Assembly (NCBI GenBank): GCA_030765585.1
Contig: JAVCCJ010000121.1
Span: 7,233 to 71,232, forward strand
Origin: Candidatus Zapsychrus exili
Lineage (GTDB): Bacteria > Omnitrophota > Gorgyraeia > Zapsychrales > Zapsychraceae
Reading direction: 5' to 3'
Length of the DNA stretch: 64,000 nucleotides
The notes beneath the pieces are model-generated. The model had not been told where the DNA came from, made no database searches, and saw only the letters and a list, made by a program, of their open reading frames with translations. The translations under genes and the position numbers were made by a program. Shown piece by piece: positions 1 through 64,000 of the stretch; positions within the stretch are counted from its first letter, which is position 1, and every line of letters starts with the position of its first letter.

Positions 1-573
1 GCATCTGCGATAACAATTGCTTCAAAAGCTATAGATGCTGAGCCAGATGATGTTTCAATTTCTTTGCTTCCAGTTTTTTTGTCAGCTTTGATAGGACTTT
101 TTATTGTATTGCCTTTTATAAGGTTTGTTTTTAGTTTTGAAGATATGGGCTATGGAGTTTTAGCAGGAACAGTGTTGCAATTCACAGGATTTGTTAAAGC
201 GTCAGTTGCAGGGCTTCCCGCAGAAGTTAAAACGATAGCGCTTTCAATTAAGGCAATAAGATATGTTGGCTTATTGCTTGTGATACCTTTGTTTGCTAGT
301 TTTGTAAAAGGCAAAATGTATTTTCCATGGTATTTGTGGTGTTTTTTAGGTGCTGGAGTTTTATGTAGTTTTGCGCCAGATACTGCTGCTGTATTGCGAC
401 CAACATTTAAATTAATATTAAATATATTGTGGAGCATTGCTATGGCCGCAATTGGTCTAAATGCTAATTTAAAAGATTTGTTTACGAAGAGAGGTTTAAG
501 GGCATTTTTTGCAAGCTTTATTTCATTTATGCTCGCAGTTTCTGTTTTTATTATAGGTACAATTTATATATAA
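1..573 (+). CDS. C-terminal part of a YeiH/UPF0324-like polytopic membrane transporter (5' end outside window; frame open from nt 1)
   Basis: Frame 1 is open from the window edge. Hydrophobic multi-TM protein ending ...AIGLNANLKDLFTKRGLRAF..., which resembles the YeiH family. Not a prepilin peptidase (no GDxKL motif). Confidence 0.4.
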   Translation, partial: ASAITIASKAIDAEPDDVSISLLPVFLSALIGLFIVLPFIRFVFSFEDMGYGVLAGTVLQFTGFVKASVAGLPAEVKTIALSIKAIRYVGLLLVIPLFASFVKGKMYFPWYLWCFLGAGVLCSFAPDTAAVLRPTFKLILNILWSIAMAAIGLNANLKDLFTKRGLRAFFASFISFMLAVSVFIIGTIYI

Positions 574-605
574 ATTAATTTTTTTGGTTTTAAGAAATAT
601 TTATT

Positions 606-2321
606 ATGAGAATACTTTCAAGATTAACAATTTCATTTTTAGTAGTAGCTTTGTTTGTTTTAATGGTTGGCTATTATTCAGCAAGCAAAAGTTATGTGAT
701 TTTAAAAGAGAGCATAGAAAAGCAAGCTATTGTTTTAACACAAGAAATTGCTAATAAAATAGACAGGAATCTTTTTAATAAAATAGAGAAGGTGTATATA
801 TTTCTTGATGATCCATTGTTAAAAGATAAGCTTGTTGAGTCTAATAGAGAGTTTGCCGCAAGAGAGAATGTTCAAGAGTATATTTTAGAGAACGATAAAA
901 CTTGGGTAGGGGCAGCACAGGGAACAAGAACATCTTTTATGGAAGATATTATTAATAATCAAATGTCAGGAAGAATAAAATTAAGATTTGATCAACATAA
1001 TGTTAAACAAGAGCATAAAGAGTTTGGGGAAGTATTTATAACGAATAGATACGGTGTAAATATTGCGCAAACATCAAAAACATCTGATTATTATCAGGCA
1101 GATGAAGAGTGGTGGAGGAAAGCTAAAGATGATGGGCTTTATGTTTCTAATGTTGCATATGATGAAAGCTCTCGAATGCTCTCTATTGCTGCTTGTATGA
1201 GAATTGATTCTGATCAAGGTGATTTTTTAGGAGTTATTAAGGGTGTTATAAATTTAGAGGATACTATTGCTATTGTAAAAGAATTAGAGAACAGAAACAT
1301 CGAAGAGGAGGATCTTGTAGATTATAAGCTAGTAACTAGTACGGGGAAGATTATGTATGCGACAGAAGATCTTGAGTTTTTTTCAGTTCTTAGTGAGCAT
1401 TTGATGTCGCACATTATAGCGCAAGGGAGAGTAGGTACTTTTTTAGATCAGGGTGATGTAGATAAAAGAAAACAAGAGATGTTTGTGTTTGCTCAATTAG
1501 AAGGATATAAATATTATGATGGTTTAGGGTGGATTGTAATTATGGAATATGATGCGAAGAAATTGTTTTTTTCTGTAGAAAAATTTAAAAAAGATTTACT
1601 TTTAGTATCATTTTTTGCAGCGCTCTTTGTTATTGCATTGGGTTTAATAGTTGCTAATTCTATAGCAGACCCACTTAACAAACTAACAGATATGGTAAAA
1701 GCAGTAGATAGAGGGGAGATTGGTGTAAAAGTAGATATTAATACAAAAGATGAGATGGCAGATTTAGCAAAGTTATTCAATGAAATGGTTGCTAACTTAT
1801 CAGAAAAAACTGTCTCAAAAGAATATTTAGACAACATAATAAAAAGTATGGTTGACTCTCTTGTTGTAATTAATGTAGAAGGCAAAATTATTGATGCCAA
1901 CAAGTCTTTGGTAAATCTTTTGGGATATGATAAAAAAGATTTAATTGGTTGCGATATAAAGGATTTGTTTTCTTTAGAGGATGCTCAGACGGTAAGCCTT
2001 ACAGGAGGTTGGTTGGGCAGGCTAATAGAAGAAGGTGTTCTTAAAGGATGTGAATTAAACTATAAAACTAAGAATAATAAAGAAATACCTATTGTTTTAA
2101 GTGGTTCTGTTGTGAATAGCAAAGAAGGACAAACTCTTAGCATTGTTTGTGTGGCGCACGATATTACGAATCGTAAAAAGTCTGAGAGCGCCTTGCAAGC
2201 AAAACAAAAAGAGCTACAAGAAAGTAATGCAGATTTGGCTAAAAATGAGAAAGCTTTAAGAAATATGTTTTTTGATCTTCAAAAAGCACATGAGGATTTA
2301 AAGTGGCACACAAGCAATTGA
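606..2321 (+). CDS. Membrane sensor protein: periplasmic Cache-like domain, TM, HAMP, PAS and a C-terminal coiled coil; no recognizable kinase, GGDEF or MCP output domain
   Basis: N-terminal TM (LTISFLVVALFVLMVGYY), a second TM followed by a HAMP-like segment (PLNKLTDMVKAVDRGEIGVKVDINTKDEMADLAKLFNEMVANL), a PAS-like block, then a heptad-rich tail. Confidence 0.55.
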   Translation: MRILSRLTISFLVVALFVLMVGYYSASKSYVILKESIEKQAIVLTQEIANKIDRNLFNKIEKVYIFLDDPLLKDKLVESNREFAARENVQEYILENDKTWVGAAQGTRTSFMEDIINNQMSGRIKLRFDQHNVKQEHKEFGEVFITNRYGVNIAQTSKTSDYYQADEEWWRKAKDDGLYVSNVAYDESSRMLSIAACMRIDSDQGDFLGVIKGVINLEDTIAIVKELENRNIEEEDLVDYKLVTSTGKIMYATEDLEFFSVLSEHLMSHIIAQGRVGTFLDQGDVDKRKQEMFVFAQLEGYKYYDGLGWIVIMEYDAKKLFFSVEKFKKDLLLVSFFAALFVIALGLIVANSIADPLNKLTDMVKAVDRGEIGVKVDINTKDEMADLAKLFNEMVANLSEKTVSKEYLDNIIKSMVDSLVVINVEGKIIDANKSLVNLLGYDKKDLIGCDIKDLFSLEDAQTVSLTGGWLGRLIEEGVLKGCELNYKTKNNKEIPIVLSGSVVNSKEGQTLSIVCVAHDITNRKKSESALQAKQKELQESNADLAKNEKALRNMFFDLQKAHEDLKWHTSN

Positions 2322-2328
2322 GAAAATT

Positions 2329-2610
2329 ATGATGGATCCGCCAGATGTTGCTTTAGTTAATTTAAGTCTTGTTGATTTGCTTGGGGATTTGGTCGTGCAG
2401 CGTTTAGCAAGAATGTCTAAAACGTCAGATGTTAAATATATATTGTATGCGCAAACAGGAGAACATCAGCAGTCTATTATTGATCATTTTGCTGAGAAAA
2501 CAGGTGTAGTCAAATGTATGGAGTATGCGCATCCAGATGAGCTATTGGCAGCGACTGATAATCTTTTTAATAAGAAGTTAATTTCTTGCGTAATAAGCAA
2601 TAATATATAA
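2329..2610 (+). CDS. Small ORF resembling the C-terminal two-thirds of a response-regulator receiver domain (possible remnant of a hybrid kinase)
   Basis: PDVALVNLSLVDLLGDLVVQRLARMSKTSDVKYILYA...GVVKCMEYAHPDELLAATDNLF parallels the REC pattern PDLVLLDLxLPDxxGxEV..PIIxLTA..GAxDYLxKP. It lacks the phospho-acceptor Asp region. Different frame from the upstream sensor. Confidence 0.25.
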   Translation: MMDPPDVALVNLSLVDLLGDLVVQRLARMSKTSDVKYILYAQTGEHQQSIIDHFAEKTGVVKCMEYAHPDELLAATDNLFNKKLISCVISNNI

Positions 2611-2632
2611 AGGGCCACTTTTATAAGTGGTC
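2604..2632 (+). terminator. Rho-independent terminator candidate after the sensor/REC-remnant unit
   Basis: gccactt-ttata-agtggtc hairpin followed by a T6 run. Confidence 0.5.
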
Positions 2633-2710
2633 TTTTTTATTGATGATGCGAAATTTTCGGAGTATAATCAAAAAGCTACTGACAAACAATGCATAACAGT
2701 TTTTAATTGA

Positions 2711-4114
2711 GTGTTACAGGAGAGTTATATGACAAGTAAAAAGAATAGAAAGACCCCTAGAAGAAAAGTGCGGATTCCTGTTTTTGCTTGGGATGCAAGT
2801 GATGAGAAAAAAGAAGGAGAAGGAAAGACTCTTGTTACAAGAGACTTGAGTGCAAATGGTATAGGGTTTTATTCTAATGATATATCTACAGTTGGTACTG
2901 TTTTAAATGTTGATATGTATTTTCCTAAAAAAGAAACACCTGTATCTTGTCAAATTAAAATCACTTTTGTTAAAGCTTTAACACAATCTTCGAAATATAT
3001 TTTAGGTGCTTTTTTTGTTGATTTAAGCGCAGAAGATAAGGAGTTTATTGTAATGTCTTTAAAGGGTATGGATCTTTATTTGCTTTTAGAGAGCATGTTA
3101 AAAGGCGGTGCTTCAGATTTGCATTTAACTGTTGGTAGACCTCCTATGGTGCGACGAGATGGAAAAATTTTGGAAATGGCAGCAGAGCCTTTAGAAGAAG
3201 GACAAATAGAGGCAATGCTATATCCTCTATTGACTGATGAACAAATTAGCCTTTTTGAACAGGTACGTGAAATGGATTTTGCTTTTTCTCCTGATGTAAG
3301 CTCTAGATTTAGAGTTAACATGCATTGGCAAAAAGGATTTGTTGAGGCAGCAATAAGAAATATTCCAACAAAAATAGCTTCCTTTCAAGAGCTTGGGCTT
3401 CCCGAGAAACAGTTAGAAGATTTTTGTAGTGAACAGGCAGGACTTCTCTTGATTGCTGGAACAACAGGATCTGGAAAAACAACGACATTATCTTCTATAG
3501 TGAATTTTATTAACAATAATTACAAAAAAGTTATTATTACTGTGGAAGACCCTATTGAATATACCTTTAAAAGTAATAACAGTATTATAAAACAAAGAGA
3601 GCTGGGGAGCGATACTCGCTCATATGCTGAGGCCTTAAAAAGAGGTCTAAGGCAAGACCCTGATATTCTTTGTGTTGGAGAAATCTTAGACGGAGAGTGT
3701 TTGTCGGCAGCATTGCGAGCAGCCGAAACAGGACATTTGGTTATATCAACTGTTCATGCTCCTAATGCAATTTCTGCCATCGAAAGATGCGTAAACTTTT
3801 TTCCACCAGAACATTCAGCGTCTATTTGTCAGCAAATATCTTCTTGTCTTTCTTCTATATTGTTTCAGGTGCTTATTCCTAGAAAAGACCAAAAAGGGAG
3901 GTTGCTTGCTACAGAATTGTTGTTAAACAATCATGCTGTAAAAAATTTAATAAGAGAAGGCAGATTTAGTATGATGCCTAATGTAATGCAAACTGGTCGT
4001 AATGTTGGAATGTATACTATTGAAAATAGTTTAGAGGAGTTTTATAAAAAAGGTCTTATAGAAGAAAGCGTTATGTTAGATTATATAAATCAAGATTATA
4101 CTCAAAAGTTATAA
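2711..4114 (+). CDS. pilT: PilZ-domain / PilT-family retraction ATPase fusion
   Basis: N-terminal PilZ signatures (RRKVRIP ... DLSANGIGFYS). C-terminal PilT/GspE core: Walker A GTTGSGKTTTLSS, VEDPIEY, ILCVGEILD, TGHLVISTVHA. Confidence 0.8.
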   Translation: MLQESYMTSKKNRKTPRRKVRIPVFAWDASDEKKEGEGKTLVTRDLSANGIGFYSNDISTVGTVLNVDMYFPKKETPVSCQIKITFVKALTQSSKYILGAFFVDLSAEDKEFIVMSLKGMDLYLLLESMLKGGASDLHLTVGRPPMVRRDGKILEMAAEPLEEGQIEAMLYPLLTDEQISLFEQVREMDFAFSPDVSSRFRVNMHWQKGFVEAAIRNIPTKIASFQELGLPEKQLEDFCSEQAGLLLIAGTTGSGKTTTLSSIVNFINNNYKKVIITVEDPIEYTFKSNNSIIKQRELGSDTRSYAEALKRGLRQDPDILCVGEILDGECLSAALRAAETGHLVISTVHAPNAISAIERCVNFFPPEHSASICQQISSCLSSILFQVLIPRKDQKGRLLATELLLNNHAVKNLIREGRFSMMPNVMQTGRNVGMYTIENSLEEFYKKGLIEESVMLDYINQDYTQKL

Positions 4115-4145
4115 TTTTAATAAAGAATTTGTAATGTGATTATGT

Positions 4146-4175
4146 TGCCTCGCCTAAAATGCGAGGCATTTTAGT
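4146..4175 (+). terminator. Rho-independent terminator candidate
   Basis: tgcctcgc-ctaaaat-gcgaggca hairpin followed by attttag. Confidence 0.5.
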
Positions 4176-4204
4176 AAAACTATAAAACAAAAGGAAATGG
4201 AATT

Positions 4205-5164
4205 ATGCTGGATGTAATGTTTTATGAGGTTTTTAAAGAAGAGGAAATTGCTATAAAGAAATATTTGCCAAGCAATATTAAAGCCGATTTTACTTTTAAG
4301 ACAATACAGGCAAGTGGCGACGCTGATGTGTGTGCTAAGATAATTTCTATAAGAACGCAATCCATTGTTCCTTTGAATTGGGCAAATAGTTTAAAGGGAA
4401 TATTGTCGAGAAGCCAAGGCTATGATCACTTGCTTGATTATAAAAGCAAGATAGATAGCGATATTGTTTGTGGATATTTAGATAAGTATTGTTCTTTCAG
4501 TGTCGCCGAGCATGCGATAATTTTAATGATGATGTTGTTTAAGAACATAAAAAAGCAATTGAGTAATTTTGATACGTTTAAAAGAGATGACATAACAGGG
4601 GTTGAGCTAAGAAATAAAAACGTTCTTGTTGTTGGAGTAGGAAGCATTGGATCTGAAATTGCTTCAATAGCTCAGGCTTTAAAAATGAATGTGCAAGGAG
4701 TTGATATTGATAAAAAATTAGAGTGCATTAAATATGTTGCATTAGAAGATGGCATAGCTGATGCGGATATTGTTTTTTGTGCGCTTCCTTTGACTAAAGA
4801 AACTGATGGAATATTAAATTATCAGAGTTTAAACAAAGCTAAAGAAGGCCTTATCTTTGTTAATATAGCTCGAGGAGAAATATCTCCAATGAAAGATTTA
4901 AAAAAGTTGTTAGATGAAGGTATTCTAGGAGGACTAGGGCTTGATGTTTATGAGCAAGAACAAACATTAGCATCTTTTTTAAGGGACAATGGAGAGCAAA
5001 AAGATATTGTTGATATCGTCTTAGAACTTAAAGGAAAAGACAACTGCCTGTTTACTCCGCACAATGCTTTTAATACACAAGAAGCTTTGGATAAGAAGGC
5101 GAGTTTTAGTGCTCAGGCCATTGTTGAATTTTTAAAAGACGGAAAGTTTCCGCGTCAATTATGA
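4205..5164 (+). CDS. D-isomer-specific 2-hydroxyacid dehydrogenase family protein (NAD-binding)
   Basis: Rossmann motif VLVVGVGSIGSEIA. Family-typical ...LPLTKETDGILN..., GLGLDVYEQE, FTPHNAF. Confidence 0.75.
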   Translation: MLDVMFYEVFKEEEIAIKKYLPSNIKADFTFKTIQASGDADVCAKIISIRTQSIVPLNWANSLKGILSRSQGYDHLLDYKSKIDSDIVCGYLDKYCSFSVAEHAIILMMMLFKNIKKQLSNFDTFKRDDITGVELRNKNVLVVGVGSIGSEIASIAQALKMNVQGVDIDKKLECIKYVALEDGIADADIVFCALPLTKETDGILNYQSLNKAKEGLIFVNIARGEISPMKDLKKLLDEGILGGLGLDVYEQEQTLASFLRDNGEQKDIVDIVLELKGKDNCLFTPHNAFNTQEALDKKASFSAQAIVEFLKDGKFPRQL

Positions 5165-5194
5165 TATATACGATAAAATAAATATAACAAGAGA

Positions 5195-5986
5195 GTGAAA
5201 ATGAAAATAGCCACCATTCAATTTAATTCTACTGATAATAAAGTCAGAAATATAAAAGAAGCTGTGCGTCTAGTAGAGAAAGCAGCTAAAGCTGGAGCTC
5301 AATTTATTCTTCTTCCAGAACTTTTTGTCTTTAGAGGAAAATTGACAAGTAAGGTTTTAAATGAAATATCTGAGAATGTCGACGGAGATACTGTAAAAAT
5401 CTTTTCTATTTTAGCTAAGAAATATAAAGTTTTTATTTTATTGGGCTCTATTTATGAGAAATCCAAAAACCTAAAGAAGATATACAATACATCTGTTTTG
5501 ATAAATGATAAGGGTAATACAATTGCACAATATAGAAAGATTAATTTATTTGATGCCATTGTTGATGGCAAAAAAATACAAGAGAGTAAGTTTTTCTTAA
5601 AAGGAAAGAATTTAATAACAGCAAAGGTTGGCGATTTTAAGGTAGGGTTATCGATTTGTTATGATGTTCGTTTTTCTGAATTATATAAGGAATATAAAAA
5701 TAAGAAAGTAGATATTGTATGTGTTCCGGCTGCATTTACTAAAACAACGGGAGAGGCACATTGGGAGATTTTAATACGAGCGCGTGCCATAGAAGGACTT
5801 TGTTATGTTTTGGCTCCAAATCAAGTAGGTAAAGATAATAGGGGTAGATATTCGTATGGACATAGTATGATAGTTGACCCTTGGGGTAAAATTTTAAAAG
5901 AGGCAAAGTCTAATAAAGCCGAAATTCTTTTTGCTGAGCTTGATAAAAATCAAATAAAAAATAATAGAAAAGCTTTAATGTCGTAG
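5195..5986 (+). CDS. Carbon-nitrogen hydrolase (nitrilase superfamily) protein
   Basis: MKIATIQFN... N-terminus. Catalytic-Cys context GLSICYDVRFSELY. Lys context YRKINLF. Confidence 0.75.
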   Translation: MKMKIATIQFNSTDNKVRNIKEAVRLVEKAAKAGAQFILLPELFVFRGKLTSKVLNEISENVDGDTVKIFSILAKKYKVFILLGSIYEKSKNLKKIYNTSVLINDKGNTIAQYRKINLFDAIVDGKKIQESKFFLKGKNLITAKVGDFKVGLSICYDVRFSELYKEYKNKKVDIVCVPAAFTKTTGEAHWEILIRARAIEGLCYVLAPNQVGKDNRGRYSYGHSMIVDPWGKILKEAKSNKAEILFAELDKNQIKNNRKALMS

Positions 5987-6034
5987 TACAATGTTTTTGC
6001 AAATTAACATTGTTTTTAAAAGGAAAGGTTTGTT

Positions 6035-7024
6035 ATGCAGAAAAAAAGCGTTCGAATAGCTGTTACAGGTGCAGCTGGACAAATAGGATATGCATTACTT
6101 TTTAGAATAGCATCAGGTCAGATGTTTGGACAAGATACTGAAATACATCTTAATTTAATAGAATTAGTTCCTGCCTTAGGTGCTTTAAAGGGTGTTGTTA
6201 TGGAGCTTGATGATTGTGCCTTTCCGCTACTAAAGGCAATTACGCAAACAGCTGATCCGAGTATAGGATTTAAAGATGTGGATTGGGCTTTGCTTATAGG
6301 TAGCGTTCCTAGAAAGGAAGGGATGGCAAGGAAAGACCTTATTAATATTAATAGTAATATATTTTCAATTCAAGGAAAAGCAATTGCTGAGCATGCAAAG
6401 AAAACTTGCAAAGTCCTTGTGGTTGGAAACCCTTGTAACACAAATGCTTACATCGCTAAGGAAGTGGCAAAAAACATTCCAAAAGAGAATTTTTTTGCAT
6501 TAACTATGTTAGATCAAAGTAGGGCGAGCGCATTATTAGCAGAGAAAGCTGATGTAAGCGTGTCTGTTGTTCAAAACCTTATTATTTGGGGCAATCATTC
6601 TGCAACGCAATATCCAGATTTTTATAATGCAACAATAAATGGTCAAAAAGTAATTGATGTGATTTTAGATGAAGATTGGCTTCAAACGGAATTTATAGAA
6701 AAAGTACAGAAAAGAGGGTCTGAAATCATTAAAGCTCGTGGTTTTTCTTCGGCAGCATCTGCAGCAAATGCAGTTGTTGATACAGTTAAAAAGCTAACAG
6801 AGCCTACAAAAGAAGATGAGTTTTTCTCTTTAGCTGTTTGTTCTGATGGTAGTTATGGCACAGAAGAGGGGCTTATTTTTAGTTTTCCAGTATATTTTGA
6901 TGGTCAAGATGTAAAAATTGCACAAGGTGTTGAGCTTAATGATTTTTCTTTAGCTAAGATAAAAGCTACTTTAGAAGAACTTCAGTCTGAAAAAGAAACA
7001 GTGAAAGGTCTTCTATCTCCTTGA
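6035..7024 (+). CDS. mdh: Malate dehydrogenase (NAD-dependent, cytosolic-type/type 2)
   Basis: [49 protein letters not shown] - canonical MDH motifs. Confidence 0.9.
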
Positions 7025-7274
7025 TAGCAAAGACTCTGCGGCAGCGTATGTTTTAAAGTCCCACCTATATATAGTATAATTTATATAAAATTAAAATAAG
7101 TGCAAATATGTTAGACCCTAAGGTCAAAATATGTTAAGATTTTTAAAAAGGCGTGTTTAGGGGTGTCTTTTGAAGATTTGTTGCGCTTGCCCCAAGACCT
7201 TGTTTTTTAAAATCTTATAGTATATACTTGTATAACATATATTTTTTATTATATATAGAGGGGGAGAAAATTTA

Positions 7275-8210
7275 ATGGATAGAGTTAATAAAAACATAGG
7301 GATTTTGTGCCTTTGTTTGCTTGTGATGTTTGTTGTTGGGTGTGATCAAATAAAAGCAATTTCAGAATATTTTAATAAGACAAACAAAGAAGTAGAAGTG
7401 AGCCAGGATGTTGTAATTCCGCAAGAATTAAAAGCTGCCACACCTGCAATTATCGAAGCAAATGTTTTAGCCGCAGTAGGCTCTTGGAGCATAACAGTTG
7501 AAGAATTTAAAGAAAGATTAGCTGCGCTTAAAGCCGCCATGCCAGAATTTAATATTGATAGCGTTGAAGATAAAAAGGCAGTATTAAATGAGATAATTAA
7601 TCAACAGCTATTAGTTCTAGATGCTGAGCAAAAAGATATTGATGAAGAAAAAGATGTTTTAGCTGCAGTAGATGAATTTAAAAAAACAATTTTAGTCAGA
7701 GAACTAATAATGCGTAAAACACAAGAAATAGCAGTTACGGATGAAGAAATAGCCGCATTTTATGACGAGAGGAAAGATGTTTTAATAACGTCGATAGAAT
7801 TGAGAGTTAGAGAAATTGTTGTTGGATCTCAAGAAGCTGCAAATGAAATTTTAGCTGATATTTTAAAGGGAGCTGATTTTGTTAAAGCAGCAACAGAAAA
7901 ATCAATAGCACAAAGCGCGGCTAATGGTGGAGATCTAGGTTTTATTAAGGAAGCTCCTTTTGCTGAGATGGTAAATCCATTACTTGCACTTGAAAAAGGA
8001 GGAGTTAGTAGTGTTTTTAAGGGGCCGGAAGGATTTTATATTGCTAGATTAGAAGATAAAAAAGGTGGAGAACAGATTCCTTTTGAGGAAATTAAAGCAG
8101 ATATATCGCAAAATTTAACAGCTGTAAAACAACAACAAATGATTTTAGATTATATCAATCAGTTGCGAGCTCAGATAGATATAAATATTAACGAAAGTCT
8201 TTTAGAATAA
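7275..8210 (+). CDS. Lipoprotein peptidyl-prolyl cis-trans isomerase (SurA/PrsA-like N-domain plus parvulin PpiC domain)
   Basis: Lipobox LLVMFVVGC. Parvulin block VREIVVGSQEAANEIL...GGDLGFIKEAPFAEMVNP...GPEGFYIARLEDK. Confidence 0.65.
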   Translation: MDRVNKNIGILCLCLLVMFVVGCDQIKAISEYFNKTNKEVEVSQDVVIPQELKAATPAIIEANVLAAVGSWSITVEEFKERLAALKAAMPEFNIDSVEDKKAVLNEIINQQLLVLDAEQKDIDEEKDVLAAVDEFKKTILVRELIMRKTQEIAVTDEEIAAFYDERKDVLITSIELRVREIVVGSQEAANEILADILKGADFVKAATEKSIAQSAANGGDLGFIKEAPFAEMVNPLLALEKGGVSSVFKGPEGFYIARLEDKKGGEQIPFEEIKADISQNLTAVKQQQMILDYINQLRAQIDININESLLE

Positions 8211-8222
8211 AGAGAGGTAAAA

Positions 8223-9068
8223 ATGAACATAGAAAATAAAAAACAATTTGCAACGATCTTGCTTGCAGTAGGCCTTGGTCTTTTTGCTGCTTTTTTGACC
8301 AGTCAATATGTCAGAAAAAGTGTTGAGAATCAAACAACAATATTAGCTGAAGACTATGCAAAACAAAATGCAATGCAGGCAGAGAAAATGAAGCAAGACA
8401 TTGTTATGTTACGTCAACAGCTTGAGAAAGAAATACAAGGTGTTATGAAAAAACAAGGGACAGCTAAAAAAGTTGATGCGCCAAGAGAAAAAATGGTTCG
8501 CGCAGAAGCTTTTTCTGTTAAGACTCCTATTGGTAAAAGAGCAATTACTATTTTAATTGATCCTCTTTCTGCCGTTGGTGGTTTAGTTAATCCAGGCGAT
8601 TCAGTAGATATTATTGCTCATTTAGAGATTCCAAATGCTTACGATGAAGAAGAAGCTCCAGAGGATGTGACAACAATTTTATTTCAAAATATAGAAGTTT
8701 TAGCTATTAATACTAATTTTGAGCCAATAAATAATGCTCCAAATTATGTAGCACAACAACAAGCTAAGAAATTAAATATCACCTTAGCACTGGAGCCAGA
8801 GGCTGCAGCGCTTCTTACTTTTGCTGAAAAGAATGGCAAGTTACAATTATCTTTAAGGGGACCCAATGAAGATGAAACAGGAGTCTTTAGAGTTGCATCT
8901 TGGGAATCTTTATCTAATTTTGTTTTAGAAAGACAAGGAACAAATTTAATAGTTCCAGGAGCATATAAACAAGAAGTGCCAATTAAGAAAAATATTATTA
9001 TAAATCAAGAAGTAGAAGAAAGCGGACCGTATATTCAAATTTTTAAATCAGGGATAGAATACGAATAG
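8223..9068 (+). CDS. cpaB: Flp pilus assembly protein CpaB/RcpC
   Basis: N-terminal TM, then RAITILIDPLSAVGGLVNPGDSVDIIAHL, the SAF/CpaB signature. Confidence 0.8.
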   Translation: MNIENKKQFATILLAVGLGLFAAFLTSQYVRKSVENQTTILAEDYAKQNAMQAEKMKQDIVMLRQQLEKEIQGVMKKQGTAKKVDAPREKMVRAEAFSVKTPIGKRAITILIDPLSAVGGLVNPGDSVDIIAHLEIPNAYDEEEAPEDVTTILFQNIEVLAINTNFEPINNAPNYVAQQQAKKLNITLALEPEAAALLTFAEKNGKLQLSLRGPNEDETGVFRVASWESLSNFVLERQGTNLIVPGAYKQEVPIKKNIIINQEVEESGPYIQIFKSGIEYE

Positions 9069-9200
9069 ATAAAAAAATAAAATCTTTTGGGAAACCAATG
9101 GAAGTGTTTGATGCTGTTGTAGACGCATCAGGCATAAAATCGCATTTATAATTTATGTTTTTGTTTGCATAAATTATGTGCTTATTTAAGGAAATGAACT

Positions 9201-11087
9201 ATGAAAAAATACAGCATATCAAAAAAGAGCATACTTTCTATTATGTGCATGTCGTTATTATTAATGACGTGTATTGCCACATCTTTTGCTTTAGCTGAAG
9301 ATGCGGCCGAAACAAAAGAAACCATTGATACTCTGGGTATTGCCGAAATTAGCATGATAAAAGGAGAACTTGATACACTTAAAGTTTATTCTTTGACCAG
9401 AGTTTCTTTAACTGATCCGTCTGTAGCTGATATTGTTGATGCAAACGCTAACGAGATTTTACTTATCGCAAAAGAAGAGGGCCAAACAGCGCTTTTTATT
9501 TGGGATAAACATGGAAAAAGAACTCTTGCGGTAAATGTTTTTAATCAACATTTAGAAAGTATTAAAGGTAGACTTGAAGACTTGCTTGATTCTGCTGGTA
9601 TTTCTGGAATAGTGGTCGAAGTCAACAAAAAAGAAGGAAAGGTCATTGTTGTTGGAGATATAAACGAAGAGCAACAAGAACATTTTGATAAAATTATAGC
9701 ACCTTTTGACAGAGATCTTATTTTATTGACCAGAGAAGAAAAAGCCGAAGATCTTATTCAAATAGATTTGCAAATCACAGAGCTAATTACAACTTTATCT
9801 GAAACCATAGGTGTAGATTGGTCTGCAGGTGATGAAAATAGTGTTGTGTTAACATACGCAGAAAATATGCCTACTTTCAATCAAGGGGGAGTTCAGGATA
9901 TTGTAAAAGTAGGAGCTTTTAATAGAACCTCAGCTTTGCTTGCAACAGTAAATGCTCTTGTATCAGAAGGAAAAGCAAGAATACTTTCTCAACCAAAACT
10001 AGTTGTTGTTAGTGGAGAAGAAGCAAGTTTTTTAGTTGGAGGTGAGATACCAGTTAGGACAACAACTGTTAATGATGATGGTACTGCGGAAAATATAGAA
10101 TATAAAGAATATGGCATTGGTATGACAATTCAACCTACTATTAGAAAAGAGAAAATTGATATAATTCTTGATACAGAAATAAGTGATATAGACGGTTCTT
10201 CTCCTGCAGGAGCAGATGATGTTGCATTCTTAACTAGAGCAGCTCAAACACAACTTTATCTTGAAGACGGGCAAACGATTGTTATCGCTGGTTTGATTAA
10301 AAGTAATAAAAATGAAAGTAGAACTTCGGTTCCATTTTTTAGCAAAATTCCTGTTTTAGGGCTTTTGTTTAGAAGTAGATCTAATCCAGCGGCGAATCAA
10401 GATACAGAAATTGTTATATCTCTTACACCTCATATTTTAGTGGAAGAGAAGAGAAAAGAGGTTGTGGTAGATGAGATAAAAGAAATAGTTAGAAGAGAAG
10501 AAATTATTACTATAATTAATAATGTTTTAGAAGAAGAGATTGTGGAAATTGATGAAGTGGTTGAAGAGACAGAAGGAATGGAAAATGTAGCAGAGAATGC
10601 AGAAGCGGCAAATAAAGGTACTATTTATACAGAGGAAGCTACAGAATTAGAAGAAGTTGAGGCAATTATTGAGGAAGAAAAGGAAGCAGAAGAAGTTGAT
10701 TTGTTTTTTTTAGCAGACGATGATTCTGTTCCAATAGATGAAAAGCCTTATCAAGCGCCAGAAAATGATTATATTTTAGAAGGTATTCCTGAAGAGATGC
10801 AGAACTATGTAAAGGGTGTTCAGCAAGCAATTTTTGAGTCCATATCCTATCCTATCGAAGCAGAAAATTATGGCTGGGAAGGTATGGTTAAGTTAGGTAT
10901 GCTTATTTTAGACGACGGAACACTTGCTTTTGCTCTTGTTAAAGAATCTTCAGGATACGAAGTTTTTGATAACAACGCTTTAGAAACAGCTAAGAATTTA
11001 GCACCATATCCGGCATTTCCATCTGATACTGATCTTATGGAGTTAAGCGTAACAATACCTATCGTATATTCCTTAGATAGTAAATAG
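9201..11087 (+). CDS. cpaC: Tad/T2SS-family secretin (CpaC/RcpA-like) with an acidic linker and a C-terminal TonB_C-like domain
   Basis: Signal peptide. Secretin core ILSQPKLVVVSGEEASFLVGGEIPV...IVIAGLIKSNKNESRTSVPFFSKIPVLGLLFRS. Glu-rich linker. C-terminus ISYPIEAENYGWEGMVKLGMLILDDGTLAFALVKESSGYEVFDNNALETAKNLAPYPAFP...IPIVYSL matches the TonB C-terminal pattern. Confidence 0.8.
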   Translation: MKKYSISKKSILSIMCMSLLLMTCIATSFALAEDAAETKETIDTLGIAEISMIKGELDTLKVYSLTRVSLTDPSVADIVDANANEILLIAKEEGQTALFIWDKHGKRTLAVNVFNQHLESIKGRLEDLLDSAGISGIVVEVNKKEGKVIVVGDINEEQQEHFDKIIAPFDRDLILLTREEKAEDLIQIDLQITELITTLSETIGVDWSAGDENSVVLTYAENMPTFNQGGVQDIVKVGAFNRTSALLATVNALVSEGKARILSQPKLVVVSGEEASFLVGGEIPVRTTTVNDDGTAENIEYKEYGIGMTIQPTIRKEKIDIILDTEISDIDGSSPAGADDVAFLTRAAQTQLYLEDGQTIVIAGLIKSNKNESRTSVPFFSKIPVLGLLFRSRSNPAANQDTEIVISLTPHILVEEKRKEVVVDEIKEIVRREEIITIINNVLEEEIVEIDEVVEETEGMENVAENAEAANKGTIYTEEATELEEVEAIIEEEKEAEEVDLFFLADDDSVPIDEKPYQAPENDYILEGIPEEMQNYVKGVQQAIFESISYPIEAENYGWEGMVKLGMLILDDGTLAFALVKESSGYEVFDNNALETAKNLAPYPAFPSDTDLMELSVTIPIVYSLDSK

Positions 11088-11114
11088 CAAATTTTAATAA
11101 AGAAATTTTAGTTT

Positions 11115-13274
11115 ATGAGCTGTAAAACAATTACTATCTTTAGTAACAAAGGTGGCGTAGGAAAAACTTTTGTTACTATTAATTTAGCTACCGCACTTGC
11201 ATCCGCAGGTAAAAAGACACTTGTCATCGATTTAGATTTTCAAGCAGGCCAAGATATGGCAAGAATGCTTAATTTATCTCCTAGAGGGTCTGTTGCTGAC
11301 TCTTTGTCTAACATAGAAAGCGCAGAGAATCCTGATGTAATAAAAGAATACGTAGCACAACATAAGTCAGGCTTGCACTTTATTCCTGCCGTTAAGAATA
11401 CCAAACAAATAGGTCATGTTACCCCAGACAATATTAAGCTTTTTATGAAGAAAGTAGCTAAGGTATATGATTATATTTTAGTTGATGCCGGTAGATCATT
11501 TAATGAAACTCTTGTAACAGTATTTGATTATTCTAATCTTATATTGCTTGTTGCTACTCCAGATGTTTTGGCAGTTTATCAGGTAAAGTGGTGTTTAGAT
11601 ATTTTGCAAAATCTACAGTTTCCTGCAAATATGATAAAGCTTATATTAAATAGATCTGAGAGCAAAGGCTCTGTGGCGTGGCAAGAAATAAGGACTGCCT
11701 TGCCTTGTGAAATCTTTAGTCATATTCCTTCTGACGGCAAAATAGTTGGTACTGCGATGAATAGAGGTGTTCCATGTGTTTTAGATAGCCCTAAATCTAA
11801 GGTTGCGGAAGCGTTTGTTAAGATGACACATATGCTAAGTCGAGAAGATATTTTTGTTGATGTAGCTGATACTGATAAGATTCGATCAACAGAAGGATTT
11901 GTGAAACCTGGTCAATTTTGGGAGAAGTTTGGGATATTTAAACAAAGCGGGCAAACAGAAAATGTTCTCGGCACTGTAGAAGATGAATTTGCTAATTTAA
12001 AACAAAAAATACATGAAAAACTTATTGAAAGACTTAACTTAGAAGGCATTACTCTTGAGAATTTGAATGATCAGCAGACAATAGAAAAAGTTAAAAAGTC
12101 TTCAGAAGATATTGTAAGAGATTTGTTGGCAGAAGAAATGGGTGGTAATATTTCTTCTCATGAAGAGCGAGCCAGAATAATTAAAGATATTGTAAACGAG
12201 GCTCTTGGATTAGGTCCCTTGGAAGATCTTCTCGCTGATCCGGACGTAACTGACATTATGGTTAATAGTAAAAATGAAATTTATGCTGAAAAGAACGGAA
12301 AAATAATATTAACTAATAAAACTTTTGTGTCAGATTCAAAGATGAGGGCGATTATTGATAGAATTATTGCTCCTTTAGGAAGACGTATTGACGAATCAAC
12401 ACCTATGGTTGATGCGCGACTTCCGGATGGTTCAAGAATTAATGCTATTATCCCACCTTTAGCATTAAACGGACCAATGATTACTATTAGAAAATTTGGA
12501 CAAGAAAGACTTACTATCGCAGATTTGCTTACTATGCATAAAAGTATTACACCTGAGATATCGTCTTTTTTGCAGGCTGCTGTTGTTGCGCGTAAAAATA
12601 TTATTGTCTCCGGAGGAACAGGTGCTGGTAAAACAACACTTTTAAATGTACTTTCTGAGTTTATTCCCGACGGAGAGCGTATTATTACAATAGAAGATGC
12701 TGCTGAGCTTAGACTCAAGAAAACTCATTGTGGAAGGCTTGAATCTAGACCAGCAAACGTTGAAGGAAAAGGAAAAATAACGATAAGAGATTTATTTGTT
12801 AATTGTCTTCGTATGCGTCCAGATAGAATTGTTATTGGTGAGTGTCGTGGTGGAGAGGTATTAGATATGCTTCAGGCAATGAATACAGGACACGATGGAT
12901 CCCTTACAACAATTCATGCTAATTCTACGAGAGATGTTTTGACGCGTCTTCACTCTTTGATTTTATTAAGTGGTATTGAACTTCCAGTTCGTGCAATAAA
13001 CGAGATGGTAGCCTCTGCAATAGATTTGATTGTCCACATAAGCCGTTATTCTGATGGTACAAGAAAAGTAACAGGAGTGTCTGAGGTAATTGGGATAGAT
13101 GATGAATTCCAAATAATTTTAAATGATGTTTTTATCTTTAATCAGCAAGGTATTGATGAGAATGGCAATATTATTGGAAATTATGAAGCCACTGGATATG
13201 TTCCTGAATGTTACGAAGATTTTTCAACGCGCGGTATTAAGATTGATAAAGCAATATTTAATAAACCAAAATAA
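11115..13274 (+). CDS. cpaF: Fusion of a CpaE/TadZ-like ParA/MinD ATPase with a CpaF/TadA secretion ATPase
   Basis: N-terminal deviant Walker A SNKGGVGKTFVTINLA...VIDLDFQ. C-terminal TadA core GGTGAGKTTLLNVL, ITIEDAAEL, RPDRIVIGECRGGE, NTGHDGSLTTIHAN. Confidence 0.8.
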   Translation: MSCKTITIFSNKGGVGKTFVTINLATALASAGKKTLVIDLDFQAGQDMARMLNLSPRGSVADSLSNIESAENPDVIKEYVAQHKSGLHFIPAVKNTKQIGHVTPDNIKLFMKKVAKVYDYILVDAGRSFNETLVTVFDYSNLILLVATPDVLAVYQVKWCLDILQNLQFPANMIKLILNRSESKGSVAWQEIRTALPCEIFSHIPSDGKIVGTAMNRGVPCVLDSPKSKVAEAFVKMTHMLSREDIFVDVADTDKIRSTEGFVKPGQFWEKFGIFKQSGQTENVLGTVEDEFANLKQKIHEKLIERLNLEGITLENLNDQQTIEKVKKSSEDIVRDLLAEEMGGNISSHEERARIIKDIVNEALGLGPLEDLLADPDVTDIMVNSKNEIYAEKNGKIILTNKTFVSDSKMRAIIDRIIAPLGRRIDESTPMVDARLPDGSRINAIIPPLALNGPMITIRKFGQERLTIADLLTMHKSITPEISSFLQAAVVARKNIIVSGGTGAGKTTLLNVLSEFIPDGERIITIEDAAELRLKKTHCGRLESRPANVEGKGKITIRDLFVNCLRMRPDRIVIGECRGGEVLDMLQAMNTGHDGSLTTIHANSTRDVLTRLHSLILLSGIELPVRAINEMVASAIDLIVHISRYSDGTRKVTGVSEVIGIDDEFQIILNDVFIFNQQGIDENGNIIGNYEATGYVPECYEDFSTRGIKIDKAIFNKPK

Positions 13275-13305
13275 ATCCCACCATAAATAAGTTGTAATCC
13301 TTCGT

Positions 13306-13647
13306 ATGCAAATTATAAATATAACAAATAATACCACAATTGCAACTGATGTTGTCGTTGCCGATACTTTTAAAACTCGAGCAATAGGCCTTTTAAATAG
13401 AGAGGGCATTAATGATGGCGAGGCTCTTGTGATCACAAGATGCCAGTCAATACATATGTTTTTTATGAAATTTGCTATTGATGTAATTTTTGCAGATAAA
13501 AATAATCGTGTTGTTGGGCTAGTTAAAACGATAAAACCTTTTTGTTTGAGCCCTCTATTCTTTAAAGCAAATTATGCTGTTGAGCTTTCATCTGGCACAA
13601 TACTTGCCACAAATACCTCTATTGGAGATCAAATAGAGCTAGCGTAA
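13306..13647 (+). CDS. DUF192 (COG1430) family protein
   Basis: ...GLLNREGINDGEALVITRCQSIHMFFMKFAIDVIFADKNNRVVG... fits the DUF192 pattern (GLM.R..L....GMLF.F.....HM..M.FPLDVIF). Confidence 0.5.
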   Translation: MQIINITNNTTIATDVVVADTFKTRAIGLLNREGINDGEALVITRCQSIHMFFMKFAIDVIFADKNNRVVGLVKTIKPFCLSPLFFKANYAVELSSGTILATNTSIGDQIELA

Positions 13648-13922
13648 CCAAAGCCCCTACCTTTTTATTGACCACAAACATACCTATGTTATACTACAAG
13701 TAAGAAATGTCCAATCTGAATGAGCGCATAATTTACGCGACTAAAAGAAGCGCCAATTGCAGTGTGAATTTCTACTTGTTGGTAGACAGGCATCCCTGCG
13801 AAGGTACGTAAAGTCCCGTTGGGACCACGTCCCTTTACGGGCAGGGATCTAAATGGACTCCCGCCTACGCGGGAATGACATTTGATACATTATAAAATTC
13901 AAACATAAGCGAAAGTTCATAT

Positions 13923-15905
13923 ATGGGAGTAATTTACAAGTTTAAACAAGAAGTAATTGATTTTATATTAAGTCAAAAGAAAGAAAACTCTGTGCTTAGT
14001 TGTCGTAAGCTTGCGGATATTGTGTCAAAGAAGTTTAGCTTGGTTGTATCAAAGTCTTCTATAAATACTATTCTTAAAAAAGCTCAATTAAGTAGTTCTG
14101 TTGGAAGAAGAGCTACAAAAAGTGAAAAAGGATTTAAAATTCCTGAAGCAAAGAAAATGCAAATTCAGGAGAATTTAAGGCAGGTTGGTCTTGATTTGTC
14201 TGGAAAAGATCAAAAAGATGAAAAAATGGTACAGTCTTCAGCTTTAGAATCTGATCAAGTTAAAATATTAGATAGCGAGCGTTTGGCAGCTAGTATTGAA
14301 TCTTTAATACAGGAGCCATCTGAAGAATCGCAAGAGTCTGTTATTTCTCATCAGCCTGAACCCGAGTTGGATAATGATTTAGAAGCAAAAGAAGAATTTA
14401 TTAGTCTTCAAAAAGATATTTTTGAGCAAGATATTGAGAAAGTAGAGTCACATCAGGAGAAGGAAGTAATAGAAGAAATAGATGAAGATGTTGATATTGG
14501 AGATGTTGAAAGAAAATATAATGATTTTCTTGATTATGTGGGTCATCTGCGTTCGCAAAAGAAATCATTGTCTTTCTTGAGTCGTTTTGAAGGAATGGGT
14601 GCGATTTTCTTGAAAATATTGCAATGGGAATTTGATAGTGAGGCATTTTTCAGAGATTTTCTTAAAAATAAGATAAATGGAGTGCTTTTAGACGGATTTG
14701 AAAAAGTATGCGATGCTTTTCTTTGTTTTAAACTTTTAGGGATAGATGGGCTAGAGCATATTGATAAGTATAAACATTATGCTTTGCCAGTTTTAGGTGA
14801 TTATGGAGAAGAATTCTCAAGGTTGATAGAAAATAAAGAAGATCTTGAAAATGTTTTGGTCAATTTTTCTGATGATAAATTTTTGCAAAATATAAAAGGA
14901 GAATATGTAAGAGAAAAAGAACAGCTGTTTTTAAAAGTTCGAGGATTTAAAATAATTTTTGAAGATGCAGAATCTTTGTTTATTGATGCTGGGCTTAAAT
15001 CGTTTTATAAAAATATACCACCAGAGAGACTGGCATGTTCTTTTAAAAAATCTTTTAGTTGTCTTTCAAGAAGTTTTGTAAGTAATAATTATCCAGCGGT
15101 GTTTTATCATATTGATGACGAGACACAAGAATTAGTTAGCCTAGTGAACATTGTAGATATTTTAGAGAATTTAAGCTTAAAAGTAATAAAAGAAATAGAG
15201 ATGTTGGGTTTAGATGGCGAGAATTTATCAACGTTTTCAATAATACCTAATATTAAGCGCAAGATAATTTTTGGGCTAAACGCTTCTTGTCAGGCAGTAA
15301 AGATACAGTTGCAGCAGCTGGATTCTTCCTTAACAAAACCTTTTTATCATGAACAAGCAGACAAAATTTATTATTACTGTGAAGATACTATTATTTCTTC
15401 TGAAGATAAAAACGGCAAGCAAACAGATTTAAAATTGATAGCACTTTGTTCTGATAAGACTAAAGATTTTGAACTTGTTATTGTTACAAATATGGTTTCA
15501 TCTGTGGCTTTTGATATAATTTCTGCTTATTTTGACAGAATTCCATATTTGCCAAGTTCTTTTTCTGTTTGTGATGCAATAGATTGTGATAATGCTTTTG
15601 ACAATGTAGACGTTTTAAGTGTTTTGGATGTCATAAATGACCTTAAAAGTGTGTTTGATAATTGTTTCCAGCGTTATCTCTTTGGAGCTGGGATATCTTC
15701 TGATAATGTAAGTGACTTTAAGGCAAAGCTTTATGAACTTCCAGGCTATTTGCAAAAGGATAATGAGCTTCTAAAGGTTATTTTAGATGCATCTGAAGAC
15801 TTTCCTTATTTTAAGGAATTGCAGAATATTGTTAAGGTTGTAAATAGTCAAAATATTTTAGATAAAGAAAATCGTAAGATTTTCATTGAAATTGCTCCTT
15901 CTTGA
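13923..15905 (+). CDS. Hypothetical 660-aa protein between the tad machinery and the pilin array; N-terminal HTH-like segment, acidic linker, large uncharacterized C-terminal domain
   Basis: Long ORF with codon usage like its neighbours. N-terminus SCRKLADIVSKKFSLVVSKSSINTILKK is HTH-like. No recognizable catalytic motifs. Confidence 0.5.
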   Translation: MGVIYKFKQEVIDFILSQKKENSVLSCRKLADIVSKKFSLVVSKSSINTILKKAQLSSSVGRRATKSEKGFKIPEAKKMQIQENLRQVGLDLSGKDQKDEKMVQSSALESDQVKILDSERLAASIESLIQEPSEESQESVISHQPEPELDNDLEAKEEFISLQKDIFEQDIEKVESHQEKEVIEEIDEDVDIGDVERKYNDFLDYVGHLRSQKKSLSFLSRFEGMGAIFLKILQWEFDSEAFFRDFLKNKINGVLLDGFEKVCDAFLCFKLLGIDGLEHIDKYKHYALPVLGDYGEEFSRLIENKEDLENVLVNFSDDKFLQNIKGEYVREKEQLFLKVRGFKIIFEDAESLFIDAGLKSFYKNIPPERLACSFKKSFSCLSRSFVSNNYPAVFYHIDDETQELVSLVNIVDILENLSLKVIKEIEMLGLDGENLSTFSIIPNIKRKIIFGLNASCQAVKIQLQQLDSSLTKPFYHEQADKIYYYCEDTIISSEDKNGKQTDLKLIALCSDKTKDFELVIVTNMVSSVAFDIISAYFDRIPYLPSSFSVCDAIDCDNAFDNVDVLSVLDVINDLKSVFDNCFQRYLFGAGISSDNVSDFKAKLYELPGYLQKDNELLKVILDASEDFPYFKELQNIVKVVNSQNILDKENRKIFIEIAPS

Positions 15906-16082
15906 TAGACTTTGTAATTTATTGTAGCGTTTTTCGCTAACTTGCCTAAAGGAAGCGTTATTCATATTTCCTCCGATGCTTCTTGACGATACTTATACAT
16001 ATGATATACTTTATAGTACTAAGGGTTTTGTGCTTAGTTTTGATAAAAACGCTTAAAATAGTATTTGAGGCGTTTTGGTTAT

Positions 16083-16111
16083 TTGACATGTTATATTTAT
16101 ATGTTATATTT
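16083..16111 (+). promoter_or_regulatory. Sigma70-like promoter candidate upstream of the pilin array (TTGACA-N16-TATATT), embedded in a tandem 13-mer atgttatatttat x2
   Basis: Perfect -35 hexamer. Acceptable -10 after a 16-17 nt spacer. Lies about 180 nt upstream of the first flp gene. Confidence 0.3.
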
Positions 16112-16144
16112 ATTGGATAAAATGCCTAAAATTAGGCTTTTAAT

Positions 16145-16210
16145 TCTTCAAAAATTTAAGAGGATATGAAATATCCTGATTTTTGAAGAGATTCTGAATA
16201 ATCAGAATCA
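16145..16210 (+). promoter_or_regulatory. Two adjacent perfect hairpins/palindromes between the promoter candidate and flp1 (possible operator or attenuator)
   Basis: tcttcaaaaat-ttaagaggatatgaaatatcctgatt-atttttgaaga is a nested palindrome. It is followed by gattctgaataatcagaatc. Confidence 0.3.
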
Positions 16211-16294
16211 TACAGCCCCTTTTGCATAGGAGAAGAAGACGTTAAAGGAAGAGTGGGGGCAAGGTCATTTGTAGCAACAGATAGGTAAACCGCG

Positions 16295-16459
16295 ATGATG
16301 CATTTAATAAAAACAAAAGGAAACAAGGGTCAACACTTAATAGAATATGCCATGGTCGCGGCTATTGTAGCAGCAGCAGTGGTCGCTATGAGTACCTATG
16401 TGTTTAGGTCAGTTCAGTCTACGCAACAAATGATTCATAAAGAGTCTAGAAACGAATAA
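16295..16459 (+). CDS. flp: Flp-family prepilin (54 aa); below the ORF-track size cut-off
   Basis: MMHLIKTKGNKGQHLIEYAMVAAIVAAAVVAMSTYVFRSV.. has the G/QHLIEY class-III prepilin motif and a hydrophobic helix. Read directly from the DNA. Confidence 0.6.
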   Translation: MMHLIKTKGNKGQHLIEYAMVAAIVAAAVVAMSTYVFRSVQSTQQMIHKESRNE

Positions 16460-16517
16460 CAAGAAGTTAGAACAAAAGTAAAATAGAATTGATAACCTTT
16501 TAAGGAGGTCATAAGCG

Positions 16518-16739
16518 ATGTTAAAAAGAAATAAATTAAAAGTACAAACAAAGAAAAAAGGACAAAGCACGGTTGAATATATTATTTTAGTTGCTGGTGT
16601 TTTAGCAGCTTTAATTGTATTTCTACGACCAGGTGGTCCATTTAATAATGCATTAGACTCAACTTTAAATTCACAATTAAGCGAAATGAACACTATGTCT
16701 AGTAGATTAGCGGATTCTCATAATCCAGACGTAAGATGA
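16518..16739 (+). CDS. flp: Flp-family prepilin
   Basis: Strong SD aaggagg. KKGQSTVEYIILVAGVLAALIVF contains G/QSTVEY. Confidence 0.75.
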   Translation: MLKRNKLKVQTKKKGQSTVEYIILVAGVLAALIVFLRPGGPFNNALDSTLNSQLSEMNTMSSRLADSHNPDVR

Positions 16740-16781
16740 CGAACGCTATGTTTAGTAGATTAGCGGATTCTCATAATCCAG
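16693..16781 (+). repeat. 36-nt tandem duplication (period 53 nt) spanning the stop codon of the second flp gene
   Basis: ctatgtctagtagattagcggattctcataatccag (16693-16728) and ctatgtttagtagattagcggattctcataatccag (16746-16781). Confidence 0.7.
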
Positions 16782-16873
16782 GCTAATCTAGGCGTATAGT
16801 TTTTTTTGTAGTAGAATTAATTGTAGAATTTAATCAGTTGAAAGTTAAATTTTATTTTAGGAGGATTAAACAA

Positions 16874-17245
16874 ATGTTAAGAAAATTAATTAAAAATAAG
16901 AAAGCTCAGAATACTGCAGAATACGCTATTTTGATATCTCTTGTTGTAGCTGGTATTGTTGCTATGCAGACGTATGCGCAACGTGCTCTTCAAGCAAGAG
17001 TTTATTCAGCATCTGAGTTGTTATCAACTTCTGCAAATAGTACAGAGGCCGCAGGTTGGTCTTTAGGCGAAGAAAAACAATATGAACCTTATTATCTTAA
17101 TCAAAGTTATGATGTTACATCAGAAGATCAAGAACGCCGTAGTCTAGGAAATCAAGATGTTTCCATGGATACAGCTTCTAATAGAACTAGACAAACAGGT
17201 GGCTATCAAAATACGATGTGGAATGCAGACGACCACATGAACTAA
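16874..17245 (+). CDS. Flp/TadE-like prepilin with an extended C-terminal domain (start taken at the internal Met with SD ggagg, not 16838)
   Basis: MLRKLIKNKKAQNTAEYAILISLVVAGIVAM contains A/QNTAEY. Confidence 0.65.
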   Translation: MLRKLIKNKKAQNTAEYAILISLVVAGIVAMQTYAQRALQARVYSASELLSTSANSTEAAGWSLGEEKQYEPYYLNQSYDVTSEDQERRSLGNQDVSMDTASNRTRQTGGYQNTMWNADDHMN

Positions 17246-17296
17246 GAGTTTAGTTTAAGTACTAAGGTTTAAACTTTATTTAGGAGGATATAAAAG

Positions 17297-17632
17297 ATGT
17301 TAAAATATTTAAATAAAAGACGTAAAAAAGGACAAAGCACACTAGAATATGCTGTTTTAATTATTATTATTATTGGTGCTCTGCTGTCTATTCAGGTTTA
17401 CATTAAAAGAGGTATTCAGGGTCGTCTTAAAAGTGCAACAGATGACATCGGCGATCAATTCTCGCCAGGTAATACAAATGTTAAAGCTTATACTAGAACT
17501 GAGTCCAGGACAATAGAGACTAATGATAAAGGAGCAGCAAGTTCTGTTCTGAGGGAAGATGAGTTAACAGTTTCTAATATGGTTTCCAATGTTATTGATG
17601 TTGAACAAGAATATTGGGGTGGACCAGAGTAG
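17297..17632 (+). CDS. flp: Flp-family prepilin
   Basis: SD ggagg. RRKKGQSTLEYAVLIIIIIGALLSI. Confidence 0.7.
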   Translation: MLKYLNKRRKKGQSTLEYAVLIIIIIGALLSIQVYIKRGIQGRLKSATDDIGDQFSPGNTNVKAYTRTESRTIETNDKGAASSVLREDELTVSNMVSNVIDVEQEYWGGPE

Positions 17633-17854
17633 AGATTAGATGTATTTGTATTTAAATATAAAAGGGGGCATGTTTTTACAACGTGTCCTCTTTTTTGTGT
17701 TTGAATCTATTAGGCGCGGTCTCATCTGGGGCGTTGGGTAGCTACTGTCGCCAAGTATATTTCTTGTATGTGTTATTGTCTTTATAAAAAACATAGTGTA
17801 TACTTAATATACGAATATTAGTATTAATTTTTATTAGTAAGGTAAAATAATATT

Positions 17855-18289
17855 ATGTTAAGACTGTTTAAAGAAAAAAAAGCACAGACCAGCATAGGCG
17901 AATATGCTCTAACTTTCTTTTTGGTCATTGGAGCTATAGCTACAATGACTATTTTTGTTAGAAGAGCCATTCAAGCAAGAATTTATTCAGCACATAAAAT
18001 AATAGCTGATACTGTTGAAACTCGTGCCGCAGGATACAAAATGGCAGGAAATGTTTTTGTTGAATATGAGCCTTATTATACGAACACAGTTATGCAGAGA
18101 AGCATGAGCGCGTCTGCCAATGCTGAGCTTATGTCAAGTGGCGTAGGAACGTCGGGAATTTTTACGAAAGAGTCGTCAGAAGAATCGACTGTTGATAGTA
18201 CAAGCGGTGTAGCAGCGCCTAGCGGAGAGTCAGGTGCGGCTAGAGTGATAGGAGACAATGCAAGCGTACCGCCGCCCAATGGTGATTAA
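17855..18289 (+). CDS. Flp/TadE-like prepilin with a Ser/Gly-rich C-terminal extension
   Basis: EKKAQTSIGEYALTFFLVIGAIATMTIF. Confidence 0.6.
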   Translation: MLRLFKEKKAQTSIGEYALTFFLVIGAIATMTIFVRRAIQARIYSAHKIIADTVETRAAGYKMAGNVFVEYEPYYTNTVMQRSMSASANAELMSSGVGTSGIFTKESSEESTVDSTSGVAAPSGESGAARVIGDNASVPPPNGD

Positions 18290-18305
18290 GAATAGGTAAA
18301 GAATT

Positions 18306-18647
18306 ATGAAAATAAAGAAAATATTATTTGAAAACAAAGCGCAAACAATTTTAGAATATGCTGCTATTTTAAGCATTGTGTCTATAGCGCTTATTACAAT
18401 GAATCCTATGATAAAAAGAGCGCTGCAGGGAGCTATTAGAACTGTTGCTGACCAAATTGGAACTCAAAATGGAGCAGAGCAGGATTTTGATTCAGGTTTT
18501 CTTAATGAATCTCAGACTTCTTCTAGAGCTACAAGTTTTAAGCAAGTAGAGCAACAATTAGGCAATACTATTTATACCTACGATGATAGTACTGATATGG
18601 AGTCGACTGCTTATTCAGACTTAGGGGTAACAGATATAGATAATTAA
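18306..18647 (+). CDS. Flp/TadE-like prepilin
   Basis: ENKAQTILEYAAILSIVSIALITM. Confidence 0.6.
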   Translation: MKIKKILFENKAQTILEYAAILSIVSIALITMNPMIKRALQGAIRTVADQIGTQNGAEQDFDSGFLNESQTSSRATSFKQVEQQLGNTIYTYDDSTDMESTAYSDLGVTDIDN

Positions 18648-18684
18648 GGTAAAAGTTAAAACATAAAGGATAAAGGTACATAAA

Positions 18685-19014
18685 ATGTTAAGAATAAAGA
18701 AAAAAGGCCAGTCGTCATTAGAATATGCAACTCTTATTATTGTTGTCATTGGCGTGTTGCTTACAATGGGGGTTTATTTTAAAAGAGGTATTCAGGGAAG
18801 ATGGAAAGCATCAGCTGATGGTCTAGGCGAACAATATGATCCTAGATATACTATTTCAAATACAGTACATACAATAGAATCAAATACAGAAACATCGCTT
18901 TTTATTGTTCCTGTAGACCCCTTAAATCCTAATGATACGTTTGCAACGCATAGAGTTGATACTACTAGCGCAACTGAAACTAGAGTAGGCAATACAATAG
19001 TTGCTGGATATTAG
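18685..19014 (+). CDS. flp: Flp-family prepilin
   Basis: KKKGQSSLEYATLIIVVIGVLLTM. Confidence 0.7.
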   Translation: MLRIKKKGQSSLEYATLIIVVIGVLLTMGVYFKRGIQGRWKASADGLGEQYDPRYTISNTVHTIESNTETSLFIVPVDPLNPNDTFATHRVDTTSATETRVGNTIVAGY

Positions 19015-19102
19015 AGAAGCAGGGAATAGGTATTAGAAAAATAGGTTCTAGGGGCTAGGTGTTAGGCGATAGGTGTTAGGTTTAAACTAAAAGAAATTAA
19101 TT

Positions 19103-20773
19103 ATGAGAAAATTAAAAGAATATTTATATAAACATCCTAAGGCTCAGACAGCTATTGAATTGGCTGTTTTTGGAGCAATCTTGATATTTGTTTTAGGAGC
19201 CATAATAAAGCAAACTTTGGGCTTTAGTTATGCGCAGAACCAGGGTCTTAAGTCAATGCGTATGGCAATGACAATGTCTTTAAAGAATTCATTTTTTGGT
19301 AATGGATATCCGCAAGGAGGAGAATATGATGATACTGGTATAATTTATGGAAACAGTTCTCGTAATTCCGCATCAGTGCTTTTAGTCGAAGACAGGCTTA
19401 CTGCCGGTTCAGCCAAACATGGTACTGTTGATCGCGTTCCGCACATGTCATCGGGCGCAGGCACATTTTCAATAAATCTTTTTATGCCTCTTGATGACGA
19501 AGAAGATGTAAATATTCCGATACTCGACGTGTATGTAAATGGTAAACATTTTCCATTTCAAATGGCAAAATTTAAAACAGTTGAATTTCCTGTTCCAGAT
19601 AATCCTGATGCAGAGCCAGGAGATGATGATTATGATTATGATCGTGGTTATGGTTGGGATAAGACATGTTATCTGGCGGAAGATCCAGTATCTTCTCTTA
19701 TGTTTGATGTTGGATGTGCGCGAATATATACTTTCATTCCAAACCATCTAAGCATGAGAGGTGAAAATGGTTCAGGCATGGGTAAAGACAGGTGGTGTTC
19801 GACCAGTCCTTGTCCAGATATTAGAACAGTAGATGAAGCCTTTGATTTAGATAGAGATTTTAGGACATCGTGTTCTGGATGTCCAGAAGGCTCTGAAGTA
19901 TTGCCCGAATATAGAGAGTCTTTTGCTTGGCAATGGTATGGTGTTAAAGCGCTTAACGAAGATAAAGACTTTTTAAAAAAAGTTGAGGATGATCATTTTA
20001 TGATGGCGGCTTTTCTCGATGGAGGGACAGGTGTAAATTTAGAAACCGGATTAAACTTAATGGTTGATGTTGACGGAGATTGGCAAGAAGAATTTATTAC
20101 AAAAATATTAAAGACATCAACTAATACTGATAAAGTAAAGCATGATGCTCCTCCAGAGGACGAGAATTATGACCCAGAAAAATATCGTAGATGGTATGGA
20201 CAAATTGAAGAAGTTAGAGTTCTTGATTATCAAGAAGGAGATTTGAATTTTTCGACAGTATACAAAAATTATAATTCTGCGAATCCTAAGCCTGGTTTTA
20301 CTAGAGATGTTGCAATGTATACTTTTATAAGCGCAACAGGTGATGGTAGTAATGGAGAAGGAACATATCTTAGCATTGAAGAAGGCCAGCTTTTTGATGG
20401 TGATGAAAAACGATACATACGTAATGTTCAGAGAAAAGATCAGATTGATCTTATTTCTCGTACTATGCAATTAAGTAATAATACGGGACGCTTTTGTGGA
20501 ACCTCGCCTCTTGGGCCAATGCCTGGTGGACTTGAGCTGATTGGTTTAGCAGCAGGAGAACCTAATCCTGTTGATGTTTGTTGTATAAATGGGGCATGTA
20601 ATGGAGGCGGATCAAGTTGTTTTAGTGACGAAACCATTGCGCATACTTGTATGGATTTAAATGGTACTGCGACAGGTCCTGTTATTTATGTAAGAAGTCG
20701 CATTGCTGATTTAAGAGGTAAAAAATGGATTACTAATACTTCTGAAGATGATTATATTGAGTTTGCAAGATAA
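19103..20773 (+). CDS. Large (556 aa) TadG/pseudopilin-like protein: prepilin-type N-terminus plus a Cys-rich acidic extracellular domain
   Basis: HPKAQTAIELAVFGAILIFVLGAI N-terminus. C-terminal domain has more than 20 Cys in CxxC-like pairs and Asp-rich stretches. Confidence 0.6.
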   Translation: MRKLKEYLYKHPKAQTAIELAVFGAILIFVLGAIIKQTLGFSYAQNQGLKSMRMAMTMSLKNSFFGNGYPQGGEYDDTGIIYGNSSRNSASVLLVEDRLTAGSAKHGTVDRVPHMSSGAGTFSINLFMPLDDEEDVNIPILDVYVNGKHFPFQMAKFKTVEFPVPDNPDAEPGDDDYDYDRGYGWDKTCYLAEDPVSSLMFDVGCARIYTFIPNHLSMRGENGSGMGKDRWCSTSPCPDIRTVDEAFDLDRDFRTSCSGCPEGSEVLPEYRESFAWQWYGVKALNEDKDFLKKVEDDHFMMAAFLDGGTGVNLETGLNLMVDVDGDWQEEFITKILKTSTNTDKVKHDAPPEDENYDPEKYRRWYGQIEEVRVLDYQEGDLNFSTVYKNYNSANPKPGFTRDVAMYTFISATGDGSNGEGTYLSIEEGQLFDGDEKRYIRNVQRKDQIDLISRTMQLSNNTGRFCGTSPLGPMPGGLELIGLAAGEPNPVDVCCINGACNGGGSSCFSDETIAHTCMDLNGTATGPVIYVRSRIADLRGKKWITNTSEDDYIEFAR

Positions 20774-20783
20774 AGGTAAAAAG

Positions 20784-21056
20784 ATGAAAGATAAAAGAAA
20801 AAATAAAAGACAAAAGGCAAAATACAAGAATAGTAATTCAGCTCAGATTATTATTGAGTTTATTTTTTGTATGACTATTTTGCTTTTAATGATTTATGGA
20901 ACGCTGATGATTTTTAAATGGACGGGTTCGGATCTTGTTCACAGGCGTATCGCGCATGATGAATTATTAATAGGAGGCGGTGGCGTCCCTCTTAATCAAA
21001 TAGACCCATATTTTTATACACCTATTAAGATGAATGCTGTTTGGTCAGGGAATTAA
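20784..21056 (+). CDS. TadE-like pseudopilin (start at the internal Met 20784 with SD aaagg, not 20748)
   Basis: NSNSAQIIIEFIFCMTILLLMIYGTLMIF. Confidence 0.55.
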   Translation: MKDKRKNKRQKAKYKNSNSAQIIIEFIFCMTILLLMIYGTLMIFKWTGSDLVHRRIAHDELLIGGGGVPLNQIDPYFYTPIKMNAVWSGN

Positions 21057-21072
21057 AGAGTAAGGATAAAAA

Positions 21073-24000
21073 ATGTTTAGACGATTAAATTATATTCTGA
21101 GAAATAATTATTTTACAAGATCTTTAAAAAATATCGGTCAAGATATTGGCCAAGACAAAAGAATGCGTTCTTCAAAAGGGCAGATTGCTCTCTTACTTGT
21201 TTTGGTAATTGCAATTGCTCTTATTTTTTATGCAGTTTCTCTTAATTTAGGTAAAGTGTCTCAAACAAAAACAATGGTTACTATCGCCTCAAATGTTGCG
21301 ACTGGTTATTTGGCATCACAAATGGCAAGTTGGGGACAAGCAAAGGCAGATCAACTAGAAGGAAAGAGAAAGCATTGTGCGCTTACGGGTGTTGTTGCAG
21401 CGATAGTTGGTTTTGTTATCCTTATTATTGCAATAGTTTTGATGCCTGAATCAGCAGGCTTATCAGCAGGTTTAATAGAAGTATCAATCGGACTTGCTGT
21501 TGCTGCTATTGTTATTGAACTCGTATGGGTTAATCCTCAGATATCAAGTTTGTGGGATAGGATAATGGCAAATTCTTTGTCTCAAGAGTCTCAGTTTTCA
21601 GAAAGCTCAATACAAAAAGCATTGCAGAATGTTATTACTGATCAAGTTCAGGTGCCCGATCTCCATGATGATGATATGGACCAAGTATGGTGGGCAGATG
21701 CTCCTAATGGCTCATCGCCAGATATGATGAGCAGATATGCATATTATTATAAAACAAGGCTTAATAGGGTTGTTCCAAGAAATTGGACAGTGGTATCAGA
21801 ATTTCTTGAAGCTTTAGGTGATTTTATTTATTACAGGCCACCTGATATTGATCCAAACGATGATTGGGGGCTTATGGATTCTGAAAATGATTGTAATCCC
21901 TTATCAAATTCAGAATGTCAACCGTGTTGTGTTTCTGCGGATGCAAGAGATGCTGATCTTGATTGTAGTAGTTTAATAGCAACTTATGGAAGCGTTGAAG
22001 GCTGGTGTAGCGCACATAGTCCTTATTCGGGAGGATCTACAGAATATCCGTACATTTATAATCCGTATCCATTTTTTGAAAAGATAGATAATAGTCGTGA
22101 CTCTTTAAGAGAATTGATAGGTCGTGATGATGAGAATACAAAATATTATGCTGATTATGATGCTTTTCTTGGGACACAATTAGAGCATGGTATTCCTGAT
22201 CCTGATGCGTGGAACAATAATAATGATTTCCATATTGAAGACACTGTTGGGTTTTATAATAACGATAATAGAAAAGATGTTTTTTCTTTCTTTCATCAAA
22301 TAGCAGAAAATATAACTGATTGGAATTGGGGAGGCGGAGTTGATTTAAACGATCTTGCGCCTCGTGAGCAGTATGGCGCTGAAGAGGACCTTGTTTATTT
22401 AGAGCAATGTAATTGGTGTGATAGGAACTTTGTTACTCCTGCAGGAGATCCTCTTGGAAACTGTAGGCATCGTACGTCAGGACCAGGCGGTTTTGAATTA
22501 GGCATGAGTCAACTTGCTTTGTTAAATTCGCCTGATCATAATGCTAGTTATTGTGTAGAAGGAACAGAGGCTGCAGCAGAGGCGGGTAATCCTCTTTTAG
22601 CTGTAGATAAATTTACAGTTGCGGATGGAATTCAAGCGTCAAAGGACAGTTGTCCTGAAGCTGGACCAGGCGGTAGTACAGGTTTTTGGAAACCAGGATC
22701 GGATCAATTTTGTTCAAACAGTTTTCCTTATCCTGCAAATTGCGCTAAACATAGCTTGCCTTGTGATGTTTACGGAGTTTATACAAATTGCCCTACTTGT
22801 GAGGCTTCTCCTGATAAGACATTGTGGCGCGATGATATGATTGACGATTTTCTTTATAACTTTCAACATTTCTTTAAATGGGCGTCATTTTCGATGAATA
22901 TAGGGGTAGATATTATTAGAAATGATTTTGTTGGTTGGTATGATAGTTCAGCGGAAAAGTGGATAGATGAAACTTCTAATCCGGAGGATAATGATAACAT
23001 TCTTCTTGGCGTTAAAAATAATTTTACAGAAATGGCAAGGAGGCTTAAAAATTGGAAAAATAGCACAGAATATATTGGTAATGTTTGGTGTGTTCCTTCT
23101 AATGGCACAATACCGTTACCAACGGTTGTGCCACCTTATGTAAACCTTTTAACTCCCGAAGAAGAAGTTATTGATAATGCGGGAAATAGGGGAACCTTGG
23201 GAAATATTATTGCGTGTTTGAATTGGAACATTAGCGGCGGAAGCGGCATAGTAAATAAAATGAATAATTGTACGTCAGCTTGTCAAGTTTATACTACTAA
23301 CCCAGGAGACCCAGAAGACCCAAGTGATACTGTAACTGCTTATGCTGCAAACCAGGCATGTTATAATCTTCCGACCAGATCACTTTCAGGGATTAACTTG
23401 CAAGGACAATACCACTCAATTGGGTCAGCAGTACCAGGAGATACTTTAGACACGGCTTGTGCAGATTCTGACTTTTTGAGCAATCTTTCAGAAAGTGCTC
23501 ATCAGGGGGTTAATCAGACTGTAAAATTTCAAAAAAGGCGAGAGTTTCTTTCTTCCTTAGAAATTGGCTTGGACAATGCAATTGTTACATTTAATTATGC
23601 TGCAGAAGGATTTGCTGATTTCTTAGAAAGCGATGAAGTCGCGGCATTAAAAGAATTTAGAGCAGATTTCTTTAATGTTGATGACTTTACAGAAAACTCT
23701 CCTTATCAATTAATTTATGGATGGAAAGATGATGAATCAAAAGTAAAAGATCCGTTGTGGCATCTTGTTCGTGTTGATGCTCGTTTGCCGAAAAAGTGTG
23801 ATCAAGAAAATTCTTCCTTATGCGGCAATTGGCAATGGCCAGATATTGACGAGTATACTAAGGGGATTTTCGCAACAACACGTTGTTATGAGCTGAAGAA
23901 TCATACAGGTGGAGTTAAAATTCGCGTTACTAGATATGACGAAAGTCCAAAAACAGGTAATTTAATTTTTCCAAACGGCGTGCCAATTTGGGATTTTAAA

Positions 24001-24306
24001 TACAAGCGTTCTGGTTTAGACAACACAGAAAACATTCCAGCCCTTGAGGCTGCTTGTCTAGGAGCTAGTAATGATCTTCTTCCGCCTATTTTAGCTGAAA
24101 GTTCAATATATAAACCTGTTTATCAACAGGCCTTTATTCTAAATAAAGCTGATGAATATCCTGCTTGTTGGAACAAAGCGATGGATCATATTAAAATGGG
24201 AGTTATGACAGAAACATGTGCGCAGTATTTTTGGTTGGGACCCGACTATGGTGGTTCAATGAATTTAAAGTTTGTTCCATGCCCTGGGTCGAACGCAGTT
24301 CAGTAA
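21073..24306 (+). CDS. Giant (1,077 aa) TadG-like minor pilin / tip-adhesin candidate: prepilin-like N-terminus, second TM, then a Cys/Trp/Asn/Asp-rich extracellular domain
   Basis: ...MRSSKGQIALLLVLVIAIALIFYAV (G/QIALL). Remainder rich in C, W, N and D with many CxxC pairs. No enzymatic motif seen. Confidence 0.6.
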   Translation: MFRRLNYILRNNYFTRSLKNIGQDIGQDKRMRSSKGQIALLLVLVIAIALIFYAVSLNLGKVSQTKTMVTIASNVATGYLASQMASWGQAKADQLEGKRKHCALTGVVAAIVGFVILIIAIVLMPESAGLSAGLIEVSIGLAVAAIVIELVWVNPQISSLWDRIMANSLSQESQFSESSIQKALQNVITDQVQVPDLHDDDMDQVWWADAPNGSSPDMMSRYAYYYKTRLNRVVPRNWTVVSEFLEALGDFIYYRPPDIDPNDDWGLMDSENDCNPLSNSECQPCCVSADARDADLDCSSLIATYGSVEGWCSAHSPYSGGSTEYPYIYNPYPFFEKIDNSRDSLRELIGRDDENTKYYADYDAFLGTQLEHGIPDPDAWNNNNDFHIEDTVGFYNNDNRKDVFSFFHQIAENITDWNWGGGVDLNDLAPREQYGAEEDLVYLEQCNWCDRNFVTPAGDPLGNCRHRTSGPGGFELGMSQLALLNSPDHNASYCVEGTEAAAEAGNPLLAVDKFTVADGIQASKDSCPEAGPGGSTGFWKPGSDQFCSNSFPYPANCAKHSLPCDVYGVYTNCPTCEASPDKTLWRDDMIDDFLYNFQHFFKWASFSMNIGVDIIRNDFVGWYDSSAEKWIDETSNPEDNDNILLGVKNNFTEMARRLKNWKNSTEYIGNVWCVPSNGTIPLPTVVPPYVNLLTPEEEVIDNAGNRGTLGNIIACLNWNISGGSGIVNKMNNCTSACQVYTTNPGDPEDPSDTVTAYAANQACYNLPTRSLSGINLQGQYHSIGSAVPGDTLDTACADSDFLSNLSESAHQGVNQTVKFQKRREFLSSLEIGLDNAIVTFNYAAEGFADFLESDEVAALKEFRADFFNVDDFTENSPYQLIYGWKDDESKVKDPLWHLVRVDARLPKKCDQENSSLCGNWQWPDIDEYTKGIFATTRCYELKNHTGGVKIRVTRYDESPKTGNLIFPNGVPIWDFKYKRSGLDNTENIPALEAACLGASNDLLPPILAESSIYKPVYQQAFILNKADEYPACWNKAMDHIKMGVMTETCAQYFWLGPDYGGSMNLKFVPCPGSNAVQ

Positions 24307-24385
24307 TGCGAAAATTATTTTACGAGAAGGTTGCAGAATTAATAATGTGGCAGGGATTGCTTTTAATACACAAGGGAAATGAAAA

Positions 24386-24730
24386 ATGTTGAAATCATTA
24401 AAAAAACATAAGAAGCCAAAAGGACAATCTTTTTTAGAATATGTTCTGCTGATTGTTTTTATTATTGCTGCTTTATTGGTTTTTCAGAAATATATTTCTC
24501 GAGCAATATGGGGAAGATATAAGTCAGTAGGAGATGCGCTTGGCAGTGGTTTGATATACGATCCAGAGAAAACGTTAGAATGTGGGTATGATCATCTGTA
24601 TGGATCTGGTTGGTACAATGCTGCTTGTTACGACGAGAATGATTGTGCACAGTATTGTGCAGCTAAGAAGCAGGCACCGTGCGTTAGTTGCATAGGGGCT
24701 TGTTTCGCTGCAAAATGTAGTGAAAATTAA
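24386..24730 (+). CDS. Flp-like prepilin with a Cys-rich C-terminal knot
   Basis: KPKGQSFLEYVLLIVFIIAALLVF. C-terminus has 9 Cys (CAQYCAAKKQAPCVSCIGACFAAKC). Confidence 0.65.
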   Translation: MLKSLKKHKKPKGQSFLEYVLLIVFIIAALLVFQKYISRAIWGRYKSVGDALGSGLIYDPEKTLECGYDHLYGSGWYNAACYDENDCAQYCAAKKQAPCVSCIGACFAAKCSEN

Positions 24731-24990
24731 ATGTTTGATGTTGGAAAATTGATATGAATATGGTGATTCCGCATGAGTCATTATTTTGATAAAAATTAAA
24801 TAAAGATATTAGGTATTTTTTTTGTTGTGATAAAATAAATTAGTAGACAGTTCGTGGGAACACAAATTGTAGGCCAAAGGCCGTCTGCGAATTTATCCCA
24901 AGCGTTAGTCGAGGGATTTTAATTAAGAGATTTTGGTAGTTTTGCTTTGCAAAAAACCGGAATGATAAACTTACGGGAGAAGTTCATTTA

Positions 24991-25848
24991 ATGTTAGTTT
25001 TTGTATTATTTTTAATATTTTGTACTGCATGTATTTTTGGATATGCCATTGTACCGCATCTCTACAAACACGCCACTGTAATACAAGAGAAAAGAGAACA
25101 AAAGTATTCAATCCAGATGGAGCAGGTGCTTACTCGTGCAGAAGCAAGAAAGATGAGTCGGCTTTTTGTTTTTGCTCCACTTGTTTTATCTGCAGGTCTT
25201 TACTTTTTAGTACCTGCTGAGATAAGGATTTTTGCTGTTGCATTTGGCGTTGTTATTGGGCTTTTGATTCCTGGCATGTATGTTAAATCGATGGCTGATA
25301 GGGCAAGGCGTAAATTTCAATTTCAGCTTGTAGACGGGTTGATGATTATGTCTAGTTCTTTTAGAGGTGGTTTAAGTTTGATGCAGGCAATGGAGGCTGT
25401 TGTTGAGGAAATGCCTGATCCAATTAATAGAGAATTCGGAACAGTTTTAGGTGAAAACAAAATGGGTGTTTCTTTAGACGATGCTTTAAATCATCTTGAA
25501 AGGCGCATGCCTTCTGTCGCGCTTCGCCAGATGATCACTGCCGTTTTGCTTGCTCGTGAAACAGGTGGTAATTTGCCTGTTATTTTTACCCGTATTGCAA
25601 ATAATATTCGCGAAAACAGAAAGATTCAACAAAATATAGATACGTTGACCATTCAGGGTAAAATTCAGGGTGTAGTAATGACGCTTTTGCCTTTTGCTTT
25701 TGCTAGTATTGTTTTCTCGGCGAATAAACAGATATTTTTAAATATGTTTGAGTCTGAGTTAGGACGAATGATGTTAATTTATGCTGCTATCTCAAATATT
25801 ATTGGCGCATTTATGATTTGGAAAATTAGTAGTTTTAAGGACTTTTAA
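24991..25848 (+). CDS. tadB: Tad pilus inner-membrane platform protein TadB (T2SS-F family)
   Basis: Polytopic. GspF-like block FRGGLSLMQAMEAVVEEMPDPINREF...ALRQMITAVLLARETGGNLPVIF. Confidence 0.8.
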   Translation: MLVFVLFLIFCTACIFGYAIVPHLYKHATVIQEKREQKYSIQMEQVLTRAEARKMSRLFVFAPLVLSAGLYFLVPAEIRIFAVAFGVVIGLLIPGMYVKSMADRARRKFQFQLVDGLMIMSSSFRGGLSLMQAMEAVVEEMPDPINREFGTVLGENKMGVSLDDALNHLERRMPSVALRQMITAVLLARETGGNLPVIFTRIANNIRENRKIQQNIDTLTIQGKIQGVVMTLLPFAFASIVFSANKQIFLNMFESELGRMMLIYAAISNIIGAFMIWKISSFKDF

Positions 25849-25860
25849 TAAGAGGAAAAT

Positions 25861-26754
25861 ATGTTAGAACTAATTTTAGCCCTAGTGTTTACATTTGCTT
25901 ACCTTTCAGGGTTTTTCTTTATTTTGGCAGTTATCCCTATTCAATGGGATTATCGTCCGACTTTAAATGTTGCTGGTATTGGCGATGAGAAATCTCTTAG
26001 GCAAAAAAAGAAAAAGACACCATTTCATTTCTTAAGAAGTGTGGCTTTAATAAATAAGCCAATATGTCTTGGTGCATTAAGGGCAAGAATTGAAAAAGAT
26101 TTAGCAATAGCACACGTTAACATGACAGCAGAGGAGTTTCTTTTTATTAAGGAAGTTGGAATCTTTTTAATGCTTTTTCTTACATATCCAGTAGTTGCTT
26201 CTGATTTTGTTATGTTCTGGGGGATTATGTGTGTTGCGTTAGGATACATGATTCCTGAATTTTGGCTTAAAGGTAAAATTAAAACTTCTAAAGCCACAAT
26301 AATTAAAGAACTTCCTGATGCAATTGATTTGCTCGGACTTTGCGTTAATGCTGGACTTGATTTTATGCTTGCATTAAGATGGGTTGTTGAAAAGTCTCCG
26401 CCATCAGTTATGACCGACGAGCTAAACACAATATTGCAAGAAATTAGCGTTGGTAAGACGCGTAGGGATGCTATTAGAGATTTGTCTTACCGTTACCAAT
26501 TGCCTGATTTGTCTACTTTTGCTAGAACTTTAATCCAAGCAGATAAAATGGGAACTTCGGTTAGTGAAGCGCTGAATATGCTCTCAGAAGATATGCGTAT
26601 TGCGCGCTACAGACGAGGTGAACAGCTAGCATTAAAAGCCCCATTAAAACTTCTTGTGCCGCTTCTTTTCTTTATCTTTCCGGTTGTAGGTATTCTTGTT
26701 GCTGGACCGATATTGCTCGATTTTATCGAGAACAATCCTTTCGCTGCGCATTAA
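25861..26754 (+). CDS. tadC: Tad pilus inner-membrane platform protein TadC (T2SS-F family)
   Basis: ELPDAIDLLGLCVNAGLDFMLAL...TFARTLIQADKMGTSVSEAL is the GspF-domain signature. Confidence 0.8.
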   Translation: MLELILALVFTFAYLSGFFFILAVIPIQWDYRPTLNVAGIGDEKSLRQKKKKTPFHFLRSVALINKPICLGALRARIEKDLAIAHVNMTAEEFLFIKEVGIFLMLFLTYPVVASDFVMFWGIMCVALGYMIPEFWLKGKIKTSKATIIKELPDAIDLLGLCVNAGLDFMLALRWVVEKSPPSVMTDELNTILQEISVGKTRRDAIRDLSYRYQLPDLSTFARTLIQADKMGTSVSEALNMLSEDMRIARYRRGEQLALKAPLKLLVPLLFFIFPVVGILVAGPILLDFIENNPFAAH

Positions 26755-26859
26755 AACAAAGATAAAAATAGTAGATAGTAGTTTGTAGCTAGTACAACTG
26801 TCCCTCTGTGGACTATCCCTCTGTTCTGGATTTTTATTAATTATTGAATTTGATACATG

Positions 26860-27135
26860 ACATTTTCTGCATATCGGTAGGCAGTATTTCGTGCGGACTG
26901 AGTGAACCCAAGGCTCTAGCGCAACGTTTTAATAAGAAATAGTTAGCAAAAATATTACAGCTTTAAAAAAGTCTGTCATTCCTGCCTTCGCAGGAATGAC
27001 AGCACGGATAGGAATGACAGCAAGTGTTGCACTAGCATCTTGAATCTGCGCTGTCTTTATTTCCTTTAAGGTTAGCCCTTACGCAAATTCTTTACTTGAT
27101 ACCTGACACTTGCTGCCTATCGGTAGGTAGGTACA
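26860..27135. repeat. ~37-bp imperfect direct repeats (ttgatacaYKgacaYttKctgcMtatcggtaggYagta) flanking a 190-bp segment that contains the perfect hairpin tgtcattcctgccttcgcaggaatgaca (26974..27001)
   Basis: Copies at 26860-26897 and 27092-27130. Related ctgcctaccggtag / cggtaggtaggcac motifs recur at 29056 and 29296. Confidence 0.5.
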
Positions 27136-27140
27136 TTCTT

Positions 27141-28010
27141 TTAGAATATTTTCGCAAATCCCTCGTCGATGAGTTCTTGGTTTAAATAGTATCCTTCTGT
27201 AAATATTTTATCGCGATTAGCTTCTGTTTTTGAATAAAAGATATGTGCTACATATCGGCCGTAAATATCTTGCTTGTTTGTTTTTATCATTACAAATGTA
27301 AGGCCACCGAGCAATGCATCTTCTGTGTATTTGCGCGCAGCTTCGCCCTCCTCGGTTCCCATCTCAGGGCAATCAATTGATGCTAGACGTATTCTTTGCT
27401 CGCGAGAAGTACAGAACCCTAAGTCAATGCGCGCAAGAATAGTATCGCCGTCAATTACACGCAAAACCTCTGCCTTGTAGACAAAACTTGCTTTAGTTGG
27501 ACGTTTTAAATCTGTTTTCTTTGTGATTATTTTTTCTTCGGCAGATGTCTCTTTAAAACTTTTTTCTTCGTAATATTTGTCTTTTATCTTTTGTGCAAGT
27601 TTGCGCTTACCCCATTTTTCTTGATTAGCTTCTTTAAAATAGAAATCACGCTTAGCATCATTTTCAATAGCGAGCAATTGTTTGTAATGATTCCAGCTTA
27701 AGCCGGAATCTTGAGGCATTCCATTTGGCCACAATTGAAAGAATTTTACCATTCTAGTAAGTAAACTGTATTCTATTTTGAGATCTTCTGCTATTTGTTT
27801 TAAGATGTTTTGTTTTTTTTCTAATCCTTGTTCTTGAGCAATTCTTTGGCCAAATTCCCAATATCCTTCTGCAATAATATTAGAGATGCTCTCTTTAACT
27901 TTATCTTTTGTATTATTAAGAATTGTTTTAAGGTCAGCAATAAGTTTTTCATATCCAATAATATTTGCTTTAGTATCTTTATCTGCCACTTTATTTCTCC
28001 TAATTTGCAT
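27141..28010 (-). CDS. Nuclease: YhcG/DUF1016 N-terminal domain fused to a staphylococcal-nuclease (SNase/thermonuclease)-like domain
   Basis: N-terminus IAEGYWEFGQRIAQEQ...LKQIAEDLKIEYSLLTRMVKFFQLWP (DUF1016_N pattern). C-terminus VIDGDTILARIDLGF...IRLASIDCPE...GRYVAHIF (SNase catalytic pattern). Confidence 0.7.
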   Translation of the reverse strand: MQIRRNKVADKDTKANIIGYEKLIADLKTILNNTKDKVKESISNIIAEGYWEFGQRIAQEQGLEKKQNILKQIAEDLKIEYSLLTRMVKFFQLWPNGMPQDSGLSWNHYKQLLAIENDAKRDFYFKEANQEKWGKRKLAQKIKDKYYEEKSFKETSAEEKIITKKTDLKRPTKASFVYKAEVLRVIDGDTILARIDLGFCTSREQRIRLASIDCPEMGTEEGEAARKYTEDALLGGLTFVMIKTNKQDIYGRYVAHIFYSKTEANRDKIFTEGYYLNQELIDEGFAKIF

Positions 28011-28247
28011 TTATTAGAGTTTTTAACAAAGAATCGATTGCCCCAATTGTTCCGCGGGGCAACTGGGGCAACTATTATTGTACTAAAAATGTGATAGCGC
28101 TGCAAGTAGAAATTTTAAAAAATGTTAGGGAAATAGGTGAGGGGCAGGTGAGGGTCAGACCCTTGTATTTTTGTCCCTTAGGTTTTCAGTGTTTTTAAGA
28201 GACAAGGTAGCGGCTACCTTTGGCGTGTTGGATGTTTTGTGCTAATG

Positions 28248-28730
28248 CTGGATATTAGAAAAACAAAGAGATGTTGTCATTGCGGGTCCTTTAGGGTGAA
28301 GCAATCTTAATGATATTTTATGGGATTCTACGGGGTCAGACCCCTTTTCTGTCCCCGCACTTGTTCCCCTGTTTCTTGTTTGCTCCTTGTAACGACATGT
28401 GTATTTGTCGTAAGATCGCAATGCGTAAGGTAAGGGTGAGAGCAAAGACTAAGGGGTAATGAGTATGTGTGAGGTTAATTTTGTTGGCTATGTAGCTGTT
28501 GCGTAGTTTTCTTAGGATAAAACCTTTTTGTTGACAGTGCTTTAGGTCTTTGCTTGAATAGTTTTTTTGCATTGATGTTTTATCAAAGCTTGATTTAGAG
28601 TCAATGGAAAAAGAAAGAGGTACTAGACCCTAGATTTTGGATACTTGATACTAGATGCTTGATGCTAGAAAAACAAAAAGATGTTGTCATTGCGAGCCCT
28701 TTAGGGTGAAGTAATTTCAATAAGATTAGA
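28248..28730. repeat. Two ~73-bp direct repeats, ~85% identical (agaaaaacaaaRagatgttgtcattgcgRGYcctttagggtgaagYaat...), 410 bp apart
   Basis: Copies at 28248-28320 and 28658-28730. Region GC is higher than the surrounding genes and has no long ORF. Confidence 0.55.
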
Positions 28731-29055
28731 TTATTTGTCATTAGGTTAGTAGGCCGCATCAAGTGTTGGATGACAAAAGAGGGTGGATAGGCTAGGGTTT
28801 ATCCCTATGTTTCTAAATGCTGCCATTATTAATGTCCAATCTGATTATGCTTTGTAACAAGAAGGTAGGACCATCCTGAGCAAAGCTAAGGATGACTTTT
28901 TTGTCATTTTTGCCTAGGGTCTGACCCTCGTACTTATAAATCAGATTGCTGGGCCGCTCGCCTCTGCGAAGCTTTACGGTTTCGCTACAGCGAAGCAGGG
29001 CAAATTCACATACATGACCTATTGAAATACTTGATGTAATCATAGAAGCATCAAG

Positions 29056-29314
29056 CGCAAATTTCTGCCTACCGGTAGTGTACTACTTCACAATTTTGGT
29101 AACACTTTAAAATTATTTAATAATTTTTTTTCCTTCTCCCCTTTGGGGAGAAGGCCTGTCTTTCTTTAGGAAGACAGAGATGAGGGGTAAGAATAAAAGC
29201 CCCTCACCTTAACCCTCTCCCCAAAGGGGAGAGGGAAAATTTCTTTTTGAAATCAATTATTTCTTCTACTAATTTGTTACCAAAATAGTGAAGAATTACA
29301 CGGTAGGTAGGCAC
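29056..29314. mobile_element. MITE-like foldback element (~260 bp) with ~40-bp imperfect terminal inverted repeats and two internal perfect hairpins
   Basis: Left end ctgcctaccggtagtgtactacttcacaattttggtaaca. Right end tgttaccaaaatagtgaagaattacacggtaggtaggcac (reverse-complement match ~80%). Internal hairpins ccttctcccctttggggagaagg and ccctctccccaaaggggagaggg. Central palindrome ctgtctttctttaggaagacag. Confidence 0.45.
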
Positions 29315-29476
29315 ACAGGCTAAGTTAATGTTCGCCTTGTCAATAAGTTGGCTTCATAAGTTAGGTGCTCGTTTAATGTCCAATCTGAGGGTTTAAAGCA
29401 AGTTTGAGTAATTTGTTGGAATGCTAGCTAAAGGGTTTGTTTTAAATGAGTTAAGATAAGAATTTTAAGCAAGATA

Positions 29477-29680
29477 AATGTCCAATCTGACTCTGTTTTG
29501 TGGCAAGAAAACAGAGTCATTTTGAGCGAAGCGAAGGATCTCTAAGGTGATTGTCATCTACGCAGGTATTTTTGTCTATTGGGCAGGTAGTGTGGCAAAG
29601 GGACAGGCGAGTAGAGGGATAAATCTCCGACTGTCCCTCTATGTTGCGGGACAGACGAGGGTCTGACCCTCCTGTTTTAG
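29477..29680. repeat. One member of a dispersed repeat family beginning AATGTCCAATCTGA; other starts at 13706, 28841, 29376
   Basis: Identical 14-mer at four places. The 28841 and 29477 copies share ~60 further bp (..ttgt..caagaa...gagcRaagcKaaggat..). All lie in intergenic space. Confidence 0.5.
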
Positions 29681-30254
29681 GCTGGAGCCTGACTCTTTTT
29701 GGGTTTTTGAGCAGAAAAATAGTAGTTTTTGAGGTAAAATGGACAGTTTTTGACAAGAAATAGGTTGTTTTTGATAAAAATGGATGTCATTGGATGAAAA
29801 TAAGTGATTTGGGCTAATATTTGGAGCTCAATAGCCTAAAAACTAGAAAAAATGGGAAATTTGTCAAGTGCTTGCCAAAAAAATATTTTTTTTAATGCTT
29901 TTGGACCCCCAAAAGGGGCTGAGTTGATGATCATTTTTTTGCTAGAATTGTGGCAATTTCTTTATTAGAACTATTATATTTCTCGTCGAGATTCTCATAA
30001 ATTGCTTAAAATTTTTTGCTTGACAAAATATTTATAATAAATATAATACTTAGTATTAATAATATAAAAAAAGCGCTTTCTTAAAACTTGCAAGAAAGGT
30101 CCTTTTATTGTCTCGACGAGGAAACGTATAAAAATTCAAGGAAATTAATAAAACATCAATTGTGTATTGTAACTCCTTTGTTTTCAACTAGTTAGAATAT
30201 AAAAAAAATATCTTCTGACCTTGTTGCAATACAATAATATGCTATACTTTCAAT

Positions 30255-33200
30255 ATGAAATCAGCCGCGGAACAAAATAGAGAGCCAGAAGATGATAGAA
30301 AAGCCGACAGCTCAATTGGCAATATGAGCGAGAATACGGCTTTTACTCATCAACATTCTTATGTTCCTACCAATAGGACTTTCTTAAACTCTGAAGATTG
30401 TTCTGCTGATGCTCAAAATATTTCAAATACCCAACCACAAGAAGAACCAATTCCACATAAATCACGCTTTAAATCTTGGATTAAGACAGTTGCATTAATA
30501 ATAATATTGGTTTTTGTTCCTGAGCAAATTAGTTGGGCATTTAGCTATAATCCTCTTGTACTTTGGAAAGATAAGGCTACTGTTGCTTCACAGTATCTTG
30601 GTGATGGAAATACTATTGCAGCAGAGAACCAAATGACAGAAGAGCAAATAGTCTCTTTACGTGTGTCAGAAAGTGTTAGCCATTTTTTAAAACAACTTCA
30701 AAACAAAAATGCTCAACAAATACAATTACAACTTCCAAATCCACACAAATCAAAGCTAGTTAAGGATAATCAATATAATATATTAATTAATACTGATTTG
30801 GCTTTTAATGAGTCAAATATTGCTGAAATTGCAACTTGGTTAAGAGAACCTGCAATTCACCCATTAAATTGTGGCGTTTATGCTCTTAATGATATCCTTG
30901 CTAATTATGATGTTAAATTAAGTCTAGAAGAAATCTCAGTTATGTCTCTTTTAGTTGATTTAATCAACGATATCGTTCGCCCTGGCGAACCAAAGCTTAA
31001 AACATCTCTTTACGCGATAAACAAGATTACAGAAGCATACGGAATTAACTTAAAAGCAGCAAAGCTTGCACCAGCTGATATTTTTGATTTAGAGCCACCT
31101 TTTATCGCTAATTTTGATGATGAGCATTTTGTGACTGTTACAAAAGTAGACGATACAAGCGTTTATTACAATGATATAGGTCGCGCGTCATCAAGTTCAA
31201 GATTAGATTTCTTAGACCAAGTAACAGGTTTTGTTTTAGCTCCTGAGCTAGAAGCTCAAGATGATGTAAAATTTGAGTATGTCCCTGATGCAATGCAGGC
31301 ATTTATTTGGGGTTCAAAATGGCATGGTAATCTTGATAATCTTCCAGGATTGTACAGCTGGGGAGATGTTGCTATTGGAGCTGCTTTTCAAGTTGTTGGT
31401 CTTTTTACCGGTGGTCTTGCTAGTAGCGTATTAAGTTTAGGTGCAGGTAGTTTTCTAGGTTCTCTTACAACAGCTATTGCTTTAAGTGAGTGTTATGATG
31501 CAGAAACTGGTGCGGCAGATCAGGGTTGTTTAGATACAATGTTTGTTTTAAATATTGTAGGAACTTCAGCAATATCAGCCGGCAGTGGCGCATTAAATGC
31601 TGATAGCTTTGATTTAGGCGCTTTCGCAGGAGACTTTGCTAAAGGCGCTGTTGTTGGGCTTGGACAAGGGTTGATTATGCTTTATGTAGGTAAATTGCTT
31701 AATGATTTACTTGAAGATTGGGATGCGCCTGATGCTCTAAAACAAGCAATTATTGGCGCGGTTTCATCTGTTGTAGCAACAACTGCAATGGGCTTAGTTG
31801 TAGATGGCCTAGACGCTGCTCTTAAAGAAATGGGTGTCGGAGAAGGCGCTAAAGTTGATTTGTCTTTAAAGAGCGTATATGCCGGAGACACACAGGTAAA
31901 GGTAGAGCCCGAATGGGCAGTTTGGAAAGCAACGGCTATGGGTAACGTTTTATCCGGCTTAAACAAGGTTGTAACATTTATAGGAAAATATACTGGAATT
32001 TCATGGGCGTTAAATCAACTTAATAAAGGCTGGAACAAGCTAGTAAAGGGCATGATAGGCTCAAATTCAGGAGCTGCAAAAACTTTAACTGCTACAGGAA
32101 AAGCTTTTAACGGCATAAAAAAGGGAGTTAATTATGCGCTAAACGGAAAGTTTAGTCCAGTAACTTATGTAATCAAAGCTCTTGCGGTTATTCCAAGAAC
32201 TGTTAGAAATCTTATGTCTGAAGGTAAAAAGGTTTGGGGAGTAAAGCATCTAGTTTTTGCATTAGAACAACATAATTTTTTAAGACAAATGACAGTGTTG
32301 GCAGTTAGATACATTTTATCAGAAGGTAAAATTCTTGGAATTGATGATGGCAATAAAGAAAATAATGGAGATGATGGAGAAGACCGCGGAATAGCATTTG
32401 ATTCATTCCTTTCTCAAGCAATAGGCATGGGCGTTGGTATGTTTTATGATCATGTTTCTATTGGATTAGATAATCGTGATAATTTAACTAAAAGAACGGA
32501 AAATGAAATTGCACAAAAGAAAGCAGAGGCAGAAGGGTTAGATAAAAACGATCCAGAATATGGTGATTTTATACAGAACAATATTGTCTCAATGACAGGT
32601 ATGTCTTTAGAGGATATTTTCGCTAAACGAGCAGAGTTTGGTTTAAGCGAAAACAGTGATTTTGCTCAATACCAAGGAAAAAGAACTTCTGCTTTTATAG
32701 CAATACTTGGAAAGTCGGTAGCCTCAGTATTATTAGCTAAACATTATGATAAAAAGGAATGTGCAAGAGTAGATTGTAATGAAACTGAAAGACTTGGAGA
32801 AGACCCGAATAGAGATCGCATAGGCTTGCTTAAGTTCAGGGCAACGCAGTTTCTTATAGGCGGACTTATTGAGGGCGGAATTGCTATTTTAACTGAAAGT
32901 AATAGAAGGCCAGATGGTGCTGAGCTTACTCAAACAGATAAAAAAGTAGAGCTTGATAAAAAGATAATTAATAAATTAGCTAATAAAGATGCAGATAAAC
33001 TCGAGAATGCTTTAAATACAAGCATGATGTTAGTAAATGAAAAAGGAGAATTGATAGATAATCTTAATGCTACAGAGAAAACATCTAATGAAATGCTTCT
33101 AGCAGCAAAGAAAAAATATGAACAAGCTTATAGTGAAGGCGGCGGAGCAAATGGAGAAGGCATTGAGAAAGTTTTAGCAGCAGCAGGATTGTCAAAGAAA

Positions 33201-36200
33201 GAGTCAAAAGAATATTTGAAACAACGCGCGAAAGAATTAGATAAAACTAATGATGTTTCTAAGCTTTTCTTATTATTTAATGGCAACTTTGTAGCTAAAA
33301 CTATTCAATCGATGTATTCCGCTAATGGCAACAGTCCATATGGAATAGTTGGATATGATGATGGTGTTGCTGTTTATGATCAAAGAGGATTTGTAAGAGC
33401 TGATGAGGATGCATCGCCTACAGAAAAATTAATTTCAAGCATAGCTGCTCGTTCTTCCTATATTAATGAAATGGTTGGTATGTATGGAGGAATGACTCTT
33501 ACAAAGAGATTAATGGTAAGAGAGCAAAATGAAAAAATGGAAGCAGATATGCGCAGAACTAATGAAGTCTCATCAGCTGCTCCTATATCTGAAGAAGAGC
33601 TTGCGCGTCAAATAGGCGCTGCTCAGATGAGAGCAAATGTTAAAACATTAGATGTAATACATAATAGTAACAATTATTTCTTAGATGCGATCAATCAGTC
33701 CTTAGCAACAGCATTATTCTCACCTCAAGATAGCCCTATTTTACACGCACTTGATTCTTTAGCATTTGATTTTGTTGATGCATCAATAGAGCAACAAGCA
33801 CAGGCTGCCTGGGAAGATGAGAGTAAAAAACCAGATACAAATAAATTAGCATTTCTTCAAAACAAACGTCAAGAGCTTCGCGATGAGGTAGCAATGAATT
33901 CTGATGACAAGTTTGGTTATTCGCCATCTGATTCTGTAGATGTATCAATAGAACAACAAGCACAGGATGCTTGGGCAAAAGAGGGCAAAAAGCCAGATAC
34001 AAATAAACTAGAATTCCTTCAAAACAAACGCAAAGAGCTTCACGAAGAGGCAGCAATGAATTCTCCATGGTTAGGCTTGGGTATGGATTATAGATATCTT
34101 GCTAGCGAACAAATAGGCGAGGGAATAGATAGCAATAAAATTACTTATAAAATGAGTGAGAATTTAGTATTTAATTCAGGCAAGGGTATTTTGCTAGGAA
34201 CATCTCTTGAAAAGAAGGGTGATCTTTTAGAATATGGTTTAGAAAAGTTAAATGTTTATTATCAGGATGAAGTTGGTAAAGGAGATTATATTGGTGAAGG
34301 CTCTGATCGTGATTTTAGCGGAACAATAGTTAGAGATATTTCTGGCTTAAGCGAAATAGACAGAAGAGAATTAGGTTTTGATCCAGAAAAGATGAAAATT
34401 GCGACTGAAAATGATGGAGATAAAGAAATAGTTGCAGTAGGACTTGCACAAAAACTTAGACAAACAGATAGAAAAGAAGACGTATCTGCTCTTAATGAAG
34501 AGAAAAAGGGCAAAATCATTACTAAAATAGATGGTACAACACGTCTTGTTTTTGGTTATGAAGCAGAGCATTTAGCAGAACAAGGCAAGAAATATGATAT
34601 GACAGTTGATGTTGGTAAGTTTACTGTTAATGAAGAAACAGGCGACAGAATTCATTTATCAGCTCAGAGACAAGCTGCTCCTGATGCACAACTTTCAGAT
34701 AGTTGGGTAGTTACGCGACAAGATTTTAATGCAGCAACACCAAAAGATATAACAGCTACTACAATGTTTTTTGCTTCTCAGGGGGAAGTTATAGATGAGC
34801 AAGGCAATGTATTAGAACAGTATGTTGCTAGCATTAGTTCTGAAGATTGTGTTACAGGTTGCACAGATCCTAAAAAAACCTGGTATGTTAATCGTTCTCT
34901 TTTTGCAAAAGAAGGTGATAAAAAAATAAGTGATATGGATGATCTTGGTTTTGATACAAATCTTAAGACTTTTGCGAATAAAGATGTAAAAACAGAAATA
35001 GCAGCTCTTAAAAAAGATTATAAAAGAATTGATGATTCTACAGAAAAAGATGAGAACCGTTTAGCTGTAGTTAATACAATTATTGATCATGCAATTGAGG
35101 ATAAAGAGTCAAATCAAATCGCAAAAGAGCTTTATGGTTTCGCAAAGATGGTTGAAGAACATAAAGTAGCATCATCTCTTGAAATTGGAGCTTATACCAA
35201 TAATAAGGAAGGCTCTAACCAAGAAGGAGAAGAATTATATCTTGGAATAGCAAGATACAACACAGATGATAAGGGTAATGTAAAAGATACTTCAACAGTT
35301 CTTATTAGTGAACCTCAAATATATGATAAAAATGGCGCTGTTGCAACGACTAATTTTATTTATCAAACAGAACAAACAAGCGCTTTTAATGTGGGTGATT
35401 CTGCAGTTTATGGAAAAGTTGTTGATGGTAAAGAAACACTTGTTAGTGCAGAAGAAATAGATACATATAAAGATAAAAAAGGAATAAAGGGAGATGTTAA
35501 ATCAATTGCTGTTGTTCGTCAGGTAGCAAAAGGCGATATAGATCTTTCTAGCGCAGTTGAAATGGCAAAAGGCTTTGATAAAGATGGAGTTGATAAGTTT
35601 GGAGATACGCCAGAGAATTTTAATGGCAAAGATTATATGAGTTTTGTTGCTGCTTCAACAGAAGATGGCCAGACAGCTGTTTTAGAAGCAAGCAAATCTA
35701 AACTAGTTCAAGGATATTCTGAGATTAAAAGTTCAGTTAAAGTTCATTATGATCATGATTCTTATAAATTAGAAGCAAAAGCCAAAAAAGATTTAGATAG
35801 TGCAGCAGCAACATTAAATGATAACGATCAAAAAAATATCATTATAAATGGAAGAACAGATTCGTCAGGTACAAATCAATACAATGTGAAGTTAAGTTTA
35901 AATCGTGCGCTTGCAGCAAAAGATTATTTAATGGAGCAAGGTATATCAGAAGATAGAATAATAATTCGCGCTCTTGGAGAAGGAGAAGCTGATCAAAGTA
36001 TTGCTGAAAGCATCCGTTCTGATAAAGAGATTGGTCGTAAAGATAGAAATAGTTCTTTTGAGATAGTAGAGAAATCGCCTCTGGGAGATTCTAAGATTAC
36101 TTTTAGGGTAGATAAAGAAGGCTTTGTTAAGAGAGCTAGCACAAATTTCTATACCGCAGGGTTGGATAACGAGGGTAGCAGTATTGTTTATGATTTAGCT

Positions 36201-39200
36201 CCTAAAGCAAGTCTATTAGCTGATGCTCTTATACTTTTAGCAGCAGATGTTGCAGATGCTTTAGGACCTGAAGAAAATAAAATTCAAGAAATTGTGACTT
36301 CAAACGCTACAAGCGCTAAGGCAGCACAATTAGATGGAGCATTAGTTGCTATCGTCCCTGATATAAGAGCATACGAGCTTGGTAAAAACGATCTTCTTCA
36401 CATAGTAGATGGAGAGATAATTGCGCCTAACGAAATTCGTTTTGATGATTATGCTCCAGATCCTACATCTACTCCTAAAAGAGATTCAAAAGGTAATGTT
36501 GTTGCTGGTTCGTTTATAAAAGATACTGTTGCAACTAAACAAGGCGATGGAACATATGCATATTCAAGCGCAGATGGAAAAGTTGGTAAAGCAGCTTCGT
36601 TAACCGTAGATCAGTTAGTTGTAACTAAGTTTGGAGTAGTTGGTGTTGATGAAGCAGCAATTGTATCAGATAAGCCATTAATATTAGGGAACAATAGCCA
36701 ATGGTTAGCATCTTCTTCTGATGCAACACTTGAAGTTGCTTTTGGTAGCAAAACAACACAAGCGCTTGATAGCAAAGGTAATATTGTCGGGCCAGTAGAA
36801 GAAGTTAATTATAACGGCGGATATCGCATTGATGAGAGTAAGGCTATTGTTTTAAGAAGCAAGGTTGGAGAAGGCGCATTATTAGGTTCTATTTATATAA
36901 ATAATGAAGGGGCTCCAAAGGTTCTTGATAAAGAAGCTTTTGAAGAGGAGTCTTTAGAAGACAATAAAAAATATGTTAGCGCAACTACACAATCAGAAAC
37001 TGTTGGATCGTTAAGTGTTGCAGGAATTTCAACAGAATCTAAATGGACCGCAACTCCTGTTGTCGACGGGAAAATTAATAAATATGCAGCTGATGAAGAT
37101 GGTGTTTTAGAGTCTGCTTTAGTTGGAAACAGAATAGTTTCTCTTCATGGAAATGCTAAAGAAAACAATATGACATTTAAGGATATGAAAGATAAGGCAA
37201 ACGTAGGCTTTATTTCTAAGAGTGGACGCATGATTCTTACTCCTAATAATAATAATATTTCTGGTGGATGGTCTAAAGATGCAAATGATCAATTAAGTTT
37301 TAATGTAGGGATAAAAGATACTAAGAAAATGAATGGTAGTGAAGAGGGCAAAGGCACAGCATTAGGACTACAGCAAGAGAATGTTCTTGTTTACAACAAA
37401 GGAATTGGCAATATTCTCTATCAAGGTTCAGAGCAGACCAGCGTTGATCCTGTAACAGGTCTTGTAGGAGCAAATCGTTTTGTAACAATGAACTTAACAG
37501 GTGATATGGGCGTAAATCAAGGAACTGTTTTAGCTTCTAAGGTTGATTTAGCACAGGGAAATATTGAAGGACAGGTAAGAAACCATAAAGATTTAGATGC
37601 TCCGAGCATATTTAGCGCTAAATTAAATACTTTTGATATCAAGGATAGTGAGATTATTTTAAAGGTTTCACAAGAACTCGGTGATGTTTCGCAATTACCG
37701 GTTGCTGCTGATTTTGCTTACTCTAAAGAAGGAAAGGGTGAAGCACCAGTACAAACCCCTGCAAATTTAGCCGCTTTAAAAGGTGTTGAAAATAATCCAA
37801 ATGTTTTAATGCTTGAGGTAAGTAAAGAAGCCGGCCAAGATCTTACAAAAGTCTTAGGAACACCAACAAGTAGCGTTCTTAATTTCGCATTTTCTACAGA
37901 TGGACTTAAATTTAATCCAAAGGCAGAAGGTTCTGTTTATTCTAATTTTGATCGTGTTTCTGTATTGTCAGGAGTTGAAGCCCCTACTGTGATACTTAAA
38001 AGAGAAGCAACGCCGACAGAATCAAATTCAACCCCAGCTATTCAATTTATAGCAGATGCTAATAATAATGTTAAGATGCAGTGGAAAGGTATTTGGAATA
38101 TACAAAGAGATAGCGCATATACAAATCATTCAACTAAGTGGATGAGCGCCGATGGAAAATCAGAAGCTCCACTAGTGCTTAATACTACAATAATAGGAGA
38201 AGAAATAACTGCAAGTGCTGGATGGAATGATACTGCAGTATGGAATTGGGCTGCAGGCGCACCTAAAATGCGGGGAACAATAACAGATAAAGATGGTAAT
38301 TCTGTAAGTAGCTTAGGAATACAAAGAGTAGATGGCGCAGGTGCAGGTTGGACGATACAAGCTCGTGGTAGCAAAGATGGAAGTACTCTTGTTGCACCAA
38401 ATCACGTTAATGTTGAAGAAAATGGTTATGTTGATCCAGATGCTAAAAAAGATGTAGATAAAACAGTATCTAATAAATTTTTCAAATTACCTCAAGCTCA
38501 AAGCTATGATGTTTATAAGGATGGAAGCAGAGAAGATGGTTTAGTCGAAGTTAGATTGAACCAAGGCTTCCCAGAAGGCGTTGAAACACCAGCAGATTTT
38601 GAGATTAAAAGCGGTCAAAGCATTAATTTACTTGTTCAAGACCATGATGGATTATCTTCTGTATCAACAACTGAGAATATGGTTGGTACTGATGTAAGGA
38701 AGATGATTTATCATGCAAAAGCTCCAGAACAAGAAAAGGCTGCTGTTGAGAAAGAAGTATCTGAGCAAGAGACAGATTTGAATAAGTTTTCTATGCCAAT
38801 AGAAAATTTTGTTGCTAAACAAGACAATACTCGTTTAGCCAAGGTTAATATTCCAGTAATAATTGATAATTTTATCACACCAGAGCCTAATGTAGATAAA
38901 ATCACAGTTCAAGAATGGAGAGTAGAACGTGCTCCAGAGACTATGGTAGTAGAAAATCCTTACAGCGTATTAACTTTGGATGGTAGTCGAGCAATAGAGC
39001 GCGATGTATGGGGCAGTAAAGTAGGTACCATACCTATTAAAGAAACAGTTTCTTTTGAGCCAGGAGATTATCAATCATTTGGCGATGTCAATAAAACTGT
39101 ACTTATTACAAAGACTGCAGCGACTTCGTACAATATTGATTATTCTAATTCAGATAAAATTACTGCAACAAAATCAAGTGAAGGTCTTAATTTCGTTGAT

Positions 39201-42200
39201 TATAGCGGAGAAATGTCTTTTATAAAAGGAAGAACCTCTAAAGAAATAGAACAGATAAAAGAAAATGATATAACAGAGTGGTTTCCTAATGCAACAGAAG
39301 GCAAAGAAAAAGTTAGCGTACAAATGGACTCAGATGCGATTACGTCAGAGGCGATGCAAATTAAGCGTTATGATCCAAAAACAGGCGCTCATGTTACTGA
39401 CAGATATCTTGCAGGCATGACAGCAATAAAGGGAAATGACGGAATAATTAGATCACAATTTACTACAGAAGCTAGTTTGTATAATGCTGATACTAAAGAA
39501 ATTGGTAATGCAGGTAATTTATTATATGATGCTGCAGCATCTTTCTTGCTAGATTCTGTTGAAACAGATAAAGGTAAAAAGGCAGTATTTAAATTTGTTC
39601 CAGAAGGGCAAGATCCAACTGTTTTTACTGCCACATCTAAGGGAGGCATAGAAACAGTTAATACGATCTATACAGACCCTGCCACGATTAAAGAGGCTAA
39701 TGAGGCAAATTCATCAGGTGCTTTATTGCCAGAAGCTATAGCGCAAACTTTAGATCCTAACAATACTGGTTCAATTCAAAGAGTTTATCAATATCAGGGC
39801 AAGAAGCTTGTTAATGAATATTTTGCTGTTACGAGAGCTAAAGAAGACAGTAGTAAGGTAGAAAAATTTTATGTAGACGGTAAATATGCTAATCCAAATA
39901 ATGCAAATGAATTAAAATCTCTTATTGCAAGCGAATTAAATCTTGATTTAAAAGAAACCAAGACTTCAACATTACAAGATTTTTCGTATTCTAAAACAAT
40001 AGAAGATGATGCCGAGGTAGTGTATGTTTCTCCTCAAGGAAAAGTTTACTTAAGGATGGTAACAGGCAGAACTATTATAGAAACACCAAATAGTTATTCT
40101 AGTTCATCAACTTCTACTAGCGAGCAACATGATGTTTTTGCCTATGATCTTGTAACAGGCGATGTTGAAGAAGTAGATGTAGAGAAGACTTTTGTAGATG
40201 TTGTTACTGATAAAGATGGTGCTAAGAGATATGCACTTAAATATCTTGTTCCTGAGAGTAGAACACGATATTCGATAGGATTGCCTATTTCGTATAAGCC
40301 TGCTGGCGTACAAGGCATAGAATTTAAAGATGAAGATGGAAAAGAAATTTGGGCTGATATCAATTATATAAAATCAGGCCAATTAAATGGCGTAGGAGAA
40401 GAAAAACAGTTTGTCGCTGTAAGTATTCAAGATGCAGGATGGTCTAAAAACAAAAGAAACAGAATAATTGATTTAAGCACCGGTCGTGAAATTACAAGAG
40501 AAGGTTTTATTGAAACACCAGAAGGCGGAAAATGGGACTTAAATAGATATAAAGGCAAAATAGTTGAAATGGTTAAGGCTAAAGGTTTCTGGGGAGACGT
40601 AGGAGATGTTGCTTGGAATGGTCTTAGAGGAGAAGGAAAAGAAACTTATGTGAAGAATATGTTGATGGATTGGGGCATGTCTTATGCTTCAGCCGGGGCA
40701 TTAGATGTTTCTAACCCAAGTGTTGCAGGAGTTGTAACAACCGCTCTTATGTTTACTGGCGTAGGTTCAGGACTTGGGCTTATAGGTAAGGGTGCTAAAG
40801 CAGGTTCTACAGCTGCTAGGGTTTATTCGATATCGCGAGCAGCTTTAAAGACAGGCCTTATATTCGGAGGAATAGATACCGCAGCATATGTTGGAATAGG
40901 AGCGCTTACTGGACAAGATTTAAACTTTTCAGATGGACTTGCAGCTTTTGCAGGTGGGGTTAAGATGGGCGCTACTATGACTCTTGGTATAACTGGATTA
41001 GGAGCTGTCAGCGGAAGAATCGCTAATTCTATTAATGCTGTTAATGGTGTTGCTGGCACTGGTAAAGGATTTAAATTTGTTAGTAAGACATATAAAGGTT
41101 TTGGAAAAATGGCAGAATGGAAGCAAGCAGCAATTTTAAATGGTTCATCTGGTGCAGCAGTTAATGTTACGCGCGGTATGGTTGCAAATTATTATGAAAA
41201 TGGTGGAGAATTAGATTATAGCTTGAGATCTTTTGCAATAGATGCAACAGCTGGAGCTATTATTAGCGTAGCATTAGGCGGCGTTGGATCAAAAGTGATG
41301 AAAGGATCGTTTAACACTAAACAATTGCTTGGTAACAATATGATTCATTATGGTTTAGTTGGTTTAGGTGGCGAAACTGTTTCAACAGGAATATTTAGCG
41401 ACAAGGAAATGACATGGACAAGAGCAGCAGGAAGTTTTGCTATGGGCGCTATTGGTGGATTAGTCTTTAGATCGACATGGATTCCAGAGATGATGGGTGT
41501 TAAACCTGCTGAAATTATAGGTGAAACAGCTAAAGTAACAGAAGGAGTAACAGAAGGAGCTACAAGTTTATTTAGAAATATTAAGAATCCATTGAAGCTT
41601 ACAAAAGCTGCTCAAGGTGTAGAATCTGGCGCAACCGTTCTTAATTTCTCTAAATTACGAACAATAGGAACTTTAACTGGTTTAGGTGTAGGCGCAGGCG
41701 CAGGTATGGCAGCTATGGATGCTAGAGTTCATGCTAAACAAGATGCAAGAAAAGCGGGATTCAAAGAAGGAACTAAAGCATTTGATTCTTTTGTTTCAAA
41801 GGAAACTAGTAATAATTTTAGGAGTTGGAAAACAGCAAAATACATGGGTGCAGGCGCACTAGCTGCAAACGTAATGTTCTTTGGAAGAAGAGCGATACAG
41901 ATGAAAGGCAGAGCAAAACTTTTAGGCACACATAGCAATAAGCGCATTACGCTTCCTCTTATTGCTGATGAACCTCATTTAATTGCAAGCCTATCTTTAT
42001 TAGGAGCTGCGGATTTTGCAATGATCATGCCAGCTTGGGGTGCACTAGATTCAGTTATATATACAGGATTAACCGGTGGAAATCTAGAAGAAGGTTTTTA
42101 TCATTCGTTCCAGCAAAAAGATGTTGATGGAAACGATTTGGGTGTTTTTAGCAATTTAGCTGTTCATTCTATTGGTGGTGCAAAATTAGGTGCTCGCTTA

Positions 42201-45200
42201 GGACCTGTTTTAGGTATTGCTCAAATGCCTCTTTCAGCTTTAGGTAAAAAATCAGCGTTAGCACCAAAGAGTATTTCAAAATTTTCTGCCAATAAATCTA
42301 GCGGTTTGAGTATTTCAAAAATCTTAAGTAGTCCAACTGCGCATAGTATGCCAGTAACTGTAGCTCAATTAGCTACTGTTGAAGTCTTAGCTGAAAAAGT
42401 ATTAGAAAATACATATTTTAAAACAGCTGCAGAAAATAAAGCTGATACTCTTTATAACTCGCATTTAGAAGAAACAAAGATAATGACTGGCGCATATCCT
42501 ACAACAACAAAGGCGCAGTTTAGAGAAGAATATGCTAAGAATAAAATAAAAGAAGATGCGGGACAAATAGCTTTTGCTTCACTTTTATTTAAGCCAAGTT
42601 CGATGCCTGGAGCAGAACCAGAAACAGGTGGTAAAGGAAATAAAGGATCTACAGCAGAGGCAAAAATAGAAACACCTCCCAACAAACCTTCTGACAACGC
42701 ACTCTCTGCGGATGCACAAATTAAATTATCAACTAAGCAAACAAATATAGATCAAGCACCAGTTGCTAAGCCAGAGAAATCGATGCTTTCTCGCATGACT
42801 ACCGCTGTTGATTATATCGGTTCTAAGTTCAAAGGTCATAATAATAACATACTAAGACAAAAAATAGGAACGCAATCTTTAGAACAGAATGTTATTATCA
42901 CAAGTTCTTCTAAACAATATGTTAAGGCGGCAAAAGAAGCGAGACGCAGAGGCACAGAATCAAAAGATAAAGAATACAGAGATTTAGATGAAATAGATCA
43001 AGTATTTAATATGTCAATGGATAGCTTAAGGGAGAGCATTGAAGCAGACGGAAGAACAAAATTTAAAGTAAAACCGAAACAATTAGCTCTTGTGTATTCA
43101 GTTATAGAACATGCAATTAAGGGAGAGAAGCTGTTGGCAATAGAGCCTGTTAGTGGCGGTAAAACAGTTTTAACAGCAGCTATTGTTGATTCTTTAGCTA
43201 AAAAAGGCAAAACAGTTGTTGTTATTGTACCGTCAGGTAAACTTGTAGATCAATATATGAATAGTGCTCTTTTCGAGAATGGCAGATTTACAACTCCTCA
43301 GACTCGCAATAATGGCAAAGATGCTGTTCCTGAGGCTTTAAAAAAGGGAATGGTTTATTTTATGACTGATGCTCAAGCTAAAGATTTTGTTCTTCATAAG
43401 AATAAAACAGGAGAAAACTTTTTTAAAGATGCACAAGGATTTTATGATGAAGCTCATAATCTTTTTACTATGTCAGACAAAATTATAGGCGGCGGTTCAG
43501 AGCGAGCCGCAAAGATTGTCGCAGAGAATTCTTCTCAAGCAAAGAGACTGCAAAGACAATATGATACAGATACGGAACTTGCTAGAATAACTGTTGATTT
43601 GGTTAGAGAAGTTGGCGGAGAAGTTGAATATTTAGTTGAGAATAAGAATTCAGACAGAATGTCACATCAATTTAAAGAGCAGGCAACTTATAGAAACGGT
43701 AAGAATGTTTGGGCTGTTAAAGACGCTAATGGAAAATTAAGCATTGTTAAGAAAGGTACAGCAGGAGCAGAGATTTTAAGACCAAAAGATATTGTTTTAG
43801 AGAGATTTAATAAGTCTGTTAAAGAGAAGAAATTAATAAGATTTAAATCAGATCATTCAAAAGCTTTGCTCGAAGATTTTGCAGGTTTAGCTAAGTCAGC
43901 TTTTCAAGAAGCTAGAATAAGGACAAAAAATAAACAGGGAAATCTAGAATCTGCTCCTTTAGATGCTTATACAGGCGAAGCACGTTGGGGTGAAATTTTT
44001 AGCGATCCTACAGGAAGAAATACAAAGGCAAGGGCTCTTGTTGCATTAGAAAGAGTACTTGCTCTTGAACGAGAAGGAAATGTTAATCTAGAATCGTATA
44101 TTAAAAGCGCCATTAATAGTACAGAACATAAAGCTCGTGGTGCTGATTTCTTAGATATGTTTGATAATGTGACTTTATTGACTGGTACTGCTGGTGAGGT
44201 AAAAGGTATGGCCAAAATGAAGAATATTAATATGGTTCAGTTTAGACCAGAGTATACATTAAAAGACATAGGACCTGAGAATGTGACTTTTGAGACTTCA
44301 GGAAAGTCTAAGATCGATATGATAGTAGACATTATTAGAGATGAAATTAATTTAGCTAAGAAAGCAGGCGATAATTTTGTATTGATTACTACTAATTCAA
44401 GGGAAGCAGGCGTATTGGGCGCTAGAAAAGCGCGTCAAACACAAAACCTTAAAGATAAGGGTTACAAAGTAGAGTATGTTTCTGATGCAAAATTAGCTGA
44501 GAGAATAAAAGAGATTAATAATTCTAATGCTAAAGAAAAGATTGTTATTGTTACCCAGGTAATTGAAGGCATTTCGGTTGAAGCTAAGGGTTCTGGTGTT
44601 GTGATGGAGACAGCTGTGCTCTCTGCGGCAGATACTACGCAAGCCCTAGCTCGTATGAACACATTTGCAGAGGCAAAGGATTCTTCGAGAACAAAGGCTA
44701 AAGCTAAGGTTAAATTACATATAGATGATCACTTAATCTTAACGGCAGAAAAACAAAAAATACTTGAAGCCCAGGGAAAACTTGATCAAGCAAGAAAAAC
44801 TAATAGCTCTGATGCAATAAAGAATGCCGAAGCCAATCTAGATTTAATTTGGAGAGAGATGATGCACTCTCTAACAGAATTTAAAACAAATCAAGGCCTA
44901 GCCACTATAAGTACAACGGTTGTAGAAGGGGTTAAAAGTAAAGTAGCAAAAGAGTCGGTACAACAGCAATTGAGATCAACAACACATGGCATTTTATCTG
45001 ATATAAGACAGGAAGCTCATAAAGACATTGCATTAGATTATATGAACAAAACAGGCAAAACATCTGCACAAATATCTTTGTCTGATAATAAAGGATTTGA
45101 AATATTTTCATCAAGCAAAGAAGGTGACGAGATATCAGTTGATAATATAAATAATGTTGGGCTTGTAGCAACAGAAGAAATAGAATTAATCCACGGAGCA

Positions 45201-48200
45201 AAATTAAAAGCTGGGCAAACATTAGATTATGAAACTGGATTTGTCTATGAAGCGCCACAAAATGAATTTGATATAAAAGATTTTAGTCAAATAAAGAGCG
45301 AGTATCTTCCTGTTGGCGTTATTAGTATAACAAGAGAAGATGTAAATAATCCTAAAGCTAACTATAATCCTGTTGTTAATACAGTTGTAAATGGAAAAAA
45401 GGCAGCAGCAATTGAGCTTTCTGATTTGGGTAAAAATACCTTGTTAGATAGACAAATAGTATATGCAGAAAACAGTGATGGCAAGATTGATCAAGTAGCT
45501 TATAGGGTTAAGCCAATCATCTCCAATGTAACAGTAGGAGCAGCTTTAAGTGCAATTAATATTAATGATGATTCTTATGAAATAGATAATGATGGATTTG
45601 CTATTGTTCCTATAGAAACATTTAATAAAGCTTTTAGCAAAGAAAATGCTCTAGATAATAGCGTATTTGATGGCATAGGCTTTAAGTTTGCGCAAGATAT
45701 AACAATACATGAAGGTTTTAAAGAAAAACGTTCAGACGCGATTACTGGTAGAACTAGAAAATCAAAGAATAAAGTTGCGAAAGATGCATTAAAACTATCA
45801 ATTCAAAAAACAGTAGAAACTCCAGAAATAGCTATTGCATTGCCTGACGGTCAAGGTGGCACAAAAACACAAAGAATTAAAATGGATGATTTAAGAGAAC
45901 TGCAAACTCGTATGGCAAGTTCTAAATCACCTGACTCAGACGTTAATCTTTATTTTGCTGATTATGATTCAGAAGAGTCTAAGGCAAAAACTAATAAAGC
46001 ATTAAACAATTTAGTTAGATTTTCAAATCCAACAACACAAGATGACAAAGATTGGGTTGCAAGTCTAAATACAGAAGAAGTGGTTCATTATGATACAGCA
46101 GCTAAATCATTAAAAACACGCGGCATATCTCCAGTTGAATTTGCTATGCGTTTTCAACATCAAATGGGTGGAAAGAATTTTGGCGGACATACTGGTTCTG
46201 GCGGTCAAGATGCATTAGGCAATAAGAGGGATCAACAAAACGTATATGTTAATGAATCAGCTACACATATTTTTGATTACTATCAAGACATAGAACGAGA
46301 CAAAGGATTTGAAGCTGCTAGTGATACTGAAAAGATGATGGAAACAGTTCTTCATGAGCAAATAGGTTTTGCTAATAGAGATTTTTCTCATTATCAAAAC
46401 GTTGAGGTTCGTCGTGTATGGTTAAAGGCAACTGAAGCTGTGAAGCAAATGAAAGAAAACAATGTAGATACAGTAGAGCTTCAATTAGTTGATGGATCAG
46501 GTTATGAAATTTACGAAGCTATTAAAGAAAACGGTAAGACAATTGGTGCGCAACCTATAAAATTAGTTGCACAAAATTCGGACGTTAAATTACGTCATTT
46601 AAACACAACACTAGCAAAAGGCGAAACACTAGATTATAAGGCATCATCTAAAACAGCATCATTGGATACTGGAAGCATTAAATATAAAAGTGTCGATAAT
46701 CAAGAAGACAAAATAGTATCAAAATTAAAAGTAGGACAAGATATTGTAAATATTACAGATCCTAATTTAAATGGACATACAAAACTTGCTCAAAGAGCAG
46801 TAGCTGATGTTGAGGATGCTGCTAGTATTTTAAACAAGATTGATTTATCTTTAAATGGAACAAGAAAAGAATTTGCGTTAGACAGACATATAAAGACTAT
46901 TGAGCAGTTAAGAAATACAAACAATGTATTTATTTCTAAAAATGCTGGCGCTATGAGTACTGATGACGGAAGAATGATTGTTGGAAGACTTGATAACAAC
47001 AATAATAGACTTGTATTAAATTCAGAGGCTAATGGAGAAATGGCTGATATTTATTTAAGAGGACAGAAAATAGTTGAGAACGTTCCTTTAAGAGTAGCTG
47101 CCATTATTAGTGAAGTAGATAGAAAACATGATGCAGGATTTGAAGTATACAAAGCTAAAAATGATGCACCAGCACAATCTAAAGCATCTGACAACGCATT
47201 AACTGCTGATACATTCCACCCTGCAAACATCACAACAAGAAAACAAATTCAAGGTATGATGCGCGATGGTGTTGATCAAGCACTTATGACATTAAGAGCT
47301 GGTGGATATGATTCTAAAGCTAAAATAATGAATTTTACAAAAGCTAATTTACCTGATAGCTTCAACAAACGTGTTAAAGATTTTGCAATGCGCGCTCGCG
47401 TTCGTGCAACAACAGCAAGAGAAAGAGCTCAAAAGGATACATTTGGTTCTGTAATTCATGCTTCTTCAGGTCGTGTTAGTACATTAGAATGGGGACTTCA
47501 CGAAGCAGGATATAAAACAGACGAAGCAATGGTTGCAAAAATAGCTGATATCGTTGCAGGCGACCCACGTAGAGTAGAAGGTGATATTGCAGTTTATGAT
47601 TTTAGTGATGTTAAAGGCACTACAAGATTAGACAATTATGAACTCCATGTAGATACAACTCGTAATTTTGATGATAAATCAATGCTTTCAATATTTGCAG
47701 ACGCTCCACAAGGTCAAACAATTGCATGGTTAGGTGAAAATATTGCTGTTGTAAATACAGATATATCAGTTGGTGGCGAAAGCGAACTTGCACGCAGCTG
47801 GTCAAAGATAGAGAAAAAATTAGGAAATCAAAATTTTGATGAGCAATTAGCAATGGTAATGCAATTTGATATTATCGATCTTAATAAGTTAGTTGCTTTA
47901 GCTGTTGAAGATGCTAATACAGAAGAAGCCATACTTGCTCGCGCTAAAGGTTTAAGTGTTGATGCTCCAATTTATGTAGCTGTTATGCGTGACGAATGGG
48001 TATTCTTTGCAGTTGTAGATGGCAAGCTTGTAGGCGAGCCACAAAAAGCAGAAGATATTTCTAACGGACTTGTGTTAATGTCTAAGGAAAGCATTCCAGG
48101 ACATGTTGTAGCTAAGTTTAGCGAAAAATATGTTGTTGCTCAATCTGTTCTTAATCCAGAAACTAGCATACCTACAGCGCTTGGAAAAGGCCAGTGGGCA

Positions 48201-51200
48201 CCTATTGAAGGTCAATTAGCGTCTATGAGCGCTACTGCAATGCTGTCAGTTGTTCCAAGCGTTGCTAAGCATGAAAAGATTGTTGTTGTTCAATCTGATG
48301 CAGGACAAGCAGAGAAAACAGCCATAGAGTTTGCTCTTGCAATACCAGAGAAACAAATTTATGTAGTTAATCATACAAAGACAAATCAATGGTTCGTTAA
48401 AGTTACAGTAGCGGATGGTGAAGCTAATATATCCAATGTATTTATTACAGCTGATAAGCTAGAAAATGGCGTTGTGGTTGTTGATGCTGCAATGTTGTCA
48501 GAAGCTGCATTTGATATACTTCGCGCAAATGGCGCAATAATAAGCAAAGCTGCAATGCCAGATAGTTTTGGTGGCGAAGATAATGTTAGCGCAAAAGCAG
48601 TTAAAGCAGTATTCAATACAGACTACAGACAAAAGACCATAGACCAAAGACTAAAAACAAAAGAAGCAGCAGAAGAACCAGTAATTGTCGTTCCTGTTGC
48701 TCCTCGCAATGACGCAATTGATATGCCAGCAATGGTTCCTGCTGCAACAATACCTGTTACTGTTCCGATGCTTATGAGCAGTGGCGTAGGCGATAATAGT
48801 CCTAATGTAGAGCTTGCTGATGCTGCAATGACAAGTGGTCCTGGAAATAACAGCCCTAATTACAAAGATATAATAGCTAAGAGTGAAGAGCTGATAGCTG
48901 ATAGTGAAAAGACAATAGCGATTAGTCAAAAGATAAGAGCTGCAAGTGAAGAGATAAGAGCAAATAGCAGAGCGATAAGGAAAAAGATTGCTACGTCAGG
49001 TTCTGACGATGCAATGTTAGCGGCAGCAAAAACAGACGATATTATGCAATATCTGCCTTATGATCGCAAGATTGAAAATGATGTCTTAGTCAAAATGAAA
49101 CAAGATGTCGGTAGAATAGTAGATATCATAAATGAAACAAATAGAAAGATTGAACCTGAGTTTAGCGTAAGAGACGATCAAGTTAAAATGGCTGAAGCCT
49201 TGATAGAGGGTAAGGTTGTTGTTGCTGAAAATGCTGCTGGTAAAACACTTGCTAAATTTATTGCAGGACTTGCAAATATAGTGAATGGTCGTCAGGCAAC
49301 TATTTTAACTCGTGATGAAAACGATAGTGCTAAGTGGATATTAGAAGCTCCAGAAGAAGGGTTCGGAGCAAATTATAGCCAAATGTTAGCTGCTACAATG
49401 AAGGAATATGAACTTGAAAGTTCTGGTATCGTAGACTTAGATGGTTTAATGAAGAGATATGATGATGCGCTTAAGAAAAGAAGAACAATTGTAGCTAATA
49501 AAGAAATTAATGAAATAAAGGGACAGATATTAAGAGCATTACAATCTAAAGATATGTTAAAGATTGTTTCAATCAATGCTCGTGGTCATATGCCGAACAG
49601 ATTCCTTGATGATGATTTAATTTTACAAGGTATTAAATCAATCAAGGATGACGGCGATACTATTTTAGATGAGGCAGACGACCTTCTTCTACTTGAAACT
49701 ACATATATCCAATCACAATCACAATCTGTTAAGAAGAATAGTAATTTACGCAAGATTGTATCACAAGCCAAGAAAATATTTGATCAAGTTAAAATAGGCA
49801 CAGACGAAGAAGATGCTATAAAAGTTGCTGCATCAATTCAAGACTTCGAAAAGCTTAATAAAGCAAATAAGAAAGCTGTTTGGTATAGTCAAGGTTCAGG
49901 TTTAATTGGTGCACCAGACTTGCTTATTTCTGATGCTGTTTATGAAAGTTTTAAAGAAGGTACATTGCCTACTATGATTGAAGGCGTTATTAGAGGAAAG
50001 ATAGAAGAAATAGGCACAAGACTTGCAGCAGATCTTAATAAGGGCGAACTTGTTCCAGTAACTCGTACTGGTGAACTTCAAAGCGATATGATCTTTAGCC
50101 AAATACCATACAAGGTAGCTCAAACGCTTAAGATTAATGAAATACTAAAAGCTCGTGGAGATAGTCAACTTAAACTAAACAATATTACTGTTACAGGTGA
50201 TACTGTTCGTGAGAATCCTATATCAGAAATGCTTCAAGGAAAAGGTAGAGTTGTTGGTGCAACTGCTAATAAGGCGGGTGCTGAGTATATTATACAAGCT
50301 AAGACAGGTTCAACAGAAGGTATAGTTACTATTGGAGAAGAAAGTAATGTCTTTAAACAAGCAGCTCTTCCAACAAAGAATTATCGTCATGTTGATATTA
50401 CAGGACAAGCAGGCGGGCTAGTTGATCAGCTAGCTTCTATGGCAGAAAAATCACTTGCCGATAATAAAGGTACGTTGATATTTACATCAGATCATGTTCA
50501 GTTACGTAAGATAGCTGAAGACTTAAAGAAGAGATTTCCTAATACAGAAGTTGGCGTTATTGACGAAGATACAAAGCCAGAACAAATAGAAAAGTATAGA
50601 AATGAAATAGGAACTCATAAAGGCAACTCTACTCCACGTATTGTTGTATCTCTTCCACGTGTTGCTAAGCAGGTTAGTTTTAAGGGTAATTTAGATGTAA
50701 TAGTTTCTGATGGTGCAAGTTGGCCAAAGGCTGATCTTACTCATGCTGTTAACAGAAACAACAGAAGCGAGAAGCTTGAATTAAGATTAGGTCGCTCTTA
50801 TGTATTAGTAGACAAAGAAGCTTTAAATAAGAAATTTGAATTTGTTCGCAATCTTGTGCCAGAAATAAAGGGCTTAAGCAAAGCGGATGATGTAAATAAA
50901 TTAGTTGATGAAATAGAAAAAGCAGGCGCTGGCGATACTTTAGCATTGTCTAAAAAACATAGACTAGTTGCTGAATTCTTACAAGCACAACAACGTTCAA
51001 GCTCACACAAGCATACTATACTTACTTTATTTAGAAACAATCGTCAAACTGAGCCAATGCAAGATCTTTATGATTCAAGAGTTGGTTCAGATAAAAAGAT
51101 TGTACAAGAAATTCTGTTTAAGGAACGTGCAGGTCTTTATGGAAACACAATGCAAAAACTTCATGATAATCCATTTACCGGCGAAGAATGGGTAAGGGAA

Positions 51201-54200
51201 GCTTCTAGACAAAGCTGGGAAGCCGCAGTTAGAGAATGGAATGATTTACTTGAGCTGGCTAAAACAAAGGGTGGTTCAGCTGAACTTCTTGCGCGTGTTG
51301 AAGAACAAATTGATCTTATGAGGGATCGTCAAACTAATGAGCCTGGTGAATATTTAAATGTAGTTGCTAATGGCAAGGTGTTGAATCAATTTGCTGATGT
51401 TTTAAAAGATGCAAATAAAGAGCAGAACAAAGAAGTTCGTCTAAGAAAATTAGAAGCAGGTCATAAAGGTATATTAATGGCCGCTAAGTATCTTGGTGAA
51501 GGAATTATACCAACACGTGTTACAGCATTCTTCAAAGCAGATAATATTAAGTCAGTTGCATCAAAGACAGATAAAAGTAAAGATATGACTTATGTTGAAT
51601 TTGTTAAAGGACTTACATCCGAAGAAAAGAATAAGTTTAATTTATCTATGTATGGTTTTGTTGTTGAATTAAAAGGTGAATATACTCTTGCTCGTCGTGG
51701 ACATCAATTAATATCCATGTTGGATGCTTTTGAGAATTTAAGCCAACAAGATATGGATAAACTTGGAGCGACAGTTGGAAGCCATACTCCATTTACAATC
51801 GCAGTTCAATTGGTTCAAGCAGATATAGTAGATATAAAAGAAGCTAAACAGTTAGCATCAATGGTTAATTTCTGGTTAGAGAATGCTGGTCAAACAGAGC
51901 ATATAGTTTCTTTAAGTGAAGAACAACAATCTAATTTCTTAAGCAAACTTAAAAAATTGACATTGCTAATATCTGATAAAACTTACACATTGCTTGCTTC
52001 TATTGGAGAAGAAATTGGAATAATTGATAATGTTGATATGCTTACTCAGATAAAGTCAAGATCTGATGCAATTACGCAGGCATTAGAAGGGGTAAAAGAT
52101 TTAGAAGCGCAAAAAGCAAAAGCAGGATTATTAGGAATTAGATTTAATGGAAAATTAAAAACTGCTGTTAAGACATTAGTTGAGCTGGTTAATCCTACAA
52201 TAGCGAAGATGGCATCTCTTCAAAATGAAATTGCATCTGATAAATTAGATATAGGCCCAATTGAATTTGCCGCTATTCTTCTAAATAGTGACGAGTTAAG
52301 AAACATTGAAGATATTAGTCGTGCAGAGAAGACATTAATATATATAGGAGAGACAATAGGCTATAAGCAATTAGATAAAAAACAAATAAATTTTGTTGCT
52401 TCTTTATTAGAAGAGTCGCTAGTATTACCTGCAGTTCTTTTAGTTGAAAGTGAAAGTATATCTGATGCTCAAAGAGAGCAACATATTAGAGTAGCTGCTA
52501 ATAAGATTGATCAAAACGCAAAGGTTAAGAAGCAAGACCTTCAAATGCTATTCTATCAAATGTTATCTAATCCTCATAAATTTGGTTTAACAGCATCAGC
52601 TGCAAAGAAAAAAGTAAGAAAGTTCAATTGGAAGCTAGATAAAGCAGATACATTTAAGAAGATAAGAACTACTTTAGGAAATGAACTTGCATCTAGATTA
52701 AATCCAAAATTAGGCTTCTTGGATAAGTTTAGTGTTTCTGATAATGAAGAGTTTAAGCTTGTTTCAGGTCGCATAGATTGGACAGATGAGCAAGCCGAGC
52801 AAGAATATAATAAATTAGCTGATAAAGAAAAAGAAATACAAGAAAAGACAGAAGAGCTTGTTCAGAAATTAAAAGAAAAACAAGAAGAGACGAAAGGCAA
52901 TGTTCAAGAATCAGTCAAAGAGGTTAAGAAAGCAAGCTTCTTAAACAGATTTAAGCCAACAATTGTTTTTGAAGGCAACAATATGGCAGAAAAGGTGCTT
53001 AAGGCAGGAATTAAAATAGGTTCTGTTACTTTAGGTTGGATGTTAGTGCCTTCGGTGTTGATTGCATCTCTTGTGTTTGGCACATCAGGTCTTGGGATTA
53101 TTGGAATGGTATTGGTTAGTGCCACTATTCATGAAATAGGTCATATTGTTGCAGCTAGAATATTAGGAGGAAGCCAAACTTATCAAGGAATGGGCGTATA
53201 TGGTCCAATAGCACAGGCTACGCTTAATACGAGAGGACTTTCTAAAAATGCTATAAGAATTATTGCAGCTATTGGTCCTATAACAAATATATTGGTTGGT
53301 ACTGTGGCCTTAGCTTTTGGAGTTGATCCATTTACTGCATATCAAGGAATAGAATTCTGGGGCGTTCCTGTTAATTTAGTTACTATAAACCTTGTTTTCT
53401 TAGCTGCGGTAAATCTTCTACCAATACCTGCGTTTGATGGTCTTACAGTTATAACAGGTAAAAACACTAAGACATCTATGGCTTCAGGGTCTGGAAAAGC
53501 TTTCTATTCAAGTATTCCACTATATGAATTTGTGTTATATGTTGCTTCTGTTCTGTCATTGCGAGGAGTAAAGCGACGCGGCAATCTAGAAGAAGAGATT
53601 GCTTTGCAAAAACCGCTCGCAATGACCGATAATGAGAAACATACTCAACAGTCAGCTATATTTGAGTCACAAGACAAGATTGAGGCAATTAATTTGAACA
53701 TTGAGCTTGAAAAGGCTGTAATGCCTGAAATTCCAGCTATGCCAGATAGAAGTATGCCGTTTGATCCATTAGGTATACCAGTAGCTCCGATGATTCCTCT
53801 TGGAGCACCAGCTTTAATGCTGTTAGGGTCTGTTTCAGGCAGTGGTCCAGGTGGAAAAGCACCTGTTAGTATGGTAGAACAACAAAGAGAATTTGGTCAA
53901 AATGAAGCAGATATTAAAGTAGCACAAGCTCAGACAGGTAGCGAGGTAGGGTTCTTATTAGCGTTTGCTCTCGATCTTAAGAGTCGAATGAATTTTAGTA
54001 GTACCGGTCTGAGTCCAAATGCGATAAGCGCTGCCATCCTTTTCCGCAAAGGATCAGGCAGAGCAAATGTAGTAGCGCGGATAATAGTAAATGTAGTACA
54101 TGTTGTAGCAAATGCAGTAAACGTAGTAAGTAGCAATGGTTCTAAGCCGTTGATATCTAGTGACTTCGGTCATAAAGGTAAAAATAACGGAGAGCCTGGT

Positions 54201-57200
54201 TCACGTAGTGTGTCAAAAAGCCGAGCAATTGAAGTTAAGGCTGGTAGTAAAGCAGTAGTAGCAAAGCTTGTAAGAAACACTTTGGTCAGCATGATAGAGT
54301 ACTTCAAACAAGTTGCAGTAAGGGTTAAGTTGGCAATGAAGGTTCAGGATGATCGCACTGAAACAAGGTTACGTGAAAGCAGAACCACAACAGTAGCAAA
54401 AGCAGTAAACGTAACAAATGAAGCAGAAGTAAATGCAGTAAAAGCAATTGTCATAGAAGAAGCACAAGTAGTATCAGTAGCACAAGTAGCAAGTGCATCT
54501 AATGTTAAGGCTACCGTTGCGGAAGGATTGGAATCCGTATCTAGATCTGCATTATTAAGATCTATGATTAGCTCATCTGCCACAATGGCAGGAATTGTTC
54601 TATTCACAATTAGAGATGAAGTTACTCAAGGCGTTGGTGAACTTTACGCCCAAGTTGTATTTAGGGGTGTGAAAAATGTGTCATCTGAAACTAGTCTTGA
54701 ATATAATGACGCTCAAGGTGCGTCTAATATCAAGATAAGGATAGTAAGCCTTGCTAAGAACATATATAGAAGTCTTAGAGTGCGCGAAGAATCAGGAGAC
54801 GCGGAACCAGGGGCTTCACCAGTTTATAAGTTTGTCCCAACAATTAACACCCAAGGAAACCAAGCCCTGGGTGTGCCTGTATTCCTATCAGCGAATATCA
54901 TAACTATAGGATCATTAAATTCTATCCACTTCTTATTAGGGGCAGCTGCTATAGCTGTTATGCTTGCAATGTTAGCATATGCAATCTATAGAGGTGCGCC
55001 AAATACTATTCATGTAAATTCAATTAAATCAAACACAGATAACAGCCTTATAAATAAAGCACGTGCATATATACGCGCGCGAGTTACTTATAAGGCTGTT
55101 TTATTTGGTAGTTTAAACCATAACGAGTCACAAGCCACGGACTCCAAACAAGGAGGTACATTATGGTCTGCATCAATACAATCAATTCAAGAAGTTTTAG
55201 CAAAAATACAGAAGGCTTACAAATCACACATTTTGTCGAATATCCAAACTCAAGCTGCTTTATCGCAACCGCAAATAACAAAGACACGAATAGAACAAAA
55301 GTCTATCTTGTTGGACAAGATGAACGTATTTATGAACGCTGTGGACTTAAAAGCACTTGGAATGAGCTTCAAAGCGAAAACAAGCGATTTCTTACAAAGC
55401 TTGTTAAAGAAGCTTTCAGCAACGAAGATGTACCATGTTATACAGCTAATAGTTCAAGCATACTTAACTAAGAAAGAAGTAATAAAGAATAGTAATGAAG
55501 TGGAAGTCGTTAGTTCCGTGGCTGGAGGCTTCTCGGCTCCACTTCTTACTAAGCAATTTGTTGAACAAATTGCTAATAATGGGGAAGAAAAATATTTAGT
55601 ACAAGCTAGTAATGGAGTGGAAGTCGTTAGTTCCGTGGCTGGAGACTTTTTGACTACACTCCTTGCTGGCATAAACAGATTTAAAGTAGCATTTGCTACA
55701 GTAGCCATATTACTTTTAAATACAGCAGTTAAAGCGCAAAGTGCTATAGCTGATACAGCTGCCGTTGTTGTAGATTCCGTGGCTGGAGGTCTTAACACAA
55801 CGGCAGCTGTTACTGATTTAAGCAGCCCAACATCTGAATTTTTTGCTCAAATAGGCAATATTACATCAGAGAGTGTATTGATAATGATCGCAGCGGCATT
55901 AATCGCAAGTGTAGTTACATGGTTTGTTATATATGTTGCATCAAAGAAATTAGCAGTAAATATAAGTAGAAGCGGTGCTTTAACGTTAGGTTTTGCTGTG
56001 GCATTTTCAGGATTAAAATTGTTTACAATAGCAGCTCCTATAATTAAGGAAGTGTTTGCCACTACAACATCTTTAGGGATGTTAGAACATTTTGCAACAA
56101 TGGCACCAGTTGTGCTTATACCTGTTTTTGCATTAATGCTTGGAATTTCGCTTGTTGCTTGGAACATTCAAAGAATTTATAAGAGCAAGACAACAGCTAT
56201 AGCTTCGCCATACAATTTTAATACTCTTTCTAAGGCAGAAAAACAAGTTTATAAGAAGGAATTTAAGAAACAATATAAACCGCTTAGAATGAGTTTTAAA
56301 GAATTTGGTCGTTTTGTTTCAGCAAGAAGAGAAATTGTTATTTCTTTAACAGTTATTGGAGCAATTGTAGGTGTTTTAACAAGCACGTCTACTCTATTAA
56401 CAATGGTTTCAGCAGGTGTTCAAGGAGCTTTAGTAGGATTTGTTTCAGTGTATCTGTTATCAGTGCTTTGGAATTTCTTCTTTGGATATGTTTGGAAGAA
56501 CACACAATTTGTTGAGTTTGTTGAAGATAATAGAGGAAGATTTAGCTCAGATGAAACAATCATACAAGAAGTAAAGAATTTAGAAGAGAAGCTAAGTAAT
56601 ACAGGCGTTTTAGAAAATAGCATATATGTAATAAAAGATCTGTTGATTTCGCTGACACTAAGATTCCCAGTTACTGGAGGAATCATACAGTTTGTGATTG
56701 GTCGTGGTTTCTTAGCTTTAGCTGGAAGCTATGTAGCCGGACCAATCACTGCTTTAATCAGCCCTTCAATAACAACTACATCTATATTAGGTTTTTGGCC
56801 AGCTGTAGTAAGTTTCTTAAAAGGCATATACCTTGATACAACAATAGGCGGATTTATAAGATTAGCTCTTATGGTTATTTTCCTTAACCTTAAAAAGATA
56901 CCTGCTTATTACAATATGACGTTTAAATTGTTCACAGGTGAGGCAATTAATACATTTAATCTTAAGAGCCATTTAAGAGAACTTCATAAGAAGCTACCTT
57001 TACATATATTAGCAGCGTTTGTGTCAGTAGCTTCTATTGTTTTAGCCCCTGCTTTTGGTATTATTTATTTAGCTAATATATCAGCTGAAGCTAATGCACG
57101 GGATGTAAATAAATATGCAAAGGTTATTGGCGATATGGGTAAAGATTTTTGGGTTGGAATGTGGAACATGTGGTTAATCTCAATGGAAATTGGTCTTATC

Positions 57201-60032
57201 ACTGATGCTGGTGCTGCACTTGATGGAGAAGATTCAGTTCTTCGTGATATTGGTGGTGCTCAAGTTCATAAGTTAGTTGATGCATTTGAAGGTGAAAATG
57301 GCGCAATAGCAGTTGGTAATTATTTATTACCTCAATATACCGCAGATGGCGTAAATATTCCTCAAGCTATTCACAACTGGGTTGGCGAGACAATTGGAGT
57401 TGAGACAATTTCTTTAGATTTTTATAATATGATAATTGCAGCGAATTCAGCAACAGAGTATAAAGATTATAAATCAACTAGAAAAGCCTTCGATGCTTAT
57501 ATTAACAAAGGACAAGATTCAATATCAGCTGATCTTAGATTTGGAAAACAAACAGCAGTTATAGTAAAAGATGAAAATAATAATTTTGTTAAGATATCAG
57601 TTGATGGCGTTCAAACACTAGGCAATTATTCAGCAAGCGTTAATATAGAAGAATTAGCAAATCAAAATGTAATCTTTATTGTGTCTGAAGAAGATGTTAA
57701 AGCCGGCACATTTGAAGATAAGTTAGATGTAATATTTACAAAGCTAGCTGAAAACAGAGGCGTTGATCAGATAGCAATAAATGCTTTTAACAAAATTACT
57801 CTTGTAGATTTAGAAAGATATCCACCAGCAGGTATTAAATTAAGAAACTATGCAGAACAACAACAAGCAGCTCAAAGAGCAATGCAAGATACTAAAGAAG
57901 CTACAGATGGTGGATACAATGGATACACAGTTGCACAAGCAAGAGAGCAAATAAAGAAATATGAAGCATTAGGAATTACAATTGAAACTGTTAATCTTAA
58001 AAATGAAGTTAGTATAAAGGCTGCAATTGATAAAGCATTAGCTTTCTTAACAACACAAGGAAGAATAGATTATACTCGCGGACCACCAACAGTTAACCTA
58101 GTCAATTCTTCTGATATAACTTTTGCAGCATTTTATGAAGTAGATGACAACACCCTATATATAGAGAAGACAGTACTTAGCGATTTAGCATATGATTTAA
58201 CTTCAGTATTTGTTCATGAGCTTAATGGTGACACTCACGAAGAGAATATAATAGCTGAGAAAGCTTATAAATTAGTACAACAACAAGAAATAGAAAAAGC
58301 AACCGATGAAAGAGCAAAGGTAATTAATAGTGCAATTGAAAGAGCAATAAAGACAGGCGATTTTGATAAAGCTGAAGATATATACAGAGACGATCTTATT
58401 ATTAGATACATAAACGATAAAGATATTTTAACTGATAAAGAAAAAGAAGATATAAGGGCTATTTTAGCTCGTGAGCAACAAAAAAGAGCAAACAAAGTAA
58501 GATCAGAAAGCGGAATACAAGTTAGTAACAATATAGAAGTTGATTCTTACGGAAATGTAGCATCGTTTATTTCGCCATTACCTACAGGCGCATTACAACT
58601 TACAAGCAACGGAATATTTGGCGCAAGCAGAGCAAGAGAAGATGGGAGTCGTTATCTTCACGAAGGTGCAGATTTTAGAGCTGTTGTGGGAACAAAGACA
58701 TTCTCTATATTAGATAATGCTGAAGTTACTCATGTGGCTAATTTTAATACAGGCCGCGCTGGTAAATATGTAACAATTTCAAGCCAAATTGGTGAACATA
58801 AAGTACAAGTATCTTATATGCATTTAAGTTCTGTTGAAGTTGAGTTAGGTCAAGCTTTATTATTAGGCGATATTATTGGTTTAACTGGAAAAACAGGAAA
58901 TGCTAATAATACTGACGAACCTCATCTACATTTAGCGATTAAAATTGATGGTAAGCTTGTTGATCCTGTTAAATTATTTAATGGAGATGTTACATTTGCA
59001 TCGGATACAAGAAACGTAGCACCTATCTTTGGATTACAAATAAGTAATGCAGCATTCGATACTTACAAAGCTCATGATGCTGATGGCTTTTTATCTAAAT
59101 ATTTTAGTTCACGAGCAGATTTTGAGAAATTCGTTTTAGCTATTATTAGATGGGAAAGCAGTTTTGATGCTGATGCGACTAGTAGCGTTGGAGCAAGAGG
59201 TCTAATGCAAATTATGCCTGGTACTTGGGCTGAAGAAGTAGCAGAGCTAGGATATAATTGGACGGCTGCTGATATTACAAATCCATTTAAGAATGTACGC
59301 ATTGGTTCACGTTATCTTGTTGAGCAATTAAGAGAATTTGGTTCTATAGAACTTGCGCTAGCAGCTTATAATCGCGGACCTGGAAAAGTAGAAGATGCGA
59401 TAGCGGCTGGTTTCGCAGACGGCATACCTACAAGCAATGGAACAACGCATGATTATATAGAAAGAATTAAGAAAGTTTATAATGGTGGAATTTTATTAAC
59501 TAATTTCATTGCTAGTCCAGTTGATGCATTAACTAAATGGCTTGCGATAGAAGAGTATAGAAACAATCCAAGATCTTGGATAGAAAAAGTAGTAAGCGAA
59601 GAAGAGAATGGCTCAAACGTTATATTCCCAGTTGTTGATGTAATTATAACTGATAGAGTAGGTGAAAAAGAGAAACAAGCTCATTTAGTTGGATCACATA
59701 ATCTTGATGTGATTACAGATGAACAAGTTTATAACAAAGTTAAAACAATACTTGGGCAAAAAGTTCTTATGGATAAACAAGGTTCTCAAGCCGGAGTTGT
59801 TCTTGTTATAAGTAAGCGAGCATTGTTTAGTGGTGAAAGTAATGTAAGGGCTATAGTAAAAGATTTATTCTCAGAGCTTATAGGAGAAATGAAGATGCAA
59901 CTATATAAAATAGTCATTTGTTTATTTTCTCTAAATCTCCTGTTTACTTATATAGAGAAAATACTTCTGAAGAAAAATATAATTTATCAGAACTTCTTGG
60001 ATTTATTGTTCCTGATGAAGACGGTGATATAG
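30255..60032 (+). CDS. Giant multi-domain membrane protein (9,925 aa as called; probably the N-terminal ~88% of a protein of more than 11,200 aa). Contains C39-like peptidase, OmpA-like, two SecA-type DEAD ATPase modules, M50 protease, M23 peptidase, SLT transglycosylase and several TM clusters
   Basis: Single uninterrupted frame of 29.8 kb with coherent codon usage. The domain motifs are listed individually in the findings. Confidence 0.85.
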   Translation: MKSAAEQNREPEDDRKADSSIGNMSENTAFTHQHSYVPTNRTFLNSEDCSADAQNISNTQPQEEPIPHKSRFKSWIKTVALIIILVFVPEQISWAFSYNPLVLWKDKATVASQYLGDGNTIAAENQMTEEQIVSLRVSESVSHFLKQLQNKNAQQIQLQLPNPHKSKLVKDNQYNILINTDLAFNESNIAEIATWLREPAIHPLNCGVYALNDILANYDVKLSLEEISVMSLLVDLINDIVRPGEPKLKTSLYAINKITEAYGINLKAAKLAPADIFDLEPPFIANFDDEHFVTVTKVDDTSVYYNDIGRASSSSRLDFLDQVTGFVLAPELEAQDDVKFEYVPDAMQAFIWGSKWHGNLDNLPGLYSWGDVAIGAAFQVVGLFTGGLASSVLSLGAGSFLGSLTTAIALSECYDAETGAADQGCLDTMFVLNIVGTSAISAGSGALNADSFDLGAFAGDFAKGAVVGLGQGLIMLYVGKLLNDLLEDWDAPDALKQAIIGAVSSVVATTAMGLVVDGLDAALKEMGVGEGAKVDLSLKSVYAGDTQVKVEPEWAVWKATAMGNVLSGLNKVVTFIGKYTGISWALNQLNKGWNKLVKGMIGSNSGAAKTLTATGKAFNGIKKGVNYALNGKFSPVTYVIKALAVIPRTVRNLMSEGKKVWGVKHLVFALEQHNFLRQMTVLAVRYILSEGKILGIDDGNKENNGDDGEDRGIAFDSFLSQAIGMGVGMFYDHVSIGLDNRDNLTKRTENEIAQKKAEAEGLDKNDPEYGDFIQNNIVSMTGMSLEDIFAKRAEFGLSENSDFAQYQGKRTSAFIAILGKSVASVLLAKHYDKKECARVDCNETERLGEDPNRDRIGLLKFRATQFLIGGLIEGGIAILTESNRRPDGAELTQTDKKVELDKKIINKLANKDADKLENALNTSMMLVNEKGELIDNLNATEKTSNEMLLAAKKKYEQAYSEGGGANGEGIEKVLAAAGLSKKESKEYLKQRAKELDKTNDVSKLFLLFNGNFVAKTIQSMYSANGNSPYGIVGYDDGVAVYDQRGFVRADEDASPTEKLISSIAARSSYINEMVGMYGGMTLTKRLMVREQNEKMEADMRRTNEVSSAAPISEEELARQIGAAQMRANVKTLDVIHNSNNYFLDAINQSLATALFSPQDSPILHALDSLAFDFVDASIEQQAQAAWEDESKKPDTNKLAFLQNKRQELRDEVAMNSDDKFGYSPSDSVDVSIEQQAQDAWAKEGKKPDTNKLEFLQNKRKELHEEAAMNSPWLGLGMDYRYLASEQIGEGIDSNKITYKMSENLVFNSGKGILLGTSLEKKGDLLEYGLEKLNVYYQDEVGKGDYIGEGSDRDFSGTIVRDISGLSEIDRRELGFDPEKMKIATENDGDKEIVAVGLAQKLRQTDRKEDVSALNEEKKGKIITKIDGTTRLVFGYEAEHLAEQGKKYDMTVDVGKFTVNEETGDRIHLSAQRQAAPDAQLSDSWVVTRQDFNAATPKDITATTMFFASQGEVIDEQGNVLEQYVASISSEDCVTGCTDPKKTWYVNRSLFAKEGDKKISDMDDLGFDTNLKTFANKDVKTEIAALKKDYKRIDDSTEKDENRLAVVNTIIDHAIEDKESNQIAKELYGFAKMVEEHKVASSLEIGAYTNNKEGSNQEGEELYLGIARYNTDDKGNVKDTSTVLISEPQIYDKNGAVATTNFIYQTEQTSAFNVGDSAVYGKVVDGKETLVSAEEIDTYKDKKGIKGDVKSIAVVRQVAKGDIDLSSAVEMAKGFDKDGVDKFGDTPENFNGKDYMSFVAASTEDGQTAVLEASKSKLVQGYSEIKSSVKVHYDHDSYKLEAKAKKDLDSAAATLNDNDQKNIIINGRTDSSGTNQYNVKLSLNRALAAKDYLMEQGISEDRIIIRALGEGEADQSIAESIRSDKEIGRKDRNSSFEIVEKSPLGDSKITFRVDKEGFVKRASTNFYTAGLDNEGSSIVYDLAPKASLLADALILLAADVADALGPEENKIQEIVTSNATSAKAAQLDGALVAIVPDIRAYELGKNDLLHIVDGEIIAPNEIRFDDYAPDPTSTPKRDSKGNVVAGSFIKDTVATKQGDGTYAYSSADGKVGKAASLTVDQLVVTKFGVVGVDEAAIVSDKPLILGNNSQWLASSSDATLEVAFGSKTTQALDSKGNIVGPVEEVNYNGGYRIDESKAIVLRSKVGEGALLGSIYINNEGAPKVLDKEAFEEESLEDNKKYVSATTQSETVGSLSVAGISTESKWTATPVVDGKINKYAADEDGVLESALVGNRIVSLHGNAKENNMTFKDMKDKANVGFISKSGRMILTPNNNNISGGWSKDANDQLSFNVGIKDTKKMNGSEEGKGTALGLQQENVLVYNKGIGNILYQGSEQTSVDPVTGLVGANRFVTMNLTGDMGVNQGTVLASKVDLAQGNIEGQVRNHKDLDAPSIFSAKLNTFDIKDSEIILKVSQELGDVSQLPVAADFAYSKEGKGEAPVQTPANLAALKGVENNPNVLMLEVSKEAGQDLTKVLGTPTSSVLNFAFSTDGLKFNPKAEGSVYSNFDRVSVLSGVEAPTVILKREATPTESNSTPAIQFIADANNNVKMQWKGIWNIQRDSAYTNHSTKWMSADGKSEAPLVLNTTIIGEEITASAGWNDTAVWNWAAGAPKMRGTITDKDGNSVSSLGIQRVDGAGAGWTIQARGSKDGSTLVAPNHVNVEENGYVDPDAKKDVDKTVSNKFFKLPQAQSYDVYKDGSREDGLVEVRLNQGFPEGVETPADFEIKSGQSINLLVQDHDGLSSVSTTENMVGTDVRKMIYHAKAPEQEKAAVEKEVSEQETDLNKFSMPIENFVAKQDNTRLAKVNIPVIIDNFITPEPNVDKITVQEWRVERAPETMVVENPYSVLTLDGSRAIERDVWGSKVGTIPIKETVSFEPGDYQSFGDVNKTVLITKTAATSYNIDYSNSDKITATKSSEGLNFVDYSGEMSFIKGRTSKEIEQIKENDITEWFPNATEGKEKVSVQMDSDAITSEAMQIKRYDPKTGAHVTDRYLAGMTAIKGNDGIIRSQFTTEASLYNADTKEIGNAGNLLYDAAASFLLDSVETDKGKKAVFKFVPEGQDPTVFTATSKGGIETVNTIYTDPATIKEANEANSSGALLPEAIAQTLDPNNTGSIQRVYQYQGKKLVNEYFAVTRAKEDSSKVEKFYVDGKYANPNNANELKSLIASELNLDLKETKTSTLQDFSYSKTIEDDAEVVYVSPQGKVYLRMVTGRTIIETPNSYSSSSTSTSEQHDVFAYDLVTGDVEEVDVEKTFVDVVTDKDGAKRYALKYLVPESRTRYSIGLPISYKPAGVQGIEFKDEDGKEIWADINYIKSGQLNGVGEEKQFVAVSIQDAGWSKNKRNRIIDLSTGREITREGFIETPEGGKWDLNRYKGKIVEMVKAKGFWGDVGDVAWNGLRGEGKETYVKNMLMDWGMSYASAGALDVSNPSVAGVVTTALMFTGVGSGLGLIGKGAKAGSTAARVYSISRAALKTGLIFGGIDTAAYVGIGALTGQDLNFSDGLAAFAGGVKMGATMTLGITGLGAVSGRIANSINAVNGVAGTGKGFKFVSKTYKGFGKMAEWKQAAILNGSSGAAVNVTRGMVANYYENGGELDYSLRSFAIDATAGAIISVALGGVGSKVMKGSFNTKQLLGNNMIHYGLVGLGGETVSTGIFSDKEMTWTRAAGSFAMGAIGGLVFRSTWIPEMMGVKPAEIIGETAKVTEGVTEGATSLFRNIKNPLKLTKAAQGVESGATVLNFSKLRTIGTLTGLGVGAGAGMAAMDARVHAKQDARKAGFKEGTKAFDSFVSKETSNNFRSWKTAKYMGAGALAANVMFFGRRAIQMKGRAKLLGTHSNKRITLPLIADEPHLIASLSLLGAADFAMIMPAWGALDSVIYTGLTGGNLEEGFYHSFQQKDVDGNDLGVFSNLAVHSIGGAKLGARLGPVLGIAQMPLSALGKKSALAPKSISKFSANKSSGLSISKILSSPTAHSMPVTVAQLATVEVLAEKVLENTYFKTAAENKADTLYNSHLEETKIMTGAYPTTTKAQFREEYAKNKIKEDAGQIAFASLLFKPSSMPGAEPETGGKGNKGSTAEAKIETPPNKPSDNALSADAQIKLSTKQTNIDQAPVAKPEKSMLSRMTTAVDYIGSKFKGHNNNILRQKIGTQSLEQNVIITSSSKQYVKAAKEARRRGTESKDKEYRDLDEIDQVFNMSMDSLRESIEADGRTKFKVKPKQLALVYSVIEHAIKGEKLLAIEPVSGGKTVLTAAIVDSLAKKGKTVVVIVPSGKLVDQYMNSALFENGRFTTPQTRNNGKDAVPEALKKGMVYFMTDAQAKDFVLHKNKTGENFFKDAQGFYDEAHNLFTMSDKIIGGGSERAAKIVAENSSQAKRLQRQYDTDTELARITVDLVREVGGEVEYLVENKNSDRMSHQFKEQATYRNGKNVWAVKDANGKLSIVKKGTAGAEILRPKDIVLERFNKSVKEKKLIRFKSDHSKALLEDFAGLAKSAFQEARIRTKNKQGNLESAPLDAYTGEARWGEIFSDPTGRNTKARALVALERVLALEREGNVNLESYIKSAINSTEHKARGADFLDMFDNVTLLTGTAGEVKGMAKMKNINMVQFRPEYTLKDIGPENVTFETSGKSKIDMIVDIIRDEINLAKKAGDNFVLITTNSREAGVLGARKARQTQNLKDKGYKVEYVSDAKLAERIKEINNSNAKEKIVIVTQVIEGISVEAKGSGVVMETAVLSAADTTQALARMNTFAEAKDSSRTKAKAKVKLHIDDHLILTAEKQKILEAQGKLDQARKTNSSDAIKNAEANLDLIWREMMHSLTEFKTNQGLATISTTVVEGVKSKVAKESVQQQLRSTTHGILSDIRQEAHKDIALDYMNKTGKTSAQISLSDNKGFEIFSSSKEGDEISVDNINNVGLVATEEIELIHGAKLKAGQTLDYETGFVYEAPQNEFDIKDFSQIKSEYLPVGVISITREDVNNPKANYNPVVNTVVNGKKAAAIELSDLGKNTLLDRQIVYAENSDGKIDQVAYRVKPIISNVTVGAALSAININDDSYEIDNDGFAIVPIETFNKAFSKENALDNSVFDGIGFKFAQDITIHEGFKEKRSDAITGRTRKSKNKVAKDALKLSIQKTVETPEIAIALPDGQGGTKTQRIKMDDLRELQTRMASSKSPDSDVNLYFADYDSEESKAKTNKALNNLVRFSNPTTQDDKDWVASLNTEEVVHYDTAAKSLKTRGISPVEFAMRFQHQMGGKNFGGHTGSGGQDALGNKRDQQNVYVNESATHIFDYYQDIERDKGFEAASDTEKMMETVLHEQIGFANRDFSHYQNVEVRRVWLKATEAVKQMKENNVDTVELQLVDGSGYEIYEAIKENGKTIGAQPIKLVAQNSDVKLRHLNTTLAKGETLDYKASSKTASLDTGSIKYKSVDNQEDKIVSKLKVGQDIVNITDPNLNGHTKLAQRAVADVEDAASILNKIDLSLNGTRKEFALDRHIKTIEQLRNTNNVFISKNAGAMSTDDGRMIVGRLDNNNNRLVLNSEANGEMADIYLRGQKIVENVPLRVAAIISEVDRKHDAGFEVYKAKNDAPAQSKASDNALTADTFHPANITTRKQIQGMMRDGVDQALMTLRAGGYDSKAKIMNFTKANLPDSFNKRVKDFAMRARVRATTARERAQKDTFGSVIHASSGRVSTLEWGLHEAGYKTDEAMVAKIADIVAGDPRRVEGDIAVYDFSDVKGTTRLDNYELHVDTTRNFDDKSMLSIFADAPQGQTIAWLGENIAVVNTDISVGGESELARSWSKIEKKLGNQNFDEQLAMVMQFDIIDLNKLVALAVEDANTEEAILARAKGLSVDAPIYVAVMRDEWVFFAVVDGKLVGEPQKAEDISNGLVLMSKESIPGHVVAKFSEKYVVAQSVLNPETSIPTALGKGQWAPIEGQLASMSATAMLSVVPSVAKHEKIVVVQSDAGQAEKTAIEFALAIPEKQIYVVNHTKTNQWFVKVTVADGEANISNVFITADKLENGVVVVDAAMLSEAAFDILRANGAIISKAAMPDSFGGEDNVSAKAVKAVFNTDYRQKTIDQRLKTKEAAEEPVIVVPVAPRNDAIDMPAMVPAATIPVTVPMLMSSGVGDNSPNVELADAAMTSGPGNNSPNYKDIIAKSEELIADSEKTIAISQKIRAASEEIRANSRAIRKKIATSGSDDAMLAAAKTDDIMQYLPYDRKIENDVLVKMKQDVGRIVDIINETNRKIEPEFSVRDDQVKMAEALIEGKVVVAENAAGKTLAKFIAGLANIVNGRQATILTRDENDSAKWILEAPEEGFGANYSQMLAATMKEYELESSGIVDLDGLMKRYDDALKKRRTIVANKEINEIKGQILRALQSKDMLKIVSINARGHMPNRFLDDDLILQGIKSIKDDGDTILDEADDLLLLETTYIQSQSQSVKKNSNLRKIVSQAKKIFDQVKIGTDEEDAIKVAASIQDFEKLNKANKKAVWYSQGSGLIGAPDLLISDAVYESFKEGTLPTMIEGVIRGKIEEIGTRLAADLNKGELVPVTRTGELQSDMIFSQIPYKVAQTLKINEILKARGDSQLKLNNITVTGDTVRENPISEMLQGKGRVVGATANKAGAEYIIQAKTGSTEGIVTIGEESNVFKQAALPTKNYRHVDITGQAGGLVDQLASMAEKSLADNKGTLIFTSDHVQLRKIAEDLKKRFPNTEVGVIDEDTKPEQIEKYRNEIGTHKGNSTPRIVVSLPRVAKQVSFKGNLDVIVSDGASWPKADLTHAVNRNNRSEKLELRLGRSYVLVDKEALNKKFEFVRNLVPEIKGLSKADDVNKLVDEIEKAGAGDTLALSKKHRLVAEFLQAQQRSSSHKHTILTLFRNNRQTEPMQDLYDSRVGSDKKIVQEILFKERAGLYGNTMQKLHDNPFTGEEWVREASRQSWEAAVREWNDLLELAKTKGGSAELLARVEEQIDLMRDRQTNEPGEYLNVVANGKVLNQFADVLKDANKEQNKEVRLRKLEAGHKGILMAAKYLGEGIIPTRVTAFFKADNIKSVASKTDKSKDMTYVEFVKGLTSEEKNKFNLSMYGFVVELKGEYTLARRGHQLISMLDAFENLSQQDMDKLGATVGSHTPFTIAVQLVQADIVDIKEAKQLASMVNFWLENAGQTEHIVSLSEEQQSNFLSKLKKLTLLISDKTYTLLASIGEEIGIIDNVDMLTQIKSRSDAITQALEGVKDLEAQKAKAGLLGIRFNGKLKTAVKTLVELVNPTIAKMASLQNEIASDKLDIGPIEFAAILLNSDELRNIEDISRAEKTLIYIGETIGYKQLDKKQINFVASLLEESLVLPAVLLVESESISDAQREQHIRVAANKIDQNAKVKKQDLQMLFYQMLSNPHKFGLTASAAKKKVRKFNWKLDKADTFKKIRTTLGNELASRLNPKLGFLDKFSVSDNEEFKLVSGRIDWTDEQAEQEYNKLADKEKEIQEKTEELVQKLKEKQEETKGNVQESVKEVKKASFLNRFKPTIVFEGNNMAEKVLKAGIKIGSVTLGWMLVPSVLIASLVFGTSGLGIIGMVLVSATIHEIGHIVAARILGGSQTYQGMGVYGPIAQATLNTRGLSKNAIRIIAAIGPITNILVGTVALAFGVDPFTAYQGIEFWGVPVNLVTINLVFLAAVNLLPIPAFDGLTVITGKNTKTSMASGSGKAFYSSIPLYEFVLYVASVLSLRGVKRRGNLEEEIALQKPLAMTDNEKHTQQSAIFESQDKIEAINLNIELEKAVMPEIPAMPDRSMPFDPLGIPVAPMIPLGAPALMLLGSVSGSGPGGKAPVSMVEQQREFGQNEADIKVAQAQTGSEVGFLLAFALDLKSRMNFSSTGLSPNAISAAILFRKGSGRANVVARIIVNVVHVVANAVNVVSSNGSKPLISSDFGHKGKNNGEPGSRSVSKSRAIEVKAGSKAVVAKLVRNTLVSMIEYFKQVAVRVKLAMKVQDDRTETRLRESRTTTVAKAVNVTNEAEVNAVKAIVIEEAQVVSVAQVASASNVKATVAEGLESVSRSALLRSMISSSATMAGIVLFTIRDEVTQGVGELYAQVVFRGVKNVSSETSLEYNDAQGASNIKIRIVSLAKNIYRSLRVREESGDAEPGASPVYKFVPTINTQGNQALGVPVFLSANIITIGSLNSIHFLLGAAAIAVMLAMLAYAIYRGAPNTIHVNSIKSNTDNSLINKARAYIRARVTYKAVLFGSLNHNESQATDSKQGGTLWSASIQSIQEVLAKIQKAYKSHILSNIQTQAALSQPQITKTRIEQKSILLDKMNVFMNAVDLKALGMSFKAKTSDFLQSLLKKLSATKMYHVIQLIVQAYLTKKEVIKNSNEVEVVSSVAGGFSAPLLTKQFVEQIANNGEEKYLVQASNGVEVVSSVAGDFLTTLLAGINRFKVAFATVAILLLNTAVKAQSAIADTAAVVVDSVAGGLNTTAAVTDLSSPTSEFFAQIGNITSESVLIMIAAALIASVVTWFVIYVASKKLAVNISRSGALTLGFAVAFSGLKLFTIAAPIIKEVFATTTSLGMLEHFATMAPVVLIPVFALMLGISLVAWNIQRIYKSKTTAIASPYNFNTLSKAEKQVYKKEFKKQYKPLRMSFKEFGRFVSARREIVISLTVIGAIVGVLTSTSTLLTMVSAGVQGALVGFVSVYLLSVLWNFFFGYVWKNTQFVEFVEDNRGRFSSDETIIQEVKNLEEKLSNTGVLENSIYVIKDLLISLTLRFPVTGGIIQFVIGRGFLALAGSYVAGPITALISPSITTTSILGFWPAVVSFLKGIYLDTTIGGFIRLALMVIFLNLKKIPAYYNMTFKLFTGEAINTFNLKSHLRELHKKLPLHILAAFVSVASIVLAPAFGIIYLANISAEANARDVNKYAKVIGDMGKDFWVGMWNMWLISMEIGLITDAGAALDGEDSVLRDIGGAQVHKLVDAFEGENGAIAVGNYLLPQYTADGVNIPQAIHNWVGETIGVETISLDFYNMIIAANSATEYKDYKSTRKAFDAYINKGQDSISADLRFGKQTAVIVKDENNNFVKISVDGVQTLGNYSASVNIEELANQNVIFIVSEEDVKAGTFEDKLDVIFTKLAENRGVDQIAINAFNKITLVDLERYPPAGIKLRNYAEQQQAAQRAMQDTKEATDGGYNGYTVAQAREQIKKYEALGITIETVNLKNEVSIKAAIDKALAFLTTQGRIDYTRGPPTVNLVNSSDITFAAFYEVDDNTLYIEKTVLSDLAYDLTSVFVHELNGDTHEENIIAEKAYKLVQQQEIEKATDERAKVINSAIERAIKTGDFDKAEDIYRDDLIIRYINDKDILTDKEKEDIRAILAREQQKRANKVRSESGIQVSNNIEVDSYGNVASFISPLPTGALQLTSNGIFGASRAREDGSRYLHEGADFRAVVGTKTFSILDNAEVTHVANFNTGRAGKYVTISSQIGEHKVQVSYMHLSSVEVELGQALLLGDIIGLTGKTGNANNTDEPHLHLAIKIDGKLVDPVKLFNGDVTFASDTRNVAPIFGLQISNAAFDTYKAHDADGFLSKYFSSRADFEKFVLAIIRWESSFDADATSSVGARGLMQIMPGTWAEEVAELGYNWTAADITNPFKNVRIGSRYLVEQLREFGSIELALAAYNRGPGKVEDAIAAGFADGIPTSNGTTHDYIERIKKVYNGGILLTNFIASPVDALTKWLAIEEYRNNPRSWIEKVVSEEENGSNVIFPVVDVIITDRVGEKEKQAHLVGSHNLDVITDEQVYNKVKTILGQKVLMDKQGSQAGVVLVISKRALFSGESNVRAIVKDLFSELIGEMKMQLYKIVICLFSLNLLFTYIEKILLKKNIIYQNFLDLLFLMKTVI
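30790..31200 (+). other. Peptidase C39-like (papain-fold Cys peptidase) domain of the giant protein
   Basis: PLNCGVYALNDILANYDVKLSLEEISV ... DDEHFVTVTKVDDTSVYYNDIG parallels the C39 pattern (..CGxAxL..vsleEl.. / ..NHFVVLykid..vyiaDP). Confidence 0.5.
33781..34065 (+). repeat. In-frame tandem duplication (2 x ~123 nt, period 162 nt = 54 aa) inside the giant gene
   Basis: SIEQQAQAAWEDESKKPDTNKLAFLQNKRQELRDEVAMNS / SIEQQAQDAWAKEGKKPDTNKLEFLQNKRKELHEEAAMNS, ~85% nt identity. Confidence 0.8.
35740..36070 (+). other. OmpA-like peptidoglycan-binding domain of the giant protein
   Basis: IIINGRTDSSGTNQYNVKLSLNRALAAKDYLMEQGISEDRIIIRALGEGEA matches the OmpA_C pattern (GHTDxxGsxxYNxxLSxxRAxaVxxYL...Gi...ri...GxGE). 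Confidence 0.65.
43080..44700 (+). other. First SecA-type DEAD/SF2 ATPase module of the giant protein
   Basis: KPKQLALVYSVIEHAIKGEKLLAIEPVSGGKTVLTAAIVDSLAKKGKTVVVIVPSGKLVDQY (SecA motor pattern Q-L-iGg..L..Gki-aEM-kTGEGKTL-a-l-ayLnAL-GkgVHvVTvND-La-rD). DEAH-like box FYDEAHNLF. Later TTQALARMNTF. Confidence 0.6.
49150..50830 (+). other. Second SecA-type DEAD ATPase module of the giant protein
   Basis: DDQVKMAEALIEGKVVVAENAAGKTLAKFIAGLANIVNGRQATILTRDENDSAK. DEAD box TILDEADDLLL. Motif-VI-like LTHAVNRNNRSEKLELRLGRSYVLV. Confidence 0.65.
53000..53470 (+). other. Peptidase M50 (site-2 protease-like) intramembrane metalloprotease domain of the giant protein
   Basis: HExxH in a TM helix (VSATIHEIGHIVAARILGG) and NLLPIPAFDGLTV (S2P pattern NLLPIPxLDGG), flanked by hydrophobic helices. 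Confidence 0.6.
58560..58990 (+). other. Peptidase M23 (LytM-type peptidoglycan endopeptidase) domain of the giant protein
   Basis: YLHEGADFRAVVGT (HxxxD), GKYVTISSQIGEHKVQVSYMHL, TGNANNTDEPHLHLAIKIDGKLVDP (HxH). Confidence 0.7.
59060..59470 (+). other. SLT-type lytic transglycosylase domain of the giant protein
   Basis: AIIRWESSFDADATSSVGARGLMQIMPGTWAE (catalytic E-S plus GLMQ), ..NVRIGSRYL.., LALAAYNRGPGKV (AYNxG). Confidence 0.7.
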
Positions 60033-63000
60033 AAGCACCAGCTGATGCAACTTACAATCCTATTTATAACAGAATTAGTGGAAAGATAGTAGAAAAGCTA
60101 GATACTGAAGATGGAATTATTATAACTGTAAAAGATGGAGAGAAAGAGGCTTCTTATATAGTTGTTGCAACTCATTTAAATGAAGACGACATAGTAATGG
60201 AGGGAGCTCTTTTAGGTGTATCTTTTGATAAACAAGCTTCTGATGAAACTTTAGAAGAACAAATAGAGATGCAAATAGCAGATATAAGAGAAGGCATAGA
60301 AGATAAAGAAGAAAGAGTTGATGAGATTTTAGATGATGTTGCAAAATTCTTATCTACAAAAGCTATGTTTGTAGATCAAGGATCATTTGAGTATGAAACA
60401 TTGGTTGAGAAATTAAAAAACAATGATTTAAGTACAAGATTAGCTGTTGTATCAGCTTTGGTTAATGCATATGGCGTTGATCCTAAAAATACAATTAATG
60501 GTCTTTTTGCAAGAAATAGCGAGTTAAGAGGCGAAGATCAAACAACTAATTTATTAGCATATGTAGGTCTTAATTATGTTCCAGGAAATGCAGTATTTAC
60601 AAAGGGTATTAATTTAGGCGGAAATAATAGTTTAGATATTGGTCTTGCAATTAATAGTCGTTATTCACAATTCTTACAAATTTTAAATATGACATTAGGA
60701 TATGAAGACCTTATTGCGAAACAAGGCGTAGGTGCTGTTTTAGGATGGATATTCTATGTAGAGGCTGCAGCAGAAGTATTTAATGGATTTCAAGGAATGA
60801 TAACAGGTTTTTCAGATAGAGGTGGAATTATAAGACCAATAAAAAGAGGAGTATGGACTGCTGTTTATGATGCGGCAGAAGAAAAAGGCGATCCTAGGAT
60901 AGTTGAAAAAGACGGAGAAACCATACTTAAGAAAGAGACTAAATCTTATTCAGTACATGTATCAGCTGCCAGCGCTATTAAAGATCTTATGAGAGAAACT
61001 TTAGGACATGTTATTCCTTCATTATTTGGTGATCCAGAGAAAGTTGCTATTTGGGAAGCAAGATACCCAATTTATCTTCCAGGAAATGTTCAACTAAGAT
61101 TCCTTAAAGAAGGTATTGCAAATACTGATGAGAATATTATTTATTCAATACAAAGAGGACGTGAAGGGGAGAAAGCAGAAGGACTTAAGGGAGATGCATC
61201 TGAGTATATCTTTGGCTATAAGATTGATTTAAACAAAACAACAGTGACTGAAGAGAATCCTTTAGGAACTAAAGAATTAATGTTTGCTTCTCGTATGTTT
61301 GCCAAAGATAAAAATGGTGAGCTTTTACTTAAAGAGTGGTTAGAAAAACCATATAACGCTATGTATAATAAAGAACCTGGCGAGATGTATATAGTTCCTT
61401 CAAGACATACATTAGAGAATGTTGGCGATCTAAGAGACGTTGCAAGGGGTTATGATTTTGATGCTGATGGAGAAAAAAGAACAATACTAGCTGCAGCAAT
61501 TCATCCTACAACTGGTGTTGTTATGAGAAAGTATTATAAATATGATGGTATACCTGCATCAAATCCTGTTCCTGCATTTGAGCGTGATGGTATGACAATA
61601 TATGTTGCTGAAAATGAATATACTTATGAAGACATAAAAGTTAAGTCTAATCAAGATCCAAGTTTATCAATAGGAACAGTAGATGATAAGCCAATTCATC
61701 CATATATTATATATAGCAAGCCTTTAGCTGATATAGGTTATTGGTTTGGTGCAGAGTCAACAGATAATACAACAGCACATATTATGAAATTTAGCAAAGT
61801 AGCAACAAATGAGTCAGTGAATATGTATGAATATGCAGGTACTCAAGAATGGACTGAAGATGTAAAAGATATTAAAACAACTGAATTGGTTTGGAAAAAA
61901 TATGACGACAAAAAAGAAACTCCAATTAGAACAGCTGTTAAAATGTTTAACCCTAACAAGGGTGTTGTTGATACAGATAAAATAACAGGTGAGGATAAAT
62001 ATTCAGGAGATTATACAGAAATTACATTACCTGAAGGTTTAATTATAGTTGATGAGAATACAGGCAATATTACAGGCGCAGATGAAATAGGAATTATCGT
62101 TGAAAAACCAGCTGAGGTACCTATTGCGGTTGCTCATCTTATTGATCGCTCAGTATATTTATACACTCAAGAAGAAGTTGATGCGCTTTATTTACATGAG
62201 GCAGGTAAAGATTTAAAAGTTAATTTTGTTTGGGATTTTGCTGGAGCAGATTCTAGAAAAATTAATGTAATAAGAAATAATTCTAATCATGATGATCAAA
62301 CTGTAATGATAGTTGGTGGTCTAGGTCTTGATACAAAGGTAGACGAAAATGATTCAAAAGATCAACCTGAGGTAGGAATTTTAGAATATAGCAGAGCTAG
62401 CAGCCTTGAATATCAAAAAATATTTACAAAAATGGTAAACAATAAAGCGTTAGGTATGATTACTCGCGAAGATGGAACTATTGAGCTTATAACAAAAGAT
62501 AACTTCCCTGTTACAGAGCAGATAATAGAAAGTGTACCTGAGAAAGAATCTGATGATTTAGCAAGATATGCAAGAAAAGACCTTATGAATGTTGGCGAGG
62601 TTGAAGGTTTAATATCTATAGCTGGCATAGATGATATAGATGGAGAAATCAAAGCGCTTATAAATAAGACATTAGGATTAGAAGCTGATATATCAAGTAA
62701 AGATGCAGCTTATATTAAGGCAAAAGCAGAATATGAAAAAGATTTAGATCAGCTTGTATCAATTGAAGCTGTTTTAGGCCAAGAAAGTTTCTTTGCAAGA
62801 ACACATGCAATAAACGCTATGTTAAGAGGTTTTGAAGAAGAACAAAAGAAATTAGATGATGCTATTACAATAGGCGAAATTATAGCAAAGATGTCTGTAG
62901 GTGAAAATTCTGAGACTGGCGAACTTCAAATTAATTATAAAGATTTTATGACAGATTTAAGAGAAGAAGCAGTAGATAGAAATATGGATATTAATGATTT

Positions 63001-64000
63001 ATTAGAAAAGAAGATTATAAATTATTTTAATTCACAATTCTTTAAGAGTAGCGATGTTGCAGCTCTTGAAGAAGAAATTAGAAAAGCACAAGCTGCTCTT
63101 AATAAACTATATCATTTTAATGAAAATGATCCATTTGTAACATTTGATGAAGCTTATTTACATGTATATGGTCCTTGTGGAGTTGTACCAGGAACACTTG
63201 TTCAATCAGCAGATTTATTACTTCCAGCAGCGCAAATATCATTAGATTCGCTTCAAATGAATTTAACTACTGCAGAAGCTCTATTAAGCGATATAGAAGT
63301 AAATGGCTATGCTGACAATAGTAATACTTACAACAATATAGTCTTTACTCAAGAGAAGATATCAGAAGGCTTTACATATGAAAAAACAGATGACGGACAA
63401 TCAGATATATTATGCTCAACTATGGGTCGTATACAAAGATTAGAGCATGCTGTTATAAAGTGGCAAGCTGAATTAGTTAAAGCACAAAGTAATGTAGAGT
63501 GGAAAGCAATGGTAGAAGAGAATTTAGCACAAACTCAAAGTTGGTTAGCTTTAGAGAAAGACACATTTATTTTATTGCTTAAGATGAGTGTTATTTATTA
63601 TGATCCTACAGGTTTATTCTACACCGAAGCAAAAGAGATGCTTAAAGATGTTATTGCTCTTGCAGAAAGAAGAGTAGCATTAACATCAGAAGATATTAAT
63701 TTATTAGAGAGAGCAAAAAATACTAATATTCCAAATTATCAAGGACTATTCCTTATACCTCTAGAGTGGGACGAAGCAGAACTAGGCCCTCGCGATTCTG
63801 ATGTTTATACAATACCAGAAGTAGAAGCATATTGGATGTCTCGTCTTGTTGCAATTGATATGGAAATAAGAGCAATGCAAGAAATTATAACGAATAATGA
63901 AATAAGTGATGAAGCAAAGGCGCTGTTCGTACAGCTTATAGCTAATTTAGAACAAGAAAGAGACGACTACTATACAAATCATGCTAAGCCTGAGTTAGAA
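59909..64000 (+). CDS. Open frame (-1 relative to the giant ORF) running from 59909 to the window edge with no stop and no credible start codon; most likely the 3' continuation of the giant gene
   Basis: Frame 2 translation (NSHLFIF...ELLGFIVPDEDGDIEAPADATYNP... to ...YYTNHAKPELE) is protein-like for 4.1 kb. Inserting one A into the A4 run at 59907-59910 joins it in frame to the giant ORF (…MQLYKNSHLF…). Confidence 0.6.

Follow-up and report, generated by a model that had tools for sequence, protein, structure and literature searches.

We confirm that a PilZ domain and a complete PilT core lie within a single 461-aa polypeptide, encoded in the 64-kb stretch of DNA analysed here (the window). 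The most likely reading of this protein, PilZ-PilT, to which we assign a probability of about 0.6, is that of a c-di-GMP-gated type IVa pilus retraction ATPase, as suggested by sequence conservation, predicted structure and analogy with known systems. Until now, control of type IV pili by c-di-GMP has been placed on the extension side (MshEN of MshE/PilB; FimX-PilZ-PilB) or in multi-protein complexes acting in trans. The PilZ-PilT family represents a predicted receptor-motor fusion that evolved on the retraction side and was kept in two clades of the candidate phylum Omnitrophota, a group of ultra-small, probably predatory or epibiotic bacteria. Such a fusion would offer a compact, one-protein system for second-messenger effects on the conformational cycle of the PilT hexamer.

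Gene, start codon and transcription signals

The open reading frame is uninterrupted from 2711 to 4114 on the + strand, and the GTG at 2711 is its mechanical first codon. The ATG at 2729 is more likely to be the true start than this GTG, because an AGGAG lies at 2719-2723 and the N-termini of homologues match there. Residues in the feature lists are counted from the ATG.

2609-2636, + strand: terminator-like hairpin ending an upstream 93-aa open reading frame; 12-pair stem, 4-nt loop, then the T run TTATTGATGA
2640-2668, + strand: sigma-70-like promoter candidate, TTGATG, 17-nt spacer, TATAAT; consensus match alone, 10/12
2719-2723, + strand: Shine-Dalgarno AGGAG, 5 nt before ATG 2729, read off the sequence
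2729-4114, + strand: PilZ-PilT coding sequence, 461 aa and stop; homologue N-termini align with ATG 2729
4146-4168, + strand: terminator-like hairpin TGCCTCGC...GCGAGGCA followed by TTTT, 32 nt past the stop; 8-pair stem with 6 GC pairs

Judged by its promoter-like and terminator-like sites, the gene looks like a transcription unit of its own. Sigma-70-like sites in the region are no more numerous than expected from shuffled sequence.

The PilZ domain

The sequence-only reading had placed a PilZ domain at the N-terminus and had named a miss by the PilZ HMM as the outcome that would speak against it. When the search was run, the Pfam model PF07238 scored above its gathering cutoff, at 26.1 bits for the full protein against 22.5, and the match spans HMM positions 2-97 of 102; for the first 120 residues read from the GTG at 2711 the score rises to 30.2 bits (E 6e-7). 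The margin over the cutoff is modest. PDB sequences searched with phmmer from a single sequence, and with a 29-sequence family profile of the N-terminal domain, yielded no PilZ chain; the sequence is too divergent for such searches, so that a comparison of folds was required.

2729-3070, + strand: PilZ domain, aa 1-114, with an N-terminal loop, six-stranded barrel and C-terminal helix (PF07238, AF2 model and Foldseek)
2747-2761, + strand: RxxxR motif R7-K-T-P-R11, the family-conserved register (conservation and distant PilZ-PilT clusters)
2759-2773, + strand: RRKVR, R11 to R15, a second RxxxR reading that shares R11; R15 poorly conserved
2843-2860, + strand: D/NxSxxG motif D39-L-S-A-N-G44, DLSANG (sequence and family conservation)
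3029-3067, + strand: PilZ C-terminal alpha-helix, aa 101-113, running almost straight into the first PilT helix (full-length AF2 model)

An AF2 model of aa 1-118 (pLDDT 83) contains six strands and a helix at about 101-114. When this predicted domain was compared with the PDB by Foldseek, all of the best 47 matches were PilZ domains, among them MotI, Alg44, MapZ, BcsA, PP4397, MrkH, YcgR and PlzA. The best was MotI 5vx6 (E 3.6e-6, query-normalised TM-score 0.75), and BcsA 4p00 and Alg44 4rt0 were also among the top matches. As modelled, the N-terminal segment has the canonical PilZ fold, a barrel with a C-terminal helix, in agreement with the placement proposed earlier.

Register and conservation of the c-di-GMP motifs

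Two stretches had been singled out earlier as PilZ signatures. DLSANG is present at aa 39-44 and is borne out by the family: D or N is kept in 78/84 relatives, S in 74/84 and G in 83/84, and the whole D/NxSxxG motif is intact in 69/81. RRKVR is likewise present, at aa 11-15, but the conserved RxxxR register lies at R7..R11 instead. R7 is kept in 75 of 81 close relatives and R11 in 78, while R15 is Arg in only 49 of 84 (H, Q, S or F in the others) and Arg stands at both 11 and 15 in 45 of 81. The canonical RxxxR is therefore most likely R7..R11 rather than R11..R15, as far as conservation can tell. Had R11..R15 been taken as the motif, its second Arg would be absent in about 40% of relatives, suggesting motif decay; this reading was abandoned because distant PilZ-PilT clusters place the conserved pair at the R7..R11 position.

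The conservation check proposed for RxxxR and D/NxSxxG gave a positive answer in this register. Of 81 close relatives, 68 keep both motifs whole and the other 13 have lost one; six of seven distant PilZ-PilT clusters also keep both. Ranked by conservation, R7, R11, S41 and G44 all fall within the top twelve positions of the PilZ domain.

The PilT core

That the remainder is a complete PilT core, as had also been proposed, is upheld by TIGR01420 (pilT_fam), which passes its NCBIfam cutoff with 390.8 bits against 319.1 and covers model positions 4-336 of 343, and by the presence of the catalytic boxes. The TIGR01420 alignment begins at aa 124 (GTG numbering) and that to Aquifex PilT at aa 113. 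Pfam T2SSE scores 146 bits on the same protein. Aquifex PilT is the best solved relative at 281 bits, with solved PilT sequences at about 266-281 bits versus 224 for PilU. CpaF chains reach only about 30 bits, so that TadA/CpaF is not the best match.

3068-3373, + strand: PilT N-terminal (N2D-like) domain, aa 114 to about 215, including GGASDLHL (TIGR01420, Aquifex PilT alignment and secondary structure)
3458-3484, + strand: Walker A GTTGSGKTT, aa 244-252; G249, K250 and T251 invariant in 73 family members
3536-3562, + strand: Asp box ITVEDPIEY, aa 270-278; E273, P275 and E277 invariant in 73 family members
3656-3691, + strand: Walker B region DPDILCVGEILD, including DPDILCVGE, aa 310-321; catalytic Glu318 retained, Arg of GE(M/I)RD replaced by Leu320
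3725-3760, + strand: His box ETGHLVISTVHA, aa 333-344; H336 and H343 at least 90% conserved
3935-3958, + strand: AVKNLIRE, the AIRNLIRE-type PilT signature, aa 403-410; I408, R409 and E410 at least 90% conserved

The 73 members show little or no variation at the catalytic residues (Walker A Lys, Asp-box Glu, Walker B Glu and both His-box His), and AVKNLIRE is of the AIRNLIRE kind that separates PilT from PilU. Superposition of the predicted core on PilT4, PilT and PilU gives target-normalised TM-scores in the range 0.83-0.92. In structural alignments its identity to ordinary PilT is 39-41%, and the longest alignment to any solved PilT covers at most 352 columns.

For ordinary PilT we used 80 sequences from a scan of GTDB genomes with aa 1-150, a scan in which at least three fusion loci stood among the 80 matches listed. 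The Arg of GE(M/I)RD, which follows the catalytic Glu, is found in 80/80 ordinary PilTs from diverse phyla; it is Leu in 63/73 PilZ-PilT members. In all, ten lineage-specific changes fall at conserved PilT positions: F/Y199H, V242I, H268V, H282S, N288K, F299Y, R320L, F339I, T344A and D356N. By sequence, the ATPase core is a divergent PilT subtype, and with ten changed positions it may differ in behaviour from a standard retraction motor.

Fusion architecture and family

In the full-length AF2 model (pLDDT 92, pTM 0.84) the PilZ helix abuts PilT helix 1, with a helix at 101-113, a two-residue break and a helix at 116-125; the linker is at most three residues long. The architecture is found in at least 200 database clusters. 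Their named members are mostly Omnitrophota MAGs, with a few labelled Planctomycetota, Patescibacteria or Deltaproteobacteria, and the family falls into two clades. Among the best 120 matches to the PilZ-PilT protein, 90 are 430-500 aa long and align through the N-terminal domain; in the second clade, PilZ and T2SSE occur together in about 115 of the best 120 matches. The junction EKMDLY...GGASDLHL recurs as a single open reading frame in NCBI, JGI, ENA and Logan assemblies. A literature search with little coverage of subscription journals found no description of a PilZ-PilT fusion, so that this large and already sequenced family is apparently undescribed.

Relation to known systems

The sequence-only reading had stated that PilZ proteins normally work in trans on pilus ATPases, or that control runs through MshEN domains, which agrees with published work (PMC4624772, PMC3749722, PMC8389850). 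MshE and PilB-type ATPases with an N-terminal MshEN (T2SSE_N) domain share with PilZ-PilT the placement of a c-di-GMP receptor N-terminal to a T2SSE-family hexameric ATPase in one polypeptide, and in these the second messenger acts directly on the motor (PMC4624772, PMC5013675). In PilZ-PilT, however, the receptor is a PilZ beta-barrel rather than the helical MshEN fold, PF05157 (MshEN/T2SSE_N, the domain with tandem RLGxx...LxxxLxxQ motifs) gave no Pfam match in the protein even at E up to 1, and the motor is of the retraction type (PilT), whereas theirs is of the extension type. PilT and PilU were explicitly expected by Roelofs et al. to be free of c-di-GMP regulation. By analogy, PilZ-PilT would work like the MshEN family while standing outside it, as the retraction-side counterpart of MshEN-PilB/MshE.

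A PilZ domain is also paired with retraction ATPases in Xanthomonas campestris, where XC_2249 contacts PilT/PilU and modulates pilus-dependent motility (PMC3749722). XC_2249, however, is a separate protein, is recruited via GGDEF and HD-GYP partners, and can dispense with c-di-GMP binding, whereas in PilZ-PilT the two domains are fused almost directly and the binding motifs are under conservation. PilZ-PilT may thus be read as a covalent version of the XC_2249-PilT/PilU pairing and, by a Rosetta-stone argument, the Xanthomonas PilZ-PilT contacts would reflect a more general regulatory logic. The FimX-PilZ-PilB complex of Xanthomonas (PilZ/PA2960 in Pseudomonas) likewise joins a PilZ fold to a type IV pilus ATPase and ties c-di-GMP sensing to pilus dynamics (PMC8389850; 10.1101/814665). 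Neither RxxxR nor D/NxSxxG is present in its PilZ, and the ligand binds to FimX and not to that PilZ; the target is PilB (extension), and the three components act in trans.

Canonical PilZ domains with a C-terminal helix are fused to the machine that they gate in BcsA cellulose synthase and Alg44, although these act in polysaccharide synthesis or export rather than as ATPase motors, and the PilZ domain of BcsA is C-terminal. The flagellar brake or clutch proteins YcgR and MotI (DgrA) are examples of a c-di-GMP-loaded PilZ domain that directly inhibits a motility motor; they are free two-domain (PilZN and PilZ) proteins acting on the flagellar stator or rotor, whereas PilZ-PilT has a single PilZ fused to a pilus ATPase. 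With ordinary PilT (P. aeruginosa PilT, Aquifex PilT, Geobacter PilT4), PilZ-PilT shares the two-domain fold, all catalytic boxes and the AIRNLIRE-like motif, but ordinary PilTs are about 340-380 aa long with no N-terminal accessory domain, whereas PilZ-PilT carries an extra 114-aa PilZ.

Genomic context

A Tad-like locus and a giant gene follow 3 kb downstream of the gene. The pilus-like genes near it in the window are of the Tad type only, and the window holds a separate TadA-type ATPase gene at 11115-13274 (TIGR03819, 331 bits). No pilB, pilC or pilMNOPQ occurs in the window, or in the surroundings, about 20 kb each, of ten related loci. Genes for PilT are frequently unlinked to other pilus genes. 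No diguanylate cyclase or other c-di-GMP enzyme was found in the window, where an upstream sensor gene has HAMP and PAS domains only and the giant open reading frame has C39, OmpA, helicase, M23 and SLT domains without GGDEF.

Four other genomes share with the window the same-strand order PilZ-PilT, (2-hydroxyacid dehydrogenase), CN_hydrolase, malate dehydrogenase, PPIase, RcpC, secretin-TonB_C and TadZ-TadA; their PilZ-PilT is 56-61% identical to the window protein. One genome retains the metabolic part of this synteny and nothing more. In four other genomes, and in the entire second clade, the fusion occurs in unrelated housekeeping neighbourhoods. An operon with the Tad-like locus was considered and is not established: terminator-like hairpins flank the gene and the synteny is not universal.

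Proposed function and alternatives

A mechanism for retraction gating can be outlined from the motifs and the monomer model. The ligand c-di-GMP would bind with R7xxxR11 of the N-terminal loop on one side and D39xS41xxG44 of the barrel on the other, and ordering of the loop on binding would move the PilZ C-terminal helix. Since PilT helix 1 follows almost without a break, a shift of the PilZ helix would change either the packing of the N-terminal domains in the hexamer or their docking on the pilus platform, and such a change could in turn gate type IVa pilus retraction. Inhibition of retraction at high c-di-GMP is favoured over activation at slightly better than even odds, because YcgR and MotI act as brakes and because high c-di-GMP generally goes with attachment. 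Signs of c-di-GMP signalling in the phylum are in keeping with the gating reading: small pilZ genes and GGDEF domains have been described near giant genes of Omnitrophota (bioRxiv 10.1101/2023.11.21.568195), and at one locus related to that of the window a GAF + HD_5/HD-type gene lies two genes upstream of the fusion.

Three other explanations were weighed against this one. The fusion could be an artefact of a chimeric assembly, of a stop or frameshift that was missed, or of two neighbouring genes wrongly joined. This was considered only for the probably metagenomic source of the DNA, and nothing was found to support it; the reading frame 2711-4114 is uninterrupted, and the identical single-ORF junction is present in about 90 of the best 120 clusters of this clade and about 115 of the best 120 of the second. 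Since the junction recurs in independent assemblies, this explanation is refuted, with a negligible chance of being correct. The PilZ domain could instead be a ligand-independent adaptor that tethers PilT to a partner or location (a GGDEF/HD-GYP complex, PilM or the platform), with c-di-GMP irrelevant to the output. There are precedents for this, as XC_2249 with PilT/PilU, the sole trans pairing of this kind that has been studied, regulates motility without needing to bind c-di-GMP (PMC3749722) and the PilB complexes of Xanthomonas and Pseudomonas contain PilZ proteins devoid of binding motifs (10.1101/814665; PMC8389850); the C-terminal helix of canonical PilZ domains is known to take part in protein interactions (10.1101/814665), and a motif is broken in 13/81 family members. 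The same motifs are nevertheless intact in 84% of close relatives and in most distant clusters, their residues rank among the most conserved of the domain, and PilZ domains within fusion proteins keep c-di-GMP binding, according to a review (10.1101/814665). We regard a pure adaptor as unlikely.

PilZ-PilT could also serve the neighbouring Tad-like/T2SS-like machine rather than a type IVa pilus, for example as a c-di-GMP-gated retraction or reset ATPase during prey attachment. The shared synteny with Tad-like genes on the same strand, in the window and four other genomes, points in this direction, as do the lineage-specific substitutions at ten conserved PilT positions and the normal lack of a PilT-type partner in Tad systems. 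Against it, the Caulobacter Tad pilus is reported to work with one bifunctional ATPase. Terminator-like hairpins on both sides of the gene and its own promoter-like site set it apart, three metabolic genes intervene before the Tad-like genes, and the linkage is missing where only the metabolic part of the synteny persists, in the four genomes with housekeeping surroundings and in all of the second clade. Type IVa pili, moreover, are nearly universal in the phylum, with reports of them in 135 of 141 Velamenicoccia genomes (PMC10066038). A dedicated role in the Tad-like machine therefore seems rather improbable, though it is the least remote of these alternatives, and gated retraction of a type IVa pilus is preferred.

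Under the preferred reading, c-di-GMP and pilus retraction become candidates in the attachment biology of Omnitrophota, alongside the Tad-like and giant-gene locus. More speculatively, PilZ-PilT might be a lineage-specific c-di-GMP-gated retraction motor for host or prey attachment by Omnitrophota nanobacteria, a proposal that we consider a long shot. In its boldest form, PilZ-PilT would partner the adjacent Tad-like machine and giant-protein locus, instead of or besides a classical type IVa pilus. If that were true, it would mean a Tad-type system with a dedicated PilT-class partner under second-messenger control, and the ten core changes, including loss of the GEMRD Arg, would have adapted the motor to control by its PilZ domain.

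Domain architecture

The gene at 2711..4114 (+) is a single open frame of 467 codons counted from GTG. An AGGAG sequence (2719-2723) lies 5 bases upstream of ATG 2729, with which the N-termini of about 90 homologues align; a protein of 461 aa starting at this ATG is therefore most likely, and residues are numbered from it. Three flanking signals, each a consensus match only, suggest that it is transcribed as a unit of its own.

2609-2636, terminator-like hairpin at the end of the upstream ORF
2640-2668, promoter-like TTGATG-17-TATAAT
4146-4168, GC-rich hairpin and T run, 32 nt past the stop codon

The protein scores 145.9 bits against T2SSE (Pfam) and 390.8 bits against NCBIfam TIGR01420 (PilT/PilU family; cutoff 319.1; model positions 4-336 of 343). 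The complete PilT core claimed by the sequence-only reading is borne out by these scores and by a full set of catalytic motifs:

Walker A, GTTGSGKTT
Asp box, ITVEDPIEY
Walker B, DPDILCVGE
His box, ETGHLVISTVHA
AIRNLIRE-type signature, AVKNLIRE

Across an alignment of 73 family members, every key catalytic residue is either invariant or conserved in 90% or more of the sequences. Of the chains with solved structures, the best sequence matches are to Aquifex PilT (281 bits), Geobacter PilT4, P. aeruginosa PilT and Thermus PilT2; PilU trails with 224 bits, and the scores of PilB, GspE and CpaF lie far below. Judged by HMM and catalytic motifs, the protein is a member of the PilT/PilU family.

The same reading had placed a PilZ domain at the N-terminus. 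Pfam PilZ (PF07238; gathering score 22.5) gives 26.1 bits on the full-length protein and 30.2 bits (E 6e-7) on the first 120 residues read from GTG 2711. These scores are modestly above threshold, and sequence searches of the PDB, with the single PilZ-region sequence or with a 29-member family profile, reached no PilZ chain; folds were therefore compared. An AlphaFold2 model of aa 1-118 from a 29-sequence alignment (mean pLDDT 83, pTM 0.73) starts with a disordered loop, followed by six strands and, C-terminally, a helix (101-114). In a Foldseek search of the PDB the first 47 ranks were all PilZ domains, including MotI/DgrA (5vx6; E 3.6e-6, query-normalised TM-score 0.75), Alg44, PA4608/MapZ, BcsA, PP4397, MrkH, YcgR, VCA0042 and PlzA. 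As modelled, the segment is a canonical PilZ domain, and the protein is a PilZ member by every feature tested.

The full-length model (pLDDT 92.1, pTM 0.84) matches PilT4, PilT and PilU chains with target-normalised TM-scores of 0.83-0.92. The alignments span at most 352 of 461 columns, and the extra N-terminal domain occurs in none of the solved structures matched; ordinary PilT has no accessory domain, whereas the window protein has an additional PilZ. The modelled PilZ helix (101-113) and the first PilT helix (116-125) are separated by a break of two residues, so the predicted linker is at most 3 residues. A PilZ plus PilT-type ATPase architecture within one polypeptide, as had been proposed, is virtually certain.

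A probably old family in two clades

Among the 120 best database clusters for the window protein, 90 are 430-500 aa long with alignments extending through the N-terminal domain, and 58 carry a precomputed PilZ call. Named clusters are 'PilT/PilU family type 4a pilus ATPase' of Candidatus Omnitrophica/Omnitrophota MAGs, the best 64% identical. One member of the window protein's clade (clade 1) lies on a contig with the planctomycete hallmark genes PSCyt1, PSD1 and DUF1501. When 1.84 billion representatives were searched with a profile built from the PilZ part, 1,399 clusters matched, the majority stand-alone PilZ proteins of 110-130 aa. The search also yielded seven further 50%-identity clusters with PilZ N-terminal to a T2SSE ATPase (Pfam-confirmed), six of 453-506 aa and one a 304-aa fragment.

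A second clade, seeded by one of these seven clusters (P0144), shares about 40% identity with the window protein; PilZ and T2SSE occur together in about 115 of the top 120 matches to P0144, most of which bear an Omnitrophota label and a few a Patescibacteria or Deltaproteobacteria MAG label. Clade 1 is fully equipped in catalytic motifs. The clade 2 ATPase is degenerate: its Asp box reads ERPIE, the first His of the His box is Tyr (GYL) and the AIRNLIRE region is AVKRILRS. Clade 2 may have a PilU-like or regulatory role, possibly as a PilU-like partner of clade 1. Its neighbourhood is conserved (pantoate transferase, PilZ-PilT, class II tRNA synthetase, PPDK, sigma-70), with the PilZ-PilT gene at 10001-11398 and 10001-11395 in loci L086 and L089.

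The core was compared with 80 ordinary PilTs from diverse phyla (loci L009-L085), counting positions whose conservation reached 80% in this outgroup and 85% in the family. Ten positions separate the two.

Residues separating the PilZ-PilT family from ordinary PilT (position; ordinary PilT; PilZ-PilT family)
199; F/Y; H
242; V; I
268; H; V
282; H; S
288; N; K
299; F; Y
320; R; L
339; F; I
344; T; A
356; D; N

Position 320 stands out most: the Arg of GE(M/I)RD in the Walker-B extension is present in 80/80 outgroup proteins and replaced by Leu in 63/73 family members; the window protein lacks this GEMRD arginine of ordinary PilT. Since all PilZ-PilT clusters have His at 199, an aliphatic side chain at 268 and Lys at 288 (Phe/Tyr, His and Asn in ordinary PilTs), the alignments point to one lineage and an old fusion.

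Two other architectures appeared in the searches. Proteins of 690-795 aa built from two complete PilT units in tandem (P0073, P0087, P0091 and about 25 others among the window-protein matches) match TIGR01420 twice (825-863 bits) and are labelled Alphaproteobacteria, Myxococcota, Eremiobacterota and Bradymonadia MAGs. The top match to the PilZ profile was P0121, a 4,841-aa 'immunoglobulin-like domain-containing protein' of Breznakia sp.; its 25 matching stretches may be copies of a beta-barrel or sandwich module with no more than a resemblance to the profile.

Motifs for c-di-GMP binding

The two strings quoted as PilZ signatures, RRKVR and DLSANG, are present at aa 11-15 and 39-44. The second holds up as D/NxSxxG, unbroken in 69/81 relatives; the first exists as a string, with its conserved register shifted. 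Read as R11..R15, the second Arg is found in only 49/84 relatives. Distant PilZ-PilT clusters have RxxxR, then four residues, then an (I/L)P(I/L/V) strand, a spacing that aligns with R7-K-T-P-R11, in which Arg occupies position 7 in 75/81 relatives and position 11 in 78/81. Both motifs are jointly intact in 68/81 relatives and in six of the seven distant clusters, and R7, R11, S41 and G44 rank within the domain's twelve best-conserved positions. Such conservation is what selection for c-di-GMP binding would be expected to produce, and it agrees with the published generalisation that PilZ domains within fusion proteins keep such binding (10.1101/814665). Binding of c-di-GMP is probable.

Gene neighbourhood

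The neighbours of the PilZ-PilT gene include:

606-2321 (+), HAMP-PAS membrane sensor, 571 aa, upstream
9201-11087 (+), secretin (T2SS-T3SS_pil_N and Secretin) with C-terminal TonB_C
11115-13274 (+), fused MinD/ParA-type (TadZ/CpaE-like) and TadA/CpaF-type ATPase, 719 aa (TIGR03819, 331 bits)

No output domain is recognisable in the sensor, and behind it, in another frame, comes a 93-aa ORF (together 606-2610, +) with no family match in Pfam; this ORF (PDVALVNLSLVDLLGDL...) resembles by eye part of a receiver domain, and the two may be a decayed or frameshifted sensor-regulator pair. Directly 3' of PilZ-PilT lie genes for a 2-hydroxyacid dehydrogenase, a CN-hydrolase and malate dehydrogenase. 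A Tad-like/T2SS-like locus comprises a Rotamase_2 PPIase, RcpC/CpaB, secretin-TonB_C, the MinD/TadZ-TadA ATPase and two single-domain T2SSF proteins. In its stretch 13923-24306 (+), ORFs of 660, 135, 144 and 556 aa have no Pfam family at E<=0.001, and a 1,077-aa ORF has none at E<=1e-4. The ATPase fusion is kept at 65-70% identity in four related loci, and secretin-TonB_C also occurs in L001 and L088.

The order from PilZ-PilT through TadZ-TadA is found on the same strand in four other genomes (L001/L002, L006, L007, L088), where PilZ-PilT shares 56-61% identity with the window protein; one genome (L003, identical to L008) has only the metabolic genes of this order.

Proposed gating of retraction and its alternatives

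The protein rigidly links a PilZ domain, its motifs intact and conserved, to a PilT-type ATPase with a complete catalytic set, an arrangement conserved over the long term. The full statement, that the protein is a c-di-GMP-gated retraction ATPase, is put at a probability of roughly 0.6. The C-terminal helix of PilZ is a known interaction element (10.1101/814665). c-di-GMP would bind between the R7xxxR11 loop and the D39xS41xxG44 face, and ordering of the loop would displace this helix. As the helix continues into PilT helix 1, N-terminal-domain packing in the hexamer, or docking to the platform, would be altered and retraction gated. Inhibition of retraction by high c-di-GMP is favoured by a narrow margin, because of the analogy to YcgR/MotI and because high c-di-GMP generally goes with attachment.

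An assembly artefact has a negligible probability, since the fusion recurs as a family in 90/120 best clusters and in a second clade. A ligand-independent adaptor role for the PilZ domain has a precedent in XC_2249 (PMC3749722); with both binding motifs intact in most relatives, we regard it as unlikely. Slightly less improbable is that the protein serves the adjacent Tad-like machine and not a type IVa pilus, a reading compatible with c-di-GMP gating. The window holds no pilB, pilC or pilMNOPQ; four clade-1 loci and all clade-2 loci lie outside a Tad-like neighbourhood. Seymour et al. (PMC10066038) reported type IVa pili for 135/141 genomes of Velamenicoccia, and components of Tad for 74/116 species representatives, in a text that names neither PilT nor c-di-GMP. 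The window carries no GGDEF, EAL or HD-GYP gene; a GAF and HD_5/HD gene lies two genes upstream of the fusion in one related locus.

A c-di-GMP-gated PilZ-PilT would be the retraction-side counterpart of its functional analogue, MshEN-containing MshE/PilB. It falls outside the MshEN group, because it lacks T2SSE_N and its receptor domain has a different fold. In the searchable literature, c-di-GMP acts on PilB/MshE or through complexes in trans (FimX-PilZ-PilB, XC_2249-PilT/PilU), and we found there no description of a PilZ-PilT, PilT-PilZ or PilZ-T2SSE fusion; the main survey of PilZ domains is silent on PilT and on ATPases of any kind (10.1101/814665). The sequences are public, automatically annotated as PilT/PilU only. 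The fusion should be moderately surprising to a specialist, and is directly testable.

The giant-gene locus and the probable replication origin

The locus is the conserved Omnitrophota giant-gene locus of West-Roberts et al. (10.1101/2023.11.21.568195), a paper in which PilT goes unmentioned. Its giant gene is:

30255-60032 (+), ORF of 9,925 aa with Peptidase_C39, OmpA, ResIII/DEAD helicase, Peptidase_M23 and SLT transglycosylase

No GGDEF domain was found in this ORF, and it is not followed here by the small pilZ gene of the pattern reported for most such loci. Right after the giant ORF a second very long frame (60002-64000, +) opens; it spans 1,333 codons or more and runs past the window end. 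In L001 (1891-9745) PilZ-PilT and the Tad-like locus directly follow dnaA-dnaN-dciA-gyrB-gyrA and likely adjoin the replication origin, a placement consistent with the origin-proximal Tad locus of V. archaeovorus LiM at 12382-29832 (PMC10066038).

Follow-up and report, generated by a model that had tools for sequence, protein, structure and literature searches.

Proteins of the secretin superfamily form rings of 12 to 15 subunits in the outer membrane. How the load-bearing, retractile Tad pili are anchored in the cell envelope is just beginning to be understood, and species differ, with TadD used in Pseudomonas and a CpaD belt plus a CpaI bridge in Caulobacter. In Pseudomonas aeruginosa, the Tad secretin RcpA has a short unstructured C-terminal tail, the last four residues of which bind the pilotin TadD (PMC10499894). 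In Caulobacter, the secretin CpaC is belted by the lipoprotein CpaD, and CpaI makes a bridge to the hairpin at the C terminus of CpaB; the locus-encoded pilotin or lipoprotein varies among Tad systems (PMC13170226). TonB and TolA are energy transducers defined by an N-terminal membrane helix with an SHLS motif that docks into ExbBD or TolQR, and their C-terminal domains capture targets through beta-strand addition (PMC12204202). The TonB C-terminal domain (TonB_C) is also known as a portable periplasmic module on outer-membrane barrels, or in two copies (bioRxiv 10.1101/2025.01.14.632903; PMC10350073). Here, we describe a Tad-type secretin from the Omnitrophota that ends in a TonB_C domain. 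No description of a secretin-TonB_C fusion was found in the open-access literature, and the main Omnitrophota paper, which treats RcpA, never mentions TonB; within that literature the fusion appears undescribed, while Tad secretins and TonB_C are each known.

The window analyzed is a 64,000-nucleotide stretch of DNA (Table 1). The product of ORF 9201..11087 is 100% identical to a protein recorded as “TonB family protein [Candidatus Zapsychrus exili]” (Omnitrophota), a public name that can wrongly imply TonB-dependent uptake in surveys of Omnitrophota genomes. From its sequence, this ORF is the predicted outer-membrane pore, an RcpA/CpaC-type secretin, of a Tad/Flp pilus machine. Its 628 residues run from a signal peptide through a Tad-type N-domain, the secretin core, and a Glu-rich disordered spacer to TonB_C. 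The N terminus, read by eye, has a basic n-region, a hydrophobic core, and A-L-A before E (helix 8-33 in the model), and no canonical lipobox was seen on reading the signal peptide sequence. The T2SS-T3SS_pil_N match covers residues 64 to 113 (E 5.7e-10; 39.2 bits versus a cut-off of 23) within a domain that is all-beta in the full-length model, with pLDDT of >90. The domain that follows is modeled as helix-strand-strand-helix-strand, also at pLDDT of >90; its matches to the YscD BON-like Pfam families are weak and below the cut-offs. Pfam Secretin (PF00263) matches residues 252 to 413 over profile positions 1 to 168 of 169 (E 1.8e-40; 138.7 bits versus a cut-off of 27.5). The full-length model, built as a monomer like that of residues 520 to 628, resembles solved secretins with E values down to 2e-23, and RcpA (8odn) is among them, with the highest identity of any solved secretin (23%).

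Table 1. Features of the secretin gene and of the surrounding Tad operon, in window coordinates
Feature	Positions	Strand	Basis
Whole gene, Tad-type secretin fused to TonB_C	9201..11087	+	ORF, 628 aa plus stop codon, ATG start
Signal peptide, aa 1-32	9201..9296	+	Sequence; putative cleavage between ...SFALA and ED
N-terminal beta-sandwich domain typical of Tad secretins, aa 49-114	9345..9542	+	Pfam T2SS-T3SS_pil_N
Second periplasmic ring-type alpha/beta domain, aa 118-179	9552..9737	+	Model; putatively N1/N3-like
Secretin pore core, aa 185-413	9753..10439	+	Pfam Secretin and model
Spacer, aa 414-530	10440..10790	+	Composition, pLDDT
TonB_C domain, aa 531-625	10791..11075	+	Profiles, model, fold matches
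Predicted lipoprotein (...VVGC), parvulin-type PPIase with SurA-N-like region	7275..8210	+	Pfam Rotamase_2, E 4e-15; lipobox by eye
CpaB/RcpC: N-terminal membrane helix, RcpC domain, variable linker, C-terminal tail …PYIQIFKSGIEYE	8223..9068	+	Pfam RcpC, E 8e-25
CpaE/TadZ-like ParA ATPase fused to CpaF/TadA motor ATPase, 719 aa	11115..13274	+	Pfam
DUF192 gene (13306-13647) and 660-aa gene without Pfam match (13923-15905)	13306..15905	+	Pfam scan
Flp-like pilin/pseudopilin array, then larger proteins with pilin-like N termini (556, 102, and 1077 aa)	16295..24306	+	
TadB-like and TadC-like platform proteins	24991..26754	+	Pfam T2SSF, E 2e-18 and 5e-15

The gene order of this operon is conserved across 80 species-representative loci. 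CpaB/RcpC is present in 77 of them, and the ATPase fusion, with AAA_31/ParA/CbiA at residues 3 to 240 and T2SSE at 364 to 644, is present in 76; the DUF192 gene and the 660-aa gene occur in 63 and 61, respectively. The pilin array is conserved downstream in 47 to 56 loci. Profile matches within it are weak (Flp_Fap below the cut-off, Class_IIIsignal above), and G/xxxxEY-type N-terminal motifs are visible. The PPIase lipoprotein gene holds the same position in 73 of the 80 loci and is found in one distant locus as well, where it lies immediately before the secretin gene rather than one gene further upstream, as in the window. Beyond these operon genes, the 80 loci share no conserved gene family in their 10-kb flanks. 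No window gene that was scanned matched ExbB/ExbD, OmpA/CpaD, TPR/TadD, or a further pil_N protein like CpaI; the window ORFs scanned thus include no cognate pilotin or lipoprotein such as TadD or CpaD, and no conserved family of that kind flanks the secretin in the 80 loci. TadD-, CpaD-, or ExbBD-like genes could lie elsewhere in these genomes. The window also holds, about 19 kb downstream of the Tad machine, the gene for a giant protein of 9,925 residues with cell-wall-degrading domains.

The C-terminal module of the secretin is a genuine TonB_C fold. The first-pass annotation, made from the letters alone, had proposed a secretin core followed by an acidic linker and a C-terminal TonB_C module, and had named beforehand a search with the TonB_C profile as the test by which the idea would fall. 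Pfam TonB_C (PF03544) matched residues 548 to 625 over profile positions 3 to 79 of 79 (E 2e-13; 51.0 bits versus a cut-off of 24.6), NCBIfam tonB_Cterm also gave a hit (TIGR01352; E 1.6e-13; 50.8 bits versus a cut-off of 27.1), and the proposed layout is borne out by sequence, profile, and fold alike. The linker is as acidic as was claimed: residues 414 to 530 include 33 Glu in 117 residues (28%) and 4 Pro, with a helix weakly predicted at 418 to 447 and residues 449 to 518 predicted to be disordered (pLDDT of <50). The protein also has a weak match to tolA_full (17.5 bits versus a cut-off of 59.45). A profile built from the C-terminal domain of 48 relatives retrieves solved TonB C-terminal domains, the best being that of Helicobacter pylori TonB (6sly; E 7.7e-15). 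The AlphaFold model of residues 520 to 628 (pLDDT 93, pTM 0.83) has the order helix-helix-strand-strand-helix-strand, in which the second helix is short and the last element is the edge strand TIPIVYSL. Every one of the best 25 Foldseek matches in the PDB is a TonB, HasB, FusB, or TolA C-terminal domain, and the top match is again 6sly (TM 0.77; 28% identity). A TolA-like rather than TonB-like identity was rejected, given that TolA matches are far weaker (E ~1.5e-4 versus 7.7e-15). T618, P620, and Y623 of the edge strand are invariant or nearly so. Most of the invariant residues of the domain belong to the generic TonB_C core motif (YP, A, G, DG, SSG, D, P) and therefore carry little information on a specific interface.

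Despite its public name, the protein is not a TonB, an identity that we rejected because both the membrane anchor and the SHLS motif are missing and no ExbB/ExbD gene lies nearby. The N terminus was read for an SHLS-bearing transmembrane helix; it proved instead to carry a putatively cleavable signal peptide ahead of the secretin domains, with no His before residue 103. The window ORFs that were scanned with Pfam include no exbB/exbD or tolQ/tolR gene, and no such family recurs in the 10-kb flanks of the 80 loci. These observations bear on the possibility that an inner-membrane motor of the ExbBD, TolQR, or PocAB type, or a true TonB or TolA, engages the TonB_C domain, so that the proton-motive force gates the pore or positions the machine. 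Such coupling would be a fused equivalent of the need of Pseudomonas type IVa pili for PocAB-TonB3. TonB3 and PocAB are required for the assembly and localization of type IVa pili, with a TonB3-PilQ contact suggested (PMC5285504), and an Acinetobacter TonB3 homologue influences transformation that depends on type IV pili (PMC8811193). In vivo, TonB can also be cross-linked to ExbD through the periplasmic domain of the latter (cited in PMC9389320), and the fusion of two partners is a classic “Rosetta stone” sign of a physical link. However, motor genes are absent from the window and from the conserved neighborhood, a conventional transducer has its anchor in the membrane opposite to that of the TonB_C domain, and the N-domain is the Tad beta-sandwich and not the STN/N0 domain that underlies the PilQ-TonB3 idea. 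We regard force or signal coupling as quite improbable. Taken at its boldest, the Rosetta stone argument would make TonB-type C-terminal domains and secretins direct partners and the Omnitrophota pore a reversed TonB, with its domain, held at the outer membrane, grasping or being grasped by an inner-membrane, motor-linked protein that would mechanically couple gating or pilus dynamics to the proton-motive force. This would be a long shot; if true, it would explain why Pseudomonas type IV pili need PocAB-TonB3.

The fusion extends far beyond this gene. It is carried by all 120 of the nearest cluster representatives listed, by 133 of 142 representatives at 50% clustering (down to ~30% identity), and by 119 of the 120 members listed from a second deep clade. 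The 80 species-representative loci listed all carry it: 71 have one domain, 8 have two, and 1 is split by an apparent frameshift. Named carriers are all Omnitrophota, as are all 80 loci listed, a set that says nothing of the fusion's absence from other phyla. One cluster member, on a 3.5-kb contig, is labeled Hydrothermarchaeota, which we take to be a binning error. A word-indexed search with the C-terminal 129 residues alone returned nine gene fragments on short contigs, which are uninformative as to unfused relatives.

Such an architecture could arise when a stop codon is lost or an assembly is faulty, so that the secretin is joined to a neighboring tonB, and a functionless, decaying remnant could look the same. 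The source of the protein is a metagenome-assembled genome, and in one locus (L072) the gene is split into two overlapping ORFs, as an artifact might be. Against this, the architecture is equally unbroken in 79 of the 80 independently assembled species and in 363 of 373 proteins, which come from many studies and are pooled over two deep clades (~30% identity). Over 81 species, the mean pairwise identity is 54% in the pore core and 49% in the C-terminal domain, while the spacer drifts to 13%; furthermore, the domain is modeled at pLDDT 93. The distribution and conservation data thus refute the artifact or relic reading, to which we give essentially no credence. Judged from these comparisons, the fusion is under selection and is the standard form of the Tad secretin across the phylum Omnitrophota.

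Among the 363 relatives, the spacer ranges from 14 to 358 aa (median, 39), and TonB_C occurs in tandem in 19 of these proteins and in 8 of the 80 loci. Both features speak to whether the TonB_C domain binds peptidoglycan directly, pinning the secretin ring to the sacculus. Known secretin wall anchors share this design, a pore that bears a small module in the periplasm, at times a tandem one, on a flexible leash, and leashes of such varied length would fit a continuous-layer ligand better than a partner at a fixed position. W559 (in G-W-E-G), which is 90% conserved in the fusion family, stands where H. pylori TonB has Ile and could point the same way. Kaserer et al. reportedly described in J Bacteriol in 2008 that the C terminus of E. 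coli TonB bound murein in vitro. Such an anchor would act like the N-terminal AMIN domains of PilQ or like CpaD, an OmpA-like lipoprotein around Caulobacter CpaC. CpaD has been proposed as the wall anchor of a Tad secretin (PMC13170226), and an OmpA-like gene is absent from the conserved operon. Peptidoglycan binding, however, is not established for the TonB_C fold, the solved complexes of which are all peptide strand additions, and a direct wall anchor is possible but, on balance, unlikely.

Leash length and tandem copies weigh differently on another proposal, in which the TonB_C domain would aid targeting, insertion, or oligomerization of the secretin, replace TadD, and be idle in the finished machine. 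It might act by recognizing an outer-membrane lipoprotein or the Bam machinery, or it might self-associate to form a collar around the barrel. A collar of fixed geometry would not be expected to have tandem copies or leashes so long and so variable, and a short tail is normally enough for a pilotin-type contact. On the other hand, the operon lacks a TPR lipoprotein, and its conserved PPIase lipoprotein, encoded upstream, could work with the TonB_C domain. TonB C-terminal fragments, moreover, crystallize as dimers (PDB 1u07, two chains). Such dimers are strand-swapped. The C terminus of RcpA is itself the pilotin docking site and is essential for assembly (PMC10499894). A pilotin-like role nevertheless strikes us as improbable.

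Attachment to peptidoglycan or to a partner protein, which the first-pass annotation had suggested for the module, would still be its most reasonable function. Of the two, we favor a protein partner and propose that TonB_C is a tether built into the pore protein, which would hold a peptide of the partner in the periplasm by beta-strand addition, a reading to which we assign a probability of about 40%. All characterized TonB and TolA C-terminal domains bind their targets in this way. Instead of ending at a short pilotin-binding tail, the secretin chain passes through the disordered, low-complexity spacer into TonB_C. If the pore has 13 to 14 subunits, as in RcpA, this would place a ring of TonB_C domains below the barrel, on its periplasmic side, on leashes typically of 30 to 60 residues. 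Each domain would grip a short peptide exposed on a partner that is periplasmic or anchored in the inner membrane, added as a beta-strand beside the conserved edge strand, and the tether would hold the pore fast to the other parts of the envelope-spanning machine, letting it bear the load of a retracting adhesive pilus. The identity and fold of the domain, its conservation, the distribution across the phylum, and the content of the operon are observed. Topology, stoichiometry, binding mode, ligand, and load-bearing role are all features that we infer.

The best candidate ligand in the operon would be the extreme C-terminal tail of CpaB, which follows the variable linker, and is conserved as P-[FY]-I-Q-I-F-[RK]-G-G in 76 loci (tail peptide …KPFIQIFRGGREL). 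Its pairing with TonB_C is a guess. Mutual information between the CpaB tail and the secretin shows no clear enrichment in the C-terminal domain, which figures in 12 of the 60 top pairs, where ~10 would be expected by size (76 related sequences, giving low power), and species in which TonB_C is doubled show no duplication of the tail. An equally good alternative receptor for the tail would be the beta-sandwich at the N terminus of the secretin itself, by analogy with Caulobacter, in which the CpaB hairpin is predicted to pack on a CpaI domain homologous to that beta-sandwich (PMC13170226).

Whatever its ligand, the fusion suggests that Omnitrophota have welded a TonB-type binding module onto the pore itself and retained it phylum-wide, for a job that the fused domain probably does and for which other bacteria use separate helper proteins. 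The domain thereby offers a handle for finding the attachment partner of the pore. Omnitrophota are ultrasmall and probably predatory or parasitic, and their Tad machine is thought to mediate host contact. The fusion also offers an independent clue to the puzzling connection of type IV pili with TonB homologues.

Set beside RcpA (PDB 8odn) and CpaC of Caulobacter crescentus, the Omnitrophota secretin has the same pil_N beta-sandwich and secretin core, and its operon likewise encodes CpaB/RcpC, CpaE+CpaF, TadB/TadC-like platform proteins, and Flp-like pilins. RcpA, however, stops ~20 residues past the core, whereas the Omnitrophota protein continues for ~215 into the spacer and TonB_C; and whereas CpaC is ringed by the separate lipoprotein CpaD, the Omnitrophota operon lacks TadD, CpaD, and CpaI. 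The first-pass annotation had contrasted the fusion with secretins that end with the S-domain, which is correct for T2SS and T3SS secretins but not for Tad RcpA with its short unstructured tail (PMC10499894). The comparison that it called for with other Tad secretins cuts both ways, in that RcpA has no such module and yet the fusion, far from being peculiar to this gene, is standard throughout Omnitrophota.

The C-terminal domain resembles those of TonB (6sly/5lw8; E. coli TonB, HasB, FusB) by profile and by fold, including the extra N-terminal helix of H. pylori TonB and HasB and the edge strand that pairs with the Ton box. As in TonB, a low-complexity spacer precedes it, but the spacer of this protein is Glu-rich rather than Pro-rich, and the domain is tethered to an outer-membrane pore rather than to an inner-membrane motor. 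In type IVa pili, the AMIN domains of PilQ fasten the secretin to the envelope by binding septal peptidoglycan. PilQ, like the Omnitrophota protein, is a secretin with one or two small periplasmic modules on flexible linkers (PMC5285504); its AMIN modules, however, are N-terminal and of an unrelated fold, whereas the Omnitrophota module is C-terminal and has the TonB_C fold. The precedents for TonB_C as a portable module differ in carrier protein, operon context, and phylum, and none is a secretin. PocAB-TonB3 of P. aeruginosa and TonB2 of A. baumannii share with this locus a TonB-family C-terminal domain linked to a type IV filament machine. There, the TonB proteins are separate, anchored in the inner membrane, and served by ExbBD-like motors, and the machines are type IVa pili; here, the link is covalent and lies within a Tad secretin.

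The gene at positions 9201-11087 encodes a Tad-type secretin that acquired a C-terminal TonB_C module, here called secretin-TonB_C. The first-pass annotation had read from the sequence a secretin, a Glu-rich linker, and a TonB C-terminal domain; that observation is confirmed throughout because domain matches, composition, models, and fold and profile matches agree. The TonB_C profile search, chosen beforehand as the test that could refute it, gave a clear Pfam match, and the C-terminal domain also matches NCBIfam tonB_Cterm (E 1.6e-13). In a full-length AlphaFold model built with 120 homologues as input, the N-domains, pore core, and C-terminal domain are the confident regions, and the spacer contains a weak helix (residues 418-447) followed by disorder (449-518). 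Residues 520-628 modelled alone reached a pLDDT of 93 and a pTM of 0.83, and the 25 top PDB matches to the C-terminal domain (Foldseek) were all TonB, HasB, FusB, or TolA C-terminal domains. The closest fold was that of Helicobacter pylori TonB (6sly; TM 0.77, 28% identity), which a sequence profile of the domain also found (E 7.7e-15). The full-length model matched solved secretins, with the highest identity to RcpA of the Pseudomonas Tad system, and separately matched TonB domains; no solved secretin among these structure matches spanned both the pore and the TonB_C parts. The structural interpretation is thus supported.

Features of the window and of the secretin-TonB_C protein, with occurrence among 80 species-representative loci and mean pairwise identity among 81 species
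Feature	Location	Strand	Detail	Loci (of 80)	Identity
HAMP-PAS sensor protein	606-2321		Adjoins PilZ-T2SSE ATPase
Second T2SSE-family ATPase	2711-4114	+	N-terminal PilZ domain (c-di-GMP binding); 5 kb upstream	7 only
Predicted lipoprotein (…FVVGC)	7275-8210	+	Parvulin PPIase and SurA-N-like region; just upstream of CpaB and secretin	73
CpaB/RcpC	8223-9068	+		77
Secretin-TonB_C	9201-11087	+	Uninterrupted ORF, 628 codons, ATG start	80
Sec signal peptide	Protein start		Typical: MKKYSISKK, hydrophobic core, SFALA|ED
N-domain	Residues 64-113		All-beta; Pfam T2SS-T3SS_pil_N, E 5.7e-10		45%
Second domain	Residues 118-179		Small alpha/beta		35%
Pore core	Residues 252-413		Pfam Secretin, E 1.8e-40		54%
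Acidic spacer	Residues 414-530		Glu 33/117 residues		13%
TonB_C domain	Residues 548-625		Pfam TonB_C, full profile, E 2e-13, 51.0 bits (cut-off 24.6)		49%
CpaE/TadZ-like ParA ATPase fused to CpaF/TadA motor	11115-13274	+	~720 residues	76
DUF192 gene	After CpaE/F fusion			63
660-residue protein	After DUF192		No family match	61
Flp-like pilin run	After 660-residue gene			56
Larger proteins	After pilins		Pilin-like N-termini	<=47
TadB- and TadC-like platform genes	24991-26754		Downstream in window
DUF1016_N and staphylococcal-nuclease fusion	27141-28010	-	Between Tad platform genes and giant gene
Giant ORF	30255-60032	+	9,925 codons; ~19 kb downstream of secretin

Three parts define TonB and TolA proteins (PMC12204202): at the N-terminus, a transmembrane helix whose SHLS motif docks into the motor (ExbBD or TolQR); next, a segment spanning the periplasm; and at the C-terminus, a domain that grips its target through beta-strand addition. 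Secretin-TonB_C resembles TonB in its last part only and, loosely, in its spacer. A true TonB identity was rejected on the basis of the cleavable signal peptide, which is followed by 380 residues of secretin, and the lack of any His before residue 103, and is further contradicted by motor genes not being found nearby. A GenBank entry from Candidatus Zapsychrus exili (phylum Omnitrophota) has exactly the sequence of this protein (100% identity). For this entry (P0001) and its relatives, NCBI uses the name “TonB family protein,” and JGI “pilus assembly protein CpaC.” The former name is misleading, and surveys of Omnitrophota that rely on it could overcount TonB systems.

Relatives of this protein carry the fusion as a rule, not as an exception. 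The pil_N, Secretin, and TonB_C domains occur together in all 120 nearest cluster representatives. From a library of 1.84 billion representatives, 391 reached E <= 1e-30, and 133 of the best 142 of these carry TonB_C, down to ~30% identity; the nine without it are short and mostly cut at contig ends. A species scan (one genome per GTDB species) returned 121 loci, 80 of which were analysed (L001-L080), and every one of the 80 encodes the fusion; TonB_C is single in 71 and a tandem pair in 8, and the remaining gene is split by what looks like a frameshift. These loci are labelled Omnitrophota or bear names without bearing on phylum; the other labels (many “uncultured Planctomycetales” MAGs, one “Phycisphaerae,” two plain “bacterium,” Ca. 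Elulimicrobium, and Ca. Aceula) were presumed mislabelled or uninformative. A search seeded with a member at 32% identity covered a second deep clade; 119 of its 120 matches have the fusion, and all named ones are Omnitrophota. Pooled, TonB_C is present in 363 of 373 relatives that have the N-domain and pore core, with two copies in 19. This form of the Tad secretin is lineage-defining for Omnitrophota.

Among relatives, the spacer has a median length of 39 residues (range, 14 to 358) and is variously rich in E, A, S, P, or K. An assembly artefact or decaying relic is excluded, both by the distribution and because TonB_C is conserved while the spacer drifts; a well-conserved domain whose leash drifts freely bears the mark of a functional module. 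Roughly 5 to 10% of these proteins carry two tandem TonB_C domains, each after its own spacer (L010, L011, L014, L015, L017, L019, L038, and L057; relatives P0131, P0134, P0136, P0145, P0252, P0257, and P0259), and a few exceed 1,000 residues. In locus L072 (871-3169), the secretin and TonB_C parts lie on two overlapping ORFs of 641 and 179 aa, most simply explained by a frameshift or sequencing error. Both the tandem copies and the highly variable leash would fit direct anchoring of the pore to peptidoglycan, analogous to the AMIN domains of PilQ; this reading needs TonB_C to bind peptidoglycan, which is not a firmly established property, and we consider it somewhat unlikely.

Gene order in the co-directional operon is conserved across the 80 loci, and the distant clade keeps the module with the order slightly changed (PPIase, secretin-TonB_C, RcpC, CpaE/F). 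In its locus L081, the PPIase lipoprotein (6950-7870) directly precedes the secretin; a possible role for this predicted lipoprotein is that of a dedicated chaperone, or a stand-in for a pilotin, acting on the pore or pilins. The CpaE/TadZ-CpaF/TadA gene (11658-13847 in L081) is a second conserved fusion of the operon, whereas in model Tad systems the ParA and motor ATPases are separate proteins. Seven small Flp-like pilin paralogues lie in a row at 16295-19014 (+), with N-termini of the KGQST(L/V)EY type, and one of them scores above the cut-off of the profile for archaeal-type Class III signal peptides. No gene for a prepilin peptidase turned up in the window. The 80 loci share no further conserved gene family in the 10 kb flanking each side. 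Upstream of the secretin by 5 to 10 kb in L070 (69-2510), L080 (2975-5428), L049 (12-692), and ~30 other loci are gyrB, gyrA, and sometimes dnaN, genes often near the replication origin, and a CN-hydrolase and then malate dehydrogenase precede the operon in 53 and 60 of the 80 loci, respectively; these names were assigned by reading sequences, not by family scan.

The giant ORF encodes a Peptidase_C39 domain near its N-terminus and M23 peptidase and SLT transglycosylase domains near its C-terminus, and its translation also shows an OmpA-like motif and numerous predicted membrane segments. It belongs to the Omnitrophota giant genes reported beside pilus or secretion loci. The ~2.2 kb upstream (28000-30250) contain no convincing ORF and no Rfam match at gathering thresholds; this stretch has two pairs of direct repeats, one of 73 nt at 85% identity (28245 and 28655) and one of 66 nt at 76% identity (28828 and 29474). 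Genes are nearly all on the plus strand, the DUF1016_N gene being the only sizeable exception, and the whole window has a strong positive GC skew.

Tad secretins, the TonB_C fold, and linker-borne anchoring modules on secretins are each already known. TonB_C is a portable periplasmic module elsewhere too; in Bacteroides, tandem copies exist, as do combinations with further domains (PMC10350073). The secretin and TonB_C combination is on record in precomputed Pfam assignments and automatic names; in the open-access literature, we found no published description or interpretation of it. The main comparative study of Omnitrophota treats the phylogeny of RcpA and makes no mention of TonB (PMC10066038). 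A 2026 preprint notes “TonB-domain content” in giant-gene flanks, beside Tad cassettes (bioRxiv 10.64898/2026.06.07.730766), and those flanking genes may be secretin-TonB_C. A phylum-wide C-terminal TonB_C module would be unexpected and useful to secretin specialists, as it offers a defined, easily expressed domain for finding the attachment partner of the pore. The fusion also offers a hint on the link between TonB and pili, though it stays a variant made by domain shuffling, in organisms that lend themselves poorly to experiment.

Our preferred reading of its function, to which we assign a probability of about 40%, is a built-in tether. Each secretin subunit would have its C-terminus leave the barrel wall towards the periplasm, and each would bear a TonB_C on a leash of typically 30 to 60 residues. 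In every solved complex of the fold, a short partner peptide pairs as an added strand with the edge strand at the C-terminus, which is conserved here as TIPIVYSL; by this mechanism, TonB_C could capture a peptide from a component that resides in the periplasm or is anchored in the inner membrane, and so fasten the pore to the rest of the machine. The position of TonB_C at the pilotin-binding end would also suit a pilotin-like or self-associating role in assembly, which we judge unlikely. Coupling to a Ton, Tol, or Poc-type motor would connect with the still unexplained requirement of Pseudomonas type IVa pili for PocAB-TonB3 (PMC5285504, PMC8811193), but no motor gene lies in the neighbourhood, and this role appears improbable.

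For a tether, the extreme C-terminus of CpaB (the final ~15 codons of 8223-9068 [+], with orthologues across L001-L080) is a candidate ligand. In 76 loci, CpaB ends in a variable, charged linker and then a conserved tail, P-[FY]-I-Q-I-F-[RK]-G-G, a layout that looks like that of a docking peptide. Three points were counted against pairing with TonB_C: by analogy with Caulobacter, the beta-sandwich at the secretin's own N-terminus may be where the tail docks instead; a mutual-information scan of the CpaB tail against the secretin was uninformative; and a duplicated tail is absent from species with two TonB_C domains.

Other Tad systems use separate helpers for the secretin. The last four residues of Pseudomonas aeruginosa RcpA dock into the pilotin TadD, a contact essential for assembly (PMC10499894). 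For Caulobacter, modelling places the OmpA-like lipoprotein CpaD around the CpaC barrel as a belt, and CpaD has been proposed to serve as a wall anchor; CpaI, a small protein, forms the bridge between the secretin and CpaB's C-terminal hairpin (PMC13170226). Among the window products scanned, no match to OmpA/CpaD, a TadD-like TPR pilotin, or ExbB/ExbD/TolQ/TolR was obtained, and a family-specific profile found neither a second, CpaI-like pil_N protein nor an extra TonB_C protein in the 80 neighbourhoods. Where Pseudomonas and Caulobacter rely on TadD or on CpaD and CpaI, the Omnitrophota operon encodes none of these, and the extra TonB_C domain probably takes over the work of such trans-acting helpers.

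Follow-up and report, generated by a model that had tools for sequence, protein, structure and literature searches.

The window, by which we mean the whole stretch of DNA analysed here, is 64 kb of a contig of Candidatus Zapsychrus exili (Omnitrophota) that has a tad pilus locus on board. Tad pili and giant genes have been regarded as the main suspected host-interaction tools of Omnitrophota (PMC10066038; bioRxiv 10.64898/2026.06.07.730766), and the window contains both. The following genes and intervals frame the analysis:

9201-11087, secretin gene of the tad locus
11115-13274, tad ATPase gene, a TadZ-like ParA domain fused to a CpaF/T2SSE ATPase
13306-13647, DUF192 gene of the tad locus
13923-15905, plus strand, HTH gene for a 660-aa protein that has a transposase-type three-helix HTH at its N-terminus and is a candidate to bind the motif described below
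24991-26754, two T2SSF (TadB/TadC) genes
3.5 kb between tadC and the giant gene, spacer
30255-60032, plus strand, giant gene (9925 aa, N-terminal peptidase C39 domain), in conserved proximity to tadB/tadC and likely to be a second target of the putative operator system

Pilin-sized ORFs are also present in the tad locus, between the 660-aa gene and the T2SSF pair. The tad ATPase, 719 aa in length, joins a ParA/MinD-like (TadZ/CpaE-type) part to CpaF/T2SSE, and this fusion is kept in the relatives examined (L001, L003 and L005).

A 14-nt motif at the promoters of HTH genes

The region between the DUF192 and HTH genes contains a predicted promoter and, immediately past it, the 14-mer AATGTCCAATCTGA. 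Exact copies of the 14-mer occur four times in the window, on the plus strand only:

13668-13695, plus strand, sigma-70-type promoter TTGACC-16 nt-TATACT with a TG extended -10 (10/12 consensus matches, TG present)
13706-13719, plus strand, operator-like motif AATGTCCAATCTGA, identical to the phylum-wide consensus (25.3 bits)
28831-28844, plus strand, motif copy in the tadC-to-giant-gene spacer, with a hairpin and SRM-like GAGCAAAGCTAAGGAT after it
29375-29388, plus strand, motif copy in the same spacer (25.4 bits)
29477-29490, plus strand, motif copy in the same spacer, followed by a hairpin and the SRM-like head GTCATTTTGAGCGAAGCGAAGGATC at 29516

The initial annotation had located these copies correctly at 13706 and 29477, but the copy given as 28841 starts at 28831 (10 nt off) and the one given as 29376 starts at 29375 (1 nt off). 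It had also described them as copies of a longer repeat. This holds for 28831 and 29477, which have 66 nt in common at 76% identity (family D8), but not for the focal copy and 29375, which in the window comparison show no likeness past the 14-mer itself. Copies with one or two mismatches are absent from the window, and four matches at up to two mismatches were reached in only 1 of 100 shuffles (shuffle mean 0.8).

Transcription from the promoter is predicted to start at about 13702-13705. The 14-mer starts 10 nt past the -10 box and therefore overlaps this predicted start. For comparison we used 80 orthologous HTH loci from one scan of species-representative genomes; nearly all of them are labelled Omnitrophota, and Candidatus Zapsychrus exili itself is not included. 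Across the phylum the HTH orthologues are found in fixed synteny (secretin, CpaF fusion, DUF192, HTH gene), even though the homologous HTH proteins are only about 25% identical. In some of the loci an additional gene for a protein of about 76 aa is present on the minus strand between the DUF192 and HTH genes (L001 3521-3751 and L005 3559-3792). The L005 protein shows faint Zn-ribbon Pfam matches, and the window has no such gene.

Orthologous loci display the same promoter architecture, TTGAC(A/C)-16/17-TATAnT. Of the 80 loci, 67 have a plus-strand site that scores 14 bits or more and is no farther than 130 nt upstream of the HTH-gene ATG, compared with 0.04 loci in shuffles. The motif is thus a conserved site on the promoter or transcription start of the presumed regulator's own gene across orthologues, which is how operators are recognized. 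The position weight matrix, derived from 72 sites, has the consensus AATGTCCA(A)(T)(C)(T)(G)(G/A), and the window 14-mer coincides with it. The AAT ahead of GTCCA is essentially invariant, though the search did not impose it. When the matrix is applied to the window, the only sites scoring 9 bits or more are the four exact 14-mers. We give practically no weight to the idea that these four are chance matches or a recent functionless local duplication. It has in its favour that there are just four copies in one genome window, but it is refuted by the retention of the motif at orthologous positions where the HTH proteins are only distantly similar.

The arrangement of the sites is also informative. 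The site mostly starts 2-15 nt past a strong -10 box (TTGACA-17-TATAnT promoters). The modal distance between motif and ATG is 21 nt (24 loci), and at this distance the motif runs into the GGAGG ribosome-binding site. In the window the corresponding distance is 217 nt (a 5' UTR of about 220 nt), and the ATG at 13923 has no clear Shine-Dalgarno sequence. In at least 10 loci the -35 box is preceded, at a distance of about 20 nt and in untranscribed DNA, by a second copy in direct orientation, and two or more sites inside 200 nt are present in 32/69 loci. Perfect 19-bp palindromes, AATGTCCA-N3-TGGACATT, account for four sites, and at least six of the eight dyad positions are matched in 16/69. The left half-site is far better conserved than the right one, many copies are direct repeats, and the dyad symmetry of the 13706 copy is weak. 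Dyad symmetry or repeated half-sites, the second hallmark of an operator, are accordingly represented by these palindromes, by the paired sites and by the palindromic pairs in the giant-gene spacers described below.

The motif is found inside the HTH genes as well. Coding sequences of the orthologues hold 35 copies in 131 kb, on both strands and in two reading frames (encoding NVQS or LSNLS); they are often paired, 38 or 69 nt apart, and often direct. Flanking DNA (about 340 kb) has almost no copies. The intragenic copies lie at about +700 to +1100 nt in L012, L014, L017, L019, L024, L025, L026 and others, and the window's own HTH gene lacks them. Since the motif extends to untranscribed DNA, occurs in either orientation and in two frames, and can be palindromic, the constraint seems to be on the DNA itself, as is typical of a protein operator. 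Judged from sequence, these copy patterns argue against an RNA element or a peptide motif.

Other kinds of DNA element were considered and rejected. An invertible promoter (phase variation) does not fit, since the copies on either side of the promoter are direct repeats and a recombinase domain is lacking. A DNA-uptake sequence was dismissed on the grounds of only four, clustered copies in the 64-kb window.

Motif clusters upstream of the giant gene

Homologues of the giant-protein N-terminus led us to seven further loci (L086-L092). In five of the seven the order is tadB, tadC, a spacer of 0.4-1.5 kb and then the C39 gene, and in all seven there are motif clusters upstream of the C39 gene. 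The clusters take different forms: a 27-bp palindrome AATGTCCAATCTAACAGATTGGACATT placed 16 nt past the tadC stop (L088), tandem copies (L089), at least three copies in mixed orientation (L086 and L092, each) and four copies of the variant AATTTCCAWTCTG (L090, GCA_028871075.1). The spacer sites of the latter (L090 4580-4670) all read AATTTCCA(A/T)TCTG, a natural variant in which the core G is changed to T.

Since the matrix was built from HTH-promoter sites alone, the spacer sites constitute independent test data. Sites of at least 12 bits number 18 in 9.7 kb of giant-gene spacers (the window counted in) versus 0.16 in shuffles, and the same loci without the spacers contain three such sites in 113 kb. 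On the basis of this enrichment, the window copies at 28831, 29375 and 29477 represent the local version of a conserved site cluster. The initial annotation had suggested that the tad locus and the island upstream of the giant gene could have a regulatory element in common, and for the 14-mer this is strongly supported by the HTH promoters and the giant-gene spacers together.

The spacer sites of the window may have a target other than the giant gene, because they are 780-1420 nt upstream of its ATG and promoter-like sites occur over that distance. A promoter-like element TATAATAATG(C/T)TATACTT, with an extended -10, is found upstream of the giant C39 gene in 8/8 loci, including the window (30230-30249); in L086-L092 its distance to the called C39 start downstream is 67-659 nt. 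In the window the end of its -10 box is 6 nt away from the ATG at 30255, suggesting that the mRNA is leaderless or that the start has been called at the wrong place. At 30020-30047 there is also a separate promoter-like sequence, a perfect TTGACA-16-TATAAT. As the giant gene has a conserved promoter-like element of its own, the spacer sites could have a different target or exert their effect from a distance. A tblastn search for relics of the HTH gene in the giant-gene spacer yielded nothing.

Several other features of the spacer deserve mention. Between tadC and the giant gene the window has a minus-strand gene (27141-28010) whose product has DUF1016_N and staphylococcal-nuclease domains; L092 has an unrelated-looking minus-strand gene at that position, and the other loci showing the tadC-to-giant-gene spacer have none. 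A MITE-like element of 248 nt (29066-29313) is situated between the copies at 28831 and 29375; its terminal inverted repeats are 44 nt long and 80% complementary, and inside them is a second inverted pair of 27 nt (93%). A 73-nt direct repeat (28245-28317 and 28655-28727, 85% identity) contains in each copy the hairpins GTTGTCATTGCG(A/G)G...GGGTGAAG(C/T)AAT. Taken with the other repeats, it makes the spacer a NIME/BIME-like mosaic.

The spacer copies also bear on the question of whether the motif might act at the level of RNA, namely as a 5'-terminal mRNA element (for stability, for an RNA-binding protein or as a small-RNA seed), the spacer copies being the 5' ends of sibling small RNAs. The position of the motif at or just past the predicted transcription start would suit such a role, as would the hairpin that follows each window spacer copy (after copy 28831 the hairpin is succeeded by a T run). 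However, no promoter-like site precedes any of these spacer copies, and elsewhere the motif also precedes the -35 box. The start of the site is no more than 6 nt from the -10 box in 17 loci, where the site is hence partly untranscribed, while in giant-gene spacers it occurs in both orientations and as palindromes. We therefore consider an RNA-level role of the motif very unlikely.

Palindromic repeats in the leader of the HTH gene

The segment between the motif and the HTH-gene ATG is rich in hairpins. Its parts are as follows:

13720-13789, plus strand, leader stretch with two small hairpins (GAGCGC...GCGCC and TCTACTTGTTGGTAGA), delineated by the fold
13790-13851, plus strand, NTS/SRM-type hairpin GCATCCCTGC-GAAG-GCAGGGATCTA with a degenerate head, GGCAT in place of GTCAT
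13804-13840 (boundaries +/-1 nt), 37-nt palindrome GTACGTAAAGTCCCGTTGGGACCACGTCCCTTTACGG nested in the GAAG loop, delineated by sequence and fold
13853-13880, minus strand, SRM/NTS hairpin TGTCATTCCCGCGTAGGCGGGAGTCCAT, convergent with the plus-strand hairpin, identified with the published SRM pattern

The hairpins named in the initial annotation are all there (cgtaaag...ctttacg at 13807-13839, cccgc-ctac-gcggg at 13860-13873 and atccctgc...gcagggat at 13792-13848). Its description of the segment as highly structured agrees with the computed fold of 13700-13910, which has an energy of -67.8 kcal/mol (z = -4.3), with 0/200 shuffles as stable. An equally good fold is obtained for the minus strand (-66.4 kcal/mol, z = -4.1).

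The NTS/dRS3/SRM hairpin repeats of Neisseria, Wolbachia, Rickettsia and many other bacteria are targets of GIY-YIG single-strand nucleases (SsnA/Ssn), and NTS repeats cluster in intergenic DNA beside genes for surface and host-interaction proteins (PMC11893778). Traits of the SRM class include an oriented GTCAT head, a semi-palindromic core, dispersed copies with genome-wide enrichment over shuffled sequence, an ssnA gene that is often flanked by the repeats, and site-specific cutting of the single-stranded form by the matching Ssn nuclease (PMC11893778). The published SRM search pattern, HGTCWYN(0-2)YYVSBRHN(0-5)WNVSBRGN(0-2)RNCYNB (PMC11893778), has a single match in the 64 kb, at 13853-13880 on the minus strand, versus 0.04 expected. 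This match has both the GTCAT head and the semi-palindromic core. It agrees with the Neisseria NTS consensus CGTCATTCCCGCGMAVGCGGGAATCYRG at 24/28 positions, sharing the head, an 8-bp GC-rich stem and a 4-nt loop, and differs from it in one weakened stem pair (GGGAGT). The second hairpin (13790-13851) departs further from the Neisseria NTS, with its mutated head GGCAT and the nested 37-nt palindrome, and can be regarded as a degenerate member. Like NTS repeats, the window hairpins are intergenic and adjacent to genes for surface or host-interaction proteins. With a relaxed GTCAT-head pattern there are nine heads in the window against 0.2 expected; the matches comprise the focal one, a palindrome close to tadC, three spacer heads and another three within the giant ORF. 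An ssnA-like GIY-YIG gene was not detected in the window by a crude six-frame regular-expression search.

In the plus-strand hairpin the arms ATCCCTGC and GCAGGGAT surround GAAG plus 37 nt, and once 13804-13840 is taken out the hairpin reads CATCCCTGCGAAGGCAGGGATC. At least 120 metagenome stretches whose flanks are unrelated contain this uninterrupted outer form, frequently as two convergent hairpins a few tens of nucleotides apart. Among the matches listed there are 18 exact occurrences of GTCATCCCTGCGAAGGCAGGGATC and 114 of the variant ATTCCTGC, whereas the chance expectation, by our estimate from the information content of the pattern, is below 1. The minus-strand SRM has copies of 96-97% identity in unrelated contigs of this same set (L205, L198 and L103). 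Stripped of its 37 nt, the outer hairpin is moreover a sister of a palindrome located elsewhere in the window. The latter (26975-27000, CTGTCATTCCTGC-CTTC-GCAGGAATGACAG) is a perfect dRS3/NTS-like palindrome about 220 nt past the tadC stop, and either strand of it reads as an SRM head. The 9925-aa ORF, too, contains palindromic repeats of SRM-like type, CTGTCATTGCGAGGAGTAAAGCGACGCGGCAATC ... CTCGCAATGACCG (53555-53630), which are in-frame and leave the ORF unbroken, and another is at 48713 on the minus strand.

The pattern match together with the metagenome copies identifies 13790-13880 as a convergent NTS/SRM-type pair, one member of which contains the nested 37-nt palindrome. By their sequence, the window hairpins are nothing out of the ordinary within this repeat class, which was characterised recently. 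The nested and convergent arrangement, with hairpin repeats piled up in a few permissive intergenic regions, is shared with E. coli REP/BIME, Neisseria NIME and Rickettsia RPE, and the in-frame copy within coding sequence (53555-53630) recalls the RPE in particular. The window repeats are unrelated to REP in sequence, and no RAYT/TnpA-REP gene was seen in the window.

Not every part of the segment can be traced to a repeat family. Nothing similar to 13720-13789 was found in the window or the fetched loci, and the roughly 120 metagenome loci listed hold no second copy of either the 37-nt palindrome or 13706-13790. As the palindrome and 13720-13789 have no other known copy, we regard them as putative insertions. 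The segment 13720-13905 as a whole has no second copy in the window or in 85 Omnitrophota loci, and a homologous leader segment is present in no orthologous locus examined. A MITE was considered for the segment and rejected: it is closed by a 7-nt complement only (AAATGTC/GACATTT), and no other copy exists in the window and the 85 loci. SRM-type or other GC-rich palindromes are present in the intergenic region between the DUF192 and HTH genes of other Omnitrophota too (L074 2750-2840 and the upstream regions of L055/L065 and L076), which makes this spacer a recurrent landing place for hairpin repeats.

The initial annotation had proposed a small structured RNA. More broadly, 13700-13905 might function as a structured RNA: it could control the HTH gene in cis from the 5' UTR, as a riboswitch, a thermosensor or a leader that binds protein, or it could be a separate small RNA transcribed from the 13668-13695 promoter. 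A strong promoter directly 5' of the segment, the very stable fold, the start codon without a clear Shine-Dalgarno sequence and a hairpin between motif and ATG also in L001, L007, L034, L081 and L084 speak for it. However, the hairpins of those other lineages are not homologous, and in most relatives the motif and the ATG are only 21 nt apart. The hairpins in the window belong to dispersed repeat families of unrelated genomes, and the two strands fold equally, as DNA palindromes would. There is also no terminator-like site ahead of the ATG. At the gathering threshold Rfam produced no matches in the whole window, and for 13600-13960 at E values up to 10 nothing relevant was obtained apart from a sub-threshold match on the opposite strand to FtrB (RF02748, Francisella small RNA B). 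In that match the minus strand of 13785-13902 aligns to the full model, and the hairpin GUCAUUCCCGCGUAGGCGGGA is common to both, at 28.9 bits (E = 0.0072 in the 361-nt search) compared with a gathering score of 66. The similarity is limited to the NTS-like hairpin, and no minus-strand promoter is predicted upstream; the match is due to the minus-strand SRM hairpin 13853-13880. ARAGORN reported no tRNA or tmRNA. Altogether, the proposed small RNA is not supported, and we consider a functional structured RNA quite unlikely.

Instead, we propose that the structure of the segment reflects DNA palindromy rather than an evolved RNA fold. With perfect DNA palindromes, the low energy of the fold and its symmetry between the strands are both accounted for. 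The structured 5' UTR may nevertheless have a secondary, acquired regulatory role. A more general caution follows: in AT-rich genomes, palindromes of the NTS/SRM type mimic structured RNAs.

A candidate operator and its binder

The two parts of the segment, the 14-mer and the hairpins, are unrelated and form independent layers. Our preferred reading, to which we assign a probability of roughly 0.6, is that the 14-mer is a DNA operator of a small Omnitrophota tad/giant-gene regulon, and that the hairpin leader results from an invasion by NTS/SRM-type repeats. The operator at 13706 would overlap the transcription start of the promoter driving the 660-aa HTH gene. The most likely binder would be the HTH protein itself, resulting in autoregulation by either repression or activation. 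This assignment draws on the adjacency of the gene and the promoter-overlapping position of the site, so that the HTH protein is probably the binder, though another regulator could take this role. The same protein would bind the spacer copies at 28831, 29375 and 29477 and in this way couple transcription of the giant gene or of the spacer to tad expression, possibly by bridging distant sites. In the Zapsychrus lineage, the leader between operator and start codon would have been invaded by NTS/SRM-type hairpins, one per strand and convergent. These would be passengers, transcribed within the 5' UTR of about 220 nt, that may incidentally affect mRNA stability or translation.

Such an arrangement has well-known parallels. 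In lac (O1/O2/O3), gal (OE/OI) and lambda (OR/OL), one site likewise sits on the transcription start of the regulator and a second one by the -35 box. Their auxiliary operators, too, are located in the coding region or kilobases away and show partial dyad symmetry. The Omnitrophota sites differ in the dominance of the left half-site, in the many direct repeats and in the candidate binder, which belongs to an uncharacterised protein family.

Little can be learned about this family from its relatives. A hypothetical protein of a Candidatus Zapsychrus exili MAG, on a contig of 111.5 kb, is 100% identical to the window HTH protein; beyond it, the nearest relative among 5.8 billion proteins is 26% identical. 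Members are uncharacterised proteins of 500-800 aa in which the transposase-type HTH is combined with a large C-terminal domain that matches no Pfam family, and a PDB sequence search with the family profile returned nothing significant. The type of HTH nevertheless raises the question of a transposase. The 14-mer could be a relic transposon end, and the 660-aa protein a domesticated or active Tn5/IS4-like transposase that binds such ends. We regard this as unlikely. A DDE transposase would be recognized by an RNase H-like fold, a conserved D, D, E triad and a Pfam DDE match, and none of these is supported for the 660-aa protein: all fold scores are below significance (mean pLDDT of the structure model, 66.8), matches to a DDE Pfam family are absent at E values up to 1, and D355 is the sole nearly invariant acidic residue in the family. 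Furthermore, the gene is fixed in synteny with secretin, CpaF and DUF192 phylum-wide, and the sites flank a promoter as direct repeats and bound no mobile unit, with no inverted partner in the window. The same points separate the family from proteins containing the DNA-binding domains of Tc3/IS630 and Tn5 transposases, as it has neither the conserved DDE triad nor mobility, its synteny is fixed and all scores to them are below significance.

A particular form of this idea is worth spelling out, even though we think it improbable to a similar degree. The 660-aa protein would be a domesticated Tn5/IS4-like transposase whose HTH reads end-derived sites AATGTCCAATCTG, bridges them and switches tad and the giant C39 gene as a unit. 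The sites concerned, with the same low expectation attached, would be those at the promoter of the HTH gene, within the gene and in the tadC-to-giant-gene spacer. If true, bridging would be an on/off switch for the whole attachment and predation module of Omnitrophota, that is, the tad pilus and the giant C39 surface protein.

Returning to the operator reading, neither of the two papers that treat Omnitrophota tad loci and giant genes (PMC10066038; bioRxiv 10.64898/2026.06.07.730766) mentions a regulator or regulatory motif, and for this reason we describe the operator and its regulon as an undescribed member of a familiar kind of system. Omnitrophota are uncultivated, ultra-small, probably predatory or parasitic bacteria. 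For them, a phylum-wide site of 14-16 bp at the HTH promoter and before the giant gene provides a concrete, testable regulatory link, and the position weight matrix is a simple probe for co-regulated genes in complete genomes.

Follow-up and report, generated by a model that had tools for sequence, protein, structure and literature searches.

ORF A and ORF B, two large genes surrounded by the complete gene set of a Tad/Flp pilus operon in the Omnitrophota MAG Candidatus Zapsychrus exili, belong to two large, phylum-wide families without annotation that are always paired and that form a fixed trio with a ~90-aa pilin gene. With moderate confidence, we favor a model in which the products of ORF A, of this small pilin gene and of ORF B form the tip of a Tad (type IVc) pilus in Omnitrophota, as minor pilins equivalent to TadE, TadF and TadG. 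Omnitrophota are widespread, uncultured and ultra-small and are thought to be predators or parasites; the source organism is probably one or the other. The analysis covered a 64,000-nucleotide stretch of contig JAVCCJ010000121.1, called the window below. In an initial annotation of this DNA, both genes had been reported as ORFs whose coordinates, strand and lengths proved exact (Table 1); their description as giant holds relative to pilins only.

The two genes lie between the flp genes and tadB/C, in an operon whose gene order is identical in distant genomes. Class-III and Flp motifs are clustered at 16.3–24.5 kb, where nine were observed against 0.095 expected from shuffles. The seven pilin genes upstream may encode the major pilin and additional minor pilins, and the Cys-rich pilin that follows ORF B is a possible adapter pilin; pilins in the equivalent position of related loci have a median of 8 Cys. 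The window has no Peptidase_A24 (prepilin peptidase) gene, and a phmmer search of the window and 84 related loci with a single Rhizobium A24 query was also negative, which is weak evidence of absence. Rfam and tRNA scans detected no RNA genes in the window.

Table 1. Positions of the trio and of the surrounding pilus genes, numbered from the first nucleotide of the window.
Feature	Position	Strand	Basis or remark
Tad machine core: RcpC/CpaB, secretin with TonB_C tail, fused TadZ-TadA ATPase	8223..13274	+	Conserved in other loci
Seven Flp/class-III-signal pilin genes (54, 73, 135, 111, 144, 113 and 109 aa)	16295..19014	+	
ORF A, large TadE/KilL-like minor pilin, 556 aa	19103..20773	+	Motif, topology, predicted structure
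Small minor pilin, TadF/KilM-like short trio member, 102-aa ORF	20748..21056	+	Motif S-A↓Q-I-I-I-E-F
ORF B, TadG/KilN-like very large pilin-like protein, 1,077 aa	21073..24306	+	G↓Q site, extra hydrophobic hairpin
Cys-rich Flp-like pilin, 114 aa, 8 Cys, directly 3' of ORF B	24386..24730	+	
TadB-like and TadC-like platform proteins (T2SSF domain)	24991..26754	+	

Does this locus encode a pilus or a secretion system? A 9,925-aa giant gene of the cell-wall-degrading type, with C39, M23 and SLT domains, lies ~6 kb downstream of ORF A and ORF B, and its proximity would suit a T2SS-like secretion piston in place of an adhesive pilus. ORF A and ORF B would then form a short pseudopilus tip that pushes cargo, such as the giant protein or its parts, through the secretin. 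[quoted passage not shown] However, the components are of the Tad type (Flp pilins, RcpC, TadZ-TadA and two T2SSF proteins), with no Gsp set, and ORF A and ORF B carry no sign of cargo binding. The giant protein reportedly has many transmembrane regions and is hence unlikely cargo (accessible text of 10.1101/2023.11.21.568195). We regard a secretion piston as improbable and interpret the locus below as a Tad pilus.

Motif, topology and predicted structure all make ORF A a credible pilin. Its N-terminus reads K-A↓QTAIELAVFGAILIFVLGAII, where a short, basic leader ends in Ala (arrow) and is followed by a hydrophobic stretch of ~20 residues, the one hydrophobic segment of the protein; the predicted mature form begins at Q15. 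The motif K-A↓Q-T-A-I-E-L places Glu at +5 and is of the same type as in the adjacent small pilins. Across the family, A or G at −1, Q at +1 and Glu at +5 are each present in 47 of 47 aligned copies. The AF2 model (pLDDT 79.7, pTM 0.81) consists of a 54-residue N-terminal helix (residues 12–65) followed by a beta-rich body, a predicted architecture that is that of a pilin. Despite this confident predicted fold, comparison with the PDB returned no relative of the body.

Both proteins are unusual in composition. Compared with the window's other proteins (0.41% Cys, 0.71% Trp, 6.2% Asp and 5.5% Asn), ORF A contains 12 Cys (2.2%), 1.3% Trp, 9.0% Asp and 5.2% Asn, and ORF B contains 30 Cys (2.8%), 2.5% Trp, 8.0% Asp and 7.5% Asn, with Cys enriched 5–7-fold in the two proteins. 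The density in Cys, Trp, Asn and Asp noted at first sight is thus real for Cys, Trp and Asp in both proteins and for Asn in ORF B, but not for Asn in ORF A. We judged disulfide pairing in the A family from the co-occurrence of Cys residues: the Cys count is even in 94% of members, and Cys are gained and lost pairwise across the family (phi 0.70–1.0). Because the Cys come and go in pairs, disulfides are likely, and the sequences suggest that the body of ORF A is likely disulfide-stapled.

The A family comprises at least 211 homologues, and the B family 806 representatives (50%-identity clusters) with lengths of 950–1,700 aa. Consistent with the earlier remark that no enzymatic motif is recognizable, no Pfam or NCBIfam family significantly matched ORF A and 51 members of its family or ORF B and 11 members of its own. 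PDB profiles likewise gave no match for either family. Likewise, PF07811 (TadE) matched neither ORF A, the 51 members, the isolated N-terminus nor the family consensus, and PF13400 (Tad) and the TadG-related NCBIfam models matched none of the corresponding B sequences (ORF B, 11 members, isolated N-terminus or consensus). The lectin, vWA or TadG-domain folds that had been considered in the initial annotation were found in neither ORF A nor ORF B, as fold or as profile, and no adhesin-type domain of the lectin or vWA kind was detected. Keyword searches of the accessible text of West-Roberts 2023 and Seymour 2023 (PMC10066038) retrieved no description of the two families or of the A-x-B trio.

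The trio itself is defined by synteny. A B-family gene follows the A-family gene in 66/66 loci with enough downstream sequence, at a median gap of 369 nt, and a small class-III ORF with Glu at +5 is present between the two in 56/67 loci. One MAG carries two A loci. In the window, this small pilin also has Glu at +5, and its true length is probably ~90 aa, starting from the Met at 20784; the 102-aa ORF matches TadE (PF07811) only faintly (E 0.18–0.2, 12 bits, below the cut-off of 22.9). We rejected the possibility that A and B are paralogues, as they are alignable at their N-termini alone. Chance ORFs or an assembly artefact were also rejected, both families being large and syntenic.

Is ORF B a pilin as well? 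Class-III prepilin N-termini had been assigned to both proteins, and both had been called pseudopilins; ORF A bears out this assignment by its genuine motif, topology and model, and ORF B bears it out in part. The N-terminus of ORF B reads K-G↓QIALLLVLVIAIALIFYAV, again a leader followed by a hydrophobic stretch, with the G↓Q site beginning at residue 36 and the predicted mature form at Q37, and G at −1 and Q at +1 are found in 67/67 locus copies of the family (130/133 and 133/133, respectively, among representatives). However, several features set ORF B apart: (i) position +5 is Leu, not Glu, and hmmalign places Glu at +5 in 0/67 locus copies and 0/~135 representatives, the residue being always hydrophobic (I/V/L/F, and M/A too among representatives); and (ii) two more hydrophobic helices (a hairpin, residues ~99–157) follow the N-terminal one, which makes three hydrophobic segments with Kyte-Doolittle values up to 3.2. 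At least 119 of 126 B-family representatives share the hairpin. In contrast, annotated Tad pseudopilin controls mostly have one hydrophobic helix, both TadG-type proteins included, and a single membrane-embedded segment, as expected of a pilin, is found in ORF A and not in ORF B. A subunit that has to exit the membrane would not typically carry three hydrophobic helices, and the extra hairpin should hinder the extraction of ORF B into the fibre. Without Glu at +5, ORF B fits the pilin class solely as a cap-type subunit. Its structural model, with a predicted long alpha1 helix (residues 36–94), is unreliable (pLDDT 51.5); the alignment used for structure prediction was shallow because no further sequences came from a second word-index search that started from the B alignment. 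The initial annotation had named the joint absence of a confident fold and of a predicted cleavage as grounds against its proposal: ORF A has a confident predicted fold, and ORF B lacks one but keeps a conserved cleavage-type site.

These features raise the question of whether ORF B ever leaves the membrane. The true minor pilins could be ORF A and the small pilin only, in which case ORF B would be a polytopic inner-membrane subunit with three transmembrane helices, serving in anchoring, alignment or gating and never entering the fibre. Its large disulfide-rich domain would be periplasmic and kept at the base of the machine. Three strongly hydrophobic and conserved segments, the lack of Glu5 and the absence of a significant match to the TadG profile would all fit such a subunit, and TadG itself is experimentally uncharacterised (PMC12307814). 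Yet the invariant G↓Q would be hard to account for without prepilin peptidase recognition or pilin-like docking, and a cap subunit is expected to lack Glu5. In addition, the gene position and size order mirror those of KilN/TadG, modelled as the tip backbone, and the ~920-aa, Cys- and Trp-rich body of variable length resembles an exposed module more than a machine part. We thus consider a membrane-resident ORF B rather unlikely and continue to favor its place in the tip.

The conserved hairpin could also point to a more active role. It gives below-threshold Pfam matches to ApoL (E 0.001) and, in one family member, to SseC (E 0.0047), and Foldseek reports an insignificant likeness of ORF B to alpha-pore-forming toxins (E about 1–2). 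ORF B might then be a tip-delivered effector, the hairpin of which, shielded in the tip bundle, would insert into the prey membrane in the manner of a translocator or pore-former. However, all of these matches fall below threshold and would be expected from hydrophobic composition, to which the ApoL and SseC matches were attributed, and the model of ORF B is unreliable; we hold this reading to be the most improbable of all. In another proposal, also very improbable, ORF B would define a new class of pilus tip, a Glu5-less cap with three helices in the filament core, whose conserved hairpin is released on contact into the membrane of the prey or host. If so, the release would create a physical link between the Tad pilus and the breaching of the envelope by the giant cell-wall hydrolase nearby, and ultra-small Omnitrophota predators would use ORF A and ORF B together to recognise and enter their prey.

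ORF B is the largest pseudopilin-like gene of the tad locus and has a TadG-like position and size rank. When the families were aligned with hhalign to annotated Rhizobium and Arthrobacter Tad proteins as TadE/TadG controls, all four comparisons were weak (E 0.005–0.05, probability below 7%). The B family aligned in register with an Arthrobacter TadG-related protein, G on G and SLNLG on AVDEG (E 0.0053, probability 6.8%), and weakly with a Rhizobium Tad-domain protein (E 0.045). The A family aligned in register with Arthrobacter TadE, Glu on Glu (E 0.018, probability 2.6%), whereas the alignment to the Rhizobium TadE/TadG protein covered an unrelated internal stretch and yielded nothing meaningful.

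How would such a tip complex be built? ORF A, the small pilin and ORF B would enter the inner membrane via their N-terminal hydrophobic helices, and a prepilin peptidase encoded elsewhere would cut ORF A and the small pilin after Ala. The three alpha1 helices may then bundle on the TadB/C platform into a priming complex, with ORF B, which never has Glu5, acting as the cap, while TadZ-TadA would polymerise the Flp fibre through the RcpC-secretin conduit. Growth of type 4 filaments starts at the tip and proceeds to the base, which would leave the priming complex at the distal Flp tip. There, the putatively disulfide-stapled bodies of ORF A and ORF B, with variable Cys-paired loop insertions that fall at residues ~160–240 in ORF A, would be exposed as the contact surface for host or prey. 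The initial annotation had suggested pilus-tip adhesins; a tip location is consistent with core, always-paired Tad genes laid out as in published prey-contacting Tad tip complexes. Gene neighbourhood and analogy suggest that the two proteins may adhere, recognise prey and cooperate with the giant protein.

The Tad/T2SS-like locus beside giant genes has already been published, and the accessible text leaves its "poorly conserved" genes unresolved. Two of these genes now emerge as large, phylum-wide paired families with pilin-type N-termini and orphan, probably disulfide-stapled bodies. Of the parts of the pilus, these bodies are the likeliest to contact the host, and antibodies, cryo-ET labelling and comparisons of host range could be aimed at them directly. 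Tad pili have recently been proposed to be customised by tip complexes of the TadEFG kind; our model would carry this idea into a new phylum, in which the TadG-like member is unusual in having three helices.

How does the trio compare with known systems? As far as the accessible text of West-Roberts et al. 2023 and Seymour et al. 2023 (PMC10066038) goes, the window is one instance of the Omnitrophota "T2SS-like" locus, which consists of a Rotamase_2 PPIase, rcpC, secretin/gspD, ATPase/gspE, gspF-like and small class-III-signal genes, followed by the giant. The GspK-GspI-GspJ and PilHIJK complexes of T2SS and T4aP resemble the proposed trio as priming tip complexes in which the largest, capping subunit lacks Glu5. 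However, they belong to a different filament class, no likeness of sequence or fold to A or B was found, and GspK has one hydrophobic helix. In Streptococcus sanguinis, PilB (vWA) and PilC (lectin) carry a large module grafted on a pilin, form a tip complex and set binding (PMC8179133, PMC9934059). Their modules come from known adhesive families, whereas those of A and B match nothing known, and they are part of the T4aP of a monoderm, not of Tad pili.

Closer parallels are found among Tad systems. The canonical TadE/TadF/TadG proteins of the Aggregatibacter and Pseudomonas tad operons share pseudopilin-like N-termini, an order of sizes (small, small, large) and the distribution of Glu5, present in the TadE/F type and absent from the TadG type, as in ORF A and the small pilin versus ORF B. 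They differ in that the bodies of A and B are unrelated and 2–3 times longer, their Pfam and NCBIfam models fail on A and B, and no vWA domain is present here. Gene order also varies: the TadE/TadG genes lie upstream of the assembly genes in the Rhizobium locus and after two T2SSF genes in the Arthrobacter locus, unlike here.

Myxococcus KilL/KilM/KilN, equivalent to TadE/F/G, are an extended, a short and a large pilin with an extra module that has no PDB homologue (PMC12075869). A and B are larger than these proteins and strongly Cys-rich, and B has the extra hairpin and lacks Glu5. A single trio is present in the window, compared to four interchangeable Kil trios, and no T3SS* partner was seen here. 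The likeness, matched by layout, lies in three adjacent genes in or near the Tad locus of a predator, encoding an extended, a short and a very large protein (Herrou et al. 2025). KilL/KilM/KilN are predicted to form a heterotrimeric Tip on which pilus formation and the killing of prey depend, and the same has been proposed for TadEFG proteins in general (PMC12075869). The role proposed for them is that of priming the pilus and showing variable domains to the prey (PMC12075869).

A and B, the two large Cys-rich proteins, are encoded within a Tad/Flp (type IVc) pilus operon that is complete and has all its genes on the + strand, in the order Rotamase-type PPIase, RcpC/CpaB, secretin, TadZ-TadA, DUF192, 660-aa protein, pilins, A with a small pilin and B, and T2SSF genes. 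Both ORFs are present exactly where the initial annotation placed them, with exact protein matches to P9X22_09300 and P9X22_09310 of a Candidatus Zapsychrus exili MAG (Omnitrophota). Their composition agrees with the description as Cys-rich (12 Cys, 2.2%, in A and 30, 2.8%, in B, versus 0.41% in the other proteins of the window). Trp (1.3% and 2.5% versus 0.71%) and Asp (9.0% and 8.0% versus 6.2%) are also raised in both, whereas the Asn richness claimed for both is found only in B (7.5%, versus 5.2% in A and 5.5% elsewhere). Consistent with the reported lack of an enzymatic motif, Pfam and NCBIfam searches of A and B matched no family, enzymatic or other.

Features of the window, in order of position
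Feature	Position	Strand	Description
PAS/HAMP sensor	606-2321
PilZ-T2SSE ATPase	2711-4114	+	second T2SSE-family ATPase; N-terminal PilZ (c-di-GMP-binding) domain; adjoins PAS/HAMP sensor
Rotamase-type PPIase		+	first-listed gene of operon
RcpC/CpaB	8223-9068	+
Secretin	9201-11087	+	Secretin + T2SS-T3SS_pil_N; C-terminal TonB_C
TadZ-TadA	11115-13274	+	719 aa; fused TadZ (ParA/MinD-like) and TadA (T2SSE ATPase)
DUF192 gene	13306-13647	+
660-aa protein	13923-15905	+	adjoins DUF192 gene
Seven small pilins	16295-19014	+	Flp/class-III-signal
144-aa small pilin	17855-18289	+	Glu at +6
A	19103-20773	+	556 aa
102-aa pilin-like ORF		+	between A and B
B	21073-24306	+	1,077 aa
114-aa pilin	24386-24730	+	Cys-rich, Flp-like; 8 Cys; directly 3' of B
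Two T2SSF genes		+	TadB/C; after 114-aa pilin
DUF1016_N + SNase nuclease	27141-28010	-	sole sizeable minus-strand gene in regions examined
ORF-poor stretch	28010-30255		~2.2 kb without sizeable ORF, upstream of giant gene
Tandem repeat	29703-29784		weak, 21-nt; inside ORF-poor stretch
Giant gene	30255-60032	+	9,925 aa; ~6 kb downstream of the A/B pair
Open frame	59909-64000	+	at least 1,364 codons; starts at giant's end, leaves window

The A family comprises at least 211 homologues, all named ones being Omnitrophota, and none of 51 homologues carried a Pfam domain. B gave few matches in a word-index search; an exhaustive profile search recovered 806 clusters at 50% identity, most of them 950-1,700 aa in length, and 355 of the clusters reach E<=1e-30. 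Kinship between A and B over their bodies was considered and rejected, the bodies being unrelated.

A scan of species-representative genomes yielded 80 A-family loci, labelled Omnitrophota or 'uncultured Planctomycetales' (one third-party assembly series), plus one short contig bearing the label Saccharibacteria. By their titles (L005-L084), about one third of the related loci belong to third-party MAGs named 'uncultured Planctomycetales' and one to a 'Saccharibacteria' record; as the operon is conserved and of Omnitrophota type, this naming is probably coarse or mistaken. A B-family gene lies 3' of A in all 66 loci that extend 1.5 kb or more beyond A (median gap 369 nt), a small pilin ORF with Glu at +5 from the prepilin-type cleavage site sits between the two in 56/67, and operon order is identical in called-gene maps of distant genomes. 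Thus, A, the small pilin and B form a fixed trio and belong to the core of the system. Two distinct A-family loci (L018 and L041) belong to one MAG (isolate nzgw313), a hint that some genomes hold more than one A/B set, as with the multiple Tips of Myxococcus.

Do both proteins start as prepilins? We scanned N-termini for A/G↓Q-x3-E-[YFL]-hydrophobic (arrow, cleavage) and found nine, every one within 16.3-24.5 kb, where residue shuffles predicted 0.095. A matches (K-A↓Q-T-A-I-E-L); the 144-aa pilin (K-A↓Q-T-S-I-G-E-Y) carries a one-residue insertion in a motif uniform elsewhere. When all copies were aligned to family HMMs, A or G at -1, Gln at +1 and Glu at +5 were each present in 47/47 A copies. 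The 67 locus copies of B invariably have Gly at -1 and Gln at +1, with I/V/L/F and never Glu at +5; among ~135 representatives, -1 is Gly in 130/133 (3 Ala), +1 Gln in 133/133 and +5 I/V/L/M/A, again never Glu. Moreover, B has two more strongly hydrophobic helices at residues ~99-157, and at least 119/126 full-length representatives show three or more hydrophobic segments up to residue ~260 and hardly any after it. The initial annotation was largely correct and its prepilin N-terminus holds for A, but that of B is incomplete: the G↓Q site is there, without Glu5 and with extra hydrophobic helices. The three hydrophobic helices drive an alternative, to which we give about one chance in four, that B is a polytopic machine part remaining in the inner membrane; entry of the B hairpin into the prey membrane seems very improbable.

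A was modeled confidently from 120 sequences (pLDDT 79.7, pTM 0.81), with a predicted helix at 12-65, the length of pilin alpha1, followed by a beta-rich body. The B model, from 11 sequences only, is unreliable (pLDDT 51.5), and a structure search with it returned no significant match. We judged the disulfides of A from family Cys statistics: 8/12 Cys are conserved, with C189, C205, C232 and C237 being Cys in 81-100% of members having a residue there and C465, C493, C506 and C516 in 119-120/120. The Cys count is even in 94% of members, and variable Cys co-vary in pairs (C189-C205, phi 0.70; C232-C237, phi 0.84), as do insertion pairs (phi 0.95-1.0), which fall mostly at residues ~160-240, the least conserved stretch. 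Such a pattern is expected of disulfide-stapled, exposed, variable loops.

Around the trio, the TonB-type tail (peptidoglycan- or receptor-binding) of the secretin is unusual and recurs in related Omnitrophota loci L001 and L003; the TadZ-TadA fusion is also kept in related loci. The 660-aa protein matched no family, apart from a faint IS630/HTH-like N-terminus, and counterparts of 632-674 aa hold the same position in distant Omnitrophota. The motif scan detected an equivalent of the 114-aa pilin in 21/54 related loci (median Cys also 8), and an adapter role like that of KilK/KilO is possible for this pilin. The PilZ-T2SSE ATPase might act as a motor for extension or retraction that is under regulation. 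In L001/L002 the DUF1016_N/SNase gene comes after the two T2SSF genes and lies on the + strand, so it appears inverted here.

The giant gene encodes an N-terminal Peptidase_C39 domain and, besides it, OmpA, DEAD/ResIII, Peptidase_M23 and SLT domains, in line with the giant proteins that have been published for Omnitrophota and degrade cell walls; the open frame at its end probably represents another very large gene. Rfam and tRNA scans found no matches across the window. Tad loci beside Omnitrophota giant genes have already been published: the locus is the one that West-Roberts et al. (10.1101/2023.11.21.568195) call the 'conserved T2SS-like locus upstream of giant genes', and the system is the Tad system that Seymour et al. 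(PMC10066038) treat for Omnitrophota. The passages of these papers retrieved by keyword do not describe A or B. That the apparatus is a T2SS-like piston, with the giant or another protein as cargo, we consider unlikely. New here are two large families that lack annotation and are obligately paired, the orphan fold of A and the unusual three-helix N-terminal region of B.

How does the trio compare with known tips? Pfam TadE (PF07811) and Tad/TadG (PF13400) did not match A or B, including isolated N-termini and consensus sequences; only the 102-aa ORF gave a faint TadE match (E 0.2). With hhalign, the B N-terminus aligned in register with an annotated TadG-related protein (G on G, SLNLG on AVDEG; weak, E 0.0053, probability 6.8%) and that of A with an annotated TadE (Glu on Glu; weak, E 0.018, probability 2.6%). 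A Rhizobium Tad-domain protein aligned to the same B region more weakly still (E 0.045), and with A against a Rhizobium TadE/TadG protein, the alignment fell on an unrelated internal stretch. These alignments are leads, not proof. Unlike B, most TadE/TadG-type proteins annotated on plasmids of Rhizobium and Arthrobacter have a single hydrophobic helix, both TadG-type ones among them.

TadV matures TadE and TadF, and TadG is a predicted, uncharacterised minor pilin (PMC12307814). TadEFG-type tip complexes have been published before, and the closest known system is the Kil pilus of Myxococcus. By analogy, we somewhat favor the trio as a TadE/F/G-like tip complex on the Kil scheme, in which A and the small pilin would be the Glu5-bearing subunits, B a Glu5-less cap, and the large disulfide-rich bodies of A and B the exposed surface. 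The initial proposal of tip adhesins is partly supported; that A and B adhere, recognise prey or work with the giant protein is an inference from gene neighbourhood and analogy. In Myxococcus, the TadE/F/G homologues are KilL, an extended pilin, KilM, a short one, and KilN, a large one that bears an orphan module. The three are predicted to assemble as a heterotrimeric Tip needed both to form the pilus and to kill prey, and a like role has been suggested for TadEFG in general (PMC12075869).
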